From an uncultured Gammaproteobacteria bacterium (lineage in GTDB: Bacteria; Patescibacteriota; Patescibacteriia; Magasanikbacterales; JBBTQS01): a stretch of 64,000 nt of DNA. Location: contig CAZVIA010000005.1 in assembly GCA_964627525.1 (NCBI GenBank), positions 6,078 through 70,077 on the forward strand, given 5' to 3'. The notes beneath the pieces are model-generated. The model did no database searches, was not told the DNA's origin, and worked only from the letters and a program-made list of their open reading frames with translations. Positions within the stretch are counted from its first letter, which is position 1. Every line of letters begins with the position of its first letter. This document shows positions 1 through 64,000 of the stretch, piece after piece. Position numbers and translations under genes: made by a program.

Positions 1-327
1 ATCTGCTCAAACTTACCTTCCTCATCTATTCTGACAACTTGCTGCCTAACCGCACGCTTCCTATATAAATCAATTACTAGGTTACGCGCTATTCTATATA
101 TAACAGCTCTAAAACTTCTTATGTCAGTATGTTCTGTAAGGTAATGCCATGCTTTTAAAAACGCATCAGCAGTTAAATCTTCAGCATCTTCATGAACACT
201 TACCTTAAAATAAACAAACCTGTAAATCGATGTTACATATATATCATAAAGTTCTGCGTATGCTTGTGGATCCTTTTTAGACTGAACTTTATATAAAAGG
301 TAATTTTCACGAATTTTGTCCTTCATC
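1..327 (-). CDS. ECF-type sigma-70 family RNA polymerase sigma factor, N-terminal part (C-terminus beyond window edge)
   Basis: Manual reverse translation from ATG (rc of 325-327): MKDKIRENYLLYKVQSKKDPQAYAELYDIYVTSIYRFVYFKV...DLTADAFLKAW...RAVIYRIARNLVIDLYRKR, a typical sigma-70 region 2 pattern. Not in the ORF track because it runs off the window. Confidence 0.65.
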
Positions 328-390
328 TAAGTAGACGTATTAAAATCAAAAACGTTACAGTTTGGTTAAAAACTTTTACAAAAATGGTGT

Positions 391-450
391 GGTGTGTGGG
401 TGGAATTCTCTATTTATTTAAGAGCGACGTTATCCACCCACACACCTTTT
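391..450. promoter_or_regulatory. Perfect 14-bp inverted repeat (GGTGTGTGGGTGGA / TCCACCCACACACC) with ~28-nt loop and T-run, in the divergent region between the sigma factor and HTH genes
   Basis: Arms at 391-404 and 433-446, read directly; TTTT at 447-450. Confidence 0.6.
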
Positions 451-514
451 GTACTGATATATGACCAGAACCTCTGAACTGTTCTACGCACTCGATATCT
501 GGTCACACATCATT

Positions 515-536
515 TTGTATACACTAGTCTATACAA
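515..536. promoter_or_regulatory. Near-palindromic 22-bp operator-like site TTGTATACACTAGTCTATACAA (copy 1)
   Basis: 18/20 dyad symmetry; identical second copy at 626-647. Followed by ATG plus a 7-codon mini-ORF, i.e. a duplicated promoter/start segment. Confidence 0.5.
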
Positions 537-625
537 AATGAGCAAAAAAGTCAAGTCTTAAAAAAATTTCAACTGATTTCACAAAATTCTGCTTGACACA
601 GCAAAAATCCTGTGTTTTACTTAAA

Positions 626-647
626 TTGTATACACTAGTCTATACAA
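626..647. promoter_or_regulatory. Near-palindromic 22-bp operator-like site (copy 2), ending 2 nt before the ATG of the HTH gene; TTGACA -35-like hexamer at 593-598
   Basis: Exact repeat of 515-536; abuts start codon at 649. Confidence 0.5.
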
Positions 648-648
648 A

Positions 649-957
649 ATGACTGAAAATGAACAAAAAATCAATATTGAGCAAAAACAAATTGTTAGAG
701 TGTCTGTTTCTGAAGCTGCAAGGCTTTTTGGAGTAAGCCAACAATCTGTACGTAGAGCTTTAAAAGACAATGAATTAAACTATATTGTAGTTTCAGAAAG
801 ATATAAAATTAGCTTTGAATCTTTAGTAAAATGGAGTCAGCAAAAATCTCATCGCAAAAAACAACTTGATAACACTGGAATTGGGCAATATGTTTCTAAA
901 TGGAAAATTAAAAACAAATTATACAGCCCAAGCAAAAAACTAGTTCGCAAAAAATAA
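649..957 (+). CDS. Small helix-turn-helix DNA-binding protein (excisionase/MerR-like HTH), likely autoregulated
   Basis: VSVSEAARLFGVSQQSVRRALKDNEL matches an HTH_17/excisionase-type motif; Lys-rich C-terminus; palindromic operator at start codon. Confidence 0.55.
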   Translation: MTENEQKINIEQKQIVRVSVSEAARLFGVSQQSVRRALKDNELNYIVVSERYKISFESLVKWSQQKSHRKKQLDNTGIGQYVSKWKIKNKLYSPSKKLVRKK

Positions 958-961
958 TTTT

Positions 962-2716
962 ATGTTTAAGAAACTATACCACAAAAAATACCATGGTTGG
1001 TATCGCAACGCCAAAAAATTATTTATTTTTGATTTAATACTACTTGGCCTAATAATCTTAACTGCTGGAACTGCAGTGTTTTTTTATTTTTATGGCTTGC
1101 CAGTTACAAGCAAAATTGACCTAACAATAACAACTCAAGCAACACACATAAACGGAGCTAATCTCCCAATCACAATTTCATATCAAAACAACAGCGACGC
1201 AATTCTTGAAAATGTTTTATTAAGTGTGCTTTTGCCAAATGGTTTTATTTTAGATAAAAATTCGGATGAAAGCCCGGACAAGAACACCGACGAAAGCCCC
1301 AACCCTGAAAACCAAAATCTAGACAAAAACAACTCAATCACAATTCCTGATCTAGCTCCAGGTGCAAATGCAAATTTAACAATAAGTGGACAATTTTTTT
1401 CAGACATAAAAAACAAAAACCAAATCATTGCTTCGCTATCATACAGACAACAAACTCGCTCTGTTCGCGAAACCAAATCTAGTGTTTTTCATTTAGCAAA
1501 TCCTGAACAGAATCCTGAACAGAATATTTTTTCTTTAAATATTCAGCCAGAACAAGCAATAATTTTCACACAACAACAAACTAAGACAAAAATCACTTTA
1601 TGTGACATTGATTCTGAATTTGATTTACCTGATACAATCCTTAAATTTACACACAAAAATCTAAAAACAAACAAAGATATAGTGTTAATTAAAGCAACTC
1701 AAAAACAACAATGTGAAATTGTTGAAATAAAAATTGAGCCACAAAATGACAAAAACGATGAAACCCAACTAATAGCAGAATTGATTTTTGAAAATAATGG
1801 AAAACCTGTCACAATAGCTCAAACATCAGCAGAAATTTTTATAAAAAATCCTAAGCCAAATTTTAGCTTAACACCTAAAACAAAAGTTTTTACACCAAAT
1901 ACTGACATTGATTTTGAACTAAAAATCACAAATACAGCAGACCAGCGAATAAATAATATAGGTGTTTTTATTCAGCCTGAAAATATTTGGCAAGAAAATC
2001 CAAACATTACATATAATGCTCATCCAGAACTACGGAGCATTACCCCAAATCAAACAGTCACAATTCCAATTGTTTTGAAAAGCAAAAACATCACTAGTCC
2101 GCAGACTAATGAAATAAACATCATCCCAAAAATAATTTTTGATTTTGATGCTTTGTCAGAGCCAGAAGTAAAATTAGAATATGCTGGAGAACCAATTATA
2201 ATGAAACTTCCAGCAAAACCGATTATTTTGGCAAATGCAAGATATTTTTCACCATTTGGCGATCAAATTGGGCGAGGTCCTATTCCGCCTATAGTTGGCC
2301 AAACAACAAAGTATTGGGTTTTTATAAATACACAATCACAATTTAGTAATACAAAAGACGCTGTGCTAAAAATGCAAACAGCGCCTAATGTAATTTTTAC
2401 TAATAAGTACAGCATGACTACAGGAAGTATTGCTTCACCAACAGAAAAAAATAGAATTTGGTATGTTGGAGACTTATCCACAGGCCGTGCTGAAGGTTTT
2501 TATATAGAAGTAGAGTTTACACCTGACCAAAATCAAGTTGGCAAGCATGTGAATTTGATTGAGACAATTGAGTTGAGCGGAAAAGATGTGGCAACAGGAT
2601 CTGATTTACAAATTAATCATCCAAAAATTACCTCGAAGTTAGAGCAAGATACTTATGCTCAAGATTTGGCGACTGAAGTGCAAGCTCTTCCTCATACACC
2701 AACATCAACTTTGTAG
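962..2716 (+). CDS. Membrane-anchored low-complexity repeat protein (N-terminal TM, N/T/Q-rich, NPEQNPEQN and DESPDKNTDESP repeats)
   Basis: Long ORF with N-terminal hydrophobic helix; in-frame tandem DNA repeats at 1262-1310 and 1501-1524; no recognisable catalytic motif. Confidence 0.5.
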   Translation: MFKKLYHKKYHGWYRNAKKLFIFDLILLGLIILTAGTAVFFYFYGLPVTSKIDLTITTQATHINGANLPITISYQNNSDAILENVLLSVLLPNGFILDKNSDESPDKNTDESPNPENQNLDKNNSITIPDLAPGANANLTISGQFFSDIKNKNQIIASLSYRQQTRSVRETKSSVFHLANPEQNPEQNIFSLNIQPEQAIIFTQQQTKTKITLCDIDSEFDLPDTILKFTHKNLKTNKDIVLIKATQKQQCEIVEIKIEPQNDKNDETQLIAELIFENNGKPVTIAQTSAEIFIKNPKPNFSLTPKTKVFTPNTDIDFELKITNTADQRINNIGVFIQPENIWQENPNITYNAHPELRSITPNQTVTIPIVLKSKNITSPQTNEINIIPKIIFDFDALSEPEVKLEYAGEPIIMKLPAKPIILANARYFSPFGDQIGRGPIPPIVGQTTKYWVFINTQSQFSNTKDAVLKMQTAPNVIFTNKYSMTTGSIASPTEKNRIWYVGDLSTGRAEGFYIEVEFTPDQNQVGKHVNLIETIELSGKDVATGSDLQINHPKITSKLEQDTYAQDLATEVQALPHTPTSTL

Positions 2717-3839
2717 CAACGCGATCCCAAGAATATTGATTTGCAACAAACTCTTGTGCTTGTTTTGATTTTTTTGAAACAAAATTTTTGTCCAAAGCAA
2801 GGCGTACAATAGCTTTTTCAAGCTCACTTAAATCCCCTACAGGAAATAGCAAATGTTCATCATGAACAACTTCCATGTGTGGCTGAATTGCTGAAACCAA
2901 CACAGCGGTTTTTTGCGCCATAATTTCAAGCACACTCATTGGCAAACCTTCTGCATGAGATGCATGAATTCCAAGATACGCCTGACGCATCAATGCTTGC
3001 AAAGTTTGGCCCGCTTGATATCCAGTGAAAACAATATTTTTGTCCGTAAGACTCATTGTTTTTAGCATTTTAAAATATGTGTTTGTAAAACTTCCAGCAC
3101 CAACAATAGCCAACTTCATATTTTGAAAAGCTTCTGGATTAGCTTTTTTCGCACGTTTAAATCCAGCAATAACTTCATGCACACCTTTGTGTTGCACAAG
3201 ACGAGTAACTACAACAAAATATTTGTTTGGCTCAAGATCAAACTGCTTAATCAATGTAGCATCAAATTCATCACTAGTTTGTGTTGGAATTGTTGCACCA
3301 TTTGGCAAATAAACAGCTTTTGTTCCAAACTTTTCTTTAATATATTGAACAATCATAAATGAACTTGCCAAAACAGCATGTGAAAAACTCACTGCAGTGT
3401 ATTCACCCATGCGAAGTGCTAGACGAGCAAACCATCCCCATTTTGCATGTTCACGATCAATTGATTGAAAACTTGTGATAATTTTTGTGCGCGGATTAAA
3501 AATTCTTGGAATCCAAGACATTAACGATGGGCCAACTCCATGATAATGAATAATATTGTACTTTTGAAAAAGTGCATGAATTGTAGACAAAAATGTGTGA
3601 ACAATTGCATCCAAATGTTTTGTGTTAATTGTTGGGATTTTTTTGATAGTCATCCCTTTATAATTTGTTTTTTGAATTTTTGTATACCAAGGACGGCTAT
3701 ACACAGTAACCTTATATCCAGCTTCAGCCAAACGAGAGCCCAATTCATCAACAGAACGTTCAACACCACCAAAAATAGCAGGCACTCCTTTTTGCCCGAT
3801 CATTGCTATTTTTATAGTTTTGTTTTTAGTGTAATTCAT
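2628..3839 (-). CDS. Glycosyltransferase family 4 (GT4)
   Basis: N-terminal GQKGVPAIFGGVERSV and C-terminal EGLPMSVLEIMAQKTAVLVS (E-x7-E) motifs. Confidence 0.8.
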   Translation of the reverse strand: MNYTKNKTIKIAMIGQKGVPAIFGGVERSVDELGSRLAEAGYKVTVYSRPWYTKIQKTNYKGMTIKKIPTINTKHLDAIVHTFLSTIHALFQKYNIIHYHGVGPSLMSWIPRIFNPRTKIITSFQSIDREHAKWGWFARLALRMGEYTAVSFSHAVLASSFMIVQYIKEKFGTKAVYLPNGATIPTQTSDEFDATLIKQFDLEPNKYFVVVTRLVQHKGVHEVIAGFKRAKKANPEAFQNMKLAIVGAGSFTNTYFKMLKTMSLTDKNIVFTGYQAGQTLQALMRQAYLGIHASHAEGLPMSVLEIMAQKTAVLVSAIQPHMEVVHDEHLLFPVGDLSELEKAIVRLALDKNFVSKKSKQAQEFVANQYSWDRVATKLMLVYEEELALQSPNLEHKYLALTSR

Positions 3840-4103
3840 ATATAAAACACGCTAAATTAGCCAATAATTTAACTCTACATAATAGCATATTTATACGATT
3901 TTGTCAACTCACTGTGTTCGTTGTCAGCTAGGTTTTTTGATAAGGGTTGGGTTGTGATTTTTTGACTAAAATTAGGGAAAAATTAAAGTTTGCGAAAAAA
4001 CAAAAATAGACAATAATTGACTATATTGCCATAATATACTAAGATACTCATCTGCCATCAGGGCAGATTCTGCAACTTTAACAACCAGAGGAGGTGTACT
4101 CAA

Positions 4104-5096
4104 ATGAGTACAAAAATGCAAAAAGTTGGAGCTTCTTGTTTTGTTGGTGGGATGCTTACACTCCTTTCACTGATCATCTTGGTTCCTAGCTTGCACTGGA
4201 TCGGCATGATCATTTGTGCAGTTGGTGGAGCCTTGTTTGGTTACATGTTCCATGATTTCAAAGCTGTTCTCAGAGCGATTCCGATTGCTTGGCACTATGC
4301 TGTTACTCAGCTTCACAAAGATGCATTCAGCGTGATCTTGTTTGCGATCTGTGTTGTTCCACACTTCGCATACTTGGGAATCCAATGGCTAGCAAGCAAG
4401 CCTCGACCTCGGTGGATGATTCACTCATTTGCTGGGTGTGTACTAATGTTGCTGTTTTTCTTTTACGACAGTGATTATGAAAGAAGTTATCTGTCTCTTA
4501 CAGGTAGTGCATTCCTAGTTTGGCTTGTTTCATCTATTGTCTGGTGGATATTCCTTGATTTCTTCATTGTGGGTGTCCTCTTGTTTGGGGTGACAGACGA
4601 TATGCTTGGTGATTCAGTTAACAGCTACTGGGAGAGAAAGGCAAATATCGACCTGTCTGATGTGGGGGAATTTACTTTTGAGATCTTTGGTGAAATCAAG
4701 TGGAAACATGCTTTGCAACTTTATGCAGTAGCACTGCTGAACATTGTGTTTGTGCAGTTACACCCAATATGTGCATTCATCTACTTTGTGGGTTGTGCTC
4801 TGTGGATAATCACCAAGCTTGGTTTCAGCTTCGCCTGGAAACTATTTGATCTGATTCACTCAAACGAGCGGATTGTGGTTGCAGTAGACACTCCGCTTGG
4901 TGCATTTCTCACGTACGGTTTGATTCGGGCTTTTGCTGGAGATCCAATCTTGATGCAACCGTGGATTCAACTCTTACTCTGCTTTGCTGGCGGTCTTGCT
5001 TCTGCTGGCTTGGGCATGCTCAACTACAAGCTCATGCAAAACATCCACTGGATCAAGAACTGGATTAGAGACATGGAATTCAACTTCACAGACTAG
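4104..5096 (+). CDS. Hypothetical polytopic membrane protein (higher GC ~46%, strong RBS GGAGG)
   Basis: Multiple hydrophobic segments; AGAGGAGGTG 7 nt upstream of ATG; hairpin ATCTGCC-atcag-GGCAGAT in 5' leader (4050-4069). Confidence 0.55.
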   Translation: MSTKMQKVGASCFVGGMLTLLSLIILVPSLHWIGMIICAVGGALFGYMFHDFKAVLRAIPIAWHYAVTQLHKDAFSVILFAICVVPHFAYLGIQWLASKPRPRWMIHSFAGCVLMLLFFFYDSDYERSYLSLTGSAFLVWLVSSIVWWIFLDFFIVGVLLFGVTDDMLGDSVNSYWERKANIDLSDVGEFTFEIFGEIKWKHALQLYAVALLNIVFVQLHPICAFIYFVGCALWIITKLGFSFAWKLFDLIHSNERIVVAVDTPLGAFLTYGLIRAFAGDPILMQPWIQLLLCFAGGLASAGLGMLNYKLMQNIHWIKNWIRDMEFNFTD

Positions 5097-5612
5097 GGCT
5101 GAACAGCTCGGTCCGCAACAAACAAAGAACTATATGATTAACTTCATGTGGTTTTTTGATATATAAAAAGTTGACTTCTTATATTATTAAGTGATATATT
5201 TATCTAATTTTTACCTCAAAAAAATGGATAAAAAAGAATTTAAAAAGTTTTTGCAGAAAAAAAGATTGTGGTACAAAAAAATCAAAAAAGGAGTTACACT
5301 TTTGGTCAATTCAAAATACGACCTTTAACAAAAATGTAGAAATAAAAGTAGTGCTCAAAAAAATAGGTAATGGAAAAATAATATTTTTTAGTGTAATGAA
5401 AATGGATAAAAAACAAAATAACCGCCACAATGGACAGTTATTTTGATGTACCTACTTTCTGCTTAGGAATAAATTCCATGGCTGAATAAAGCTTTCGCTT
5501 CATAGGTACAAATGAAATATAATACACTCGTTTGAGCTTGTCAAATTGGCTGGGGCGGTCGAGCGTGCCGATGGAGGTATGTAGTTGACAATATTAACAA
5601 ACAAGATTTGTG

Positions 5613-7640
5613 TTATCTAAAAAAACTAGCCGTAAAAACATCAGCACCTAACACCAAAATCTCATCTTTTCCATCTCCATCTAAATCATCTCCAGCAACA
5701 TATACACCATTGCGCTGACCAGAAAAAGCTTTAAAACCCTCCCCTATTTTTTCACCAGAAGAATTAAAAACAAAAATTTCAGTATTAACTCCAGGTCCAG
5801 GACCAGTCACAATTTCCACTATCCCATCTCCATCAACATCAGCTGCAGCAACCCTAACACCTCCGCGCATTGATTTTTGATAAGGGAAAAAACCTGGGTC
5901 AAGCAACCGACCATCTGCTGAAAAAATCTGAACATGGGGCCCACCACCAACACCAGCCCCAACAATAATTTCATTTAAACCATTTCCATTTGTATCTCCA
6001 ATCGTAATATTCACACCTCCACGAAACTTTGGATGAAAAGCAAAAAAACCACCATTCAACAATCGACCATGCGCAGAAAAAACTCGCACATGAGGCCCAC
6101 CACCATCCCGAGTTCCAGTAATAATTTCTTTTGTAGAACTTCCAGTCACCTGACCAACTGCAATTGTAACCCCACCAGTATAAGTTTCAGCATAAGCTGC
6201 AAACTTTGCGCGCAACTCCCCTGTCTCTTCGTACACATAAACATAAGTTTTATCTGAAACAATTTTTTCCACTTTACCATCACCTTCTAAATCTGCAAAC
6301 AAAACTTGCATTCCTCCCCTAACTTTTGGATCATAAGCAAAAAAACCATTGCGCACCACTTCCCCATTTTTATTAAAAACACGCGCAAACGCACCATTAT
6401 CAAAAGCTGTCCCAAAAAACTTTTCAACCCGACGCATTAAAATCCGTCCATCTTTTGCAGGCACAACTAAAGACGAAACAATCCTGCCAGAATTTGCAGA
6501 AGAATCTTGCTTACCATGAATTTGCTCAAACTCTCCATCAAAAACAATAGTCTTTGAAGAAGAAGCAGTATTCACAACAACAGTTCCATGACTAAAATCA
6601 CGACGCCACACTTCCCCAACTTGATATGGTTCAGATTTTGCCTCACCCAAAAAAGTTTCATACTCATCATACCACCAAATTTGCGTATGATTTTGATCTC
6701 CATCATCAAAAGAATAAAAACCATCACCCATCAACGCACTTGCCAAACCATAACGCATCATTTGATAATCATTTGACTTAATTACATTATTTGTATTGCT
6801 ATTTATAATTGAAGTATTTGGCTGTACACCCTTGTTTTGAAAATCCAAATATTGCGTTATTGTCTGCTTCCAACCATATCGCGGAAAATTTTCATACATT
6901 ATTCCATTCAATTCCGTAAAATCAGAATCACCATTTCCAATTAAAACAATTTTGTTTTTAGCTAAAGCGCGAGTTTTTTTAAACAATTTTTTCATGTGTT
7001 TTTGCCATTCAGCATTTACAAAACCTTCTGTGTCGCGCTTCCCATCTAAATTTATATCAACATCAGACCCAGCAAAATAAGTTATGTTTTGCCAAGAGTT
7101 ATCATAAAAAATTCCATCCCAATTTTTTGTAGATAAAATTTCATTTACAACATGTTCAGCTGTGTAATCTGCTGTGCGAGAAACATTTAATAAATAAGTT
7201 CCTGGCCACCAACTTAATTTTTGGCCTGCACTATTTTTTAAATACCAAGATTCTGGAGTTTCCAAATAACGCTTATAACGCAAAGGACTTATTTGCGATA
7301 AAGTTTTTGCATCCTGACGAATATCTTGTGAAGTTATGTAAGCTAAAATCGTAATATCGGGATTTAACTGACGCATTAATTTTATTGACTCAGGCGTGCG
7401 CTCTTGAACTTCAGCATCCAAAACAACCAAATCCCATTTTGCCAACTCACGCGCTTTTGCTTTATCAACTGTCCAAGCCAAATAATAATTTGCACGTTTA
7501 GGAAAATTATTTTTAATTTTTGCTGTAAAAACTTTTTGCGCACACAAATTAAAAACAAAAAAACCTGCTACCAAAAAAATCAGCAACAAAATTTTGTATT
7601 TTTTTAAATTTTTAATTTTTATTAAGGGAGACGGATTCAT
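5613..7640 (-). CDS. Secreted/membrane-anchored protein: TIM-barrel glycoside-hydrolase-like domain (GH114/GHL-like, tentative) fused to FG-GAP/VCBS-type beta-propeller repeats
   Basis: N-terminal TM; C-terminal repeats of type ADVDGDGIVEIVTGPG, TNGNGLNEIIVGAGVGGGPHVQIF, DDLDGDGKDEILVLGAD (FG-GAP consensus). Confidence 0.55.
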   Translation of the reverse strand: MNPSPLIKIKNLKKYKILLLIFLVAGFFVFNLCAQKVFTAKIKNNFPKRANYYLAWTVDKAKARELAKWDLVVLDAEVQERTPESIKLMRQLNPDITILAYITSQDIRQDAKTLSQISPLRYKRYLETPESWYLKNSAGQKLSWWPGTYLLNVSRTADYTAEHVVNEILSTKNWDGIFYDNSWQNITYFAGSDVDINLDGKRDTEGFVNAEWQKHMKKLFKKTRALAKNKIVLIGNGDSDFTELNGIMYENFPRYGWKQTITQYLDFQNKGVQPNTSIINSNTNNVIKSNDYQMMRYGLASALMGDGFYSFDDGDQNHTQIWWYDEYETFLGEAKSEPYQVGEVWRRDFSHGTVVVNTASSSKTIVFDGEFEQIHGKQDSSANSGRIVSSLVVPAKDGRILMRRVEKFFGTAFDNGAFARVFNKNGEVVRNGFFAYDPKVRGGMQVLFADLEGDGKVEKIVSDKTYVYVYEETGELRAKFAAYAETYTGGVTIAVGQVTGSSTKEIITGTRDGGGPHVRVFSAHGRLLNGGFFAFHPKFRGGVNITIGDTNGNGLNEIIVGAGVGGGPHVQIFSADGRLLDPGFFPYQKSMRGGVRVAAADVDGDGIVEIVTGPGPGVNTEIFVFNSSGEKIGEGFKAFSGQRNGVYVAGDDLDGDGKDEILVLGADVFTASFFR

Positions 7641-8778
7641 AAATCTGCATTACCCCCTTATAATGTTTTTTTAAATTAAGATTTTGCACAACCCATTCAC
7701 GCGCAGCCAAGCCAATTTCATCGCGTTGCTGTGACGGTATATTATACACATGCTGCAAAGTATCTGCAAGTGCATGAGCATCTTTTGGTGTAAATAAAAA
7801 TCCTGTTTTATTTTGATTAATTTGTTCTGGAATTCCACCAATTCGCGATGCAACAACAATTTTTCCCATAGACATTGCTTCAACAACGGAAAATGGAAAA
7901 TTTTCAAACCATTCTGAAGGCACCACAACCACAGCTGCATTAGCTAAAAACTTACGCAATTTTGGCTTACTTAAAAATCCCACAAACTCAATATGATTTA
8001 AAGACCGGTGGCGCACATATTGTTTTAAGTGAGATTCTACTGGACCAGTTCCAGCAATTTTCAAATTAATATTATGTAAATGCGCCGCAGCTTTCATTAA
8101 AGTCATTAAACCTTTTTCATGAGACAACCGACCCGCATACGCAATATAACCTTCATCACCAGACTCATATTTCCAATTATCTGAATCTAACATGTACGGC
8201 AAATGCTGAAATTTAGATTTAGGCCAACCAGCTTTTACACAAAAATCTTTTATAAAATTACTTGGCGCAATAAATTTATCAACTTTGTCATAACTTTTCA
8301 AAACCTTGTGCAACATTTTTTCTAAACCACCCAAAGCTTTTTCAGAAAAACTTCTGCGACTCACCAAAGTATAATCAGAAGAAACTAATTTATAATCATG
8401 CAAACTCATCACAACCGGAATTTTGTGTTTTTTCAAAGTGTGTAAAATTGCTGGACTAAGATGATGGTAAATATTATGTAAATGTGCAACATCAAAAGGT
8501 CCGTGATCTAAAATTAATTTTTCTAGTTTTTGTTGGGCATTTTTTGAATACAAAAAATGCCCAACTTTTTTTACCTTCTTAGTAAAACCATCTTTTTTCC
8601 GAAAATCAATTTCATCAATAAAATATTTTTCAAATTTTGTTTTCAAATTTTCTGGATGCTTCATTGAAAAAGGAACAACTTCGTTACCATAAGTTTTTAA
8701 CAATTTTTCTAATTCCAAAAAATAAGTGCTTGCACCGTCACGATAAAAATAATTTTTATGTACATTCAAAATTTTCAT
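7612..8778 (-). CDS. Glycosyltransferase family 4
   Basis: YAGRLSHEKGLMTLMKAA and PSEWFENFPFSVVEAMSMGKIVVAS motifs. Confidence 0.8.
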   Translation of the reverse strand: MKILNVHKNYFYRDGASTYFLELEKLLKTYGNEVVPFSMKHPENLKTKFEKYFIDEIDFRKKDGFTKKVKKVGHFLYSKNAQQKLEKLILDHGPFDVAHLHNIYHHLSPAILHTLKKHKIPVVMSLHDYKLVSSDYTLVSRRSFSEKALGGLEKMLHKVLKSYDKVDKFIAPSNFIKDFCVKAGWPKSKFQHLPYMLDSDNWKYESGDEGYIAYAGRLSHEKGLMTLMKAAAHLHNINLKIAGTGPVESHLKQYVRHRSLNHIEFVGFLSKPKLRKFLANAAVVVVPSEWFENFPFSVVEAMSMGKIVVASRIGGIPEQINQNKTGFLFTPKDAHALADTLQHVYNIPSQQRDEIGLAAREWVVQNLNLKKHYKGVMQIYESVSLNKN

Positions 8779-8798
8779 TTTAAATTTTCATTTTACTT

Positions 8799-9983
8799 TT
8801 ACTTTTTATCTTCTAACAAACTTAAATACAACAACTGATATTTTTTCACAATATTTTTTACATCAAAATTCTGCAAAGCATATTCACGCGCATTTTGACC
8901 AACCTTTAAAGTAGACACAGGATCTAACATCACATAACGCAATTGTTCTGCCAACATATTTGTATCTTCTGACTCAAACATAAAACCAGTTTTCCCCTGA
9001 TCAACCAACTCCACAATACCACCAACTTTTGAAACAATCACTGGCTTTGCCGCAGCCATTGCTTCCATAATCACAATCCCCTGACCTTCCCACCGCGAAG
9101 CCAAAACAAAAGCATGATGATCTTGCAAAACCTTGGGAATCTCATCAGTTGTCCCATAAAAACTTACCTTTTCCTTTAACCCCAACATCTGCACCTGGTC
9201 TTCTAAATCCCCTAACAGCGAACCATTTCCAACAACAGTTAGCTCCCATGGCAAATCACGAATTTTTGCAAAAGCACTAAACAACACATCAAAACCTTTT
9301 TGCTTTTCTAAACGACCAATACTTACAAATCTCACAACTTTAGTTTTTTCAAACGACACTGATTTTAATTTTACAAAATTTTCCACATCAACCCCATTTG
9401 AAATCAAAATCATTTTTGCATCATCAACACCTTCAATTTTATTTGCATATCTTTTTACTGCTTGTGAAATTACAATTATACAATTTGAAAACTTTGCCAG
9501 CACACCTTTAACTTTATGGCGAAACCAAGATTCATCAAACCAAGTATTATGTTCTGTTGAAACTATTACTGGCACGCGCGCAAACCACGCAGCTATTTTT
9601 CCCCAAGCATCAGCTCCAAACAAATGTGTGTGCACAACATCTGGTTTTTCTTTTAAAAATAATCTCCACAATTTAAAAACCATTTCCAATCCCCACCAAG
9701 ATTTTTTTTCTAAAGCAATGTAACGAACACCTGAATCAATTATTTCATCTTCAAAACCACCACCACGCACCAAAGAAACTACAATCAATTCAATTTTCTC
9801 GCGATCATGATAGCGCGCAAAATCAACCAACAATCTTTCTGCACCACCAAATTGTAAAGTTGGAATGCAGTGGATTACTTTGATTTTGCTTTGCTCTGAA
9901 TTTTTTTCTTGCTCTTGTATTTTTTCTTGTTCTCCCATAAAATCATTTGCGAAACAGCCAATGCTATTCCAATTGGAAACCAC
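8799..9983 (-). CDS. Glycosyltransferase family 4 (true start may be downstream of the ORF-track start, reducing the overlap with the upstream gene)
   Basis: IHCIPTLQFGGAERLL and ASRWEGQGIVIMEAMAAAKPVIVSKVGGIVE motifs. Confidence 0.75.
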   Translation of the reverse strand: MVSNWNSIGCFANDFMGEQEKIQEQEKNSEQSKIKVIHCIPTLQFGGAERLLVDFARYHDREKIELIVVSLVRGGGFEDEIIDSGVRYIALEKKSWWGLEMVFKLWRLFLKEKPDVVHTHLFGADAWGKIAAWFARVPVIVSTEHNTWFDESWFRHKVKGVLAKFSNCIIVISQAVKRYANKIEGVDDAKMILISNGVDVENFVKLKSVSFEKTKVVRFVSIGRLEKQKGFDVLFSAFAKIRDLPWELTVVGNGSLLGDLEDQVQMLGLKEKVSFYGTTDEIPKVLQDHHAFVLASRWEGQGIVIMEAMAAAKPVIVSKVGGIVELVDQGKTGFMFESEDTNMLAEQLRYVMLDPVSTLKVGQNAREYALQNFDVKNIVKKYQLLYLSLLEDKK

Positions 9984-11473
9984 ATCTTAGCATTATAATA
10001 AGATGTATTTAATAATTGATAACACATTGCACCAACTACCATTACTAACATTGCTGTCATAATTGCACGCTGACGTTTTGTTCTTGAAGATTTAAACGCA
10101 GCATAAATCATTGCCAACACTGCAACCAATAAACCTAACCAAGTTGCCAAACCAATAAAACCATTTTCCGCAATTACTTTTTGTAACATTCCATGCGCAT
10201 CCAAAGCATCTCCATATTCTAAAAAGTAAACTTTTGTTTCAGAAACAATTGGTATAAAACTTCCTGGACCATTTCCAAAAATAGGACTGCGCTTAAAATA
10301 CTCCCAAGAAATTCTAGTTAAATCAATTCGCGTATTTGTTGACCCAGCAACCATATGGCTTGTTGAAATTGCAGCCATGTACATTATTATTGGAATCATC
10401 AAAACCAACACTAGTCCAAAAATTTGTTTTGAATATTTTTTTACCCAAGAATTATAAATTTGTTTTTTATATAAATATGCAAAAACCAACAACTCAATCC
10501 CTAAAACCAACCAAGCTGTTCTAGCAAAAGTTAGTAAAGCAACTGCCCCGATCATTACAGTACTTATAAAATATAATTTACGTTTAATTGCGACACGTTC
10601 TTGATAAACCAAATACACACCAATTGGAACCATTACAACTAAAACTTCTGCCAACAAATTATGATTAAAACCTAATGGAGCAACACCTCCAATTGAAAAT
10701 GGAGTTGCACGATGCCACAACCCAGAAAATGGCCCAACCACAACCAAAGAAACCAATCCCATCAAACCAGATAATACACCTGCCACAAAAAAAGTTTTTA
10801 AAGTTTTTACAAAAATTTTTGCATCTTGAATTATGCTGTTTGGTAAAACAACAAACATTAAGTACATAAAAATAATTGGTCTTAGCAAGAATTTTAATCC
10901 ATGAAAAAACAATCTATAATCTGCTGCAAACACAGACAAAACATTTGCTAAAACAAATGCACCAAAAAACAAAATCAAAGGAAGTGCTTTTATTTTTGCA
11001 AATTCTTTTTTAGGCTCTTTCCCAAACTTAGGTTTTTTCCCAGATTCAATTTCTTTTTCAGATTCAGATTCTTTTTTTGGAAACAAAACTATTTTGCGCA
11101 AAACTAATGAGATCAATAAAACTATTGCAAACAAATCTACAAAAGGCGCATCCACAGAAGATAAATATCTTATTCCGCGAGACCAATCATAATTTGCAAA
11201 ATTTATAATCAATCCACTAAACGGAACAAAAAAAGCTAAGATTAATAATCCAATATCTAATCTATATGCAAAAAAAGCAATCGCTGCTGCTACTAAAAAT
11301 ATTATTAAAGGCAGCCACCCAGGCAACAATACAATTAGTAATACAACTGCAACCACACTCAATCCAAACAAAAATACATTGTGTCTATTTTCACCACCAA
11401 TGATTTTTATACTACTAAAATCCGCATACTTTTCTAGATGCGATTTAGATTTTTTAGAAAGCTCTACTTTCAT
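9875..11473 (-). CDS. Polytopic membrane protein, O-antigen ligase/polymerase (Wzy_C)-like, with Lys-rich C-terminal tail
   Basis: More than 10 hydrophobic helices and a large periplasmic-loop pattern; in a glycosylation gene cluster. Confidence 0.5.
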   Translation of the reverse strand: MKVELSKKSKSHLEKYADFSSIKIIGGENRHNVFLFGLSVVAVVLLIVLLPGWLPLIIFLVAAAIAFFAYRLDIGLLILAFFVPFSGLIINFANYDWSRGIRYLSSVDAPFVDLFAIVLLISLVLRKIVLFPKKESESEKEIESGKKPKFGKEPKKEFAKIKALPLILFFGAFVLANVLSVFAADYRLFFHGLKFLLRPIIFMYLMFVVLPNSIIQDAKIFVKTLKTFFVAGVLSGLMGLVSLVVVGPFSGLWHRATPFSIGGVAPLGFNHNLLAEVLVVMVPIGVYLVYQERVAIKRKLYFISTVMIGAVALLTFARTAWLVLGIELLVFAYLYKKQIYNSWVKKYSKQIFGLVLVLMIPIIMYMAAISTSHMVAGSTNTRIDLTRISWEYFKRSPIFGNGPGSFIPIVSETKVYFLEYGDALDAHGMLQKVIAENGFIGLATWLGLLVAVLAMIYAAFKSSRTKRQRAIMTAMLVMVVGAMCYQLLNTSYYNAKMWFPIGIALAVSQMILWENKKKYKSKKKIQSKAKSK

Positions 11474-11628
11474 AAATTCATTATATAAAAAAAATCAGCA
11501 GAGCACTAGGTGGGATAAGTGTCTGCTGATCAGAAAGTTTTGAAGATAGGATTTTAAGGTGGGGTTTTTGGGGCTTGGAATGACAGCAAAGCTGTCACCC
11601 CAAGCCCCGGAGAGTTGAGTAACTAGAT

Positions 11629-13491
11629 CTAGTAACCAACCCAGAAGCGACCACTACAGCCGCTCGCGTTGTTATCCACCAAGGTGATGGACACCAACTG
11701 GTTGTCTACCCACACGACCCACTTCACTCCGGTCGAGTAACCGTCCGGGGAAGAATCGCACCAGTCCTTGTACGGCGTACCGTACTCAGTCTGATACTTC
11801 ACGTTGAAAAAGAACCATCCTCCATGCGGCAGCTTGAAGCCACCTTCTGGGGAAGTGAATGCTCCGCCATTGCCAGCATCCCAGGTGTACCACTCCTGCC
11901 AATCCCAGTGATAGTCACCAGGCGGCGGGTTGGTGCAACCAGTTGCAGACTTTCCGTCCAAGGTCAGGGTCCCGTTTTCACAGAACCAACCCTGGAGCCC
12001 AGCATGGCTCAAACCGAACGTGATGGGCCACTTGACCCAAACGTCCGCGAAATCGTCAATCTGCGGACCAACCACACATGTACCATCCTGACACACGAAC
12101 CCGTCCGAACAATCGTCGTCCGTGTTGCAGCAGAACGGCTTGGTGCTGAATTGGCAGAAACCAGTCATGACATTGCACATGTCCGTGGTACAGGGGTTGT
12201 TGTCCTCGCACACCTTGGAGGTGTAAAAGCACTGCCCGTTCACGCACGTGTCCACTGTACAAGCGTTGGCATCATTGCAGTTCATCAGATCACAAGGATC
12301 GTCCGAAACGCACTGACCCGTAGCCGAATCACAGGAGTAACCAGCACCGCAAACCTTGGGAGACTGATAGCAAGTACCATTTGCCGAGCACGAACCGATC
12401 GTGCAAGGATCTCCATCGTTGCAATGCGTGGGATTGTAGCACTCGCTGCAAAGCCCTTCCACGCAGTACGGTGTATTACCACCACACAACCCGCAAGAAC
12501 CACCACAACCATCAGTACCACACTCTTCTCCAGAACAGTTAGGGACGCAAGGCAGCGGCGAAGGAACAACACACTCGTTGTCCACGCACACCAACCCAGT
12601 GTCGCAATTGTAATCGTACAAGCAACACCCTAGCACCCCAGCGTAAGTGCACCCATTTACAGGGTTACACGTATCTGATGTACATGGGTTGTCATCATTG
12701 CAGTCAAGCCCACTTTCACCAGGTTGGCAAGCCATACCCTCGCAATGGTCACCCTCAGTGCATAGATCGTTATCAGTACACAAGGTTCCAGGCTCTGCTG
12801 CAACGTAACTGCAGCCATAGCCATTGACACAAGTATCCACAGTACAAACGTTGTTGTCAGCGCACGACTTCGGAGAGCCGCTTACGCACTGATCAGCGCT
12901 GCATGTGTCATTTTCGGTACAAGTATCTCCATCATCACATGCCTGACCATAACGCGGGACATTCTCACACAATCCATCGTCTTTGCAAACGTTGAATGTG
13001 CACTGATTTCCATCGTCACAATCAATGTGAAACTCGCACAGCGGATCCTGGCACGCGCCTTCAACGCAAACCATCTCGCCAACACAAGCACCACAAGAGC
13101 CACCGCAACTGTCTGTACCACATACCTTGTCCAGGCAATTCGGCATACAGCAAGTGTTTTCATAACACACCTCGCCGCCAGTACAGTCTGGGTTACTCTG
13201 GCACACGCCAACGGGTCCATCATCCGGAGTTCCCTCGTCAGGAGTGCCTTCATCTGGGCTACCCACATCCGGGTTTCCAGTGTCCAGCTTCCCAACCTCG
13301 GGTTGTCCAGTGTCCGGAGTTCCAACGTCCGGGGCACTCACGTCTGCTACCGGCTGAGGCATATCCTCTTCCGGCATATTCGGGGTGCACCCAGAGCAGG
13401 TAAAAATCGCACACACAACGGACACAAGCAGAGCTGTCAACAGAACTACCAACGTCCGCATGAACTTACGATCCCTTTGGGTAAAGATCAT
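11629..13491 (-). CDS. Secreted cysteine-rich repeat protein (high GC ~57%); over 15 repeats of C-x-D-x-N-x-C-T-x-D-x-C; Pro/Asp-rich linker; C-terminal beta-rich domain
   Basis: Signal peptide MIFTQRDRKFMRTLVVLLTALLVSVVC; strong RBS AGGGAG 6 nt before ATG; repeats such as CDDGNQCTFNVC, CNDDNPCTSDTC. Confidence 0.7.
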   Translation of the reverse strand: MIFTQRDRKFMRTLVVLLTALLVSVVCAIFTCSGCTPNMPEEDMPQPVADVSAPDVGTPDTGQPEVGKLDTGNPDVGSPDEGTPDEGTPDDGPVGVCQSNPDCTGGEVCYENTCCMPNCLDKVCGTDSCGGSCGACVGEMVCVEGACQDPLCEFHIDCDDGNQCTFNVCKDDGLCENVPRYGQACDDGDTCTENDTCSADQCVSGSPKSCADNNVCTVDTCVNGYGCSYVAAEPGTLCTDNDLCTEGDHCEGMACQPGESGLDCNDDNPCTSDTCNPVNGCTYAGVLGCCLYDYNCDTGLVCVDNECVVPSPLPCVPNCSGEECGTDGCGGSCGLCGGNTPYCVEGLCSECYNPTHCNDGDPCTIGSCSANGTCYQSPKVCGAGYSCDSATGQCVSDDPCDLMNCNDANACTVDTCVNGQCFYTSKVCEDNNPCTTDMCNVMTGFCQFSTKPFCCNTDDDCSDGFVCQDGTCVVGPQIDDFADVWVKWPITFGLSHAGLQGWFCENGTLTLDGKSATGCTNPPPGDYHWDWQEWYTWDAGNGGAFTSPEGGFKLPHGGWFFFNVKYQTEYGTPYKDWCDSSPDGYSTGVKWVVWVDNQLVSITLVDNNASGCSGRFWVGY

Positions 13492-13800
13492 AACAATCTC
13501 CCTGTTGGCCCCCTAGGGCCGGTAAAGCCCGTTAAGGCGTCGAATTCTGGTCTTCTTCAGTGGAACTGTGTTCCAAACGTCCGGCTCAAGAGCGTCACTA
13601 TTGAAGGAGGGCACAATAGCGAACCCGAACCGAACGATTACAACACAGTTCATCAAGCAATTTATGTGTTTTTTTACACAAATCCTGCTTGTTAAAGGAG
13701 AGGTTATACTAGCATAATTACATGTTTTTGTCAAGCTATTTTTGTATAAGCAAGTTTATTTACTTTTTTTTGTAAATTTACAACTTATTTAACCTCAAAA

Positions 13801-13886
13801 TTTCCCTAAAATTACAAAACCCATAGCAAAGTTAATTACTACGGGCTCTGTGTTGTTAAAAGCGCTTAAGTGGCGCTCCATTGAAA
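13801..13886 (-). terminator. Conserved two-hairpin plus U-tract 3' module (copy 1) just after the stop of 13887..14990
   Basis: Hairpins agcgc-ttaagtg-gcgct and cccgtag-N12-ctatggg, then U-run (minus-strand sense). Homologous to 15241..15324 with compensatory stem changes. Confidence 0.65.
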
Positions 13887-14990
13887 CTAGAAGTTGATAA
13901 TGCCTCGGAGTTGCACTGGCACTACACCATGCCACTTTCCAAGACTGTCACGAATCCATTCGCCACCAACAGCGACCTTAGCTCCATACCTGACCAGCGA
14001 CTTTTCGTCACCGTTCAAATACGAAACACCAGCAAGAAAACCTGGACCTCGACCATCCCAAGACAACACACCCCCAGTCGAAGCCTGAGTAATTGTGCCC
14101 TCCAAGGTCAACTGAATGGCTGGGTGCACTGTGAAATCCACCCCAAAGGCAGCGCCCCAGAGATGACTGAAGTCTGCATCTTCATCAGACCCAGGCAAAT
14201 CCATTGGCTGACCAATGGCAGTGTTCAGCTCTGCATGCATTCCCAAAACCTCATTGCGGAGATTCCAGTTGTACCGCAGTGCCAACTCACCAACCAAGTG
14301 GGTGGGAAGTTCGTCGCTGTTCAAACCAGGCCTGAACCGCAAACCATATTCCAGAGACAATCCATTCCAACGATGGTTAGCCTTACCAGTAAGTCCGCCA
14401 CCACTATCACGCCCTTCTGGACCATGCACATCGTTCTCCAAACGAGAAATCCGCTGCCCTTGAAAAAGCAACGACTGGTCTTGCGATATATCTCTGGTAT
14501 CTTGGATTCCCTGCGCCTTGCAAGTACGCCAGTCCAGCTCCAAGTACAAGTACTGAAACTCGGAAACCTGCCTTGCTACTTGCGGCTCGTTACAAGAAAA
14601 CCTATGGAAATCTTGGTCAGCGGAAAACCGATCAGTGAAACTCATCTGTGCAGCTGCACACCTACGACGAGCAAGTACATACTGTGGGTTGTCCTGATAC
14701 ATACCAGGATTCACTGACACAGTAGCACGAACCTTCAAACAAGGATGACTTGCAACTACAGCGAAAAGCCGATCGAAAAGCATGGTCGCCTGTGCGCGCG
14801 GTTGCACCATACACTCAAGAGTACCATCAAACCAGTTCTCCATTGGCGCCAAATCCACACCAGAGTATGGACCTATGATTTGTTTCACTGGCTCAATCGG
14901 CAACTTGTCAACGTAAGGCGGTGGCACCTGAGCATTTGCAAGACCCGCCACAAACATGATCATCACGAAACATGCGAGTTGCTTTGACAT
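13887..14990 (-). CDS. Secreted protein with outer-membrane beta-barrel-like features (signal peptide, alternating hydrophobic strands, C-terminal ...GIINF), high GC
   Basis: Start taken at MSKQLACFVMIMFVAGLANAQ (RBS AAGGGGAAAG); C-terminal Phe and beta-strand patterns such as YGAKVAVGGEW. Confidence 0.5.
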   Translation of the reverse strand: MSKQLACFVMIMFVAGLANAQVPPPYVDKLPIEPVKQIIGPYSGVDLAPMENWFDGTLECMVQPRAQATMLFDRLFAVVASHPCLKVRATVSVNPGMYQDNPQYVLARRRCAAAQMSFTDRFSADQDFHRFSCNEPQVARQVSEFQYLYLELDWRTCKAQGIQDTRDISQDQSLLFQGQRISRLENDVHGPEGRDSGGGLTGKANHRWNGLSLEYGLRFRPGLNSDELPTHLVGELALRYNWNLRNEVLGMHAELNTAIGQPMDLPGSDEDADFSHLWGAAFGVDFTVHPAIQLTLEGTITQASTGGVLSWDGRGPGFLAGVSYLNGDEKSLVRYGAKVAVGGEWIRDSLGKWHGVVPVQLRGIINF

Positions 14991-15240
14991 CTTTTCTTTC
15001 CCCTTTGCCCAGCGGGCATTTTTAGCGCCCACTGAGCGCTTTTTCCGAACAATTGCTTATCTGCTAGTTAATCAACCAACAGATTGCAACAACTAAAGCC
15101 ATTAGCATTAATTGTTGCAACCTCTTAGCTAAAATTAGCCCAAAAATCAATCTTTTTTCTGAAGACTTAGATTAGCACAAATAAACTAATCTGTCAAGTA
15201 CTTAATACAATATATTTTTATAATCTAGAAAAACCTAATT

Positions 15241-15324
15241 TTTGCCTAAAATTACAAAACCCGCAGTAAAGTTAATTACTACGGGTCCTGTGTTGTTGAG
15301 AGCGTTTTCACGCTCTACTAGAAA
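15241..15324 (-). terminator. Conserved two-hairpin plus U-tract 3' module (copy 2) after the stop of 15325..16137
   Basis: gagagcg-ttttca-cgctct and cccgtag-N12-ctgcggg; covariation relative to copy 1 keeps pairing. Confidence 0.65.
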
Positions 15325-16137
15325 CTAGAAGTACCGACCAGACCGAGCCGAAGTACGCGACGGCGGCGGATTACGACGACCTTGCGGAGGTCGCGGTGCT
15401 GGTCGCACGATCCGACGGCGCATCGTATTGACACGACGCGGCGAGGAACCCATCACGAATCCAGCATCTGCGGCAGGCAACGAACTCGGACGATCTTCAC
15501 GACGACTACGAGTAGCACGAGGCACTGAACGATCCTCACGGCGAGCAAATCGCTGCAACACCTTACGCTCCTGAGGAGCATAGTAAGAAGTCGCGGGAGC
15601 TGCAGCACAAGGCTTCAACCAATTCAACCGATGCACTGCCTCCAAGCAATACTCCATCGCAGCCTCACGCTGGGAATGTTCGTGCTCAACTCGATCCACA
15701 GCGTTCCACTTCTCCTCCAGGACGTGACGCTGTAGAGTTAGGTCACCATTGGTGTTTCCAACAGACCTTTGCAGACCTTCCAACTCCAAGATGTTCAGAG
15801 CGGAAGCCAACTTATACCAGGTCCAGGAACCCTTCTTGGTCTCGAACAACTGGTCCACGGCATCTCGCAAAACGAGCTTGTCCGGAACCTTGTTTCCATT
15901 CAAGTCCAACTTGGGAACCTCATTCACATGATGACGTGCCGTAGCACTGCCACCAAGGGCACATTTCGTTACTGCCGAAATGGCATCACGAACCGGCTGC
16001 ATTCGACGCAACTCCGCGGCAACAGCTCGCTTTTCCTCAGCCAACTTGGCTGCCTGACCCCCCTTTCGGTTATGGGCCAATGCCGTCATCGGAATCGCGA
16101 ACAGAACGATGAGAATGAGTGCGATACTTCGCTTCAT
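15325..16137 (-). CDS. Secreted protein with Arg/Pro-rich disordered C-terminal tail ending ...GRYF (high GC)
   Basis: Start at MKRSIALILIVLFAIPMTALA (RBS GGAGGGAAGG); signal peptide; tail RRRIVRPAPRPPQGRRNPPPSR. Confidence 0.5.
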   Translation of the reverse strand: MKRSIALILIVLFAIPMTALAHNRKGGQAAKLAEEKRAVAAELRRMQPVRDAISAVTKCALGGSATARHHVNEVPKLDLNGNKVPDKLVLRDAVDQLFETKKGSWTWYKLASALNILELEGLQRSVGNTNGDLTLQRHVLEEKWNAVDRVEHEHSQREAAMEYCLEAVHRLNWLKPCAAAPATSYYAPQERKVLQRFARREDRSVPRATRSRREDRPSSLPAADAGFVMGSSPRRVNTMRRRIVRPAPRPPQGRRNPPPSRTSARSGRYF

Positions 16138-16446
16138 CTTCCTTCCCTCCAAGGAGTTTTTAAACCCCTTTGCTGTGATTCTGAAAAGGGCATACGAGAA
16201 TCACCACGCGGTGACCACGACGGCACAACGGGTGATTCCCGTGCTGCCCCTTCCATGGCTAGTTTCCAAATGTGCCGTAATTAGGGCTTAATTTACGAGA
16301 AATTTAACCCTAATTACCACACACCCAGCAAGAAGATAACTTAGCACAAATCTTAAATTTTGTCAAGCCCTAAAATCACTTACTAAAAAAACAATAAAAA
16401 AAGGCACAAAAATTGCCTAAAATTAGATAAAATAATGAATTTTTAT

Positions 16447-17085
16447 TTAACCAAAATAAACCTGATCTTTAGAAAGTTTTTTCTCTTTTTTAAATAAAAC
16501 ACGAAGACTTGCCAAAATTAAACCAAACAAAAACCCAACAATAGCATTGGCAATTAAATTTGGTTTTACTGGAAAATTAGAAACAACTGCTTTTTCAACA
16601 GCTTTAAACTCAACTTGAGGACCAACATACTCAACCCCATTTTCAACCAAAGTATTAATTACTGCATCTGAAATAATTTCAGCTTGGCGCCCATCAACAC
16701 TATATGCAGTTACTCTTAACAAACCAGTTCCTGGACTAACTTGCGGATCAATGGTTTGTTTCCAATACTTACGACGTTTATTTTCATCTTTTGGAAAAAC
16801 TTTTGAAACAATTCTTAAATCACTTTCCAAAACCTGACTTAAAAAAGAACTTGTCTCAACAATCTGTGATAAGTTTTCCCCTACACGTTCTGCAGATTTA
16901 ATTACTGTGTATGGATCTACTCCAAAACCTTGACGTGGAATAATTAATAAACTTCCAGTTGCGCTGTACTTCAAAGGAAAAAGCAAACTCACAATTATTG
17001 CAATCACACCAACTACCACACCTATTCCAATTAAAAATTTTGTGCGCTTAAGTAATTGTAAAATGTATGAATTTTGTTCAGACAT
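16447..17085 (-). CDS. Wzz/YveK-like polysaccharide chain-length determinant (N- and C-terminal TM)
   Basis: TM at ~17-37 and ~170-195 with periplasmic domain between; glycan cluster context. Confidence 0.45.
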   Translation of the reverse strand: MSEQNSYILQLLKRTKFLIGIGVVVGVIAIIVSLLFPLKYSATGSLLIIPRQGFGVDPYTVIKSAERVGENLSQIVETSSFLSQVLESDLRIVSKVFPKDENKRRKYWKQTIDPQVSPGTGLLRVTAYSVDGRQAEIISDAVINTLVENGVEYVGPQVEFKAVEKAVVSNFPVKPNLIANAIVGFLFGLILASLRVLFKKEKKLSKDQVYFG

Positions 17086-17108
17086 ATTTTCAAAAAGTTT
17101 TGCAAAAA

Positions 17109-18233
17109 TTATTCTGCGATCAAAGGTAAATCAATTGTAATTTCTTCATCTTCTCTTTCAACTTGCAACTGAACCGTTGTGCCAACTGGATATGAATACA
17201 ACAATGGAACTAGCGCTTGTTTTTCATCAATAGCAATTCCATTTACAGCTATGATACGATCGTCTTTTAGCAAAACAAAATCATCTGCAGCTGTGTAATG
17301 AATTTTCATTATTAATGCTCCTGCTTTAGCAACTTCTGTATCTGTGCTTTTTACTCCAGATAAATCAACGTAATCAAACGGCAAATCTGGACGCAAAATT
17401 CTTTGTGACACAAATAATTCTTCAAGCACCGGAGAAATAATTGTCGCAGCCACAAACTCAATATTATTATTTGCAGGATCAAGCTTACTTACAATACCTA
17501 AAACCTCTCCGTGTTTATTTAAAATTGGATGACCAATTTCAATTCCTTTATAACTTGGACTTGCTAAACCAAGTGCTTGATATTTTCCTGCGTCGCGAAC
17601 AACACAAGTTGCGTTTGCACAATTAAAATTACTCACTTCATTTATTATCATAGCACGAAGCGGCCCTTGCATGGTAGGTACTGCAGCAATTTCTGTTAAA
17701 ACAGAACTATCAAATCTTGCAAAAGCAAATGGAGTTAAAGAATCTGTTTCAACTTTTGCAAAAACAAGTGAGGTCGCCGGGTCTTGAATTATTTTTTCAA
17801 CTTTTGCAAACTCTCCGTTTGGCAAAGCTATCACTGCATTTATATTTTTCAAAACATCGCTTGTACTTACTACCCAACCATCATTTGTAATTGCCAAAGC
17901 AATTCCGCGCAAGTCACGATCATCTATATATAAACTTGATAAAAAAACTTTACTTGCAGCGCGTTTTGTATAAACCGGCAAAACACCTTGCAAAACATTT
18001 TTATCAATTGATTGAACAATTGATTTTGCATCTTCTGTAACAAAAACTGGCGTTGGTCTTTCAACAATAGTTATGTTTCCTTTTCCAATAAAACCTGCAA
18101 CTAAAGCACCAACAAAACCTGCGCCAATTAACACAACTACTACACCTAAAATTTGTGCTAATTTAAATGTTTTTTTCTTAATTTGTTCTTCTCTTTGTAA
18201 ATCTCTTGGTGGTAAATGCGGAGATAATCCCAT
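17109..18233 (-). CDS. HtrA/DegP-like trypsin-fold plus PDZ protein lacking the canonical GNSGGP catalytic serine motif (possible pseudo-protease)
   Basis: N-terminal TM; the position homologous to GNSGGPLxNxxGEVIGI reads IGHPILNKHGEVLGIV; C-terminal PDZ-like VGTTVQLQVERE. Confidence 0.5.
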   Translation of the reverse strand: MGLSPHLPPRDLQREEQIKKKTFKLAQILGVVVVLIGAGFVGALVAGFIGKGNITIVERPTPVFVTEDAKSIVQSIDKNVLQGVLPVYTKRAASKVFLSSLYIDDRDLRGIALAITNDGWVVSTSDVLKNINAVIALPNGEFAKVEKIIQDPATSLVFAKVETDSLTPFAFARFDSSVLTEIAAVPTMQGPLRAMIINEVSNFNCANATCVVRDAGKYQALGLASPSYKGIEIGHPILNKHGEVLGIVSKLDPANNNIEFVAATIISPVLEELFVSQRILRPDLPFDYVDLSGVKSTDTEVAKAGALIMKIHYTAADDFVLLKDDRIIAVNGIAIDEKQALVPLLYSYPVGTTVQLQVEREDEEITIDLPLIAE

Positions 18234-18272
18234 ATTTTTTATTTTATTTTTGGAAACAAAACCTTAACATAT

Positions 18273-19010
18273 TTACAGCCATCGTGCAAGTATTAACACT
18301 AAAATAATTATCCCTGCCAAAATACCGTACAATTTATAATTTTTTACTGCATTTAAAATCATTAGAAAACCTATGTACAAAATTGTTCCAATCAATGCTG
18401 TGATCGCGTGACCAAATGGTAAAAACAACAACACCCAGCTGATTTCAATCATACTAATTAACAAAACCAAAGTGCTGGCAAGTTGATATGCTTTTCTTTT
18501 TTCTACAAAACACAACAAAGCATAAATTTGTGTTGCTGTGACTAATCCAACTAATATCAAAACCCAAATTAATTTTAATTGCACAAATACAACTAATCCA
18601 AAAACAGAAAACAAAGTTAAGAACATTGTGTATGCTTGTGTGACCCAAGATGTATTTAATAAAACTAATTGCGCACGTTTTGCTGGAACTAACATAAAAT
18701 GTAATCCATGATAATCGTGCAACAACAAAATAAATCCGCTTAAAAATATAACTATAAAATGCAAGGTTGCGCTTTCAACAAAATACAAGACACCAATTGT
18801 GCTTATCAAAAGCCAAATACTTTGTGTGAACAACAAAGGTCTTAAAGAACTTTTTCTGGCTTTTTTTGTATAAACCATCAGACCGCTTGTGTGGAAAATC
18901 AAAACCGTGATTCCAATAAAAATTGCAAGTTGCGGTAACACACGAACAAAAAGCAGCCCAGCTGCGCTAATGGCTGCAAGTAAAATTGCATTATGCAATT
19001 CCTTACTCAT
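18273..19010 (-). CDS. Hypothetical polytopic membrane protein
   Basis: Seven or more hydrophobic helices; no motif recognised. Confidence 0.45.
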   Translation of the reverse strand: MSKELHNAILLAAISAAGLLFVRVLPQLAIFIGITVLIFHTSGLMVYTKKARKSSLRPLLFTQSIWLLISTIGVLYFVESATLHFIVIFLSGFILLLHDYHGLHFMLVPAKRAQLVLLNTSWVTQAYTMFLTLFSVFGLVVFVQLKLIWVLILVGLVTATQIYALLCFVEKRKAYQLASTLVLLISMIEISWVLLFLPFGHAITALIGTILYIGFLMILNAVKNYKLYGILAGIIILVLILARWL

Positions 19011-19035
19011 AACTCATAAAAATTATTTATTCAAA

Positions 19036-19482
19036 CTATTTAAGCGCTTCTGTAATATCAAACACCTCTTCAGACAATTCGTCAAGTAGCACCTGTGTAT
19101 TATCAGTTAAATCAACTTCTAAAATCGCGACAATTTGTGCTGCATCTAAAACCAAACTCAAGTGAAGAGTTTGCATTATTGGCGGCACTGGAAATGAAAT
19201 TAAAGCTTGGTGCATTTCTTCTGCACTATTTTTCATTTTAATTTGATCTTCTGGTAATTTTAAATCTTCTATATTAACTTCATATTCTTGCACAAGAGAA
19301 CGCACATCTTTTACATATTTTTTTTCTACTACAGTTGGCTCATAATCTTGAATCACAGTTGGGTCTGCTGGTTTTATTTCTGCTCTATACACAAAAATAA
19401 TTAAAGCCAACAAAAGTGTAGTTGTAATTAAAACAATCCACAAAAAAACTGGAGTTGAAGGTTTATTTTTTAGAAAAAACAT
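19036..19482 (-). CDS. Hypothetical membrane-anchored protein
   Basis: Single N-terminal TM, acidic C-terminal region. Confidence 0.4.
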   Translation of the reverse strand: MFFLKNKPSTPVFLWIVLITTTLLLALIIFVYRAEIKPADPTVIQDYEPTVVEKKYVKDVRSLVQEYEVNIEDLKLPEDQIKMKNSAEEMHQALISFPVPPIMQTLHLSLVLDAAQIVAILEVDLTDNTQVLLDELSEEVFDITEALK

Positions 19483-19506
19483 ATTGGGTTTTGTAAAAAA
19501 TTTTTC

Positions 19507-20532
19507 TTATAAAAACTTTTTGTCTTTAAAAACTTCTTGCAAAAATACTTTAACTGCAGTCGCAACAGGAATTGCCAACAAAGCACCTAGAACACCAGCA
19601 AGTTTTGCACCAATTAAAATTGCAATAATACTAATTAGTGGATTTAAGCCAACTGCTTTTTGCATTACTTTTGGAACAAGTAAATTATTTTCAATAACTT
19701 GTAGCAACCAGAAAAAGATCAAAACAATTAGCGCGCGAACTGGTGAATCAGTAAATGCAAAAAAGATTGCAGGAATTGCTGCCAACACCGGACCAACATA
19801 TGGAATAATTTCAAACAAACCTGCGATCAGCGCAAGCACAAGTGCATATTCTAAACCAATAATTGTAAGACCAACATAAGTCAGCAAACCAATAATCAAA
19901 CTTAGTGCCAACTGCCCTCTCAACCAATGCCCAAGCATTACTCTGATTTTTGTAAAAATTCTATTTACAAATGGCTGATACTGATCTGGAATAAGTGCGC
20001 GAGTTGCTTTTTTAAGACTGTCCTCTTGCACAACCATGTAAAATGTCAAAACCATCACAAGAATAAATGAAAAAACTTTTCCAAAAAATCCTGAAACTGT
20101 TGTAAATAAATTTGAAAACGCACCTTGTAGCCCAGCGCCAAAAGCATTTACACTTGATTGAATGTCGCTAGTGATTCCATACTCTGTTGAAAATTGTTTA
20201 AGTGCTTCAAAACTTGACGCTATGCTGTCCCATTGTGTTGCAAGATTTTTTGCTAGTGCTTTAGCTTCAAAAGTAATTGGAGGAACTAACATTGATCCAA
20301 CCAATACAAAAACTCCTACAAACAAAATATAAATTACAATAACTGAAAGTGCTCTTGGAATTTTTTTGCGATGAGCCCAATCTGCAAATGGATCAATTAG
20401 TGATGCAAAAATTAGTGAAACAAAAATTATTAAAATTATGTCTCTCACTAAAAACAAGAGCCAAAGTAAAATTAAAGTTAAAACAATTTTAATAATTGTT
20501 TTTGTACTTATGGTTACAGCGTATTCTTTCAT
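19507..20532 (-). CDS. AI-2E family transporter (PerM/UPF0118)
   Basis: ~340 aa, 8-TM pattern typical of the family. Confidence 0.65.
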   Translation of the reverse strand: MKEYAVTISTKTIIKIVLTLILLWLLFLVRDIILIIFVSLIFASLIDPFADWAHRKKIPRALSVIVIYILFVGVFVLVGSMLVPPITFEAKALAKNLATQWDSIASSFEALKQFSTEYGITSDIQSSVNAFGAGLQGAFSNLFTTVSGFFGKVFSFILVMVLTFYMVVQEDSLKKATRALIPDQYQPFVNRIFTKIRVMLGHWLRGQLALSLIIGLLTYVGLTIIGLEYALVLALIAGLFEIIPYVGPVLAAIPAIFFAFTDSPVRALIVLIFFWLLQVIENNLLVPKVMQKAVGLNPLISIIAILIGAKLAGVLGALLAIPVATAVKVFLQEVFKDKKFL

Positions 20533-20581
20533 ATATTTTTATACTATTTTGTACTAGACTGTTTTTATTGTACCGTATATA

Positions 20582-21058
20582 GTGTTGTTACACAATGAAT
20601 TTATTTGTATGGCAAAGTTGGCAATAAACAAAAAAGCTAGATTTGATTATGAAATTTTAGACACGCTTGAGGCGGGTGTTATTTTGAATGGCCAAGAAGC
20701 TAAATCTGTAAGAGAAGGTGGATTGAGATTGGTTGAGTCTTTTGTAACTTTTAAGGGTGAGGAAGCTTTTATAACAAATGCACACATTAATCGTTACAGC
20801 AAAGCAAGTTCGCATTTGGAACATGACCCAACTCGCCCGCGAAAATTATTGTTGCATAAAAAACAAATTGCTCGGCTGATTGGAAAAAAATCTGTTGAGG
20901 GCTTGACAATTGTGCCTTTGTGTGCTTATATTAAAGGAGGAAAAATTAAAATAGAAATTGGAATTGCGCGCGGTAAAAAGAAACATGACAAGCGCGCGGT
21001 TTTGAAAAAACGCGACACTGATAGAGAAATCAGAAGAGCCCTTAAAAAAAACCTCTAA
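20582..21058 (+). CDS. smpB: SsrA-binding protein SmpB (probable true start at 20609, MAKLAINKK)
   Basis: NKKARFDYEILDTLEAGVILNGQEAKSVREGGLRLVESFV matches the SmpB core; immediately upstream of tmRNA. Confidence 0.85.
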   Translation: MLLHNEFICMAKLAINKKARFDYEILDTLEAGVILNGQEAKSVREGGLRLVESFVTFKGEEAFITNAHINRYSKASSHLEHDPTRPRKLLLHKKQIARLIGKKSVEGLTIVPLCAYIKGGKIKIEIGIARGKKKHDKRAVLKKRDTDREIRRALKKNL

Positions 21059-21060
21059 AA

Positions 21061-21133
21061 TTCGCATACTAATTTTGTACCGTTTGCCCGTAGAGGGTGG
21101 TCGAAGGCCATAGGTGCAAAATTAGTATGCGAA
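21061..21133 (+). terminator. Perfect 17-bp hairpin (TTCGCATACTAATTTTG / CAAAATTAGTATGCGAA) with 39-nt GC-rich loop plus TTTT, between smpB and ssrA
   Basis: Read directly; ends 7 nt before tmRNA GGGG. Confidence 0.55.
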
Positions 21134-21140
21134 TTTTACT

Positions 21141-21520
21141 GGGGATGACAGGCATCGATGGGAGGTTCGTGTAATTTTCTTGCGTATCAAGTTTGTATGT
21201 TCTTGTAAAAAATATTCAAACGATTACGTGCAAACGTTTTCAACAAAGTGAAAAACGCTTTCCGCGTTCCTTCACTTTCAATGGTAGCAGCTTAAAAGCA
21301 GCAACCCATCGCGTCCTGACGTCTCTAGGGGCAACGCGGTGTTATAATGAGACTTAGGTTTGCGAGACTTCTCCACTTGTAAACTGAAATAATTGGAGAT
21401 AGACATTACAAGACTTTGATTGTTTGTTGCTTGTAGTGCGACCCCTTCAAACAATCTACATACGTAGATAAGTTTATTGCATACTCACCAGACGCGGGTT
21501 CGAATCCCGCCATCTCCACA
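21141..21520 (+). ncRNA. ssrA: tmRNA (SsrA); predicted tag ANVFNKVKNAFRVPSLSMVAA
   Basis: 5' GGGGATGACAGGCATCGATGGGAGGTTCG and 3' GACGCGGGTTCGAATCCCGCCATCTCCA(CA) match the tmRNA tRNA-like-domain consensus; in-frame tag ends GTA GCA GCT TAA. Confidence 0.85.
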
Positions 21521-21602
21521 TTTTTAAATCACAAACGACCAGAGGTTTTCTTCTGGTCGTTCGTTGGTTGGAATGCTTGGTGTTCACACCTGTTGCCAAG
21601 CG

Positions 21603-21815
21603 CTAGCGCCTAGCTGCCGGAGCAAGCACAACCATGGTACAGTTGGTACACAAGTACACATCATGCGGACCATTCCTGTGACGGAAATAGCAGTCGTGCA
21701 CTCCCCCACAGTTATGGCAGTACAAAGGAACTCGTCCGTCCATGACCACAGCCGGATGGTGTGTCTTGGTTGTTTGACCTGCAATAGGCAAAACCGCGAT
21801 TGATGCTGAGCTCAT
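21603..21815 (-). CDS. Small Cys/His-rich protein (71 aa; CHNCGG...CTNC), high GC, strong RBS GGAGGAG
   Basis: MSSASIAVLPIAGQTTKTHHPAVVMDGRVPLYCHNCGGVHDCYFRHRNGPHDVYLCTNCTMVV; ~58% GC island right after the ssrA terminator. Confidence 0.45.
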   Translation of the reverse strand: MSSASIAVLPIAGQTTKTHHPAVVMDGRVPLYCHNCGGVHDCYFRHRNGPHDVYLCTNCTMVVLAPAARR

Positions 21816-21942
21816 TTCTCCTCCCTTGGTTTTTTCACCTCCAAGCCCTGCAAATCGCCCAAAGTATATCATATTTATTTTTCTGATGCACCATGTTGAT
21901 ATTTTTTACTAATTTTGCTATACTTTTTGCGTAGAAAACTTT

Positions 21943-22548
21943 ATGAGAATTTCAAGAAAAAAACGGCCAAAACATGAGACAAAAATGCGATACAGATTTA
22001 ATCGCCATATTCGCGCAGAAGAGGTGCGTGTAATTGGTGTTAATGGAGAACATGTTGGAAATATTCCAACACAAGAGGCTGTTGCATTAGCTGAATCACA
22101 AGGATTGGATTTGGTTGAAATTAATCCAAAAGCACAACCACCTGTTTGTCGCATTGTTGAGTATGGTCAATTTAAATATCAACAAGAAAAAGAAGAGCGA
22201 ATGAAGCGTGCTCACCAAAAAGCAACTGAAGTTAAAGGAATTAGAATTAGTGCAAGAATTAGTGAACATGATCGAGATACTCGCCTTAAACAATCTGTAA
22301 AATTTTTGTCAAAAGGAAATAAATTAAAACTTGAACTAATTTTGCGTGGTCGTGAAAACGCTCAAAAAGACAGGGCAGCTGATATTGTGAAAAGTTTTAT
22401 TGAAAGTTTAAAGGAATATGCAGATATAATTGTTGAACAAGAGGTTAAACGTCAAGGTAATAAGTTTACTGCATTAGTGGGCGGAGTTGTTAAGAAAACA
22501 GACAAAAAATCGCCTGAAACTGACGCAGAAGAAGCTTCCACAGACTAA
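21943..22548 (+). CDS. infC: Translation initiation factor IF-3
   Basis: EVRVIGVNGEHVGNIPTQEAVALAESQGLDLVEINPKAQPPVCRIVEYGQFKYQ. Confidence 0.85.
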   Translation: MRISRKKRPKHETKMRYRFNRHIRAEEVRVIGVNGEHVGNIPTQEAVALAESQGLDLVEINPKAQPPVCRIVEYGQFKYQQEKEERMKRAHQKATEVKGIRISARISEHDRDTRLKQSVKFLSKGNKLKLELILRGRENAQKDRAADIVKSFIESLKEYADIIVEQEVKRQGNKFTALVGGVVKKTDKKSPETDAEEASTD

Positions 22549-22600
22549 TCTTGCAATTTTTTAGTGGATATTGTATAGTATTGCCACTGATTTTATTGAT

Positions 22601-22798
22601 ATGCCTAAGTTAAAAACACACAAAGCTACGGCTAAAAGAATTAAAAAAACAAAATCTGGTAAGCTGATTAAACGTACTGCTGGCCAGGATCATTTTAATG
22701 CACGCGAAACCGGTAAAAAAATGCGCAAGAAACGTCGTGACACTAGCGTGAGTCCTGCAAAACGTCGTGTGATTGAAAAATCAATGCCATACGCATAA
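22601..22798 (+). CDS. rpmI: 50S ribosomal protein L35
   Basis: MPKLKTHKATAKRIKKTKSGKLIKR; infC-rpmI-rplT synteny. Confidence 0.85.
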   Translation: MPKLKTHKATAKRIKKTKSGKLIKRTAGQDHFNARETGKKMRKKRRDTSVSPAKRRVIEKSMPYA

Positions 22799-22821
22799 AA
22801 ATTTTGGAGTAAAAGAGTAAT

Positions 22822-23166
22822 ATGCCTAGAGTAAAAAGAGGAAAAGTTAGACAAAAAAAACGAGCAGCAATTCTTAAACAAACAAAAGGATTTCGCTGGG
22901 GTCGTAAAAAATTAATCAAGCTGGCAAAAACAGCTATTCTTAAATCTGGTCAACATTCTTATATTGACCGCAAAAAGAAGAAAAGAGTTAATCGTCGTTT
23001 GTGGAATTTGAGAATTAATGCAGGAGCGCGTGAACATGGAATGACTTATTCAACTTTTATTTCTGCTTTAAAGAAAAAAGGATCTACTTTAGATCGCAAA
23101 GTGTTGAGTGGTTTGGCAAAAGATCATCCTACAATTTTTGAGAAGATAGTTGGGTTCGTGAAATAA
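22822..23166 (+). CDS. rplT: 50S ribosomal protein L20
   Basis: MPRVKRGKVRQKKRAAILKQTKGFRWGRKK...RRLWNLRINAGAREHG. Confidence 0.9.
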   Translation: MPRVKRGKVRQKKRAAILKQTKGFRWGRKKLIKLAKTAILKSGQHSYIDRKKKKRVNRRLWNLRINAGAREHGMTYSTFISALKKKGSTLDRKVLSGLAKDHPTIFEKIVGFVK

Positions 23167-24334
23167 ACAATAAATTCAACCCCATCAAAACAAATAAACT
23201 AATAGTCGCTACCACAAAACTGATATTAAAGACATTTACTAGCAAGGCCAGCACACCATACAAAATTACTTTAAAAATAATTGCAAAAGTATTTCTATAA
23301 GTTGATGCACTCAGTGCATCAATTTTTGCTCCACGTTCAAAAATATCGCTATCCAAAGGAACTAAAACCAAAACACTAAACAAACCAATTAAGAAAACCG
23401 TCACATACAACATAATATCAGCCTGAATTGTTAAACGAAGAATCCAAGTAAGTGCCACCAACCCCGCACCAAGCGCAATCATCTTACTTCTGTCCCCCTT
23501 CTTAATATTTCCCGCAAAATAAGTAATTATCATTGTTGTGACCGCAACAATAACTGGTAAATAAGCAACAGATTCTAGTGTTCCAAAGATCACATAAATA
23601 AACAAAGGCCAAATCACTGACTCAGCAGAACCCTGAATTCCCCAAATCATCATTGATGCATAATTTTTCTTCTCACGAATATCTTTGAAAAAAACCTTAA
23701 AAGGTTTTGTTTTTATTTTTGGCTTATCATGCACATGTTTCATTTTATACAATGGCCAAATAGACAAAGCCAAAATTCCAGCAGAAACTAAAATCAATAA
23801 TTTTTGACTAATAAAAATCAAAATCAAAGCACCTGCGATTGGCGCTAAAATTCCCGCAATAGTTCTAACAATATAAAGTATGCTCGTGCTTTTACTTGAA
23901 TTTCTTTTTTTACCTTTTTTATTTTTAGTACTTTGCATGAACAAATACAAATACCCTATCCAATAAAAAGCATCATGAATCGCTGCAAAAACAGCAAGCG
24001 CAAAAAGTGTTGACCATGTAAAGTTTAAACTATAAAAAATTGCAAAAAACACAATGCTGGCCAGCGAACCAATTATAACTACCCAGCGCGCACCAATTTT
24101 TGGCAATAAATATTTTACAAAAAATCCCAACGGCAAATCTATCAGCAAAAATATAAAAAAGAAAATCATTACATCGCCGATTTCCAATCCATTTAACAAA
24201 AATAAAACCGGAATAAAAACAGCAATCAATGCACGCGCAAAAACATGAAGCCAAACAGATAGCTCAAAAAGCCAAAATTCTGAATGCATTAATTCATGAA
24301 TTCTGTTGTGATGAAATGTGTGAAACAATTGCAT
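23129..24334 (-). CDS. Hypothetical polytopic membrane protein (polysaccharide polymerase/flippase-like?)
   Basis: More than 10 TM helices; adjacent to a GT2 gene. Confidence 0.45.
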   Translation of the reverse strand: MQLFHTFHHNRIHELMHSEFWLFELSVWLHVFARALIAVFIPVLFLLNGLEIGDVMIFFFIFLLIDLPLGFFVKYLLPKIGARWVVIIGSLASIVFFAIFYSLNFTWSTLFALAVFAAIHDAFYWIGYLYLFMQSTKNKKGKKRNSSKSTSILYIVRTIAGILAPIAGALILIFISQKLLILVSAGILALSIWPLYKMKHVHDKPKIKTKPFKVFFKDIREKKNYASMMIWGIQGSAESVIWPLFIYVIFGTLESVAYLPVIVAVTTMIITYFAGNIKKGDRSKMIALGAGLVALTWILRLTIQADIMLYVTVFLIGLFSVLVLVPLDSDIFERGAKIDALSASTYRNTFAIIFKVILYGVLALLVNVFNISFVVATISLFVLMGLNLLFISRTQLSSQKL

Positions 24335-24346
24335 GCAAAAATTATA

Positions 24347-25057
24347 TCATTTTCGCGCGATTCTTAACACATCAATAATAAACCTAAAACCATCTGAAGT
24401 GCGCACACTTGATTTTGGATTATATTTAAAAGTCACTGGATGAGAAATAATTTGCAAATCCTTATCACGACATTTTTTTATTAACTCAACATCAAAAGCA
24501 AATTTGTCCTCTTGTAAATTAGGAAAAATTTGTTCAGCAATTTTTTTATCAAAAGCTTTTATGCCACATTGTGTATCAACAAAACCAAGACCCACAACTG
24601 ATGCAACAAATTTTTGTAAAATCCGAGAAATGAACGAACGAAATCGCGCATACAAAGAAGGATGGTTTGCAGCTTTTCTCTGACCAATAACTAAGTTGCA
24701 CTCCCCTTTTAAAATTTCAAACATTTGCTCAAGTGCTTCCAAAGGAAAAACTAAATCAGCGTCAATAAAAGCATAGTGCTGCGCGCGCACTGTTCGCACC
24801 GCATGACGAATTGCAAAACCCTTGCCTTTATTTTTTTTATAAGACAAAGCCATGCAACGCAAATTATAATCAGCTTGCTCTGGAAAATTTGTAATTTTTT
24901 GATGAGTTTTATCCTGACTTCCATCATTTACAAAAACAATTACGATCTGCTTATCACGCCATTTGGATTTTTGAAAAAAATTAATTAACTGGACGTATGT
25001 GTGGTCCAATTGTTCTTCTTCATTAAAGCAAGGAATTATAATTGCAAAGTCATACAT
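24347..25057 (-). CDS. Glycosyltransferase family 2
   Basis: IIIPCFNEEEQL...VFVNDGSQDKT...FIDADLV (DxD). Confidence 0.75.
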   Translation of the reverse strand: MYDFAIIIPCFNEEEQLDHTYVQLINFFQKSKWRDKQIVIVFVNDGSQDKTHQKITNFPEQADYNLRCMALSYKKNKGKGFAIRHAVRTVRAQHYAFIDADLVFPLEALEQMFEILKGECNLVIGQRKAANHPSLYARFRSFISRILQKFVASVVGLGFVDTQCGIKAFDKKIAEQIFPNLQEDKFAFDVELIKKCRDKDLQIISHPVTFKYNPKSSVRTSDGFRFIIDVLRIARK

Positions 25058-25176
25058 AGTGCTGAAAGTATATCAATATCATGCTATTTTTAGCAAAAAG
25101 AAAAACCCTGGGCATGGAGGATTTATTGAGCAATGCTCTTATCCCAGGGTTTTCTGCACCATTACAGCGCAACTTG

Positions 25177-26130
25177 TTAGTCTATTGGTGTGGAGCTATT
25201 CAAGCCACCCCACATGCCCAACAATTCATTCTTGTGTCTGTAGCGTTTGTTTTGCCACGCTTGAAACTGCCTTTCATCCATAAGTGGTATGTCTTCAAAA
25301 CACAACTCTTCTACTTCCACGTAAAAGGTTTTGTCTAGAATTTTTTCCAAATCCCAGATTGTGTGACACAAGATCCCAAAACCCCAAGTCACATCAAAGA
25401 CACGGACACCACTCATTCCACCACAAAACAAAGTGTGCAAAATCGTGAGCTCTGAACCACTTCGCGGCTGACGCGTGAACTTGAGCCAATGAGCATGAAG
25501 TGAAAACTTCTTGTGATCACTGGCCATGCTTTTTGGTTTTGGCCGACCAGTGTCTGGATGCAAGATCATTGTGGTGCCATGAGTAAACACCAATGGAAAT
25601 CTCTGCTGTACTTTTTGCAAAGATTCCGCACGCTTGTCCCTATTAATAGAAATCATCGTACCTAGTACAGACAAAAATCCACCAATCGGTGAAAACTGAT
25701 TTTTGGTTGCCATCACAGCGCCAACTCGCCTGTTACTTAGGTAATTAGCAAAAGGACTGTTTACGCCACGCATTAGCGCAACTTCATTCAAACTGTGAGC
25801 ATACAATCCATAAGCTGGACCAATCTCACCAGTAGTTGGATGATTTGTTGTAAGAAAAACCCTGTCACCAGGATCAATACTCACCTTTTTCAGGATTTTG
25901 ATCTTTGTGCCCAAAATCTTTATCCAACAATGCCTAGTTGCCACACCAGTCCACAACGTTGGAATTCTGTTAAAAGGATTGAACTGAAACTTTTTGTCCA
26001 AAATCCTTCCTTGCAAAACCCAGTAATACACCATGCCAACTACCCATGGTATAAAACCAAGAAACACGAAGTAAAAACAGAACCAGAACACAGCCTTGCA
26101 AATTCGCCACTTGTTTCTGACTTTCATCAC
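25177..26130 (-). CDS. Membrane protein, possible lysophospholipid acyltransferase (PlsC/LPLAT)-like; low confidence
   Basis: N-terminal TM helices; NHPTTGE (H-x4-acidic) reminiscent of LPLAT block I. Confidence 0.35.
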   Translation of the reverse strand: MMKVRNKWRICKAVFWFCFYFVFLGFIPWVVGMVYYWVLQGRILDKKFQFNPFNRIPTLWTGVATRHCWIKILGTKIKILKKVSIDPGDRVFLTTNHPTTGEIGPAYGLYAHSLNEVALMRGVNSPFANYLSNRRVGAVMATKNQFSPIGGFLSVLGTMISINRDKRAESLQKVQQRFPLVFTHGTTMILHPDTGRPKPKSMASDHKKFSLHAHWLKFTRQPRSGSELTILHTLFCGGMSGVRVFDVTWGFGILCHTIWDLEKILDKTFYVEVEELCFEDIPLMDERQFQAWQNKRYRHKNELLGMWGGLNSSTPID

Positions 26131-26230
26131 CCCCCTCCTCCTTGTTGCGATTGTTCATGTGATTATTACCACATGAAAATTTATCCTAACAAACCAATCC
26201 CAGCCTGTCAAACAGCAATAATTAAAAAAC

Positions 26231-26959
26231 TTAATTTATTATTTTTTCAAAAATTTTATTTTGGTAAACCTTGTGCTTTAAAACATATCTCTCTGCTTTT
26301 TCTGGTTTCCCATCTTTCCCTCTTTTTCCACTTTTCACAGATTTTTTTTCTAAACTATTTGAATAAAAAATTACCTTAAAATTTCCTTTTAAAAAACCCT
26401 TGGCTTTTAACGGCATTCGCATTCCAGCGCTATTTTTTATAAAATTTGAGACTCCTGTTTTAAATCCAGAATGTTTATATGCGTCATTTATTAATTGTGT
26501 ACAAAAAAATTCTTTCTCTCCTGGGACAAACTCAAAATCATATGGCTTGCCAAGTTGCTTGCTTACAAAATCAATTGATTTTGTTACTTGGCTTTGTGTT
26601 ATATTTTTTGGCCGAAGAATCATTAAAGTATCGTACTCTTTAAAAAGTTTTACAAATTTCATTTCTTGAACACCATCTGCAATTGAATGTACGAGTTTTT
26701 TATTCCCAACGTACAAAAGTGAGTGAGACACAAAATCATGGGTAACTAAGGACATTATTCTTGTATGCCCAGCAACTAAAACAAGGTCACCTGGCTGAAT
26801 AACTTTTCTTGATCGCTTAAAATCTTTTTTTCTTAGAAAATTTTTTCTTTGAAAAATCTTTGTCACCACAATCAAAAAAATAATATTGAACAGGATTTTT
26901 TTAATCCAACTTTTTTCTTTATGAAAATTTTTTATAATGTGGTGTCTGTAACTAAGCAT
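26231..26959 (-). CDS. YiiX-like permuted papain-fold protein (DUF830 family)
   Basis: N-terminal TM; GDLVLVAGH...LLYVG...YDFEFVPGEKEFFCTQLI pattern (His upstream, Cys downstream). Confidence 0.5.
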   Translation of the reverse strand: MLSYRHHIIKNFHKEKSWIKKILFNIIFLIVVTKIFQRKNFLRKKDFKRSRKVIQPGDLVLVAGHTRIMSLVTHDFVSHSLLYVGNKKLVHSIADGVQEMKFVKLFKEYDTLMILRPKNITQSQVTKSIDFVSKQLGKPYDFEFVPGEKEFFCTQLINDAYKHSGFKTGVSNFIKNSAGMRMPLKAKGFLKGNFKVIFYSNSLEKKSVKSGKRGKDGKPEKAERYVLKHKVYQNKIFEKIIN

Positions 26960-26968
26960 ATTTATAAA

Positions 26969-27244
26969 TCACAATCTCCTTTTATAATCATCTTGTCCTT
27001 TGCGAAGAAATATATCCAAAACTTCTACAATATTTTTCTTAGAAATTATAAAATACAAAACTCTCCAACGTCCAATTCTAATTCTAAATGCCATTTGTTT
27101 TACACCAACAATACGTCGTGTTTGGGGGTGAGAAAAAGGATTTGTAGTTAATTCTTCTAATTTATTTAAAATAATTTGCTGCGTCTTTTTATCTATTTTT
27201 TTAAACTCTTTTTCAAACCTAGCACGAAAAATAATTTCGTACAT
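26969..27244 (-). CDS. RelE/ParE-family toxin
   Basis: ~91 aa; MAFRIRIGRWRVLYFI resembles the RelE/StbE core. Confidence 0.65.
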   Translation of the reverse strand: MYEIIFRARFEKEFKKIDKKTQQIILNKLEELTTNPFSHPQTRRIVGVKQMAFRIRIGRWRVLYFIISKKNIVEVLDIFLRKGQDDYKRRL

Positions 27245-27249
27245 ACTAA

Positions 27250-27483
27250 TTATAAATTACAACGTGAACGCAACTCTTTCATGCTGTATGTTTTTTGTTT
27301 GCGAGTATCTTTATATGCTTCTAAAAATCTTTTGCGATCTTCTTTAACATCTAAAACATACTCACGAAGCGCATTACGCATGAGTTCACTTCTGGTTTGA
27401 TCCATTTGTGCAGAAAGGTCGTCAATTAATTGAGTCATACCTTTTGGCAAAGAAATAGATAAAATTTGAGTTTTTCTTGACAT
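27250..27483 (-). CDS. Ribbon-helix-helix (CopG-like) antitoxin, start at MSRKTQ
   Basis: Small basic N-terminus, 4 nt upstream of the toxin gene; classic TA arrangement. Confidence 0.55.
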   Translation of the reverse strand: MSRKTQILSISLPKGMTQLIDDLSAQMDQTRSELMRNALREYVLDVKEDRKRFLEAYKDTRKQKTYSMKELRSRCNL

Positions 27484-27548
27484 AAAAGTGTAATACTTAG
27501 TATTAACATTTAAACTATAAAACAATCCTCAACCCATGTCAATAAGTT

Positions 27549-28169
27549 TTATCCTTTTATAACTTTGTATTGATCAAGGCAATATTCAAAAACTTCTAAC
27601 AAAACTTTATCCCACTGAAAATGTTTTCTTTTTTTCTTATCAATCACATCTTCATCAAAACCATAAAGCTCATGTTTTCCAATTGTAATTTTTGGCAAAT
27701 CTATTTCATGTAATAAACCTGCGATAGAATCAACACTTTTTGCAAATTTAGCATCTAAAGTTTCATGATTCTCAAATTCCTGAAAATATTTTTTTAAATT
27801 TTCATGCAAAACACCCATTGCCGCTACAAATTCTTTATCACCTTGTTCTTTTGTTTTTTTAAACATTGGAATATCACCCAAAACAGTTTCGCCAATATCA
27901 TGAATTGAAAGCATTATTAAAACTCTTCCCAAATCAACCTTAGAACTGTTTTCAATATGTGGATGTAAAAATGTGGCTATTATTGGCAAATGCCCCACAT
28001 GTTCAATCAATGGCTCACGAAATGATTTGTTTTCATAATCAAAACTTTTCAGGCCACTTTTTTCAAAAATATTTTCATAACGTTCACGCGTCACAATACA
28101 GCGATCCACATTTGCGTATTTTGTTTGAAGTTTCATTAAATTTTCCACCAAATCTTTTGTGTTGTTCAT
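27549..28169 (-). CDS. HD-domain phosphohydrolase (YfbR-like 5'-nucleotidase family)
   Basis: HVGHLPIIATFLHPH ... SIHDIGETVLGD (H...HD...D). Confidence 0.7.
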   Translation of the reverse strand: MNNTKDLVENLMKLQTKYANVDRCIVTRERYENIFEKSGLKSFDYENKSFREPLIEHVGHLPIIATFLHPHIENSSKVDLGRVLIMLSIHDIGETVLGDIPMFKKTKEQGDKEFVAAMGVLHENLKKYFQEFENHETLDAKFAKSVDSIAGLLHEIDLPKITIGKHELYGFDEDVIDKKKRKHFQWDKVLLEVFEYCLDQYKVIKG

Positions 28170-28207
28170 ATGTGACTATTATATGGGAATATTGTGTATA
28201 AAACAAA

Positions 28208-28233
28208 ACACCCTGCTTAAAAAAGGGTGTTTC
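28208..28233. terminator. Hairpin AAACACCC-tgcttaaaaaa-GGGTGTTT with flanking A/T runs (bidirectional)
   Basis: Read directly. Confidence 0.5.
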
Positions 28234-28258
28234 TTTTCGAGTGCGGATCGGACGGGAC
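28234..28258 (-). repeat. 25-nt exact duplicate of the tRNA-Asp 3' end plus trailer (ttttcgagtgcggatcggacgggac); att-like scar
   Basis: Identical to 28424-28448, which spans the 3' 16 nt of the tRNA and 9 nt of trailer. Confidence 0.8.
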
Positions 28259-28432
28259 ATTTTTCGGTTGGCTTTGCCAACCTCAAAAAGAATCCTCCTG
28301 CGCCTCGGAAGACATAAAATAAATTTTAGTCTTCGCTCACCTTAGTCAGCTTCCGAACCCCTGGGTTCTCGCCCCAACCAATCCCATATTCAAAAAGAAA
28401 TACCCCACTTGTGGAGTATTTATTTTCGAGTG

Positions 28433-28506
28433 CGGATCGGACGGGACTCGAACCCGCGACCTCCGCCGTGACAGGGCGGCATTCTAACCAGCTGAACTAC
28501 CGATCC
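28433..28506 (-). tRNA. tRNA-Asp (anticodon GTC)
   Basis: rc gives GGATCGGTAGTTCAGCTGGTTAGAATGCCGCCCTGTCACGGCGGAGGTCGCGGGTTCGAGTCCCGTCCGATCCG; cloverleaf with loop CUGUCAC; near-identical to canonical bacterial tRNA-Asp. Confidence 0.85.
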
Positions 28507-28668
28507 AAAGAATTTTTTGTGTGCCAACACTATAATATATTACTGTATTTTTGTCCAGCACCAACTCAAACTTAATTTAAAAGAAAACAGACCCTCTACA
28601 CGTTAATGTGTATCAGGTCTGCCAGTTAGGAGGAGGTTTTGCAGAACTTCATGTTCTGCGCGGACCTA

Positions 28669-30039
28669 TCAGGAAGGGCAACCAGTGTCGGGATCAGCGG
28701 GGGCTGAGTCACACGCGTCGCCGCATGCGTCTCCGTCCTCGTTCTCCTGACCATCGTTGGCGTTCAGCGGGCAGTTATCTTCTGCGTCGCCCACACCATC
28801 GTTGTCATCGTCACTGTCGCACTCGTCTCCGTAATTGTCACCGTCCGTGTCCACCTGATCCGGGTTGTCTACACCCGGGCAGTTGTCCATGGGCACGCCG
28901 TCGCCATCCATATCAGGCAGGCACACCCCGGTCGGGAGATCGTCACTCACGTAACATTCCTCATCCACGGCGCAAACCGCGGTGGGATCACAGCTCATTC
29001 CGCACACCGGATCTGAACCACACACGCCGGAACAGTTGGGAACGCACTCTACGCACGCGCCATCCTGACAGGACATGTCGCTGGCACCGAACTCACAAGG
29101 AGTCCCATCGTCTACCACAGAGGCAGCCGTGCACAAGCCAGTGGCCGGATCACAGACATCACCCATGGTACAGACCTCGTTGTCCTCACAGTCAACGGCC
29201 GTGCCAGAGCACGTGCCACCACTGCAGACATCTTCGGTCGTACACAAGTTGTCGTCGACGCAGGACTGACCGTCCTGGGCCGCGGAATCATTCTCACAGC
29301 TACCGTCGGTCTCGTCACACGAGTCCGCGGTGCAGGTATTCGAATCATCGCAATCCACTGCCGTACCGACCTGACAAGCTCCGTCCACACACACGTCACC
29401 GGTGGTGCACAGGTTGCCATCGTCGCAGGCGATATCCAAGTTGGTGCTCACGCAACCAGTCCCAACGACACACTCGTCACTGGTACAGACCTCTCCGTCA
29501 TCGCACGAAGCGTTGTTCGGAGCGTTGGCACAACCAGTCAAAGGATCACAGGAATCCACGGTGCAGGCGAAGGTGTCGTCACAGTCCGTGGCACTGGTAT
29601 CTGTCCCAGCGCACGAGCTGTCCGCACACACGTCAGTGGTGGTACACGCATTGCTGTCATCGCACGAAGCGACGTTAGCCGTGTTCACACACTGATAATT
29701 CGTACACACATCGTCGGTACAGACGTTGGTGTCGTCACACTGCGTATCCATGATACAGGCAATTGCTTCCTCACAACCTTCCGCATCGGAATCCTTGATG
29801 TACGCGCAGTATGCCTGCGTGTCACCGTCCTTCATGTAACAGAAGTATCCGGTCAAAGCGCACGGATCTGCGGGCTCTCCCGCGCAATCCGCGTCAACCG
29901 TACATTCGGTCAAACCACTCACCGTGGTTACGAACTGATCCAATGCCGGAGCATCGGTCATGTTCCCACAACCGTAGATGAGCGGAGAAACGATCAGTAC
30001 GGACAGAACGAACAGAGCGGTCTTTGACTGCTGCATCAT
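28669..30039 (-). CDS. Secreted Cys-rich repeat protein (C-x-D-x-N-x-C-T-x-D-x-C repeats) with C-terminal thrombospondin type-3 Ca-binding repeats; high GC
   Basis: Start at [24 protein letters not shown] (RBS GAGGAG); repeats [26 protein letters not shown]; TSP3: [33 protein letters not shown]. Confidence 0.7.
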
Positions 30040-30398
30040 GGGAAAAACTCCTCTTCCCACACCCAGTTTACACCAGGTGCTTTTGCTATTAGGCGTGGTT
30101 TTAAGATGATCTTGCCTAAGGATCATCCGAGCTGCGATCCGCAGTCTTTTTGCTTAAATTTTTTAAGCAAAAAAACCACAGATCAGAGTATTTTTAATAT
30201 ACACTCTCAAAAAGAGCAGGTCTTAAGTTAACATAATTATTATATTTTGTCAAGTCTTTTTTAGAAAAAAATTTTAAAACAAAAAAATTAGCTAAATTTA
30301 GCTAAAAAATAGCTGTCAAAAAGTTATCCACAAAAAAAATTTGACTAGAATTTTAAATTTTTTATAATTGGTTCTAGTCTTGCTCTGCAAGATAGAAA

Positions 30399-30440
30399 AA
30401 CGTCGGGGCGGCACTCCAATCGCGCGGCGTTTTTCGTTTT
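30399..30440 (-). terminator. lexA terminator hairpin plus T-run (bidirectional)
   Basis: acgccgcgc-gattggagtg-ccgccccgacgt followed by TTTTCTATCTT in minus sense. Confidence 0.5.
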
Positions 30441-30455
30441 TATAGACAAAAAATC

Positions 30456-31070
30456 CTAAGCAGCGCTAAACTTTCGTATCACTGCTTTTACAATTCCTTG
30501 TATATTTGGATTGCAAGCATAAATAGGTTTCATTGAACTGTTAGCTGGTTGTAATCTTATACGTTCTTTTTCTCTATAAAACTTTTTTAAAGTTGCATAT
30601 GCATTATCTAACAAAGCAACAACAACATCTCCATTTGTTGGCGAAGGATTTCTTTCAACAACAACATAATCCCCATCAAAAATTCCATCCTCTATCATTG
30701 ACTCACCTTTTACTTTTAAAACATAAGAATTAAAACTATCTACAACAAAATCTGCTGGCACTCCAAAAGTTTCATTATCTTCTAAAGCTTCAATTGGTTC
30801 ACCAGCTGTAATCATTCCAGACAAAGGCAAAAGAATTGTGCGACCAGTTTGCATTGCTTTTGAAGAAAGTTCAATTGAGCGAGCGCGATTGTGTGAACGT
30901 TTTATGTATTTCTTTTTTTCAAGAGATTTTAAATGTTCATGAATTGTTGCAACTGAAGACACACCAAGCTCTTGAGCAATTTCTTCTAAAGAAGGAGCAT
31001 AGTCATATTGCAAAACATAATTTACAACATAATTTAAAACTGATTTTTGGCGAGGTGTTAGCATAAGCAC
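30456..31070 (-). CDS. lexA: LexA repressor (S24 peptidase)
   Basis: N-terminal HTH; C-terminal GESMIEDGIFDGDYVVVE (Ser) and ATLKKF (Lys) catalytic dyad. Confidence 0.85.
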   Translation of the reverse strand: MLMLTPRQKSVLNYVVNYVLQYDYAPSLEEIAQELGVSSVATIHEHLKSLEKKKYIKRSHNRARSIELSSKAMQTGRTILLPLSGMITAGEPIEALEDNETFGVPADFVVDSFNSYVLKVKGESMIEDGIFDGDYVVVERNPSPTNGDVVVALLDNAYATLKKFYREKERIRLQPANSSMKPIYACNPNIQGIVKAVIRKFSAA

Positions 31071-31101
31071 ATGAATTTATTTTAATTACTCCTGTGCTCA
31101 A

Positions 31102-31130
31102 ACTATACCCGAAAGAAAACCGAAAGTCAA
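31102..31130 (-). promoter_or_regulatory. Putative sigma-70 promoter of lexA (minus sense TTGACT-N17-TATAGT); spacer contains direct repeat CCGAAAG x2
   Basis: rc of 31125-31130 = TTGACT, rc of 31102-31107 = TATAGT; 17-nt spacer counted by hand. Confidence 0.45.
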
Positions 31131-31159
31131 AATATTTATTGTGGATAAGTTTTTTTACA

Positions 31160-31192
31160 ACCTAAAACCGACCTCTAGTTTGAAGTCGGCTT
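31160..31192 (-). terminator. pyk terminator hairpin (AAGCCGAC ... GTCGGTTTT)
   Basis: Stem 31166-31172 / 31184-31190, U-run on the minus transcript. Confidence 0.45.
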
Positions 31193-31204
31193 ACTCATCC
31201 ATCC

Positions 31205-32599
31205 TTAGATACGCTCTTCGCGCATCTCCAAGTTATTTGAAGACAGGTCAAATATTATTATCTTCTTAGCTCGCTTGTCAAGAATATTTAAATATTTTTT
31301 CATTGCTGAAATTTCATTTTTTGGAAAAACTTTTGGAATAAGACCCCAGTACAAATTCAACTGCTGTGCATGAGTTTTATCTTCTGCTGAAACTATAATC
31401 GGCAACTCTGGCCTAAACCTACGAATCATTGGAGCATATTTTGAAGCTGAACGTGCAACTAAAATTGCTTGAACTTTATTTGTGCGCGCCAATAAAGAAG
31501 CAATTGAACTTAACTCACTGTGTTTTTTATCTGAAACAAAATCCAAAGCAGTTGGCACAAAATCATCAAAAACAGATTTTTCAGTTTCTTTTATTATGTT
31601 AGCCATTGTCTTAACCGTAACAACAGGATACTTCCCTGTTGCAGATTCACCAGACAACATCGTTGCATCTGTGTGATCCACAACAGCATTTGCAACATCA
31701 GAAATTTCCGCACGAGTTGGGCGAGGTTTTTCAACCATTGAACCTAACATTTCAGTTGCCACAATTACAGCACGATTTGCTTCAATAGCTTTTTCTGTAA
31801 TTATTTTTTGCAAAACCGGCACGCGAGTTCCTTCTGTTTCTAAAGCCAAATCACCGCGCGCAACCATAATTATATCTACAACTTGCAAAATACTATCAAA
31901 ATTATCTACCGCCTCACGCATTTCAACTTTAGCAACAACCAATGGAAACCGAGCACCTTTTGGCAACCATTTTTTTATTAATTTACGCAACTGCTTAATA
32001 TCTTTTGCTGTGCGCACAAATGACAAAGAAACAATATCCACTCCTTGCGCCAACCCAAATTTCAAATCTTTTTTATCTTTATCAGTAATTGTTGCTACTG
32101 ATAATTTTGCAGTTGGTGTATTTAAACCTTTGTGACTTTTTAATTTCCCACCCACAACAACTTTACAATAAACATTTTTTCCAGAAATTTTTTCAACTTT
32201 TAATTCCAGCAAACCATCATCCAACAAAACCTGATCACCCTTACTAACATCTTTGTATAATTTTTTATATTGAACTGGAATGTGATCTTTGATTAATTTT
32301 TCCGCACAAGACAAAACCACAACTTTACCCTTGATTAATTTCAAACCTTGCTCTGGCAAATCTCCTACACGAATTTTTGGTCCAGAAAGATCTTGCAAAA
32401 TTGCTACTGGCTGACCAACTTTACGCGACGCTGTACGAATCAATCGAATTAATTTTTTGTGATCTGGATGTGTGCCATGAGAAAAATTTAAACGACAAAC
32501 ATTCATCCCAGCTTTCATCATTTTTTCCAAAACCACTGGCTTAGAACTTGCCGGCCCAATAGTGCATACAATTTTTGTTCGCTTCATTGTTGGTTTCAT
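31205..32599 (-). CDS. pyk: Pyruvate kinase
   Basis: KIVCTIGPAS...NFSHG... barrel plus C-terminal domain, ~460 aa. Confidence 0.85.
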   Translation of the reverse strand: MKPTMKRTKIVCTIGPASSKPVVLEKMMKAGMNVCRLNFSHGTHPDHKKLIRLIRTASRKVGQPVAILQDLSGPKIRVGDLPEQGLKLIKGKVVVLSCAEKLIKDHIPVQYKKLYKDVSKGDQVLLDDGLLELKVEKISGKNVYCKVVVGGKLKSHKGLNTPTAKLSVATITDKDKKDLKFGLAQGVDIVSLSFVRTAKDIKQLRKLIKKWLPKGARFPLVVAKVEMREAVDNFDSILQVVDIIMVARGDLALETEGTRVPVLQKIITEKAIEANRAVIVATEMLGSMVEKPRPTRAEISDVANAVVDHTDATMLSGESATGKYPVVTVKTMANIIKETEKSVFDDFVPTALDFVSDKKHSELSSIASLLARTNKVQAILVARSASKYAPMIRRFRPELPIIVSAEDKTHAQQLNLYWGLIPKVFPKNEISAMKKYLNILDKRAKKIIIFDLSSNNLEMREERI

Positions 32600-32617
32600 A
32601 ATTTGTTGTTTGAAAAT

Positions 32618-32971
32618 TTATCGTTGTTGATATTGTTTTAAAATTTCTTCTGGTGAAAAGTTTTCACCTGAAAAACCAAACCCACTAAAAATAGCACCAA
32701 CACCATCTTCTTTAAATGAAGTGCTTATTGTCTCAAACTGTGTGCGCACAAATCTTGGCACAAAAACTAATCCAAAAATTATTATACCAATTAATATTGC
32801 CAACTTTAACCAACCCCACAAACTTGAAATAATTTGATAGCGCCGAACTTTTTTACTGAGCTTAATACTTTCTTGAGTCAGCTCAATATTTTGTTTTAAT
32901 AATTTTAAAATCTCACTATTGCTTGGGCCTGCTGATTTTTCAACTGGCTTTGATATGGTTTTTTTGTCCAT
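32618..32971 (-). CDS. Small hypothetical membrane protein
   Basis: One central TM helix; operonic between nrdR and pyk. Confidence 0.4.
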   Translation of the reverse strand: MDKKTISKPVEKSAGPSNSEILKLLKQNIELTQESIKLSKKVRRYQIISSLWGWLKLAILIGIIIFGLVFVPRFVRTQFETISTSFKEDGVGAIFSGFGFSGENFSPEEILKQYQQR

Positions 32972-32974
32972 AAA

Positions 32975-33454
32975 TTATTTCTTATTATTAACACGCTTTT
33001 TGCTTTTGCTTAAAAGCGCTTTTAATTCTTTTTGAAAACTTTTCACATCCTTAAATTGACGATACACACTCGCAAATCTTATGTACGCAACTTGATCAAA
33101 TTTTCTTAAATATTTCATTATGATTTCACCAATCTGCTTGCTGGTGATTTCACGATTTTTTTTCTTTTGAATTTCTTGTTCAATTTTGTGGATCAAAGTT
33201 TTAAATTTATCTTGGGTGTATGGACGTTTTTCTAAAGATTTAAAAATACCTCGTGATAATTTTTCTCTATTATAAGTTTCCCGTTGGCCATTATTTTTAA
33301 CCACAGTTATATCTAGCAATTCCATTTCTTCAGTTGTTGAAAATCTAAAATGGCATTTTTCACATTCACGACGGCGACGCACACTTAAACCATCTTGAGC
33401 CACGCGCGAATCCACCACTTTTGTTTCTTTATTTTTACAGCTAGGACAATGCAT
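32975..33454 (-). CDS. nrdR: Transcriptional repressor NrdR
   Basis: MHCPSCKNKETKVVDSR...RRRECEKC zinc ribbon plus ATP-cone. Confidence 0.85.
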   Translation of the reverse strand: MHCPSCKNKETKVVDSRVAQDGLSVRRRRECEKCHFRFSTTEEMELLDITVVKNNGQRETYNREKLSRGIFKSLEKRPYTQDKFKTLIHKIEQEIQKKKNREITSKQIGEIIMKYLRKFDQVAYIRFASVYRQFKDVKSFQKELKALLSKSKKRVNNKK

Positions 33455-33562
33455 AGTGTTGGTATTATAGCACGATTGACTTGGCAGTATTAAAAATTTT
33501 TGCTATTATCATTTCTCACTATGCAATGGCGCATAGTGTTAACCAGGGGGAGGTTGGCTCAA

Positions 33563-34804
33563 ATGAGTGAGCAGACCAGAACCATAGCCAGATTGACTGT
33601 TGCCAGTATTCACATGATAAAAATTCCTATCTATGTTTTTCGCATAAAAGGCAAAGATGGAGCACAAAGAAGTAACATCAGATGGGTCAATGTTGGTGGA
33701 AAACTTGCAGGCATTGCATCGCGCTCTGAAGAGTACCCTTACAACATCACTGTTGTGGTGATGATAGATAGTGAGGGCAGAAAATACTTTTTAAGTTCAG
33801 ATTCTTTTAGGGTGTATGTGTTCAAAGCCAAAGATGTGCAAGTGACAACTTCAGGTAAATTTGCAAAGACAGTACTTAAGACACACTTAATAACTGGAAG
33901 GTATGGTGCTTATCATAACAATGCATGTAATTGTTCGTATCGTGATGTGCCACATCGTAAAGAGTGTTACACAACAGAATATCTTGATGCAAAAAGTGCT
34001 CTTCGAGAAAAAACTCTGTTTGACCAGCGATTTGTCCGAGTTATGTGGTCTCATGATTATCATGGCTTGAAACGCATCCATTTTGAAAAAGAATATACTT
34101 TTGAAGAGTTGTGCGCTCTTAAGCCTGGTGATGTGTTGTTTGAAGTAAAAGATCATCCATTCAAAAAAGAGACTGGAAAATTCAGTCTTCCTTGCAGAGT
34201 TGAAACTACTCCAAGTTGGATGAGGTACAAACGAACTTTTGGTTGGATCACACAAGTCAAGAAAATGACTGTGTTCACAAATGGTATTGTGCATTTTCCT
34301 TTAGAAAGGCCTTTTGGTGCAATTGGCTGGAAGCAGTGGTCTTTGATTAAATTCACACAACGCATTCATGCCGAAAACTGGCATGAGATGCTTAAAGCGA
34401 TTGAAGGTAAATATTTTGAAGGTGTAAACACATCTACAAAACTCAATCGAGCAATTCGAAATTTGCACTTTATTGGAGAAAGCCAGGATCGTATCAGAAA
34501 AATTCAGGGCGAGTGCTTCAGAGGTGGTACTTTTGATGAATGTCATGGTGTAGAAGTAGGTATTGGTGAACGACTTTTGTTCATTGGTCAAAAAAATAAT
34601 GTGCCCGTATATGTGATTGACTCCCCTAGCTATGGGACTGCACTATATGTTTTCACTGATGAAACAGTTGCGCGTAATTTTGCAAACAAACGTATCAGCG
34701 CAACTAAGGCCCAGGAATCTGCATCTGCTCGTGTGATTCATGTTGGAAAATGGGAAGCTCGAGCTAGTCAAGCTATTGCGTCTGCTAGCGTAGCAAGTTC
34801 GTAA
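33563..34804 (+). CDS. Hypothetical protein (no recognisable domain); self-contained plus-strand gene with strong RBS GGGGGAGG
   Basis: Start at MSEQTRT (the ORF track begins upstream at 33500); GC ~42%; own terminator at 34841-34872. Confidence 0.55.
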   Translation: MSEQTRTIARLTVASIHMIKIPIYVFRIKGKDGAQRSNIRWVNVGGKLAGIASRSEEYPYNITVVVMIDSEGRKYFLSSDSFRVYVFKAKDVQVTTSGKFAKTVLKTHLITGRYGAYHNNACNCSYRDVPHRKECYTTEYLDAKSALREKTLFDQRFVRVMWSHDYHGLKRIHFEKEYTFEELCALKPGDVLFEVKDHPFKKETGKFSLPCRVETTPSWMRYKRTFGWITQVKKMTVFTNGIVHFPLERPFGAIGWKQWSLIKFTQRIHAENWHEMLKAIEGKYFEGVNTSTKLNRAIRNLHFIGESQDRIRKIQGECFRGGTFDECHGVEVGIGERLLFIGQKNNVPVYVIDSPSYGTALYVFTDETVARNFANKRISATKAQESASARVIHVGKWEARASQAIASASVASS

Positions 34805-34840
34805 TTTAACAGAGCTATTCCCTATTAACCCTTAACAAGG

Positions 34841-34872
34841 CCGCTTAGTTAACTACTAAGTGGTTTTGTAAT
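34841..34872 (+). terminator. Rho-independent terminator (ccgcttagt-taact-actaagtgg plus TTTTG)
   Basis: Read directly. Confidence 0.55.
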
Positions 34873-35049
34873 TTATATAATTTTAAAATTTAAAAAATAC
34901 CCGTAACCTGATTCGTTGAACCAAGTTACGGGCAAAGGGGTGATTTGGTAGAGGATTTTTCTAGGGGAGCCCTCCACCAGTCCGTGACGAGGTCTACCAT
35001 CATGGCTCTCTCATAATTATTATGTCGTAATTTAATTTTTTTTGCAATA

Positions 35050-35095
35050 TTAAAAAGCCCTGTCGCTTTGAGGTGACAGGGCTTTAAACTTTTCT
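35050..35095. terminator. Bidirectional terminator (GCCCTGTC-gctttgaggt-GACAGGGC, A-run before and T-run after) for ftsZ and the convergent plus-strand gene
   Basis: Stem 35057-35064 / 35075-35082. Confidence 0.6.
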
Positions 35096-35130
35096 GAATT
35101 TAAAACTTTTTTATAACTTTTTTTATAAAC

Positions 35131-36459
35131 TTATCCACCCATTTTTCTTCTAATAAATGCTGGGATCTCTAACTCTTCATCAGGTTCAACATTTGCATCT
35201 GTTGCTGAATCTGGTTTTCTTAGTTTTGGTTTGATAATATTTTTCTGTGGCTGTGAATGTGGTTGTGGTTGTTGACGCTCTGTTGTTTCTTCTTTTGTTT
35301 TATCTGTTGTGCCACCAAAAATTTTTCTTTTAAAACTAGGAGGTGAATCTTTTTTCTCTTCTTCTTGTTGTCCTGTAGGTGCTGTAGCTACATTTGCAAA
35401 ATTAGTTGGACTTGGCCCAAACAAATTTTGATTCATAGACATTACAGTACTACGCTCCTGACCTCGTGGATCAATTCTTTTTGGCATACGATCACCAAAA
35501 CCAGTTGCCACAACAGTAATTTTTACTTCATCTTTCATGTCTTCATCAATCACAGCACCAAAAATAACTTTTGCATCTTCATCAGTGCTTTCTGTAATAA
35601 CTTGAGCAGCGTCATTTACTTCTTGCATTGTCATATCACTACCTCCACAAATTGTGAACAACAAACCTTTAGCTCCATCAACTGAAACTTCAAGCAAAGG
35701 AGACGCGATTGCAGATTTTGCAGCATCCACTGCACGATTTTCACCAGTTGCTCTTCCAATTCCCATGAGTGCACTTCCTGTATCATGCATGATTGCTTTT
35801 ACATCTGCGAAATCAACATTAATTAAACCTGGAGTTGTAATTAATTCTGAAATTCCTTGAACACCTTGGCGCAAAACATCATCAACAATTTTAAATGAAT
35901 CAACTAAAGATGTTTTTTTGTCTATGATTTGCAAAACTCTATCATTAGGAATACAAATTATTGTATCAACACTTCCTTCCATTTCTTCATAAGCAGAGTC
36001 AGCAACTTCTCTTCTTTGTGCTCCTTCAAAAGTAAATGGACGAGTTACAACAGCAACTGTTAAAGCACCTAAATCACGGGCAATCTTTGCAATTTCAGGA
36101 CCAGCTCCTGAGCCAGTTCCACCACCCAAACCACACGTTATAAAAACCATGTCAGTGCCTTTTAGCATGTCGCGAATTTCATTTTGAGATTCTTCTGCTG
36201 ATGCACGCCCAACATTTGGATCCATACCTGCACCAAGTCCGCGTGTTACAGAATTACCAATGTGTAATTTTTGTTGAGCACTACTATGATGCAATGCTTG
36301 AACATCAGTGTTAATTGCAACAAACTCAACACCACGAATTTTTGCAAGAATCATTCGGTTGATTGCTGAATTACCACCACCCCCTATACCTACTACTTTT
36401 ATTTTAGCAAATGTTTCAATTGCTGGTTTTACTTCTGGCATATTTTTTTGGTTGAACAC
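35131..36459 (-). CDS. ftsZ: Cell division protein FtsZ
   Basis: [12 protein letters not shown] and [12 protein letters not shown] tubulin signature. Confidence 0.9.
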
Positions 36460-36563
36460 ATTTTTTGTTCAACAAAATTATTTTTGAATACATTTAGTGT
36501 TTCTATATATAAGTTTACAAGAGGATTAAAAAAAACACAATAGCTGTGGAAATAAACACAAAG

Positions 36564-36592
36564 TTGACAAATTTTGCCAAAAATGATATAAA
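36564..36592 (+). promoter_or_regulatory. Consensus sigma-70 promoter TTGACA-N17-TATAAA for the 36630 gene
   Basis: Hexamers at 36564-36569 and 36587-36592; 17-nt spacer counted. Confidence 0.6.
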
Positions 36593-36629
36593 AAGATGTC
36601 GCAAACAACCGCGGCAAAGGGGAGGGACT

Positions 36630-37382
36630 ATGCCTCATATAAGCGAAGACCAAATTGCTAGGTTGCGTGAGTTGGATTCAAAGTTTGAGCATGGGTTGGG
36701 AGATAACTTTGAAGCATGGCTAGATTCCATGGATCAGCTACAAGCTTTGGACATAGACGATCCAAGCCAAACTTCTGAAGCACCAAGTGATATTCGTGAA
36801 AAACAAGCTCAAGTGCTTTGGGATAAGGGTTTTGGTCGTGAGCAAGGTTATGCTGAATTCAAGGGTTACCTTGCAACCATTCCTCCACAACCAGAACGTC
36901 CAACTGATCTCCCAGACTACTTGGACAAGCTAATCCTCGTAGATGCACGAATTGCTCGTACTCAAGATAAGGATGGTGAGTACCAGTTCGGAGGACTTGT
37001 CAAAGTCTGTGAACTGCTTAGAGTCAAATTCACTGGAAACAACTCCATATTTGAACCATTCAATCCAGAACAGGTCAAAAAACAAGACGTGTATTGGATG
37101 TGGTGCCAAGATGGTAAACGTAATCTAGGTAAAACTGTCCAAACCTGCCGTAAAGAGTTCGCTGAAAATGAAATCGGACTTGATGCAATGGAAGGTCTAG
37201 CATTGTTTGCTCAACACAGAAAGATTCCAGAAGATCACTACATGGACCTGCCAAGTTCGGTCCATTGTGGCAATCGCAAGTGCTGCGCGAACCTCGACTT
37301 GTGGGACGACGTTCCGGAGTTGGACTTGGACTGGGATGGCGATGCGGATTCCAGGTTTGGTTCTGCGTCGCGTGGGGAGTAA
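36630..37382 (+). CDS. Hypothetical acidic protein (no recognisable domain); plus-strand gene between ftsZ and ftsA; RBS AAGGGGAGGG
   Basis: Start MPHISEDQ 7 nt after the RBS; GC ~45%; flanked by its own promoter and terminator. Confidence 0.55.
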   Translation: MPHISEDQIARLRELDSKFEHGLGDNFEAWLDSMDQLQALDIDDPSQTSEAPSDIREKQAQVLWDKGFGREQGYAEFKGYLATIPPQPERPTDLPDYLDKLILVDARIARTQDKDGEYQFGGLVKVCELLRVKFTGNNSIFEPFNPEQVKKQDVYWMWCQDGKRNLGKTVQTCRKEFAENEIGLDAMEGLALFAQHRKIPEDHYMDLPSSVHCGNRKCCANLDLWDDVPELDLDWDGDADSRFGSASRGE

Positions 37383-37431
37383 TTTCCCTCTGCCCTTTTA
37401 ACCTAGTCACTCTTTGAAACTTTTCCCTTGT

Positions 37432-37470
37432 CCCTCTTAGTTTAACAACTGGGAGGGATTTGTGTTTTTT
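37432..37470 (+). terminator. Terminator (CCCTC-N14-GGGAGGG plus T-run) for the 36630 gene
   Basis: Read directly. Confidence 0.5.
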
Positions 37471-37473
37471 GTG

Positions 37474-37512
37474 AAAAAAGGGCGAAATTTGCTTTGCAAA
37501 TTTCGCCCAATA
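37474..37512 (-). terminator. Strong terminator for ftsA: perfect 13-bp hairpin GGGCGAAATTTGC-tttg-GCAAATTTCGCCC followed by U6 on the minus transcript
   Basis: Stem 37480-37492 / 37497-37509; AAAAAA at 37474-37479. Confidence 0.65.
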
Positions 37513-37556
37513 AAACACAAACTAAATACCCCAAACCCTTTATTCCAACTCCACTT

Positions 37557-38822
37557 CTAAGGCACCAAACTCTTAAACCACTTTCTCACTTGTTTACTCA
37601 CCTTATCTACGGTTTTAAATTTTGAAATTACATCTCCCCAACCTTGACCATCACCAGTACTTAATTTAAATCCCCATTGCACCAAACCAATCGCAGTTGC
37701 AAAAGATAAATCATTTACTTTTTCTGTTACACTTGAAATTTCTAAAGGATAACCCAATGAAGCTGGTAACTGCAAAACATCTTTACTAACTTCAACTATC
37801 CCAGGCATTTTTGCTCCTCCACCAGTAAACACAACTCCTGCTGGCAAAATCCTACTACGCCCAATTTTTTTAAATTCATCATCAACTCTTTCTAAAATTT
37901 CTTCAATACGCGCCTGAATAATTTCTGCAACGTATTTTTTTGCAACTTCTTCTGATTCATCAGCACCCAGATCTGCCAAGTCAATTGTATCGCGCTTATG
38001 TATTCCTTTTACTTGTGCTGTTCCATATTCAATTTTTACTCTTTCTGCAACATCAATTGATGTACGCAAACCAATAGCAATATCATTTGTAATATGCTCT
38101 GAACCAATTGGCAAAACAGCTGTGTGCACCACATCTCCTTCTTCATAAACAGCCATACTTGTTGTTGAACCACCAAGATTGATCACAGCAACACCTAATT
38201 CTTTTTGCCTACGAGTTACAACAGCTTCTGCAGTTGCCAAAATAGACAAAACCAAATCATCAATATCAACTCCAGTTCTATAAACACTTCTTGTTAAATT
38301 TTTTATTTGAGAAGAAACACCTTGGATAATTTGTGAATCAACCTCTAAACGCACACCTGTCATTCCAACCGGATCTTTAATTCCTGCCTGACCATCTACT
38401 GTAAAACTTTTTGGTAAAACATGAAGTATCTCATAATTAATCGGTGTAGCAACTGTTCGCGCTGCGTCAATTGCTCTAGCAATATCATCCCCTGTTATTT
38501 CACCATCTGATCTTGAAACAGCAATCACACCTTTACTTTCTTGAGACAAAATATGACTTCCAGAAATTCCAACCCAAACATGTTCAATTGGCGCACCAAT
38601 CATTCTTTCTGCACGCTCAAGACAAGCACTAATTGATGAAACAGTGTCCTCAATACTTGTGACTATTCCTTTATGCACTCCTTCAGAAGGAACTTCAGCA
38701 GCACCAACAATGTGCATTGTTTCTGTTTCAGCACGCACCATTGGCTGACCAACAGCAATTCTCACTGCAGTTGATCCAATGTCTAGCCCTGTTATTAATT
38801 CTTCTCTAATTTTCGCTCGCAT
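37557..38822 (-). CDS. ftsA: Cell division protein FtsA
   Basis: Actin-like ATPase; LDIGSTAVRIAVG phosphate-1 motif. Confidence 0.85.
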   Translation of the reverse strand: MRAKIREELITGLDIGSTAVRIAVGQPMVRAETETMHIVGAAEVPSEGVHKGIVTSIEDTVSSISACLERAERMIGAPIEHVWVGISGSHILSQESKGVIAVSRSDGEITGDDIARAIDAARTVATPINYEILHVLPKSFTVDGQAGIKDPVGMTGVRLEVDSQIIQGVSSQIKNLTRSVYRTGVDIDDLVLSILATAEAVVTRRQKELGVAVINLGGSTTSMAVYEEGDVVHTAVLPIGSEHITNDIAIGLRTSIDVAERVKIEYGTAQVKGIHKRDTIDLADLGADESEEVAKKYVAEIIQARIEEILERVDDEFKKIGRSRILPAGVVFTGGGAKMPGIVEVSKDVLQLPASLGYPLEISSVTEKVNDLSFATAIGLVQWGFKLSTGDGQGWGDVISKFKTVDKVSKQVRKWFKSLVP

Positions 38823-38853
38823 GTTAAATCGTAAGTAAGAACACTTTTTGTGT

Positions 38854-39324
38854 TCAATGCTTTTTGCTCTTTAGGAAATTATACACTAATTTATCTTGCT
38901 TTGTATACATTTGCTGTGCATGACTTTTTTTCTTATGATCCTTGCCAATTAAATGCAACAAACCATGCGCTACTATTGTGGCAAATTCTTCTTTAATAGA
39001 CCCACCCCCAAACTTAGCTTCTTTTACAATTTGTGGCACACACAAAATAATTTCACCTAAATCATTTTTATTTTCAACTGATTGTGCTGGCCATTTTTCA
39101 TTTGCATAAGTTTCTTTTGAAGAAAAAGACAAAACATTTGTAACCTTAAAATCTCCTGAAAAAACACCATTCAAAGTTTTCATCTTTCTTTCTCCAACAC
39201 AGACCAGTGCCACCTCTTTTGAAGGTGGCAGGTTTAAATTTTTTGCAAAATGTTCAGCTGCTTTTTTCAACCACTGACATGAAATCGGCAGTGAACGCAA
39301 TGTTGTTACTGTTCTTATTTTCAT
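38854..39324 (-). CDS. ybeY: rRNA maturation RNase YbeY
   Basis: HGLLHLIGKDH (H-x3-H-x5-H) zinc motif. Confidence 0.8.
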   Translation of the reverse strand: MKIRTVTTLRSLPISCQWLKKAAEHFAKNLNLPPSKEVALVCVGERKMKTLNGVFSGDFKVTNVLSFSSKETYANEKWPAQSVENKNDLGEIILCVPQIVKEAKFGGGSIKEEFATIVAHGLLHLIGKDHKKKSHAQQMYTKQDKLVYNFLKSKKH

Positions 39325-40596
39325 TTATGGAATAATAAAAGATCCTTGGTCTTCATCTTCTGGCTCTGACCCACCTGCTGGCTCTCCTGTTTCAATCTCT
39401 AACCCTAACTCTACTTCAGGTGTTGTAGTTGCTTCTGACTCTAAATCTGGCTCTGCAAAAGGTTCTTCTAAACCAAACTTCCCTGAATCAAAAAGATTTT
39501 CTAATTCTGGCAAATCACCCAACTCTGGCAGTTCTTCCAACCCAGCAACTGCCTCACCAGTACTTTTTTCTACAAAGTGAAAACTTTCAGCCATCATTTC
39601 CAAAGTTCTTCTAAAATTAATTGCATTACGTACTCCAGCATTATATTGTAATACAAAAACTTTTTCAGGTGTTGCAAAATAAAATCTCAATTGCTGATCT
39701 TCATACCAACCAACTTGACCCATTCTATTTTCCCAAGGATTTAATTTTGAAAAAGCTACCTTAGGATTATTTTTTGAAAACCAAGCAACAAACGATTCAC
39801 CTACTTCTAACTCATAAGTATTTAAAGCCATGTACTCTCCAGTCAAAGAAGTAAACAAAACTTCATTTTGTTTATTTGCATCTAAAGGAGCTGCCAACCA
39901 ATCAATTGGATAAATTAATTCATACTTGTGAATTGTACTCTTATAACTTGATATACTTGTTGAGGTTGTAATACTTGCAGGTGCTTTAATAACTGGATTA
40001 TATAAGTTTGAAACTTCTACCCCATCTGGAAAAGAATCATCATCAGTATCAGTATCTGCAACATCAGTTGTAAATAATTCTTCTTCAACATCTGTTAACC
40101 CATCTCCATCAAAATCAATTGTGTCACCCAACAAAGGCAAAACTACTAACAATGTAGGAGTACTAGTTGGCACAACTGGTTCTAAGTCAGGCTTAACAGG
40201 TGTTTCAATTTCTGGAACAACAACAATTTCAGGTGGCACAACAACTGGCTGTGGACCTGGTCCATCTTTTGTATAAAACCAAGTAGACCCTGCAATAACC
40301 AAAATCAAAACCAAACCAGCTCCACCATACATTAAATTCTTCTTTTTCTTGTAAATTGGAATCTCATGTTTTGGCCCGTGTTTTTGATTTGGGTCAGTAA
40401 GTTTTTGCGGCTGTGGTTTTACAGGAGGTTTTACAACAACTGGTTTAGGTTGTTGAGCAACAACAGGAGCTGCAGCATTCACAGAAGCTTGTTCACCATA
40501 AAAAGCTTTTGGAATTGTGTGGATATCAATAGGATCTTTATCAATTTTTGGTTGAATAGATTCTTGTTCTTGTTTTTTCTTTCCAAATCCTAACAT
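39325..40596 (-). CDS. Membrane protein with Pro-rich region and bacterial TSP3-type Ca-binding repeats
   Basis: TM ~85-105; FDGDGLTDVEEELFTTDVADTDTDDDSFPDGVEV. Confidence 0.45.
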   Translation of the reverse strand: MLGFGKKKQEQESIQPKIDKDPIDIHTIPKAFYGEQASVNAAAPVVAQQPKPVVVKPPVKPQPQKLTDPNQKHGPKHEIPIYKKKKNLMYGGAGLVLILVIAGSTWFYTKDGPGPQPVVVPPEIVVVPEIETPVKPDLEPVVPTSTPTLLVVLPLLGDTIDFDGDGLTDVEEELFTTDVADTDTDDDSFPDGVEVSNLYNPVIKAPASITTSTSISSYKSTIHKYELIYPIDWLAAPLDANKQNEVLFTSLTGEYMALNTYELEVGESFVAWFSKNNPKVAFSKLNPWENRMGQVGWYEDQQLRFYFATPEKVFVLQYNAGVRNAINFRRTLEMMAESFHFVEKSTGEAVAGLEELPELGDLPELENLFDSGKFGLEEPFAEPDLESEATTTPEVELGLEIETGEPAGGSEPEDEDQGSFIIP

Positions 40597-40602
40597 GTTG
40601 TT

Positions 40603-41397
40603 TTAGTTAGTAGGCACTTTTAATAACTTACCAGCACCTTTTGGATTATAACCTGCATTTATTTCACTACCATCTTCATATGTATCACCATCTGTATCTG
40701 GATTTAGAGGATCAGTTCCCCAAATCTCCAACTCTTCTTTATCATTTAAACCATCACCATCTGTATCAGGATTATTCCAATCTGTTCCATATTGAATTTC
40801 AACATCATCAGTTATGCCATCAAAATCTGAATCTAGCAAAGCAGAAGGTTCTGGCTCTGGGATAACAATTGTTTCGTCTACTTCTGGAATAATTGTATTG
40901 TCTTTTGGTTCTGGCTCTACAATAGGTGCATCTTCAATTATTAAAGAATCAGTATCATTAATATCTTCTTGTTCCTCTTCCTCATCTTCAATATCTTCTA
41001 TATTTGCTTCAGGAGGAACAATAGTTTCAACAACATCCACATCATCACCAGACATCAAAGAATTAAAAACCCAATATCCACCAGCAATCACTAAAACAGC
41101 AACTACAACTACCAAACCAATCATAAAAATTTTACTTTGTGTCATTGGTGCTTTTAACTCATAAATACTAACACCTTCTCCAGGCATTCCAGTATCTTTT
41201 GGTGTATCTGCTGTAACTGGTTTTAATTTTCCAGTTTCAACAGCTGATGGACCATAATCAACAGATTTATATTTTACTTCTTCTGGAGCTGGCACACCTG
41301 CCGGATCTGGCGCACCTTCTGTTGTTGGTGGCTGATTTGGATCTGGCTGTTGCGTTGGCTGTGGTGACTGCCCTGGTTGTTGTGGATCATCAAACAT
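40603..41397 (-). CDS. Membrane protein with bacterial TSP3 repeats (DSDFDGITDD...NPDTDGDGLNDKEE...NPDTDGDTYEDGSE)
   Basis: Pro/Gln-rich N-terminus, one TM, acidic linker, TSP3_bac-type repeats. Confidence 0.5.
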   Translation of the reverse strand: MFDDPQQPGQSPQPTQQPDPNQPPTTEGAPDPAGVPAPEEVKYKSVDYGPSAVETGKLKPVTADTPKDTGMPGEGVSIYELKAPMTQSKIFMIGLVVVVAVLVIAGGYWVFNSLMSGDDVDVVETIVPPEANIEDIEDEEEEQEDINDTDSLIIEDAPIVEPEPKDNTIIPEVDETIVIPEPEPSALLDSDFDGITDDVEIQYGTDWNNPDTDGDGLNDKEELEIWGTDPLNPDTDGDTYEDGSEINAGYNPKGAGKLLKVPTN

Positions 41398-41423
41398 ATT
41401 TTTATAAAAAACTTTTTGTAAAA

Positions 41424-44400
41424 TTAAATACTACAATTTATTTTGTCAAAACTACAATCTGGCGCACATTGCAAATCTCCTCCTGTAAATCCAAAATCCG
41501 TACACTGCACACCGCTCATATCCTCATTATCACAAGATTCTTGAGCTTGCCTAACTCCATCACCACAACTTCCACCAGTTAATGTAATTTTTTTACAAGT
41601 ATTACTACAATATATGCAACTACTATTATACAGTGCTGAGCAAATATTACCATTGCTCACTCCATTATCACACTCCTCACCTATTTCAGGTTGCAAAGAA
41701 GCATCCCCACAAATCTTTTCTGGAACTGGTGGAGTTGGTGGTGGAGGTGCATATACAACTTCTGCATTAGGATCTGTTTCAGAACATTCCCAATCAGTAC
41801 TTTTTTCTATTTTACAATCAGATGTACAACCCTTAATCAAATATGCTTTATCTTTTCCAGGTGCACACCACTCTATCACATTTATATTTAAAGTTTCTGA
41901 AATTATAGGATCCCCATCACATTCTTCACCACCATTTATCAATCTATCACCACAATATGGTCCAAAAGCCTTACAATCCCAGTTACATGATTCTGACTTA
42001 GACGAAGCATGAACTGTTTGCACTTGTTCCTTTAGACAAGGCTCTGGATCACTTGTTTTTATTCCAGCTGGTAAATCTTCTACTGGCATTACAAAAGAAA
42101 CTACCTTATCATCTCCTGCAGAATATACACCAACAATTACCATTTGTTTCCCATCAACTGTTTTATAATAAATATCAACTACTTTTTCACAATCCACACT
42201 TTCAGACCCAACAGAACAAGTTCTGTTTGTAAATGCACACCTATTACCCCACACATCACATACCTCACCTTGATTTTCTTGTATAATTCCATCACCACAA
42301 GCACCATAGGCACTAATTTCACTTAAGCAATCTAAACTACAATTATTATAAGCCCCATTAAACGAAGCATTATCACAAACCTCACCACCATTTAGAACAC
42401 CATCTCCACAAAAACCAGTTGGCTGACAATTAACTTGTGACTCTGGCAAATATTTACAATCATTAGGACATTGAATTACAAAAGTACCTGGATATTCCAC
42501 GCTAGAAGCATCACTATACACACAACTTCCATAACTTGCTTTCATTCCAATTTCACACTGCTCTCCCATACTTGGATTTAAAATTCCATCACCACAAACA
42601 CCACCAGCACCAATAAATGTACTTGTTATATCTGTGCATGTTTCAACAAGATCAAATTCAGATAAATCAATACCTTTCCAATCATTTGGTCCACTACTTT
42701 CTAATTCAGCTTTTAATTTATATTCTAAACCACCTTCAGTTGATTGATAAGCATAAACATGAGAACGTTTCATGCATTGATATTGTTGTGAACCTGAATT
42801 CCAACAATTTTCAGAATTAGCACCTGATTCAGCACAACCAATCCTAAATTCATTCAAAGGATCTAATGGCATTTCAATTCCCAAAACAGAACCAAGTTGT
42901 GCTTGCCATGAATCCCAAGCACTAACACTCATAGATGGAATATATGTACCTTGTTGCAACAAAGGTGCGTTTGTGTTTTGCATTTTATAAATTTCAACAG
43001 CTTGTTTAATTTTTTGCAAATCACTCAACCTCACCATGTCTCGTTGCATTTGTTTTTTAACAGACAAGCAATCAATATATTCTTCACTACCTGGAATAAT
43101 TTTTTCTTCAGCAGTTGGAGCTTCAGCTAGACACTCTAATTCTGAAGTACATTGAATTTCTGGTTGCAAAATATTGTAAGCTTTTTTAGATTCTTTTATT
43201 GACGCACAAACACCCTGATCCCACTCTTTATTCAAATTAACATTAAATTCTAGATTATCAATTAATTGTTTGTAAATAATTTTTGTTTCAGCAGATGCTG
43301 TGTCATTATGAGAAATAATATAAATATTTGTATACCTTTCATTAAATTTTCCTTTATCATTAGACCCAGGAGTCAATTTATGATTATTGTTTTCAGTTGC
43401 AACATTAACAGCACTAATATAAATTGTGGCACCATCAACAATAGCCTGGTAACCATCAATTTCAATTACTTCGGGATTACCAGGAAATCCTTGCTCATTG
43501 TACCAATCCATTGGAGACAAATGTTTTAGGTTTTTCTGAACTCTTACACCAATAGCATCTCCATTATCTTGGTTTTGCAAGAAAAATGCTTTTAATAAAT
43601 TTGGATCATCAGCAGTTGAAACAAGCTGACCCTTAGTTAGTCCTGGTAACAAATCTTGAGTTCCATTTCCTCTACAATACCAAGTGCTAAAATTGTGTGA
43701 ACTATCAATCAATGGGAACTGACTATTTTGATATTCAGGCCAAGGATTTTCACACATTGTGTTAGTTAATTCAGCAATACCATAATACTCATTTTCAACA
43801 GTTGAAGGATTAAAGAAAGTATCATGCGTAATTGTTGCTGTTGCACGCAAAATTGCACTACCTTTATTTGGTAAAGCACTTACTATAACAACATCACCAT
43901 CATCACTAACATTTTCAATTTGTGCAATAGTTTCATTACTTACTAACCAACTCCACTCCCACTCATAATCATTTGTTTGAATTAGTGGTTGTGCAACACC
44001 ATTAATCACTGTTTCTGCTATTGCAATAAAATTACCAGCACCTTCAATACCTGGCACAAAAAATACATATTTACCAGGTTCAACACTTACACGATCTATA
44101 TCACAAACCTCAAGACCTGTTGTAAACTGCCAACTTTTATCTTGGTGCATGCTAATACTTTTCTCATTTTTAATATCTTTTCCTAAATTAACATAATAAG
44201 TAGTATTTGCTTTCAAAACCTCTGTAGGAATTATAAACAACTTACTTCTATTAACCACCTTACCCTCAATTATTTCTTGTGCATCTGCTAACTGAATTTC
44301 AAAATCAACCACACCTTCACAATCAAATAATGCATAAGCTGGCTCTACATCAAGCATCTCACGCACAAAATTAACAACTGAAAGCCATGCGCGTCTATAC

Positions 44401-47400
44401 CAAGGATCATTTATATTTTTTGTAAATTTTTGAGTTACAGTTCCACCAGCTTTTGTACAAGCTTCTTCTGTATTAGTTTTAATATAAACAGAAACATTAT
44501 CAGTTAAACTATTAGGATAAATTTTTTCATTAAATTCTGCTGTCATCATTGTGTTCCTACACACACCAGATGAAATTGGTTTTTCAGAAATAACATTTGG
44601 ACGACCATAACAACACGCATCATTTCCAACACCCAATGTATTTACATCACCACATTGTGCATCTGAAGTAAATCCACACTGAATAACATATTTTCCTTCA
44701 GCATCAACACTACCTACTGCAAATGGCAAACTAGTTGAAGCTTTTACTTCAGCAGTACGTTTATTATCTACCACATCACCACCTTCTAACCCTGTTATAT
44801 ATTGGATATGATTACTTGCAGACACACCTACATATGCACCAGCTTTTTCACAACTTGAAGCTTCATCAAACTGTGTAGTACCATCACCACAAAATGAACC
44901 ACGTTGTGCAGATGATCCTTCTAACAAACATGTTGAACTACAACCATCTCCAGAAATTATATTTCCATCATCACATGACTCACCTTTTGCAATTTCAACT
45001 TCTCCATTACCACACCAATCTGCATCACCTTGTTGTTTAGGGCCACGACCTTCCATTACGCAAAACTCACTACAAGAATTTTCAAGATTATTTTTTACAA
45101 AACCATCACAATATAAATCTTCACCCGGCTCATTTATTCCATTACCACAAACAGCCACACCAACACATTGTGCATCTAAATCTTCTGATTTTAATTTATT
45201 ACAAGCAGTATAAGACGGTGGTGTACCTGTCCACAGACAACCACTACAATACATTCCATATTCTGGATCAGCATCATCACATTCTTCGCCAATACCCACA
45301 TCCTTATTTCCACATTCAGCAACTGTTGAATTAGAACCCAACCATGTACAAACCTCACTACAACCTTCTCCACCATCACAATCTTCACCACCCAGATCTG
45401 CCATATACTGGACTTCTCCATCACCACAAACTGAATTAGGTGAATCTGCGCCTTCATTTAAACAAATACTACTACAACCATCATCACTTCTAATATTTCC
45501 ATCATCACAATTTTCACCAGGTTCAAGCACTTTATTTCCACAAACACTAGTGCCTTTTGGCTGACTTCCTTTTGCTAAACAAGAATCAGTACAATAAGGA
45601 GATTCTTTAAGTGTTTTTATTTTGGATTCTTTTCCACCAACTAATTGTGCCACACTTGAAGGCAAAACACTCCATGACCAATCATAACTACCTGCATCTA
45701 ATAATTGACCTTCTGTTGGATTACAATTATCTACTGAACCACGAGCTTCCACTTCAAAACCTCTTACAATACCTGGTCCAGACACAACAGTTTCTACAGG
45801 TACTAAGCCAGCTTCGGAAATTTCACAATTTTGTGTATTATTTTTTGATTTAAAAACCCAACTAAAGTAACGTGAATTTTCACCCAAAGGATAACGACTT
45901 TCTTCAGGAATACTTGTAATTGGAATTCCAACACCTGATTTTGAAATCAAACCATTTTCACCTAACAAAACCAAAACTCTGTGATATTTATTAGGAGGCA
46001 AGGTATATCCATTTAAAATTATTTTATTTGTTACCCAATAATTTGGAACTTGCAATGTGTAAGGTAACTTAAGTGACTCTACTTCTTTGGTTAACAAACC
46101 ATTTTCATCTGTGTCAAACAAACATGATTCATTTTCACATTCTAACACCAAAATACTAGCTGCCTTAGCTGGATTAAAAGTACTACTATTTAATCTAATT
46201 GATTGTTTTTTAACTGGCTTATCAAACTCAATTCCAACTTGCGCATTTACACAAACTGCTGAACAGAAAGGATAATAACTAGAAATTTCAGAAGACTTTA
46301 CTTTTACACTTAGCTCACCTTTTCCAACCTTATCCTTCACAGATGCCAAAATTGTTGCAGGAGTATTTGCTGGAGTTTCAGCTTTTGCATCAACAACAAT
46401 TTCTGGATAAGTATCTTCAAATTTTTGACCTTCATACCCATCTAAATCATCATAAAATTCTACGTATTTATAATCTTCATCACTTACTTCCCATGTCCAT
46501 TGATAATAAGATGAATCTAAAACAACACAAGAATTTTCTGGCTTTGCTTCTGCTTTATATTCAACAATTATTTCCTCTCCATTTTCTAATGTTTCACTTA
46601 CCCAACCTAATGAACTTGCAGTATATCTATTTGGATTAACTTCTACTGATTCAACTTTACATAATTCTTTTGACTCACGAGTTTTAAATATATAACAATA
46701 TGATTCATTTCTTGCTACATCACAACTAGTATTAATTTCCATTGGAATACTATTTGTATTTTTCAAACCATTATTCAAACCAACTCTATACCATGTATCT
46801 GGATCAAAACCAATGTGATTCATACCACCTGCTGCACCAACTACTTTTAATATTGCTCCATCTTTAGTATCATCAAAAACATAAGTTTGTACAAGAGATC
46901 CCAACATTGGACTCAATGCTTCACATTCATGATCCACTTCTCCAGGAATCTCTTCACCATCTTCTCCTATTTGATCAACCTTACCTATACATTTTTGAAC
47001 ATAAAAATTTGAATTGCTAAACGTGTTAGCATCCATTTTTTGTGAAAACACAACATTTACAATTGCATTTTTACAAATCTCTTCACCACCAGCATGACCA
47101 ACCCAAGGCGAAGGACTTTCCATACCAGAACCACATTGTTGCATTACTTGAGGAGCTCCATAATCCACAAAAATCAAAGCATCATCAGTTATTTTTGTTT
47201 GTAAATGAGTTGCTGTTACAACTGCTGGCACAACTGAAACACTCCCAGTTTCTAATGCAGCCTCCTTGCTTTCACCAGTAACTTTCATGTGAGATTGACA
47301 ACTATTAGCTCCAACAACTTTTTTAGGAATTACAACTGATTCATTATCACTGCCCCAAGACATTGAGCTTCCAAACCCAAAACAATTATCATACAAAAAG

Positions 47401-50400
47401 CAATTAGACTCTTTTGCAACTCCCATGACATTCCAAGCCAAAGGATTGTAAACCCTAATCTTTTTACCTTCTTCATCTAAAATTTGCACCCCTTCTTCAT
47501 CAACCAAATACTCACCTTTAGGATCCATGATTAAACTAGTATTTTCTTGCAAACCATCTGCTCCATCAACTGTAAATTCACTTGGTGAAACAACTAGTCC
47601 ACCTAACTTACAATCTGTACCATCCTCATGAGTTTTAAATTTAAAACAATATGCACCACCTGCTAATTCTGCAGGAGTTCCTTCACAAGTACCATCGGGA
47701 ACCATACTCATTCCGTTTTCCAAACCAGTGATAGTATCTTTTAACACACCCATGTACCAAGTATTTGGAGCAAAATTTTGAGTTATAAAATTAGCCAAAT
47801 AACTTTGGTAAGCACCCCCATTACCAATATACATTTGGTAAACAAAATCAACAGGATTATCATTAAACACACCACAAACCTCCTCACCTTTTTCCTCATC
47901 TCCTTCACACTTATACAACAGCATTGAAGAATTCACTCCTTGCCCTAATTTTAAAGTGGTTTGATCAATAGGAATTGAAAACTTTACACCAACTGGCACA
48001 CTCTTACAAACAGAAGTACCACCTGGATGATCTTCCCAAGGAGATGGTGAAGGTAAAGCACTACCAGTACACTCTTCAATCACAGTCGGTGGAAAATTAT
48101 TTGGATTTGGAGATGACTTTCCAGTAAAAAATGAATAAGTATAACTTGCCACTGGAATATTAAACGAACCACATTTCAAAGCATCACCAGAATCAGTATC
48201 TGTTTTTGGAATACAAGCACCATCACCACAACATTGTTCATCTTCTGTACATGCTTTTTTATCTTCATTACAATTTTTTATTGTGAAAAACTTTTCATTA
48301 CTTGTAAGCGCACTAGCATTTTTAATTTTAACTGGACCAGAAGTTGCACCCATAGGAACAGTTGTATAAATCACATCCTCATACCAATCATTTGCATCTA
48401 CACTTGCTTCTAAATCACCAAAAGACACCTTACCTTTTTCTGTTCCAAAATTTTTACCATGCAAAGTAACTTTTAATTTTTCTGGACCATTATCTGGAGC
48501 TAATGCACACAAACCAGGTTTTGGCACACCATCAATAATCTCAAACTTAATACTATTACTATTATTATTATTTGGATCATTATCTGAATCATTTCTAGAA
48601 ACCAATAAATGATAATTTCCAGACGCAGCTTGTGGCACTTTAACTATAATAGATGCATCAGACCAAGTACCTAACTTGCTACACATTTCTGGAAATTCAA
48701 AATCACCTAACACCACCAAATCTGTTGGTACTAAATCAGGTGTTAAACTTATAAACTTCACTAGATTTTTATATTTCCCAAAATTCTTTCCTGTTATTGT
48801 AATATATTGACCTACAGGACCTCGCTCATCACTTAAAGAAATAATCGATGGAGCTGGTTTTGCACCTTCACCCAAAACCTCAAAAGGAACTGGATTAGAT
48901 TTTTTACCATTAACCTCTGCTTCAACTAAATAATTTCCAACACTCATGTTTGGCACATTAACACCAACCTTATTTATAGCAAGTGTTTTCATTATTGCAG
49001 TTTGTCCACCAATTCTAATATACTGTTTTGCAGCGTCAATACTTAAATTTTTTCCAAAAACCTGAACCAAAGAATCTGGTTTATCAGATGGGGGAGAAAC
49101 CGAACACAAACCCGGAGCTGTAGAATCCCCTTCTTTAACTTGAAAAACTTCTGGCAAAAAATTACCACGATCATCATCTGTCCTATCTTCGCCAAATTGA
49201 TTTTTAACTTCAATTGGATATTTTTTGTCTAACACTAAATTCTGTGGCACCTCAACAATAATCATATTATCTGTCCAACTACTATTTCCAGCACATTGTG
49301 CTTTTGATGCTGTAAACTTCTTTATATTTTTTCCATCTTCATCAATAAAACTCACTGTCCCCTGCTCACCAAAATATTTTCCAAAAATCGTAACCCAATT
49401 TGGCGCACCACCACCACGCGGTGAAACCTCTGTAATTGTTGGTAGCTCAACACATTTTTTTACTTCAGTATTAGTAGTGTCTTTTGTTTTATCCCAACTT
49501 AAATCAGCACCATACAACACAAAACTTTCACCACGCTCACACTCATCACAACCAATATGCAATCTCAATTGCTCAGCAGGTTTTTCAAAAGTTTTTGTAA
49601 TTGAATATTTTACCCACTGATTTGTAACCTCAATTTTTTTAGACTCTGCTTCATCATAAGTACCCCGATCCAGCAAATTAGAAAAAACAACTGACACTTC
49701 TCGTGGCGCTGACCTACTTAGAATTTTCCGCAACCACAATGTAAATGTAAAAGTATTTCCTTGAGTTTTTTGTGAAAAAACTTTCTGCAAAATATTATTT
49801 TGAGATTCCAAAACTTCAACAGCTGCACCTGTTAGATCCCCAGAAGGACTTTTTAATTTATTTTCTTTTACCACAAAACCACTACCAACTTCCCACTTTG
49901 AAAATTCACTTGAATTATCTAATAATTTTTGCGGTAATTCAGCAGGCGTTGAACACACACCACTTGCACAATCACTATTTTTATCACACCCAGAATTTTT
50001 ACATTTTCCACAATCACCTCCATCAGGACTACAATCAATACCTATCTCATCTGTATCTGCAGTTTTTATACCATCAAAACAATGTTCTGGTGCAAGCGAT
50101 AATTTTATTTCATCTGATTCTGTTTTATGTCCATCAAAATCATAAGCAATTGCCTTAACAGCAATTTCAGAATCATTACTAAACTGTCCTGTATCAAAAG
50201 AAATACTAACCGTTGTTGGTAAACCAATAGGATAATCAAGTTTCTTAAAACCAACTTTTTCATTTTCTACAAAAAACTCAACCAAACCAACACCAACGTC
50301 ATCATCAACCTTTGCACCTATAGTTACATTACTATTTTTTGGAATCATTGCTCCTTCATCTGGAGAAGTTATCTCAACACTTGGAGCTTTCAAGTCTAAC

Positions 50401-51239
50401 TTATCCCCAGTTGTAAATGTCACACTACAAGTACTACCAAGTCCACATTTTAATTTTTTACCATCTTTTGATAACACTCCATTTTTTCCATCTTTTACAT
50501 CCACAACATATTGTGTGTTTCTATCAAGACAACCTGTTGCTTCAGCTGTACCACAGTCTTTTGCAGACTTCATTGCCACCATACTGTCATCTATATCATA
50601 ATCAACATCAATTGCTTTACTAGATCCTGTTTTACGCAAAATTATATTTTTTTCAACACTTTCAGAATCAACATCCATTGAAAAATTAATTTTTACGCTT
50701 ACATTATAAATAGGAACATTACCACTTGGTACAATACTTTGAACTGTAAAATTCTTTATTGAACCACCACCGCCAGTCCCACCTGTTCCTCCTCCACCTC
50801 CACCACTACTATCTGAATCACTTGAACTAAATTGAGTACCAGTTGCATCACCTAGTGAGCTTAAAACAAATTGCGTAATTGAAAATGACAAAATAATTAT
50901 CATCAATCCAATCAAACCATTTTTCAAAATCTTTTTAGCTAACAAAATCTTATCTTCATTTCCACCAGCAGTCATCCAAATAAATCCACCATACAAAACA
51001 ATCAAGATCGCCAAAATTCCCAAAAAACCAAGAACCACACGAACTATTTTTGCGATTGTAACTTTTATGTCCTGATCTCCTAATTGAGATGCTTCTTGAA
51101 AATCACCTAAACTTGTATCAATTTGTGCTAAAACTTCTCCAGCTCCAACAAATGCAAAAACAGCAAACACCAAAGCAAACACTATTAAAAAGTTTTTGTA
51201 TTTAGACTTTGATTTAAATTTTGAGAAAAATGATCTCAT
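41424..51239 (-). CDS. Giant (3271 aa) surface protein: VirB2/TrbC-like N-terminal double-TM hairpin, Gly-rich linker, Ig/IPT-TIG-like domains, about ten myxococcal-type Cys-rich repeats (CGDG...E.CDDGN...DGCS..C)
   Basis: N-terminus homologous to the 51242..53053 product; repeats such as [27 protein letters not shown] and [29 protein letters not shown]; IPT-like [11 protein letters not shown]. Confidence 0.75.
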   Translation of the reverse strand: [3271 protein letters not shown]

Positions 51240-51241
51240 AA

Positions 51242-53053
51242 TTATTTAGCAGTTGGATTACACGCACTTGATGAAGGATTTCCATTACAACACCAAGGTT
51301 TTGATTCACTTGTGCCACTACACCCCATATCATCTTGCGCTGGATAAAAACAATTATTAGCCATATCCATTATTGAAGACGGCAAATGTGGAATGTATTC
51401 TCCATCTTCATAAAATTCAGTTCCATGATGGATAATAAATTGACCTCTTTCATCATAAAAATCTGCGTGCGGCTCACCTTCTGGAATTACCTCCTCATCA
51501 AATCGCTTAGAAAAACCAACTGCAATTTCTTCAGGATTATTTAATAGCATTGCATCTGAAAAACTACTGTATTGCATTGGTTTTGAAAAAGTAATTACAG
51601 GATCAAGCTCAACGTCTATTTTCGTTGCATTTACTTTTGGCAAAATATTTATAATTTTCGGAGCACTAATATCTTTGTTTCCTGAAGTTGAAAAACTATA
51701 CAAAAAATTATCTTGATCAGGACCACTACTTGTATCATCTTCATTTCCATCCAAAGAATTTCCGACCATATCAACCACACCATTATAACCAGCTGTATTT
51801 GGATAACTTAATAAATTAATAGCTGCAGCTGGCTCACCTGTTGCTGGATTGTTTAATGTTGCTGCTTTTGCCAAAACTTGAATTGCAGCTGGTCCAGGCA
51901 AACAATAAACTTCATTACCACAGGAATTTTTTCCACAAGAATTTTCAGGATCATCTGCTATATATTCAATTGTTTTATAACCATTTGTAATTCTAAAAGT
52001 TCCTTTCACTGCTGTTAAAGCATTTTCTTTTGACTCCCCAACTATTATATTATTAAAACCTTCTGTAACTTTACCAACAACTGCGAGTGGCAAAATAGGT
52101 TCATTAAAAGTAATTTGAATTCCAATGTTGCGCGGAAGTTCTTTTGTTGTGCCAATTTTAGGAAATGTAGAAACAACATGAGGTGGCTCTGAATCCACTT
52201 GAGTACTCACTTCAAACACCCAATCATAATCAGGATTTGCCAAACTAAAAATTGTTTTTCCGTTTGTGTTTAAAATTTCATTTGTTAGTCGAACTGTATA
52301 TTGAACATCTTCTGTGGATAAACCAAGATAATTTGCTGGTTTGAAAATAAAAGTTTTATTATCTGGAGCAACAGTCACTGTGACATTTTTAATTGTTTTT
52401 TCATCTAAAGTTTTTTGTGCATCAGGTCCGCTAATAGGATAAATCTGAATTGCGTTTGTATTTATTGTTTCGCCATCAATAATTGAGTTTTTATCAATCG
52501 GCATTTTAAAAGTAATTACAATCGGAGTGTTTCTTGGAATATTTTTATCCCCACGATCTGGATAATGTGATTCTAAAACAGTTCCAAGCGCACCAGAAGT
52601 TTTAAATGAAATACCTGAACCACCTGTTCCACCAGACCCACTACCAAAAAGATTTGCACCTGTTGCATCATTTAAAGATTTCAAAACAAAATAAGTAATG
52701 CTATATGCAGACATAATTATTACCAAACCAATTCCAGCATTAATTAAAATCTTTTTAGCTTTATCAATCTGATCAGGATTTCCAGCTGCAGTCATCCAAA
52801 TAAAACCACCGTACAAAACCAAACAAATCGCAATAATACCCAAGAAGCCTAAGACCACTTGAACAATATCACCAATTATGGTTTTTATATCTTTATCACC
52901 TAAACTTGTTTGCTGTTGAAATTCATCTAATTCAGTATTGATTTGCGCTGATACAATTTGTGTTTTTAAAACAAAAAAACCAGCGGCCAATATAACACAA
53001 AAAATTGCCACTAAAAACTTTTTCTTGTAACTCAATGGATGTGCCCTATCCAT
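51242..53053 (-). CDS. Surface protein (603 aa) with the same pilin-like N-terminal module plus Ig-like domains; paralog of the N-terminus of the giant protein
   Basis: [27 protein letters not shown] is ~60% identical to residues 60-90 of the neighbouring product. Confidence 0.7.
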   Translation of the reverse strand: [603 protein letters not shown]

Positions 53054-53068
53054 TTAGGACAAAATTTA

Positions 53069-53509
53069 TTATCCGATCATTTCTGTCAACAATTCGCGTA
53101 CATAATTGCCGTCTGCACGACCAGAAACTTGCTTCATCACAAGCCCCATGCACTTATTCACAGAAGGTTCCTCGGACTGTTCAATTACTGAACTTATTAT
53201 ACCACGAATTTCTTGTTCAGGCATCTCCTGTGGAAGAAAATCTTTTAACACTTCTAATTCTAATTTTGTTTTTGAAATTAAGTCCTCACGACCAGCGCTT
53301 TCAAACTCTTGTAAAGCATCTTTTAATTGCTTCACTTGTGTTTTCAAAACTTTTTGCATCTCATCTTCAGATATTTCTTTTTCAGTTTTGCGCAACTCAA
53401 TTTCACGATTTTTTATTGCGGTTTTCACTAAACGCAAAATAGACAAATCAGGTTCTTTTTTGTCCCGCATTGCCTGTAGAATTTTTTCTTCAATTGTTTG
53501 TAACAACAT
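53069..53509 (-). CDS. GatB/YqeY domain protein
   Basis: ~146 aa, helical GatB/YqeY pattern; precedes rpsU as in many bacteria. Confidence 0.75.
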   Translation of the reverse strand: MLLQTIEEKILQAMRDKKEPDLSILRLVKTAIKNREIELRKTEKEISEDEMQKVLKTQVKQLKDALQEFESAGREDLISKTKLELEVLKDFLPQEMPEQEIRGIISSVIEQSEEPSVNKCMGLVMKQVSGRADGNYVRELLTEMIG

Positions 53510-53514
53510 AAAAT

Positions 53515-53769
53515 TTATCGTCTCTTCTTTTTTCCTCTTCCTCTAAAATCATCTTCAGTTGCTTTTCCGGACTTAATTAAATAAGTACGCTTTGCTGCCA
53601 TTTTATTTCTAACTAAAGCTGAATTTTTTTGAAGATTTTTACTTTTGGTACGCTTAAAATATTGCGTTTTTTTAGCTTGCAATAATTTTCCACTCATTGT
53701 CATTGATTTACGAAAGCGTCGCATCAATGCTTCAAAACTTTCGCCTTTGTTTTTTGTTACTTCAATCAT
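53515..53769 (-). CDS. rpsU: 30S ribosomal protein S21
   Basis: Small basic protein; ALMRRFRKS motif. Confidence 0.8.
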   Translation of the reverse strand: MIEVTKNKGESFEALMRRFRKSMTMSGKLLQAKKTQYFKRTKSKNLQKNSALVRNKMAAKRTYLIKSGKATEDDFRGRGKKKRR

Positions 53770-53803
53770 GTAAACACCTACCTTTCTCTATTTTATTCTT
53801 ATA

Positions 53804-55276
53804 TTATTTCTTTGTTTTTTTCGTAGACTTTCTGGTCTTTTTAACCTTTTTCTTAAGTTCTGGAATAATTTTGTCAAAATCCACGACTTCCTGATTTCCA
53901 GACTCCATATCGCGAATTATCACAGTATTATCCATAACTTCCTTTTGCCCTACCAGCACAACATATGGTATCTCTTTTTCATTAGCTATGTCAAGCTGTG
54001 TTTTTAGTGCATCTTTAGCAAAATTTGCATCTAAAACATATCCTGCATCACGCAAATTATTATATAAAGCCAATGCACGACGTTTTCCTTGCTTTCCTAA
54101 TTGTGCAACAAACAAATCTGGCTTAGGCGCAGACCAAGGTTTAACCCCCCGATCCTTCATTGCCAAAACTATACGATCAATTCCAGGAGCAACACCACAT
54201 GCCGCTGTTTCTTTTCCACCCAATTGTTCCATTAACAAATCATAACGACCCCCACCACACAAAGATGATTGAGATAATTCACTATCATCATCTACTGCCA
54301 AAAACTCAAAAACGGTTTTTGTATAATAATCTAAACCACGCACCAAAAAAGTATCCACAAAATACGGAATCTCCAATTCATCTAAGTATTCCAAAACTTC
54401 TGTGAAATGTTTTTTAGAATCATCTGAAAGCCAATCAATAATTTGCGGAGCTTCCTCACGAACTTCTGCACATTGTTCTTCTTTACAATCTAACAAACGC
54501 AAAGGATTTCGCACCAAACGTTTTTGACAATTATCACACAATTCTTTTTTACGCTGACGATACCATTGAACTAATTCCATTTTATATCGTGCACGATCAT
54601 CTGGAAGTCCGATGCTATTAATATTTACACGAGTTTCAATCCCCAACTCTTTAAAAAACTGATAAGTCAACAAAATTATTTGAGCATCAGTTGCTGGAGA
54701 ATCATCTCCAATTATTTCAAAATCTGCCTGATAAAACTGTCTGTAACGACCAGCTTGTGGACGATCATAACGAAACATCGGCCCCCATAACCATAATTTT
54801 TGTGGTTGCGGACGATTAAACATTCCATTATTTATAAATGCACGACACAAAGACGCTGTTGCTTCTGGACGCAAAGCCAATTTTTTCTCATCACGATCCA
54901 GCAAAGTGTACATTTCTTTTTCAACAATATCAGTAACTTTTCCAACCGCACGCACAAACAATTCCTCTGGCTCAACCAAAGGAGTTTCAATTCTCATAAA
55001 ACCAAAATCATCTGCAATTTTTTGCGCAGTTTCATAGCACTTTCGCCAATAAGGTTCGTCTTCTGGTAAAATATCTCGCATCCCACGAACAGTTTGAGGA
55101 GTTCTAATTTTTTTCTTTTTCGGCTCTTGATCCTCTTGTGGCTCTGGCTTTTTTACTTCAGTTTTCTTCTCTGGCTTTTTATCCTCTGGTTTTTTATCGA
55201 CTTTTTTGTCTAATTTTTTATCAGACTTTTTGTCTTCAGGTTTTTTGTCGACTTTTTTCGTAATTTTCTTAGTCAT
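53804..55276 (-). CDS. hisS: Histidyl-tRNA synthetase with Lys-rich low-complexity N-terminal extension
   Basis: GMRDILPED (motif 1), FRYDRPQAGRYRQFYQ (motif 2); the N-terminal ~55 aa are KKxDKK repeats. Confidence 0.85.
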   Translation of the reverse strand: MTKKITKKVDKKPEDKKSDKKLDKKVDKKPEDKKPEKKTEVKKPEPQEDQEPKKKKIRTPQTVRGMRDILPEDEPYWRKCYETAQKIADDFGFMRIETPLVEPEELFVRAVGKVTDIVEKEMYTLLDRDEKKLALRPEATASLCRAFINNGMFNRPQPQKLWLWGPMFRYDRPQAGRYRQFYQADFEIIGDDSPATDAQIILLTYQFFKELGIETRVNINSIGLPDDRARYKMELVQWYRQRKKELCDNCQKRLVRNPLRLLDCKEEQCAEVREEAPQIIDWLSDDSKKHFTEVLEYLDELEIPYFVDTFLVRGLDYYTKTVFEFLAVDDDSELSQSSLCGGGRYDLLMEQLGGKETAACGVAPGIDRIVLAMKDRGVKPWSAPKPDLFVAQLGKQGKRRALALYNNLRDAGYVLDANFAKDALKTQLDIANEKEIPYVVLVGQKEVMDNTVIIRDMESGNQEVVDFDKIIPELKKKVKKTRKSTKKTKK

Positions 55277-55280
55277 ATTT

Positions 55281-55892
55281 TTACAAATTATATTCTGGCT
55301 GATCCATCAACCCAAATTCTTCAATTGGCCAACCTCGTAACCATGCTCGACCAATAATATCATCACGCATAACAGCTCCCATTTTGCGCGAATCCAAACT
55401 TACGTTTCTATTGTCTCCTAAAACAAAATACTCATCCTCATTTAAAGTCACTGTAAGTTCACCAGTTGTATAAACTGCATCCTCTAAATAATCTTCTTCT
55501 GCAACCACAACTCCGTTTTCATTTTCAGAATTATAAACCACAACTTTTCCTGACTGAACTTTTATTTTTTCACCCGGCAAACCAATAATTCTTTTTAAGA
55601 AAAATTCTCGTTTGTCATTTTCTCTCCTAAAAACTATTACTTCACCACGTTTTGGCTCTGAAAACCTATAAGTGATCTCATCAATGATTAAATACTGCTT
55701 TTCATAATAATTCGGCTCCATGCTTGCACCTTTTACATAAAAAGGTTTAAACAAAAAATATCGCACCATTCCAATTGTTATAATAGTAAGTAACGCGATT
55801 TTTGCGAACTCTATAAAAAAAACTTTTGTTGCATATCCGCGAGATGATTTGTCTTGCTCGCTTTGATCATATAGACCTGGATCTTCTAACAT
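55281..55892 (-). CDS. lepB: Signal peptidase I
   Basis: GASMEPNY (Ser box), VLGDNRNVSLDSR (box E). Confidence 0.85.
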   Translation of the reverse strand: MLEDPGLYDQSEQDKSSRGYATKVFFIEFAKIALLTIITIGMVRYFLFKPFYVKGASMEPNYYEKQYLIIDEITYRFSEPKRGEVIVFRRENDKREFFLKRIIGLPGEKIKVQSGKVVVYNSENENGVVVAEEDYLEDAVYTTGELTVTLNEDEYFVLGDNRNVSLDSRKMGAVMRDDIIGRAWLRGWPIEEFGLMDQPEYNL

Positions 55893-56172
55893 ATTTTGCT
55901 TATTTTGCTAATAAAATGCACTTCTAGGGGCTAGTATAGCATGGATTTTAGGGTTGTGCAAGATTAGGGTAAAAAAGGAAAAACACCTTGAGGACAGCCT
56001 GCTTAGAACAGATGTGCTTTATCTCAAAGTGTTTTTAGGTTAGGTTTGGGCTGTGAGAACGTCGAAGATAATCCAACGAATGGTTATCTCACAACCCAAG
56101 TTATTGATGTGCCTTGAACACGCGTGCTGTATTTTATGGAACCAGTATCTCAAGGCGTAAAATGTTGTGTGT

Positions 56173-56562
56173 TTAAATCGGGAAGTCAGGACTGTTCGCA
56201 GGCTCGCAACGCGCAAAAGCACGAAGCGCCCGAGCAAACTCCATTTTCCTTTGAAGTCGTTCGAAAATGTCTGGCATTGTCAAACGCACAGGCATTGTGC
56301 TGCGACAGTCTTGTTGAAACTGCCAGTTGTGGTGACACAGATTTCTCTGCTGTTCCAGACCATTCCTGCCATACTCGTGAGAAAACGCCCAATGACGCAA
56401 CTGGTTGTGCCAACCATACCAGTATTTACCACCAAGACGGCAGTAGACCAGCTTTGCCAAGGTCAGCAAAAACACAGTCCAATGCTTGTCTACAGCATAG
56501 AACTGGTTTCCAAATGCAACCACAAACCTTCGTTTGGATTGCTTTTGAACCAAAGACGACAT
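56173..56562 (-). CDS. Hypothetical protein (129 aa), GC ~50%, strong RBS GGGAGGGAGAG; possibly the first cassette
   Basis: RBS 5 nt before ATG; downstream long hairpin 56046-56115. Confidence 0.4.
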   Translation of the reverse strand: MSSLVQKQSKRRFVVAFGNQFYAVDKHWTVFLLTLAKLVYCRLGGKYWYGWHNQLRHWAFSHEYGRNGLEQQRNLCHHNWQFQQDCRSTMPVRLTMPDIFERLQRKMEFARALRAFARCEPANSPDFPI

Positions 56563-56757
56563 CTCTCCCTCCCTTTTGCCAGCCCCCTGTGACTAGCTAA
56601 GTTATAATAGCAAGTTTGGGGAGTTTGTCAAGTTTGAGTTGCTCTGGCGCACCCCAATACCAAGCATTGGAGTTTGACGTTTCGCTTAGTCAAGCACCCC
56701 CTTGTGGTTAAGTTTAAAATTATAAATTGTATAATGTGGTAGGAAAATATGTATGTC

Positions 56758-56889
56758 GCCTAACGTTCCAGAATATGCGATGTTTGCCCGTGGTAAAATT
56801 TGCGACCGGCGGGAGCTTACCACGGGCAAATATGGGTGCAGCGAGGAGGAGGTACGACGACGAACGGAACCGCATATTCTGTGTTGTAC
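56758..56889. repeat. attC-like element A: GCCTAAC-gtt-CCAGAATATGCG ... CGCATATTCTG-t-GTTGTAC; inner 14-bp stem TTTGCCCGTGGTAA/TTACCACGGGCAAA; AATATGGGTG motif
   Basis: Read directly; 11-bp outer inverted repeat. Confidence 0.7.
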
Positions 56890-56928
56890 GATGTAATGAA
56901 AAATTTATCCATTAAAAATTATTTGGGG

Positions 56929-57747
56929 CTACTTTTTTGGGTAAGGAATTGGGAAAACTCCTTTTAACTTCATGACGGCAGGTGAAGCAGTTTTTGCATT
57001 CACTTTTGCCATAAAGTTGTACTTTTTAAGTGATGTAAGTGCGCTCGGACTCATTTCAGAGTGATACTTGTTGATTAGCTCAGCTGTTGCACTGCCAACG
57101 AAATAGCAAAGTACATGGTTTGCGGCTTCAAGTGTGCGCTCCAGAATATCTGTACGGTAGTGCATAGATGTTTGATCTGACAATATGCAAGACAAGTCTT
57201 TTTCTTTGCTTTGCACTATTTGTTCCAGGACTTCTTCATCTACAAAGTTATGTGCTTCGTCGAGTCCGAGCGAACGATTTTCGCCGCCAACGATTTGCAA
57301 AAACTGCTTCACAAGGTATAAACCGAGTTCTCTTGCTACACCTGTACCCAAACTACGATAATCCAACTTGCAGAGGAGAAACTTTTGGCCGTCCTTTTTC
57401 ATTTCCTCAAAGTGGATTTCCTTCTGGAATTTTGCAATGTTTTCATCAAGTGTTCCGGTCACTGCTTCAAATATCGCAACTTTGTTAGCTTTGTCTGCTG
57501 GAATGTAAGATTGAACATCTTTGATAAGATCCCCGTAAGGATCAATCAACATGCCACCTCGACTGTTGTGGATGTCTGAAATTATTATGTCTTCAAGAGT
57601 GACGGATTTGCCTTGGCCGGAACGTCCAAATAAATGCAAAATTCCAGGACGTTCTTCTGGAGAAAGGCCAAAAGTTTCTCCGTTTTCTTGTGCACCGATT
57701 GGTGTTAACCCTTCCTTGATGATGTTTTCCATAGTGTTTGTGCTCAT
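56929..57747 (-). CDS. P-loop ATPase (HerA/AAA_10-like; Walker A GRSGQGKS, Walker B LGLDEAH)
   Basis: Motifs read directly; 272 aa, possibly a truncated or standalone domain. Confidence 0.55.
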   Translation of the reverse strand: MSTNTMENIIKEGLTPIGAQENGETFGLSPEERPGILHLFGRSGQGKSVTLEDIIISDIHNSRGGMLIDPYGDLIKDVQSYIPADKANKVAIFEAVTGTLDENIAKFQKEIHFEEMKKDGQKFLLCKLDYRSLGTGVARELGLYLVKQFLQIVGGENRSLGLDEAHNFVDEEVLEQIVQSKEKDLSCILSDQTSMHYRTDILERTLEAANHVLCYFVGSATAELINKYHSEMSPSALTSLKKYNFMAKVNAKTASPAVMKLKGVFPIPYPKK

Positions 57748-57821
57748 ATGAATTAGTTAGTTAATTAGTAAATTGTGAAAAAAGTAGCCCCAAATACATT
57801 ATAAAAATTTTTCATTATTTC

Positions 57822-57922
57822 GTACAACGTTAGGTATAAGCGAAGTTTTGCAGAGCTGAAAAGCGGAGCAAAATTTGCGTGAGCCCCGAGCCGAGGGGCG
57901 AACCGCTTATACCTTGTTAAAC
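57822..57922. repeat. attC-like element B: GTACAAC-gtt-AGGTATAAGCG ... CGCTTATACCT-t-GTTAAAC
   Basis: 11-bp perfect outer inverted repeat; inner TTTTGC...GCAAAA hairpin. Confidence 0.7.
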
Positions 57923-58026
57923 GACCCGAGGTCTGCCTTCCTTATTATAATTATTTAAGAAAAGGCAGGCCGAGAGCGCAGCGGGGCGCGACTGGAAGGA
58001 GCGAGTTTATAATTTTTTGTAAATTT

Positions 58027-58677
58027 TTATATGGTCTCATCATTATTTCTTCCAAGGTTACATTTACTGCAAAGTGTTCTTAGGTTTTTTACTTCATTGC
58101 TTCCGTCCTTTGAGAAGGGTTTTATGTGGTCAACATGCAAGATCACACCTCTCTGGGTGGCTGGACTTCTACCACACATTACACAAGAAAAATTATCTCG
58201 TTTTAATATCTGCAACCTCTTTTTTTCATTTATCGTTCTTGATTTTGCAGTACTTTTTTGGTTGAGTAATTTTTCGAATTGTATATCACCCTTCTTGTAT
58301 TTTATAAACGCACTGCAAGCTTTCATCCAGCCACCCCAACGGTTAATATATGGCTTTGCAGTAAACTCTGAGAGAGGAGACTTCATTTCACTATAAAATG
58401 GCTGCCTACCAAGAGAACGCCAAATTTTTTCTAAGTTATTAAAAAGAACTTTTTCAGTAATTTTATGTTCTCTTATTATATCTAGTCCGGCTTTTTGAAC
58501 AGCTTTATTCCATGAACCAAATCTATTAATAAATACTTTGGTTGAAAAAGTGCCATGCTTAACATAGTCGCGAAAACTAACATTATTCTTTTTAAGTTTC
58601 TTGGCGACTTTTCGTAGGTCTTTTAGTAATTCTTCATTACTAGAAAATTTGGCGTTCGTCCGTAGTTTAAAATCCAT
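58027..58677 (-). CDS. HNH endonuclease (C-terminal CVMCG...HVDHIKP...N...CSKCN); N-terminal tandem RFGSWNKA / RWGGWMKA repeats
   Basis: His-Me finger spacing; cassette context. Confidence 0.65.
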   Translation of the reverse strand: MDFKLRTNAKFSSNEELLKDLRKVAKKLKKNNVSFRDYVKHGTFSTKVFINRFGSWNKAVQKAGLDIIREHKITEKVLFNNLEKIWRSLGRQPFYSEMKSPLSEFTAKPYINRWGGWMKACSAFIKYKKGDIQFEKLLNQKSTAKSRTINEKKRLQILKRDNFSCVMCGRSPATQRGVILHVDHIKPFSKDGSNEVKNLRTLCSKCNLGRNNDETI

Positions 58678-58704
58678 AAAAATTTACAAAAAATTATAAA
58701 TTTC

Positions 58705-58791
58705 ATTTAACGTCGGAATTATGAGAAGTCGCCGAAGGCGATTTGGGTGGAGAAGTCTGCAAGACTTCGTAACCTCATAATCCTTGTTATA
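58705..58791. repeat. attC-like element G: ATTTAAC-gtc-GGAATTATGAG ... CCTCATAATCC-t-GTTATAT; ATTTGGGTG motif
   Basis: Read directly; inner hairpins TCGCC/GGCGA and GAAGTCT/AGACTTC. Confidence 0.65.
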
Positions 58792-58861
58792 TTCCCCGAA
58801 GGGCTGAAATTTAGTGCAACGTCCCGAAGGGAAATTTCAGAGTCGTCGTGTTTATATTTTT

Positions 58862-59605
58862 TTATTGAGGGTTTCCACCGTATCTAGAAAGAACATATAT
58901 AGAAACATCTCCTAGATGAAGTCCTTGTTTGGATTCAACCTTATGTTCTTGAGAAATTTTTAGTTTATATTTTTCTACATGGTTTGCAGGGTTATTTTCC
59001 TTCCCAGCAAAATGAAAATAAGGCATGATTATGATTCCATCTTGTTTTAAATACTGAGGAACTTCTCTGAAAAATCTTTGTAGGAGTTCAGTGCCTCCAA
59101 GCATACTTCTTCTCAACATTTCATCTTGATTTGGGTCACCTTCAAATTTTTCAGGTTCTTCAGAAAAAAATGGGTGATTGAATAAAACAATATCATAGAT
59201 TCTGTTTTTGGGAAGACCATTAAATAAATCGCTTTGATAAACTTCAGCATTCGCAAGTTTATGTTGCGTGATATTTTTTTGGGTGTTGGCAACTGCTTTA
59301 GGATTAATATCTGCAAACGTAATTGATTTAGCTCCATATTTTGACATTACTATTCCTTGTGTTCCTGGACCACACCCAATATCAACAACATCTTTTTCAG
59401 AATATAATTCTTGATGTTTATATAAAAATCTTGCAAGATGACTTGCAGTGGTAATAATGTCTGACCCAAAAACTCCTTTTTCAATCAACAAGTCAAGAGA
59501 GAGATGTGTCTTTTCATCTAATACAATATTTCTGATTCCTGATTCACGCTGATGAACCTGCAACTGCTTTTTTACAAGATCATATTGTTCTTTAGTGAAT
59601 GCCAT
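58862..59605 (-). CDS. Class I SAM-dependent methyltransferase (MTS-type; VVDIGCGPG, NHPF motif IV)
   Basis: Motif I GxGxG and (N/D)PPF-like NHPFF read directly; target (DNA, rRNA or protein) cannot be assigned. Confidence 0.6.
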   Translation of the reverse strand: MAFTKEQYDLVKKQLQVHQRESGIRNIVLDEKTHLSLDLLIEKGVFGSDIITTASHLARFLYKHQELYSEKDVVDIGCGPGTQGIVMSKYGAKSITFADINPKAVANTQKNITQHKLANAEVYQSDLFNGLPKNRIYDIVLFNHPFFSEEPEKFEGDPNQDEMLRRSMLGGTELLQRFFREVPQYLKQDGIIIMPYFHFAGKENNPANHVEKYKLKISQEHKVESKQGLHLGDVSIYVLSRYGGNPQ

Positions 59606-59679
59606 AATAAAAGAAAATATAAACTGATTTATAAATGTTAGGCGGAAACCCTCAAATTATAATTCTACACGACGATTGA

Positions 59680-59803
59680 ATATAACGTCTAGGTATAAGC
59701 GATGTTGCACGGGTGTATAATACGCTGAAAGCGTACACCCGTGCAATATGGGTGAAGTGAAAGAGTGAAAGGACTGAACGAAACCGCTTATACCTTGTTA
59801 AGT
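59680..59803. repeat. attC-like element C: AATATAAC-gtct-AGGTATAAGCG ... CGCTTATACCT-t-GTTAAGT; inner 11-bp stem GCACGGGTGTA/TACACCCGTGC; AATATGGGTG motif
   Basis: Read directly. Confidence 0.7.
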
Positions 59804-59814
59804 GATGTAAATTT

Positions 59815-60333
59815 TTATTTTGTATTGTTTCCGATTATCAAAGTGATGTTGCCATCTTTCTCTTCTCTTATACTTTGGCCCTTAATTGGACCTGAAAAAA
59901 CTCCTTGAGCTATGCTGGTGAAATCATATCCATTTTGCTCTAGATAGTCTTTGATCTCATAACCGAATTGGATGGCCTCAGCGTCTCCCATGACCGTTGT
60001 TATTCCTATTTTTTTATCTCTGAAATTTTCAAGTTGTTGTTTTAATCCTTCGGTAAGATGACGCTGAGGTGTTCCTATGTTGACTTGCCCAGCCGTAATG
60101 CCGCCTTGTTGATTGTTACTAGTCACATTAAATATATTGTCTGTCATATTTGTGCTTGTTAGGTAATAAACTGCTACTCCACCGACAATGACAACTGTCA
60201 GTGGAATAAAGAAATATTTGTTAATTGGTTTGCTCCAAAATTTGGGGTTTTTCGGCTGGGCAATTTTATTGATTTCGCCAGCGGTTGTTCCACCTTTTTG
60301 GTTGTTACTTGTTACGTTGATTATTTTTTTCAT
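59815..60333 (-). CDS. Hypothetical membrane-anchored protein with two INVTSNNQ(K/Q)GG(T/I)TAG repeats
   Basis: Internal duplication and one TM; cassette gene. Confidence 0.4.
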   Translation of the reverse strand: MKKIINVTSNNQKGGTTAGEINKIAQPKNPKFWSKPINKYFFIPLTVVIVGGVAVYYLTSTNMTDNIFNVTSNNQQGGITAGQVNIGTPQRHLTEGLKQQLENFRDKKIGITTVMGDAEAIQFGYEIKDYLEQNGYDFTSIAQGVFSGPIKGQSIREEKDGNITLIIGNNTK

Positions 60334-60346
60334 AAAAATTTATTTC

Positions 60347-60440
60347 ACTTAACGTTTCAGTATATGCGATGTTTTGCGAAGTATGAGCAAAATATGGGAG
60401 AGCGAAGTGCAACGAGCGAACCGCATATACTGTGTTAGGC
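60347..60440. repeat. attC-like element D: ACTTAAC-gttt-CAGTATATGCG ... CGCATATACTG-t-GTTAGGC; AAATATGGGAG motif
   Basis: Both ends match RYYYAAC / GTTRRRY exactly; 11-bp perfect outer stem. Confidence 0.75.
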
Positions 60441-60613
60441 GAGCCGAACGGAGCGATAGCGGAGTGAGAGTGCAACGTGCCTTGCGTATTTTTGAAAAAT
60501 TTATCCATATTATTCCGTTTTTGGTGGGCTTTTTATATTTGTATTTGATTTTTTTGTTTTGAAAAATGGAAGAGGGGCTGGGGGTGAATTCCATTTTTCA
60601 AAACTCCTTATTA

Positions 60614-63127
60614 TTAAATCTTAATGTTTAATTTTTTTAGTACCATTTCAGAAATGGAACTTAGCATGTTTTTTGATTTATTAATTAATGCTTTTGCTTC
60701 TTCTCTTTGATTTATTGCTTCTTCTGCAATTTTTCTTTGATCAGCTATATTTGGTTTAACTATTTTTATCTTAAAAAAGTCTTTAAGTCGTAAATTTTTA
60801 ATACCAGTTGTCTGATTCTGTATATAGTCCATATAACCTGACTTATAAAGTGTTTGTAAATAGACAAAGACATATTCTGGTAGCAATGTGTTTTCTTTTA
60901 TTTTCATTTTTTGCAAAAAGTTACTAAAGACAACGGGTTTATCAAATGGTAAATCCTCAATTATTGCCACTCTCCCAACAGGTTGAATTGGACTTCCTCC
61001 TGATTTTTCTACTAAAATTTCTCCTTTTTTTAATGCAAGTTTTTCTGCTTTATTTTTTTTAATATAACGCTGGGCTACATCTGAAAAATCAAGATTGAAG
61101 TCGTTATGAAAATTTGTATTTCTAACTACATAGCAAAGTTCATAATCTGAATTTGGTTCAAAATTAATTGGATCCTCGCCCCATTCTCCCGCAACAGAGC
61201 TTTCGACTATGTCTTCAAGAATGATATTTGATTGGCTGTTATTCTCGATGACATTCTGTAAGTTTTTAAAAAATGGTCTATAAAAGTAAGGATCAAAACG
61301 ATCTTGTAGTTCATTATTATCAATAAAAAATGTTTCAGGCTCTTTTTTCTTAGTTACATTTTTTTTATTTAAGTATGTATCGAGAATATCTATCAAGTCA
61401 TTTTTTGGATCACGTTTTCCAGTTGCTTCATAGCCAATATGATCAGCTATTGCCATAAAAACTTTGTATTTTTTTTCTTTTTCTTGCTTATCCTTTTTTC
61501 TTAAAAATAAGAGGGATGACTTTACTGCTGCTCCATAATGAACGAATGTAAATTGTGGTAGACTAATTATTGCTTCTATTTGGCAATGATCCATTATAAA
61601 ATCACGCACATATTGAAATGTTGAGTTCATGAGTATTCCGTCAGGCAAAACAATTGCCATTCTTCCAGTGCCGTATTTTAGAAAATCAATGCAACGCTCA
61701 ATAAATAAAATTTCGGTTTTTTGATTGTCTCGGCATTTTTTCCCATTTTGTCCAAAATTAAATTTTTCAATATAAGGGTGTTCACTTCTTTTTACATTCG
61801 CCCCAAATGGTGGATTTGTTACAATTACATCAAATTTATTTATTTCAAAGCCACGATTTTTACCATTCATTTTTTCAATATCTTCTAACGCATCAAAGCC
61901 AATTACATTTGTGTGTCCGTCATCATGAATAATCATGTTCATTTTAGCAACGCGTGCAATTGAATCATTTATTTCAATGCCAAAAAGATTGTTTTGAGCA
62001 AAATCATGCCAAAAGCGATATTTTTCTGTTTCATCATCCTTGTAGTATTCCTCAGCTTGACTTCGTACTTCATCAAGAGCGTGCAAAAGAAAACCACCAG
62101 AACCACAGGCAGGATCAAGCACGAGATCATCATTTTTAATCTCCATCATTTTAACTGCGAAGCTAACGATTTCACGCGGAGTAAAAAATTGCCCGCTTTT
62201 ACCTTTGAAAAAATCTTCCATAAATTGCTCAAAAGCTACGCCTTTTGTATCAAGATCAGTTTTACTAAGGGAAACGCTTTGCAAATGTCCAACTACTGTA
62301 TACAGTTCTTCTGGGTCAATTTTTAGACTTTCCTTAAAAACTTCTGGATCTTTTTGTTTTGCCTCTTGATAAATAGCGTCTAATCTTTTGTATACACTTT
62401 CAGCCTTTTCATGTGTTTTGATTTGAAAATCGTAGAATTCACCATTTTTTCTTCCACGTTTTTCATCACGAATTTTTACAAAAATGATTTTACAAAGCTC
62501 ATCAAAAGCTACGGTTGGATTTCTTTTTCCGCCAGCCCATAAAGTGTTTTGAGATTTTTCAAGAGTTCGTTTAAGTTCTAATTTATCGAGTGTCTTTAAG
62601 TCCCAATCGGGATCGCCTTTTTTAAAACGATATTCTTCAATTTTTCCATAAGAAATTGGAATATCGGTAATAGTGGCTTTTTCTGGTTCTTTATCATTCC
62701 ATTCCGCCGTTTCCATTGCTCTGCGAGTATTGCCAGCAACGCAAATTGCAAACGGAGCATGAAGTACGCGAGCGTTGCCGATTGCTTGTTTGGTAGCTTG
62801 TTCAAATTCTGCATCCGATACTCCGTCTTTTTTGCACTCAACGACGATGTAGGGTTTCTTTTTTGCGTCGTCTTCATAAATAACAATATCAGCAAAAAAA
62901 CGAGGCACGCGAGCAGGCATTTCCGTTTCGAGTTCTAAACGCTTTGCAGGATAGTGATATTTTTCAAGCAAATCAAAATAGTATTCAGCACGGACTTTTT
63001 CCTCTGGATCATTCAAATTTTCTTTGTGTCCTGACGGCAGGTATTCTATTTTTGCACCATCATTAAAAACACGAAAATATCCTTTTTTCTCGCCGTCATT
63101 TAATATTTTTTCCAGAGTATTTATCAT
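60614..63127 (-). CDS. Single-chain Type IIG/IIL-like restriction-modification enzyme: N-terminal PD-(D/E)xK nuclease, gamma-class N6-adenine MTase (DPACGSGGFL, NPPFG), C-terminal TRD-like region
   Basis: ADIVIYEDD...VVECKK nuclease motif; FTPREIVSFAVKMMEIKNDDLVLDPACGSGGFLLHA and VTNPPFGANV methylase motifs. Confidence 0.7.
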   Translation of the reverse strand: MINTLEKILNDGEKKGYFRVFNDGAKIEYLPSGHKENLNDPEEKVRAEYYFDLLEKYHYPAKRLELETEMPARVPRFFADIVIYEDDAKKKPYIVVECKKDGVSDAEFEQATKQAIGNARVLHAPFAICVAGNTRRAMETAEWNDKEPEKATITDIPISYGKIEEYRFKKGDPDWDLKTLDKLELKRTLEKSQNTLWAGGKRNPTVAFDELCKIIFVKIRDEKRGRKNGEFYDFQIKTHEKAESVYKRLDAIYQEAKQKDPEVFKESLKIDPEELYTVVGHLQSVSLSKTDLDTKGVAFEQFMEDFFKGKSGQFFTPREIVSFAVKMMEIKNDDLVLDPACGSGGFLLHALDEVRSQAEEYYKDDETEKYRFWHDFAQNNLFGIEINDSIARVAKMNMIIHDDGHTNVIGFDALEDIEKMNGKNRGFEINKFDVIVTNPPFGANVKRSEHPYIEKFNFGQNGKKCRDNQKTEILFIERCIDFLKYGTGRMAIVLPDGILMNSTFQYVRDFIMDHCQIEAIISLPQFTFVHYGAAVKSSLLFLRKKDKQEKEKKYKVFMAIADHIGYEATGKRDPKNDLIDILDTYLNKKNVTKKKEPETFFIDNNELQDRFDPYFYRPFFKNLQNVIENNSQSNIILEDIVESSVAGEWGEDPINFEPNSDYELCYVVRNTNFHNDFNLDFSDVAQRYIKKNKAEKLALKKGEILVEKSGGSPIQPVGRVAIIEDLPFDKPVVFSNFLQKMKIKENTLLPEYVFVYLQTLYKSGYMDYIQNQTTGIKNLRLKDFFKIKIVKPNIADQRKIAEEAINQREEAKALINKSKNMLSSISEMVLKKLNIKI

Positions 63128-63328
63128 AATTTTAAACCTTAAAAGTAAAAGTTATTTGTATTATATAAGTATTTCTCTTGTTTATTCAATTTATAAATAA
63201 ATCGTTTTCGGAGCGATAGCGGAGAAAACACCTTTTACCCCCCCCTCTTTAAAAATTAAAAAAATCAAATTCCTTATTTCTTAAAGCCCACCAAAAACAT
63301 TTTAAAAACAAATTTTTCAAAAATATGT

Positions 63329-63471
63329 CGTCTAACGTTCCCGTGTATGAGAAGTTTCTCCGACTTCCTTATTCTCTATGATAGAGGAGGCGAAATTTGG
63401 GTGAAAGAAAAAGTGCAACCGCTAAAAATTATTAACGCACTTTTTCTTGAACCTCATACACGCTGTTATGT
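63329..63471. repeat. attC-like element E: GTCTAAC-gtt-CCCGTGTATGAG ... CCTCATACACGC-t-GTTATGT; AAATTTGGGTG motif
   Basis: Outer arms 10/12 complementary; longer variable centre. Confidence 0.6.
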
Positions 63472-63482
63472 GATGTTTAATT

Positions 63483-63932
63483 TTAAGCTTCTAGGTCTAG
63501 TAATTTTTTGCACTCATCTCGCATAAACTCGGGATATATTTCTAACTTTGGTGTCCCACGTTTAATAATTTCAGAAGCCGGAATAATAATTCTTTGCGGA
63601 TGAGATTCGGTTTGATCATTCATGCCAGCTCCATACACGATGCCTTTCATCTTTGCCCATATAGCGGCCGAGGTACACATTGGACATGGTTCATAAGTAG
63701 TATACAAATAGCAGTCGAACAATTTATTCCCAAGCTTTTTGGCCGCGGCTCGGATAGTATTGATTTCAGCGTGTGCTGTAGGATCAATATCGCGTCTAAC
63801 CGTAGTAAAGGCTTCTGAAATTATTTCATCATCCTTAACAATAATTGCCGCAACTGCATGTCCGCCTTCTTTGTGCTTTTCAATGGCAAGCTCGATAGCC
63901 TTATTCATTATGTCTTTGTTAGGATGATGCAT
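63483..63932 (-). CDS. CMP/dCMP-type zinc deaminase (TadA/dCMP/guanine deaminase family)
   Basis: HAEINTIRAA ... YEPCPMCTSAA (H-A-E ... P-C-x-x-C) zinc motif. Confidence 0.75.
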   Translation of the reverse strand: MHHPNKDIMNKAIELAIEKHKEGGHAVAAIIVKDDEIISEAFTTVRRDIDPTAHAEINTIRAAAKKLGNKLFDCYLYTTYEPCPMCTSAAIWAKMKGIVYGAGMNDQTESHPQRIIIPASEIIKRGTPKLEIYPEFMRDECKKLLDLEA

Positions 63933-63955
63933 AAAAAAGCTTAAAATTAAATTTC

Positions 63956-64000
63956 ACATAACGTTTCAGTATATGCGATGTTTTGCGGAACGTAGTGGAG
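63956..64000. repeat. attC-like element F (truncated at window end): ACATAAC-gttt-CAGTATATGCGATGTTTTGCG, nearly identical to the 5' half of element D
   Basis: A 40-nt stretch (aaatttcacNtaacgtttcagtatatgcgatgttttgcg) matches 60341-60380 at all but one position. Confidence 0.6.

Follow-up and report, generated by a model that had tools for sequence, protein, structure and literature searches.

An integron-like array of gene cassettes at a contig end in a CPR (Patescibacteria) chromosome, and I2-less tyrosine recombinases at related loci

Introduction

Integrons, whether class 1 or sedentary chromosomal, combine a divergently transcribed tyrosine recombinase, an adjoining attI site and co-oriented single-ORF cassettes of diverse cargo, and the Vibrio cholerae array with its VCR repeats is an example of the sedentary chromosomal kind. 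Each cassette carries an attC site, an imperfect hairpin that is bounded by RYYYAAC and GTTRRRY, folds from the bottom strand and has G|TT boundaries. Other small gene modules are found between Xer-type sites: the pdif modules of Acinetobacter are arranged serially, and pdif sites are plain 28-bp duplex sites that alternate in orientation on plasmids. For CTX-phi, an I2-less Xer-type recombinase is said, from work by Val and colleagues in 2005, to act on a forked ssDNA hairpin of ~150 nt that mimics a duplex core site.

In published work, single-strand attC recombination is credited to the I2 insertion of IntI, onto which the extrahelical bases dock. The same work notes a lack of natural intermediates linking Xer-type recombinases to IntI and discusses an 'ss-IMEX' scenario for the origin of integrons (PMC7790495). 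Archaeal integrons share attC sites between domains and have an attI that is semi-conserved across phyla, and archaeal IntIs were reported with the IntI-specific additional domain (Ghaly et al. 2022, PMC9668308). That study does not mention CPR, and our search of the literature pairing integron or attC with CPR names returned no description of arrays such as the one presented here. The 'Cand' group of recombinases is presumed to be a Xer substitute, with no link to attC-like cassette arrays described (Smyshlyaev et al. 2021, PMC8138268).

Here we analysed a 64,000-nt stretch of DNA (the window) from a CPR (Patescibacteria) chromosome. Its positions 56758-64000 are likely the distal portion of an array that captures genes in an integron-like manner, by the mechanism proposed below.

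Results

Six single-gene cassettes lie between seven attC-like elements

The region 56758-64000, the last stretch of the contig, consists of six single-gene cassettes between seven co-oriented structured elements on the + strand. The elements are 88-142 nt long; the seventh is cut at the window end and is complete in contig L001. A preliminary description had counted eight genes and at least eight cassettes. The results showed seven minus-strand ORFs, with an element in each of the six gaps and one more at the tail, that is, seven elements and six cassettes. The description had also placed the array directly after lepB, and we found an intervening stretch of 866 nt (55893..56757) that lies distal to the array and carries a 129-aa minus-strand ORF (56173-56562), uncharacterised and with a promoter-like site ahead of it. 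Whether this ORF belongs to the array is uncertain. A degenerate eighth element considered at 56054-56110, a weak hairpin, was rejected, since its right box is not complementary to the E1 left box, and + strand ORFs at 56124-56600 received no support in the family search.

The most distal element in the window, E1 (56758..56889, +, GCCTAAC...GTTGTAC), was recognised by sequence, by fold and by a half-site HMM pair, and its DNA fold reached -26.5 kcal/mol (z -3.9). Cassette ORF 1 (56929..57747, minus strand, 272 aa) lies between inverted repeats at 56883-56938 and 57778-57828; it had been called a HerA-like ATPase, and the family search gave just a weak AAA_22 / mad8-like match (AAA_22, E 4e-4). 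E2 (57822..57922, +, GTACAAC...GTTAAAC) has a left box complementary to the right box of E1. It is followed by ORF 2 (58027..58677, minus strand, 216 aa), an HNH endonuclease with homing-endonuclease-associated repeats, whose stop and start codons are abutted by a perfect 25-nt inverted repeat (58006-58030 / 58676-58700). Beyond E3 (58705..58792, +, ATTTAAC...GTTATAT), ORF 3 (58862..59605, minus strand, 247 aa) encodes a SAM-dependent methyltransferase and is flanked by an inverted repeat at 58850-58879 / 59641-59670. E4 (59680..59803, +, ATATAAC...GTTAAGT; fold z -9.4) precedes ORF 4 (59815..60333, minus strand, 172 aa), which has no family match and is flanked by an inverted repeat at 59797-59818 / 60332-60353.

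The largest cassette, for restriction-modification (RM), begins after E5 (60347..60440, +, ACTTAAC...GTTAGGC), which together with its 3' flank shows 94-96% identity to elements of 8 other contigs. The extra gene in the earlier count of eight, a small ORF at 60349-60594 or 60305-60508, overlaps E5, has no family match and was rejected. The conserved 3' flank of the RM cassette (60441..60613, minus strand) is an imperfect inverted repeat of its conserved 5' flank (63128..63329, minus strand), and the latter carries a promoter-like TTGAAT-18-TATAAT at 63189-63160. Between the flanks, ORF 5 (60614..63127, minus strand, 837 aa) fuses HSDR_N, N6 methylase and specificity domains, which by family matches points to a type IIG / type I-like RM enzyme. 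E6 (63330..63471, +, GTCTAAC...GTTATGT) is followed by ORF 6 (63483..63932, minus strand, 149 aa), a cytidine/deoxycytidylate-type deaminase flanked by an inverted repeat at 63465-63490 / 63937-63962. The window includes only the first part of E7 (63956..64000, +); the complete copy in L001 ends in GTTAGGC, and that contig stops 23 nt further on. All five contigs that encode the ORF 6 deaminase stop within about 150 nt of E7.

A promoter and terminator scan revealed no enrichment and only two good promoter-like sites. The cassette genes lack Shine-Dalgarno sequences, as the preliminary description had said of ribosome-binding sites, but so does the core gene lepB, and the trait is thus not cassette-specific. 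GC skew was ~0 in the array, and in the core it lay between -0.24 and -0.38. Four sister lineages (68-77% HisRS identity, with a syntenic core side) have no array at their lepB-hisS site, in line with the variation among relatives that had been anticipated.

The elements share a covarying and strand-biased fold

The common architecture first proposed for these repeats is real. From the left, window elements share RYYYAAC, GTY plus 0-2 nt and an 11-12 bp arm; in the middle of all seven, A[AT]GT opens a variable hairpin that is followed by ATWTGSGWG and then by a variable segment or second hairpin; the right end consists of (G)AAC, the complementary arm, 1-2 nt and GTTRRRY. The inverse core RYYYAAC and the core GTTRRRY bound all 7 window elements, and the same holds in the consensus of 230 family members. 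A degenerate pattern for the right half matched 6 times in the 64 kb window, always within the array (0.09 expected by chance), and half-site HMMs gave 7 matches, every one in the array. The elements are therefore confined to the gene boundaries of one array within the window, and random genomic copies of the kind left by a MITE were not seen there.

Each element folds more strongly than shuffled sequence (z -2.1 to -9.4). Covariation of the outer stems was borne out across the family: 96.9% of stem cells are paired in 286 unique members, compared to 76% (maximum 78%) in 500 shuffles, and several Watson-Crick pair types occur at 4 of the 8 stem positions examined. In two orthologous attCs on the same cassette, all five differences (4 in the stem, 1 in the hairpin) are compensated. 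The conserved motif that had been described as single-stranded is present, but its ATWT part pairs with A[AT]GT, and the two covary (ATGT/ATAT 140, AAGT/ATTT 128, other combinations 6).

The fold is asymmetric. Among 296 family members, 282 fold more stably on the + strand, which runs antisense to the cassette ORFs (mean -2.97 kcal/mol, p 5e-49), and only on this strand do conserved G.T wobbles occur. The canonical extrahelical bases, the other half of the fold check, were not seen: the stem is perfectly paired, with an R'-L' arm longer by 2-3 nt and, on the opposite arm, a protruding branch of 20-70 nt. Together, covariation and strand bias suggest that the site is a folded structure and not just a plain 28-bp duplex.

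Cassette ends match across genes and mark exact boundaries

We compared the boxes of 80 neighbouring pairs. Between the right box of element n and the left box of element n+1, 76-93% of the variable positions were complementary, compared to 37-68% for the two boxes within one element. This complementarity of cassette ends runs for 22-27 nt, and for about 170 nt in the RM cassette. Cassettes are also shared between arrays, and the homology between copies of a shared cassette breaks off at RYYYAAC|GT. The boundary is of the crossover type G|TT, such that both ends of a cassette with a single co-oriented ORF derive from one attC.

Across related loci, spacers between elements had a median of 731 bp (167 spacers), and the longest ORF was antisense to the element in 150 of 165 spacers. 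Elements on mixed strands were found in 1 of 144 loci with at least 2 copies. Cassette cargo across related arrays is extremely diverse.

Related loci pair the arrays with a tyrosine recombinase and an attI-like junction

The recombinase and attI are not visible in the window, whose contig ends inside the array; the preliminary description had placed them, if any, beyond 64000. We fetched >240 contigs with the attC-like family, which is very widespread (mostly CPR, some DPANN archaea and other phyla); these related loci were gathered with a pattern derived from the 56758-64000 array and are a biased sample. Related arrays terminate in a conserved attI-like junction, ...RYYYAAC|TCGTTTnTATACGAA, found in 16 of 20 loci, and beside it, transcribed divergently, lies the gene of a tyrosine recombinase of some 270 aa. 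The recombinase was found in 34 loci, on the predicted side and strand in 30 of them, which fits the proposed position. Of 54 loci whose proximal flank reached 3 kb or more, 22 (about 40%) carried it, vs 1 of 66 with distal flank. A protein-first fetch (5 loci, 3 recombinases) gave + oriented elements on the predicted side in 5/5 loci, and the attI-like junction in 4/4 loci whose upstream sequence was read.

The closest relatives of the recombinase are IntI and XerA, and its domains are Phage_int_SAM_4 and Phage_integrase. The preliminary description had suggested looking for the IntI-specific insertion, and it was not found: I2 was missing in 20/20 full-length adjacent recombinases aligned, the alignment to VchIntIA skips residues 184-244, and none of the 34 hits in about 1.4 Mb of related loci was a recombinase of IntI length with the insertion. 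TIGR02249 scores were 220-233 bits, in two stretches, under the integron-integrase cut-off of 265, while the XerA model (NF040815) gave 221-229 bits and passes its cut-off of 220. Going by MAG labels, recombinases are 77-93% identical among genomes assigned to different CPR classes, Cloacimonetes and Pseudomonadales. The attI and the left end of each element share an 11-6-11 dif-like layout, and in a complete Peribacteria genome elements occur at two distant places (L218, L229).

Discussion

The integron-like reading of this array holds. The data support an integron-like platform of a non-canonical type and do not support placing it among the canonical integrons. We observed directly the anatomy and covariation of the elements, their strand bias, the complementary cassette ends and the exact cassette boundaries, as well as the association of recombinase, attI and array in related loci; from these we infer that the source genome carries such a recombinase, that recombination is active and that its substrate is single-stranded.

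In the proposed mechanism, a mobile cassette would read on the minus strand as G|TTRRRY-GAAAT..., one ORF and an attC-like site ending in ...AAC-G. The attC would act as folded single-stranded + strand DNA, the bottom strand relative to the ORFs, in which the RYYYAAC and GTTRRRY boxes would pair together next to an asymmetric spacer (3-5 nt on one side vs 1-2 nt on the other), with the covarying 11-12 bp stem stacked on the variable hairpin and the conserved GGGWG...GAAC branch jutting from the 3' arm. Catalysis would probably fall to the ~270-aa tyrosine recombinase, a relative of IntI and XerA without the I2 helix. Its gene is predicted just past the contig end, on the + strand and divergent from the cassettes, adjoining a dif-like attI (ATTTC-RYYYAAC|TCGTTT|nTATACGAAgT). 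Strand exchange directly after AAC would then lead to cassette insertion and excision. Given the published role of I2 (PMC7790495), the lack of this insertion counts against an integron-like mechanism, as do the departure from the canonical pattern of extrahelical bases, the absence of a recombinase and attI from the window, and the detection of the recombinase in only about 40% of the arrays whose proximal flank is long enough.

Non-recombinational structured repeats, whether REP/MITE-like sequences, terminators or an RNA motif on the cassette mRNAs, would likewise be intergenic and repeated, and the elements do lie downstream of every cassette gene in the window. This explanation is largely refuted and we regard it as extremely improbable. 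Copies outside the array are absent in the 64 kb window, and neither T-tracts nor terminator calls were found inside the elements. Rfam gave no match in the array, attC or other, at gathering thresholds or at E up to 10; its matches elsewhere in the window were a tmRNA and one tRNA only. The strand antisense to the genes has both the wobbles and the better fold, so that an mRNA would fold worse, and the box complementarity across genes and the association with recombinase and attI would be left without explanation.

Two recombinational alternatives differ in the enzyme they assign. A canonical integron would place an I2-bearing IntI past the contig end or elsewhere (a CALIN), with the short recombinases not being the acting enzymes. 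Canonical integrons have the same RYYYAAC/GTTRRRY boxes and G|TT boundaries, the same hairpin and bottom-strand bias and the same cassette organisation, the integrase of the source genome itself was not seen as the contig ends in the array, and CALINs are common in metagenome-assembled genomes (PMC9668308). We nevertheless judge this very unlikely, because about 1.4 Mb of related loci yielded no I2-bearing enzyme among 34 recombinase hits, the short recombinase directly abuts the junction where cassette sequence stops at RYYYAAC|, and the sites depart from the canonical extrahelical-base layout. Xer/dif modules of the IMEX or pdif kind, in which the recombinase is the host dimer resolvase, 'attI' is dif and cassettes hijack it, possibly through conventional recombination between duplexes at the left half of each element, which is dif-like, appear unlikely. 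The Xer-like size of the recombinase, its passing of the XerA cut-off, the recurrence of the attI layout at each left end and the report that CPR have their own Xer-like 'Cand' recombinases (PMC8138268) speak for them. However, the identity across MAG-labelled phyla is far too high for vertically inherited housekeeping genes, the complete Peribacteria genome has elements at two distant places, and covariation with strand bias suggests a folded site of 88-142 nt rather than a plain 28-bp duplex.

The preferred reading, an integron-like platform, also frames the comparison with described systems. A direct check showed that the geometry of related loci is identical to that of the class 1 integron of plasmid R100. 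Compared to integrons, the recombinase of the CPR array family lacks the I2 / 'ALER' insertion and falls below the TIGR02249 cut-off, while its attC is strongly sequence-conserved across phyla, with a three-way shape, an ATWTGGGWG...GAAC branch and a perfect 11-12 bp stem. The two arms of attC_aadA1 are of equal length (13 nt each), and L'' has one additional G, whereas here a surplus of 2-3 nt lies on the R'-L' arm, and cassette-end complementarity extends 22 to about 170 nt past the 7-nt box. Arrays and CALINs of DPANN and other uncultured lineages are shared with archaeal integrons, whose IntIs are reported to carry the additional domain, unlike the recombinases here; the searched supplementary text of that study contained no motifs or accessions of this attC family (PMC9668308). 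CTX-phi and other IMEX elements at dif are phage genomes, while the present arrays are long, co-oriented series of promoter-poor single-gene cassettes, and the recombinase appears to travel with the platform. The sites also differ from pdif in being folded and in a single orientation. The 'Cand'/XerA-type simple tyrosine recombinases resemble the enzyme in size, domain content and host range (PMC8138268; NF040815).

These arrays form a large natural family in which all architectural hallmarks of integrons are present, yet paired with an I2-less IntI/XerA-like recombinase. There is, in our estimate, an even chance that they represent a distinct and very widespread integron lineage of CPR, DPANN and other uncultured phyla, whose integrase was I2-less from the start or by loss and, in place of extrahelical bases, reads an attC with a three-way junction and a conserved sequence. 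Such a lineage would count either as an extant relative of the long-sought intermediate between Xer and IntI, a 'proto-integron', or as a separate way of achieving single-strand cassette recombination. If the recombinase is active, it would open the origin of integron recombination, and what such recombination minimally needs, to direct testing. Most 'integron-type' recombinases in metagenomes have no attC detectable by current tools (PMC13323075), and the present array family may explain such cases. The conserved long-hairpin 'chassis' around unrelated genes could bear on how cassettes are made. CPR and DPANN organisms, whose genomes are tiny, are believed to rely on the exchange of genes. 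In the window, the cargo comprises restriction-modification, HNH nuclease, methyltransferase and deaminase genes, and an active recombinase would mean a cross-phylum cassette pool common to CPR and DPANN organisms.

Structured elements and cassettes of the window

Seven copies of a structured element were located by sequence on the + strand between 56758 and 64000 of the window: element 1 at 56758-56889, element 2 at 57822-57922, element 3 at 58705-58792, element 4 at 59680-59803, element 5 at 60347-60440, element 6 at 63330-63471 and element 7 at 63956-64000, where the window end cuts the copy. In L001, a 12-kb contig from this strain, element 7 is whole and its last box is GTTAGGC; the contig stops 23 nt beyond. 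The left half of the element consists of RYYYAAC, GTY plus 0-2 nt and an arm of 11-12 nt; in the middle, A[AT]GT opens and AT[AT]T closes a variable hairpin; and the right half runs from G[GC]G[AT]G through a variable stretch or second hairpin to (G)AAC, the complementary arm, 1-2 nt and GTTRRRY. The window has six matches to a degenerate pattern of the right half, each inside the array, versus 0.09 matches by chance, and all seven matches of half-site HMMs, built later, also lay inside it. The six complete elements folded as ssDNA with z = -2.1 to -9.4, and an Rfam search of the window elements matched no family.

Six minus-strand ORFs have an element on either side, encoding a weak AAA-like protein, an HNH endonuclease, a SAM methyltransferase, a 172-aa protein with no family match, an 837-aa fused restriction-modification (RM) enzyme and a deaminase. 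The preliminary description of a cassette array stands, with its count of at least eight reduced to six delimited cassettes and an ORF of uncertain status within the 866 nt from lepB to element 1. Within this interval (55893-56757), a 129-aa minus-strand ORF (56173-56562, no family match) is preceded by a strong promoter-like sequence (TTGACA-16-TATTAT with TG, 56631-56604); gene callers chose overlapping + strand ORFs. A weak attC-like hairpin at 56054-56110 was rejected, as it does not obey the cassette rule.

Some elements carry an extra block of 50-85 nt after the right box (window 57923-58005, 58793-58850 and 60441-60490; L001 past element 7). Its order is GAGGGTG or GCCCCGA, a hairpin and (A/G)GYGCARCG, similar to the GGGWG-plus-hairpin portion of attC itself, and it recurs behind the same attC subtype in other loci (L009, L037, L043, L052, L063; L013, L022).

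Distribution and folding of the element family

We collected related loci with a search pattern derived from five window copies, which matched at least 120 metagenome contigs and at least 119 species-representative genomes. By record title, the 119 genomes among the matches listed included about 72 CPR genomes of many classes, seven DPANN archaea and others labelled Omnitrophota, Gammaproteobacteria, Bdellovibrionales, Bacteroidota, Zixibacteria and more; these are MAG labels, which may be in error where contigs are short. However, contigs ranging from 100 kb to 1.36 Mb carried several of the CPR matches. Elements occur at two distant sites of a complete 1.36-Mb Peribacteria genome (CP060226.1), 328-336 kb (L229) and 1136-1144 kb (L218); the array at the former comprises six elements, with one cassette duplicated at 100% amino-acid identity.

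The half-site HMMs detected about 530 half-sites in the related loci, and in all but one of the 144 loci that held at least two elements these lay on a single strand. Stem pairing was scored over the inner 8 bp in 286 unique elements: 96.9% of cells were paired versus 76% in shuffles (maximum 78%), with three or four Watson-Crick pair types at each of positions 1, 2, 6 and 7. Of 296 elements, 282 folded more stably on the + strand than on the complementary one (mean difference -2.97 kcal/mol; Wilcoxon p 5e-49). Covariation between A[AT]GT and AT[AT]T was clean and retained a G.T wobble, whose counterpart on the complementary strand would be an A.C mismatch. Many + strand hairpin tips showed C-GAA-G, a motif also present on the bottom strand of attC_aadA1. 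Inter-element spacers (n=167) had a median length of 731 bp, and in 150 of 165 the longest ORF was antisense to the element, covering 82% of the spacer. The cargo was diverse: 140 proteins matched 140 different Pfam families, none dominant, and 158 cassette ORFs contained only 15 homologous pairs.

Cassette ends and mobility

In the window, the right box of each element is complementary to the left box of the next, across the gene. Four box pairs are perfect (GTTGTAC/GTACAAC, GTTATAT/ATATAAC, GTTAAGT/ACTTAAC, GTTATGT/ACATAAC) and the remaining two have one mismatch each; complementarity continues for 22-27 nt, as far as the start and stop codons, and for about 170 nt at the RM gene. In 80 adjacent pairs of the family, complementarity at six variable positions was 76-93% across the gene and 37-68% inside one element, with two conserved mismatches (GATGT opposite ATTTC). 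Since cassette ends derived from one attC cut at G|TT should pair with each other and not with the opposite box of their own element, this is exactly the pattern that an integron cassette predicts.

One cassette was common to two arrays (L096 and L118) with differing neighbours, its proteins being 96% identical. On one side, DNA homology ended exactly at ...RYYYAAC|GT; on the other, it began directly after the AAC of the cassette's own attC. Four stem positions and one hairpin position differed between the two attCs, and 5/5 were compensated on the partner arm. At the sequence level, this shared cassette appears to provide direct evidence on cassette mobility and boundaries.

Relatives of element 5 with its flank (94-96% identical) and of elements 3 and 6 (about 84-92%) were found in MAGs labelled as other phyla. 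GC skew was about 0 in the array (56001-64000) versus -0.24 to -0.38 in same-strand core genes (38001-56000), which is consistent with recent acquisition. The lepB-hisS-S21-yqeY-pilin synteny is kept in four relatives (68-77% HisRS identity), none of which had an element upstream of lepB. In sister lineages, lepB is preceded at a distance of a few kb by the end of the 16S rRNA gene and a tRNA (L244:1-900; L247:1-1900); in the window genome the array may lie between lepB and the rRNA operon, an arrangement that would be a second reason for the assembly break. Downstream of hisS-S21-yqeY, 3271-aa and 603-aa proteins with T4SS-pilin and Big_5 domains (41424-53053) occupy a region syntenic in all relatives examined. 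Elsewhere in the window, GC-rich islands at 10001-16000 (up to 0.50) and 26001-32000 (0.41-0.44), against a background of 0.34-0.36, hold ORFs with no Pfam match or a repeat match only, including a 620-aa protein at 11629-13491; LexA lies at 30456-31070.

The RM-cassette flanks (60441-60613 and 63128-63329) are imperfect inverted repeats of each other and, with element 5, form a hairpin some 330 nt long (z -7.4). Copies in MAGs of differing phylum labels (L185, L221, L164, L205, L118, L195, L235, L119, L250) are 92-96% identical and enclose unrelated genes of 0.8-4.7 kb; the RM gene inside them in L221 is just 30% identical. The flanks look like a non-coding "chassis" that is conserved while its cargo can be exchanged, which may bear on cassette formation.

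The recombinase and its attI-like junction

We searched the related loci with IntI1 (100% identical to annotated intI1) and obtained twenty with an ORF of about 270-300 aa (E 1e-34 to 1e-43); a profile search allowing genetic code 25 as well raised the recombinase loci to 34. In four Gracilibacteria loci (L133, L152, L174, L189) the ORF was fragmented under code 11 and full-length (277-296 aa) under code 25; standard-code scans of such lineages will under-call the integrase. Any integrase and attI had been predicted to lie beyond 64000: the 64-kb window has no tyrosine recombinase, and the related loci fit the prediction, the recombinase lying on that side of the array, antisense to the cassette ORFs, in 30 of 34 loci. 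Where at least 3 kb of flank was available on the predicted side, 22 of 54 loci had the recombinase, versus 1 of 66 for the other side. This integrase-array geometry matches that of the class 1 integron of plasmid R100.

Between recombinase and first cassette, 16 of 20 loci showed an attI-like junction, ...ATTTC-RYYYAAC | TCGTTTnTATACGAAnTGTTT..., located 70-164 nt upstream of the recombinase start codon. Cassette sequence stops directly after AAC and is followed by a conserved dif-like 11-6-11 site, whose right arm is similar to the attC left arm. In a protein-first check, independent of the window-derived pattern, three close recombinase homologues were picked by sequence and contig size alone and five loci were fetched; +-oriented elements occurred on the predicted side in 5/5, and the junction in 4/4 loci with upstream sequence read. 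On a 377-kb contig (L250:500-9730), the first 6.4 kb past attI comprise five defence-type genes beside the recombinase (RadC/Dam-like, AlwI-type restriction enzyme, N4/N6 methylase, OLD-like ATPase, small ORF) with no attC detected between them; this stretch either is a multi-gene cassette or holds missed divergent sites.

Recombinase identity and proposed mechanism

The preliminary description had proposed looking for an IntI-specific insertion. Alignment showed that this insertion of about 30 residues, the ALER-containing stretch in IntI1, is missing in 20/20 full-length sequences. The recombinase scored 220-233 bits, in two stretches, on TIGR02249 "integron integrase" (below the cut-off of 265), 221-229 bits on the XerA-type NF040815, named "tyrosine recombinase/integron integrase" (cut-off 220), and about 185-193 bits on XerC and XerD. 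Its best solved relative was VchIntIA (2a3v), with residues 184-244 skipped in the alignment, followed by XerA. The RHRY catalytic residues are retained and aligned with those of IntI1, and the C-terminus ...SPL is as in IntI1 and VchIntIA. By these comparisons, the recombinase is not a canonical IntI. The family has more than 6000 clusters at E <1e-40; the 120 best measure about 240-325 aa, mostly exactly 270, and source annotations read XerD or generic recombinase. Recombinases 77-93% identical occur under MAG labels as different as Moranbacteria, Portnoybacteria, Gracilibacteria, Cloacimonetes and Pseudomonadales; identity this high across such labels argues that the enzyme travels horizontally together with the platform, and speaks against a housekeeping Xer.

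Integrons and the elements here share box order, crossover position and strand bias, whereas the marks of asymmetry differ. In the same orientation, attC_aadA1 of R100 reads ATCTAAC-GCTTGA-GTTAAGC-loop-GCTTGAAC-GAATT-GTTAGAC, with arms of equal length (13 nt each) and one extra base in L''. The elements here have a 6-nt spacer in the arm adjoining the cleaved box, as in attI, 1-3 nt in the other arm, a perfect stem and a conserved GGGWG...GAAC branch off the 3' arm. The I2 helix of IntI docks extrahelical bases (PMC7790495); the altered asymmetry might be tied to its absence, as one might expect for an enzyme without it.

We propose that the recombinase would bind attI as duplex DNA and attC as the folded + strand, cleave after AA|C and exchange one strand, with replication resolving the junction. 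Circular cassettes would be excised by attC x attC recombination, and expression would come in part from cassette-borne promoters such as the promoter-like TTGAAT-18-TATAAT inside the conserved 5' flank of the RM cassette. Alternatively, ordinary duplex recombination might take place at the dif-like left half of the elements, but this leaves the covarying right arm unexplained.

Archaeal integrons have been described with I2-bearing IntIs (PMC9668308), and a CPR-specific Xer-like "Cand" group without a cassette link (PMC8138268). In a 2026 permafrost study, 97% of contigs with "integron-type" recombinases had no IntegronFinder-detected attC, and novel attC sites were suggested as one explanation (PMC13323075). 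In the openly accessible literature searched for integrons or attC in CPR lineages, such arrays were not described; integron-like arrays with an I2-less recombinase in CPR are therefore rated, within that literature, as an apparently undescribed variant of the integron theme.
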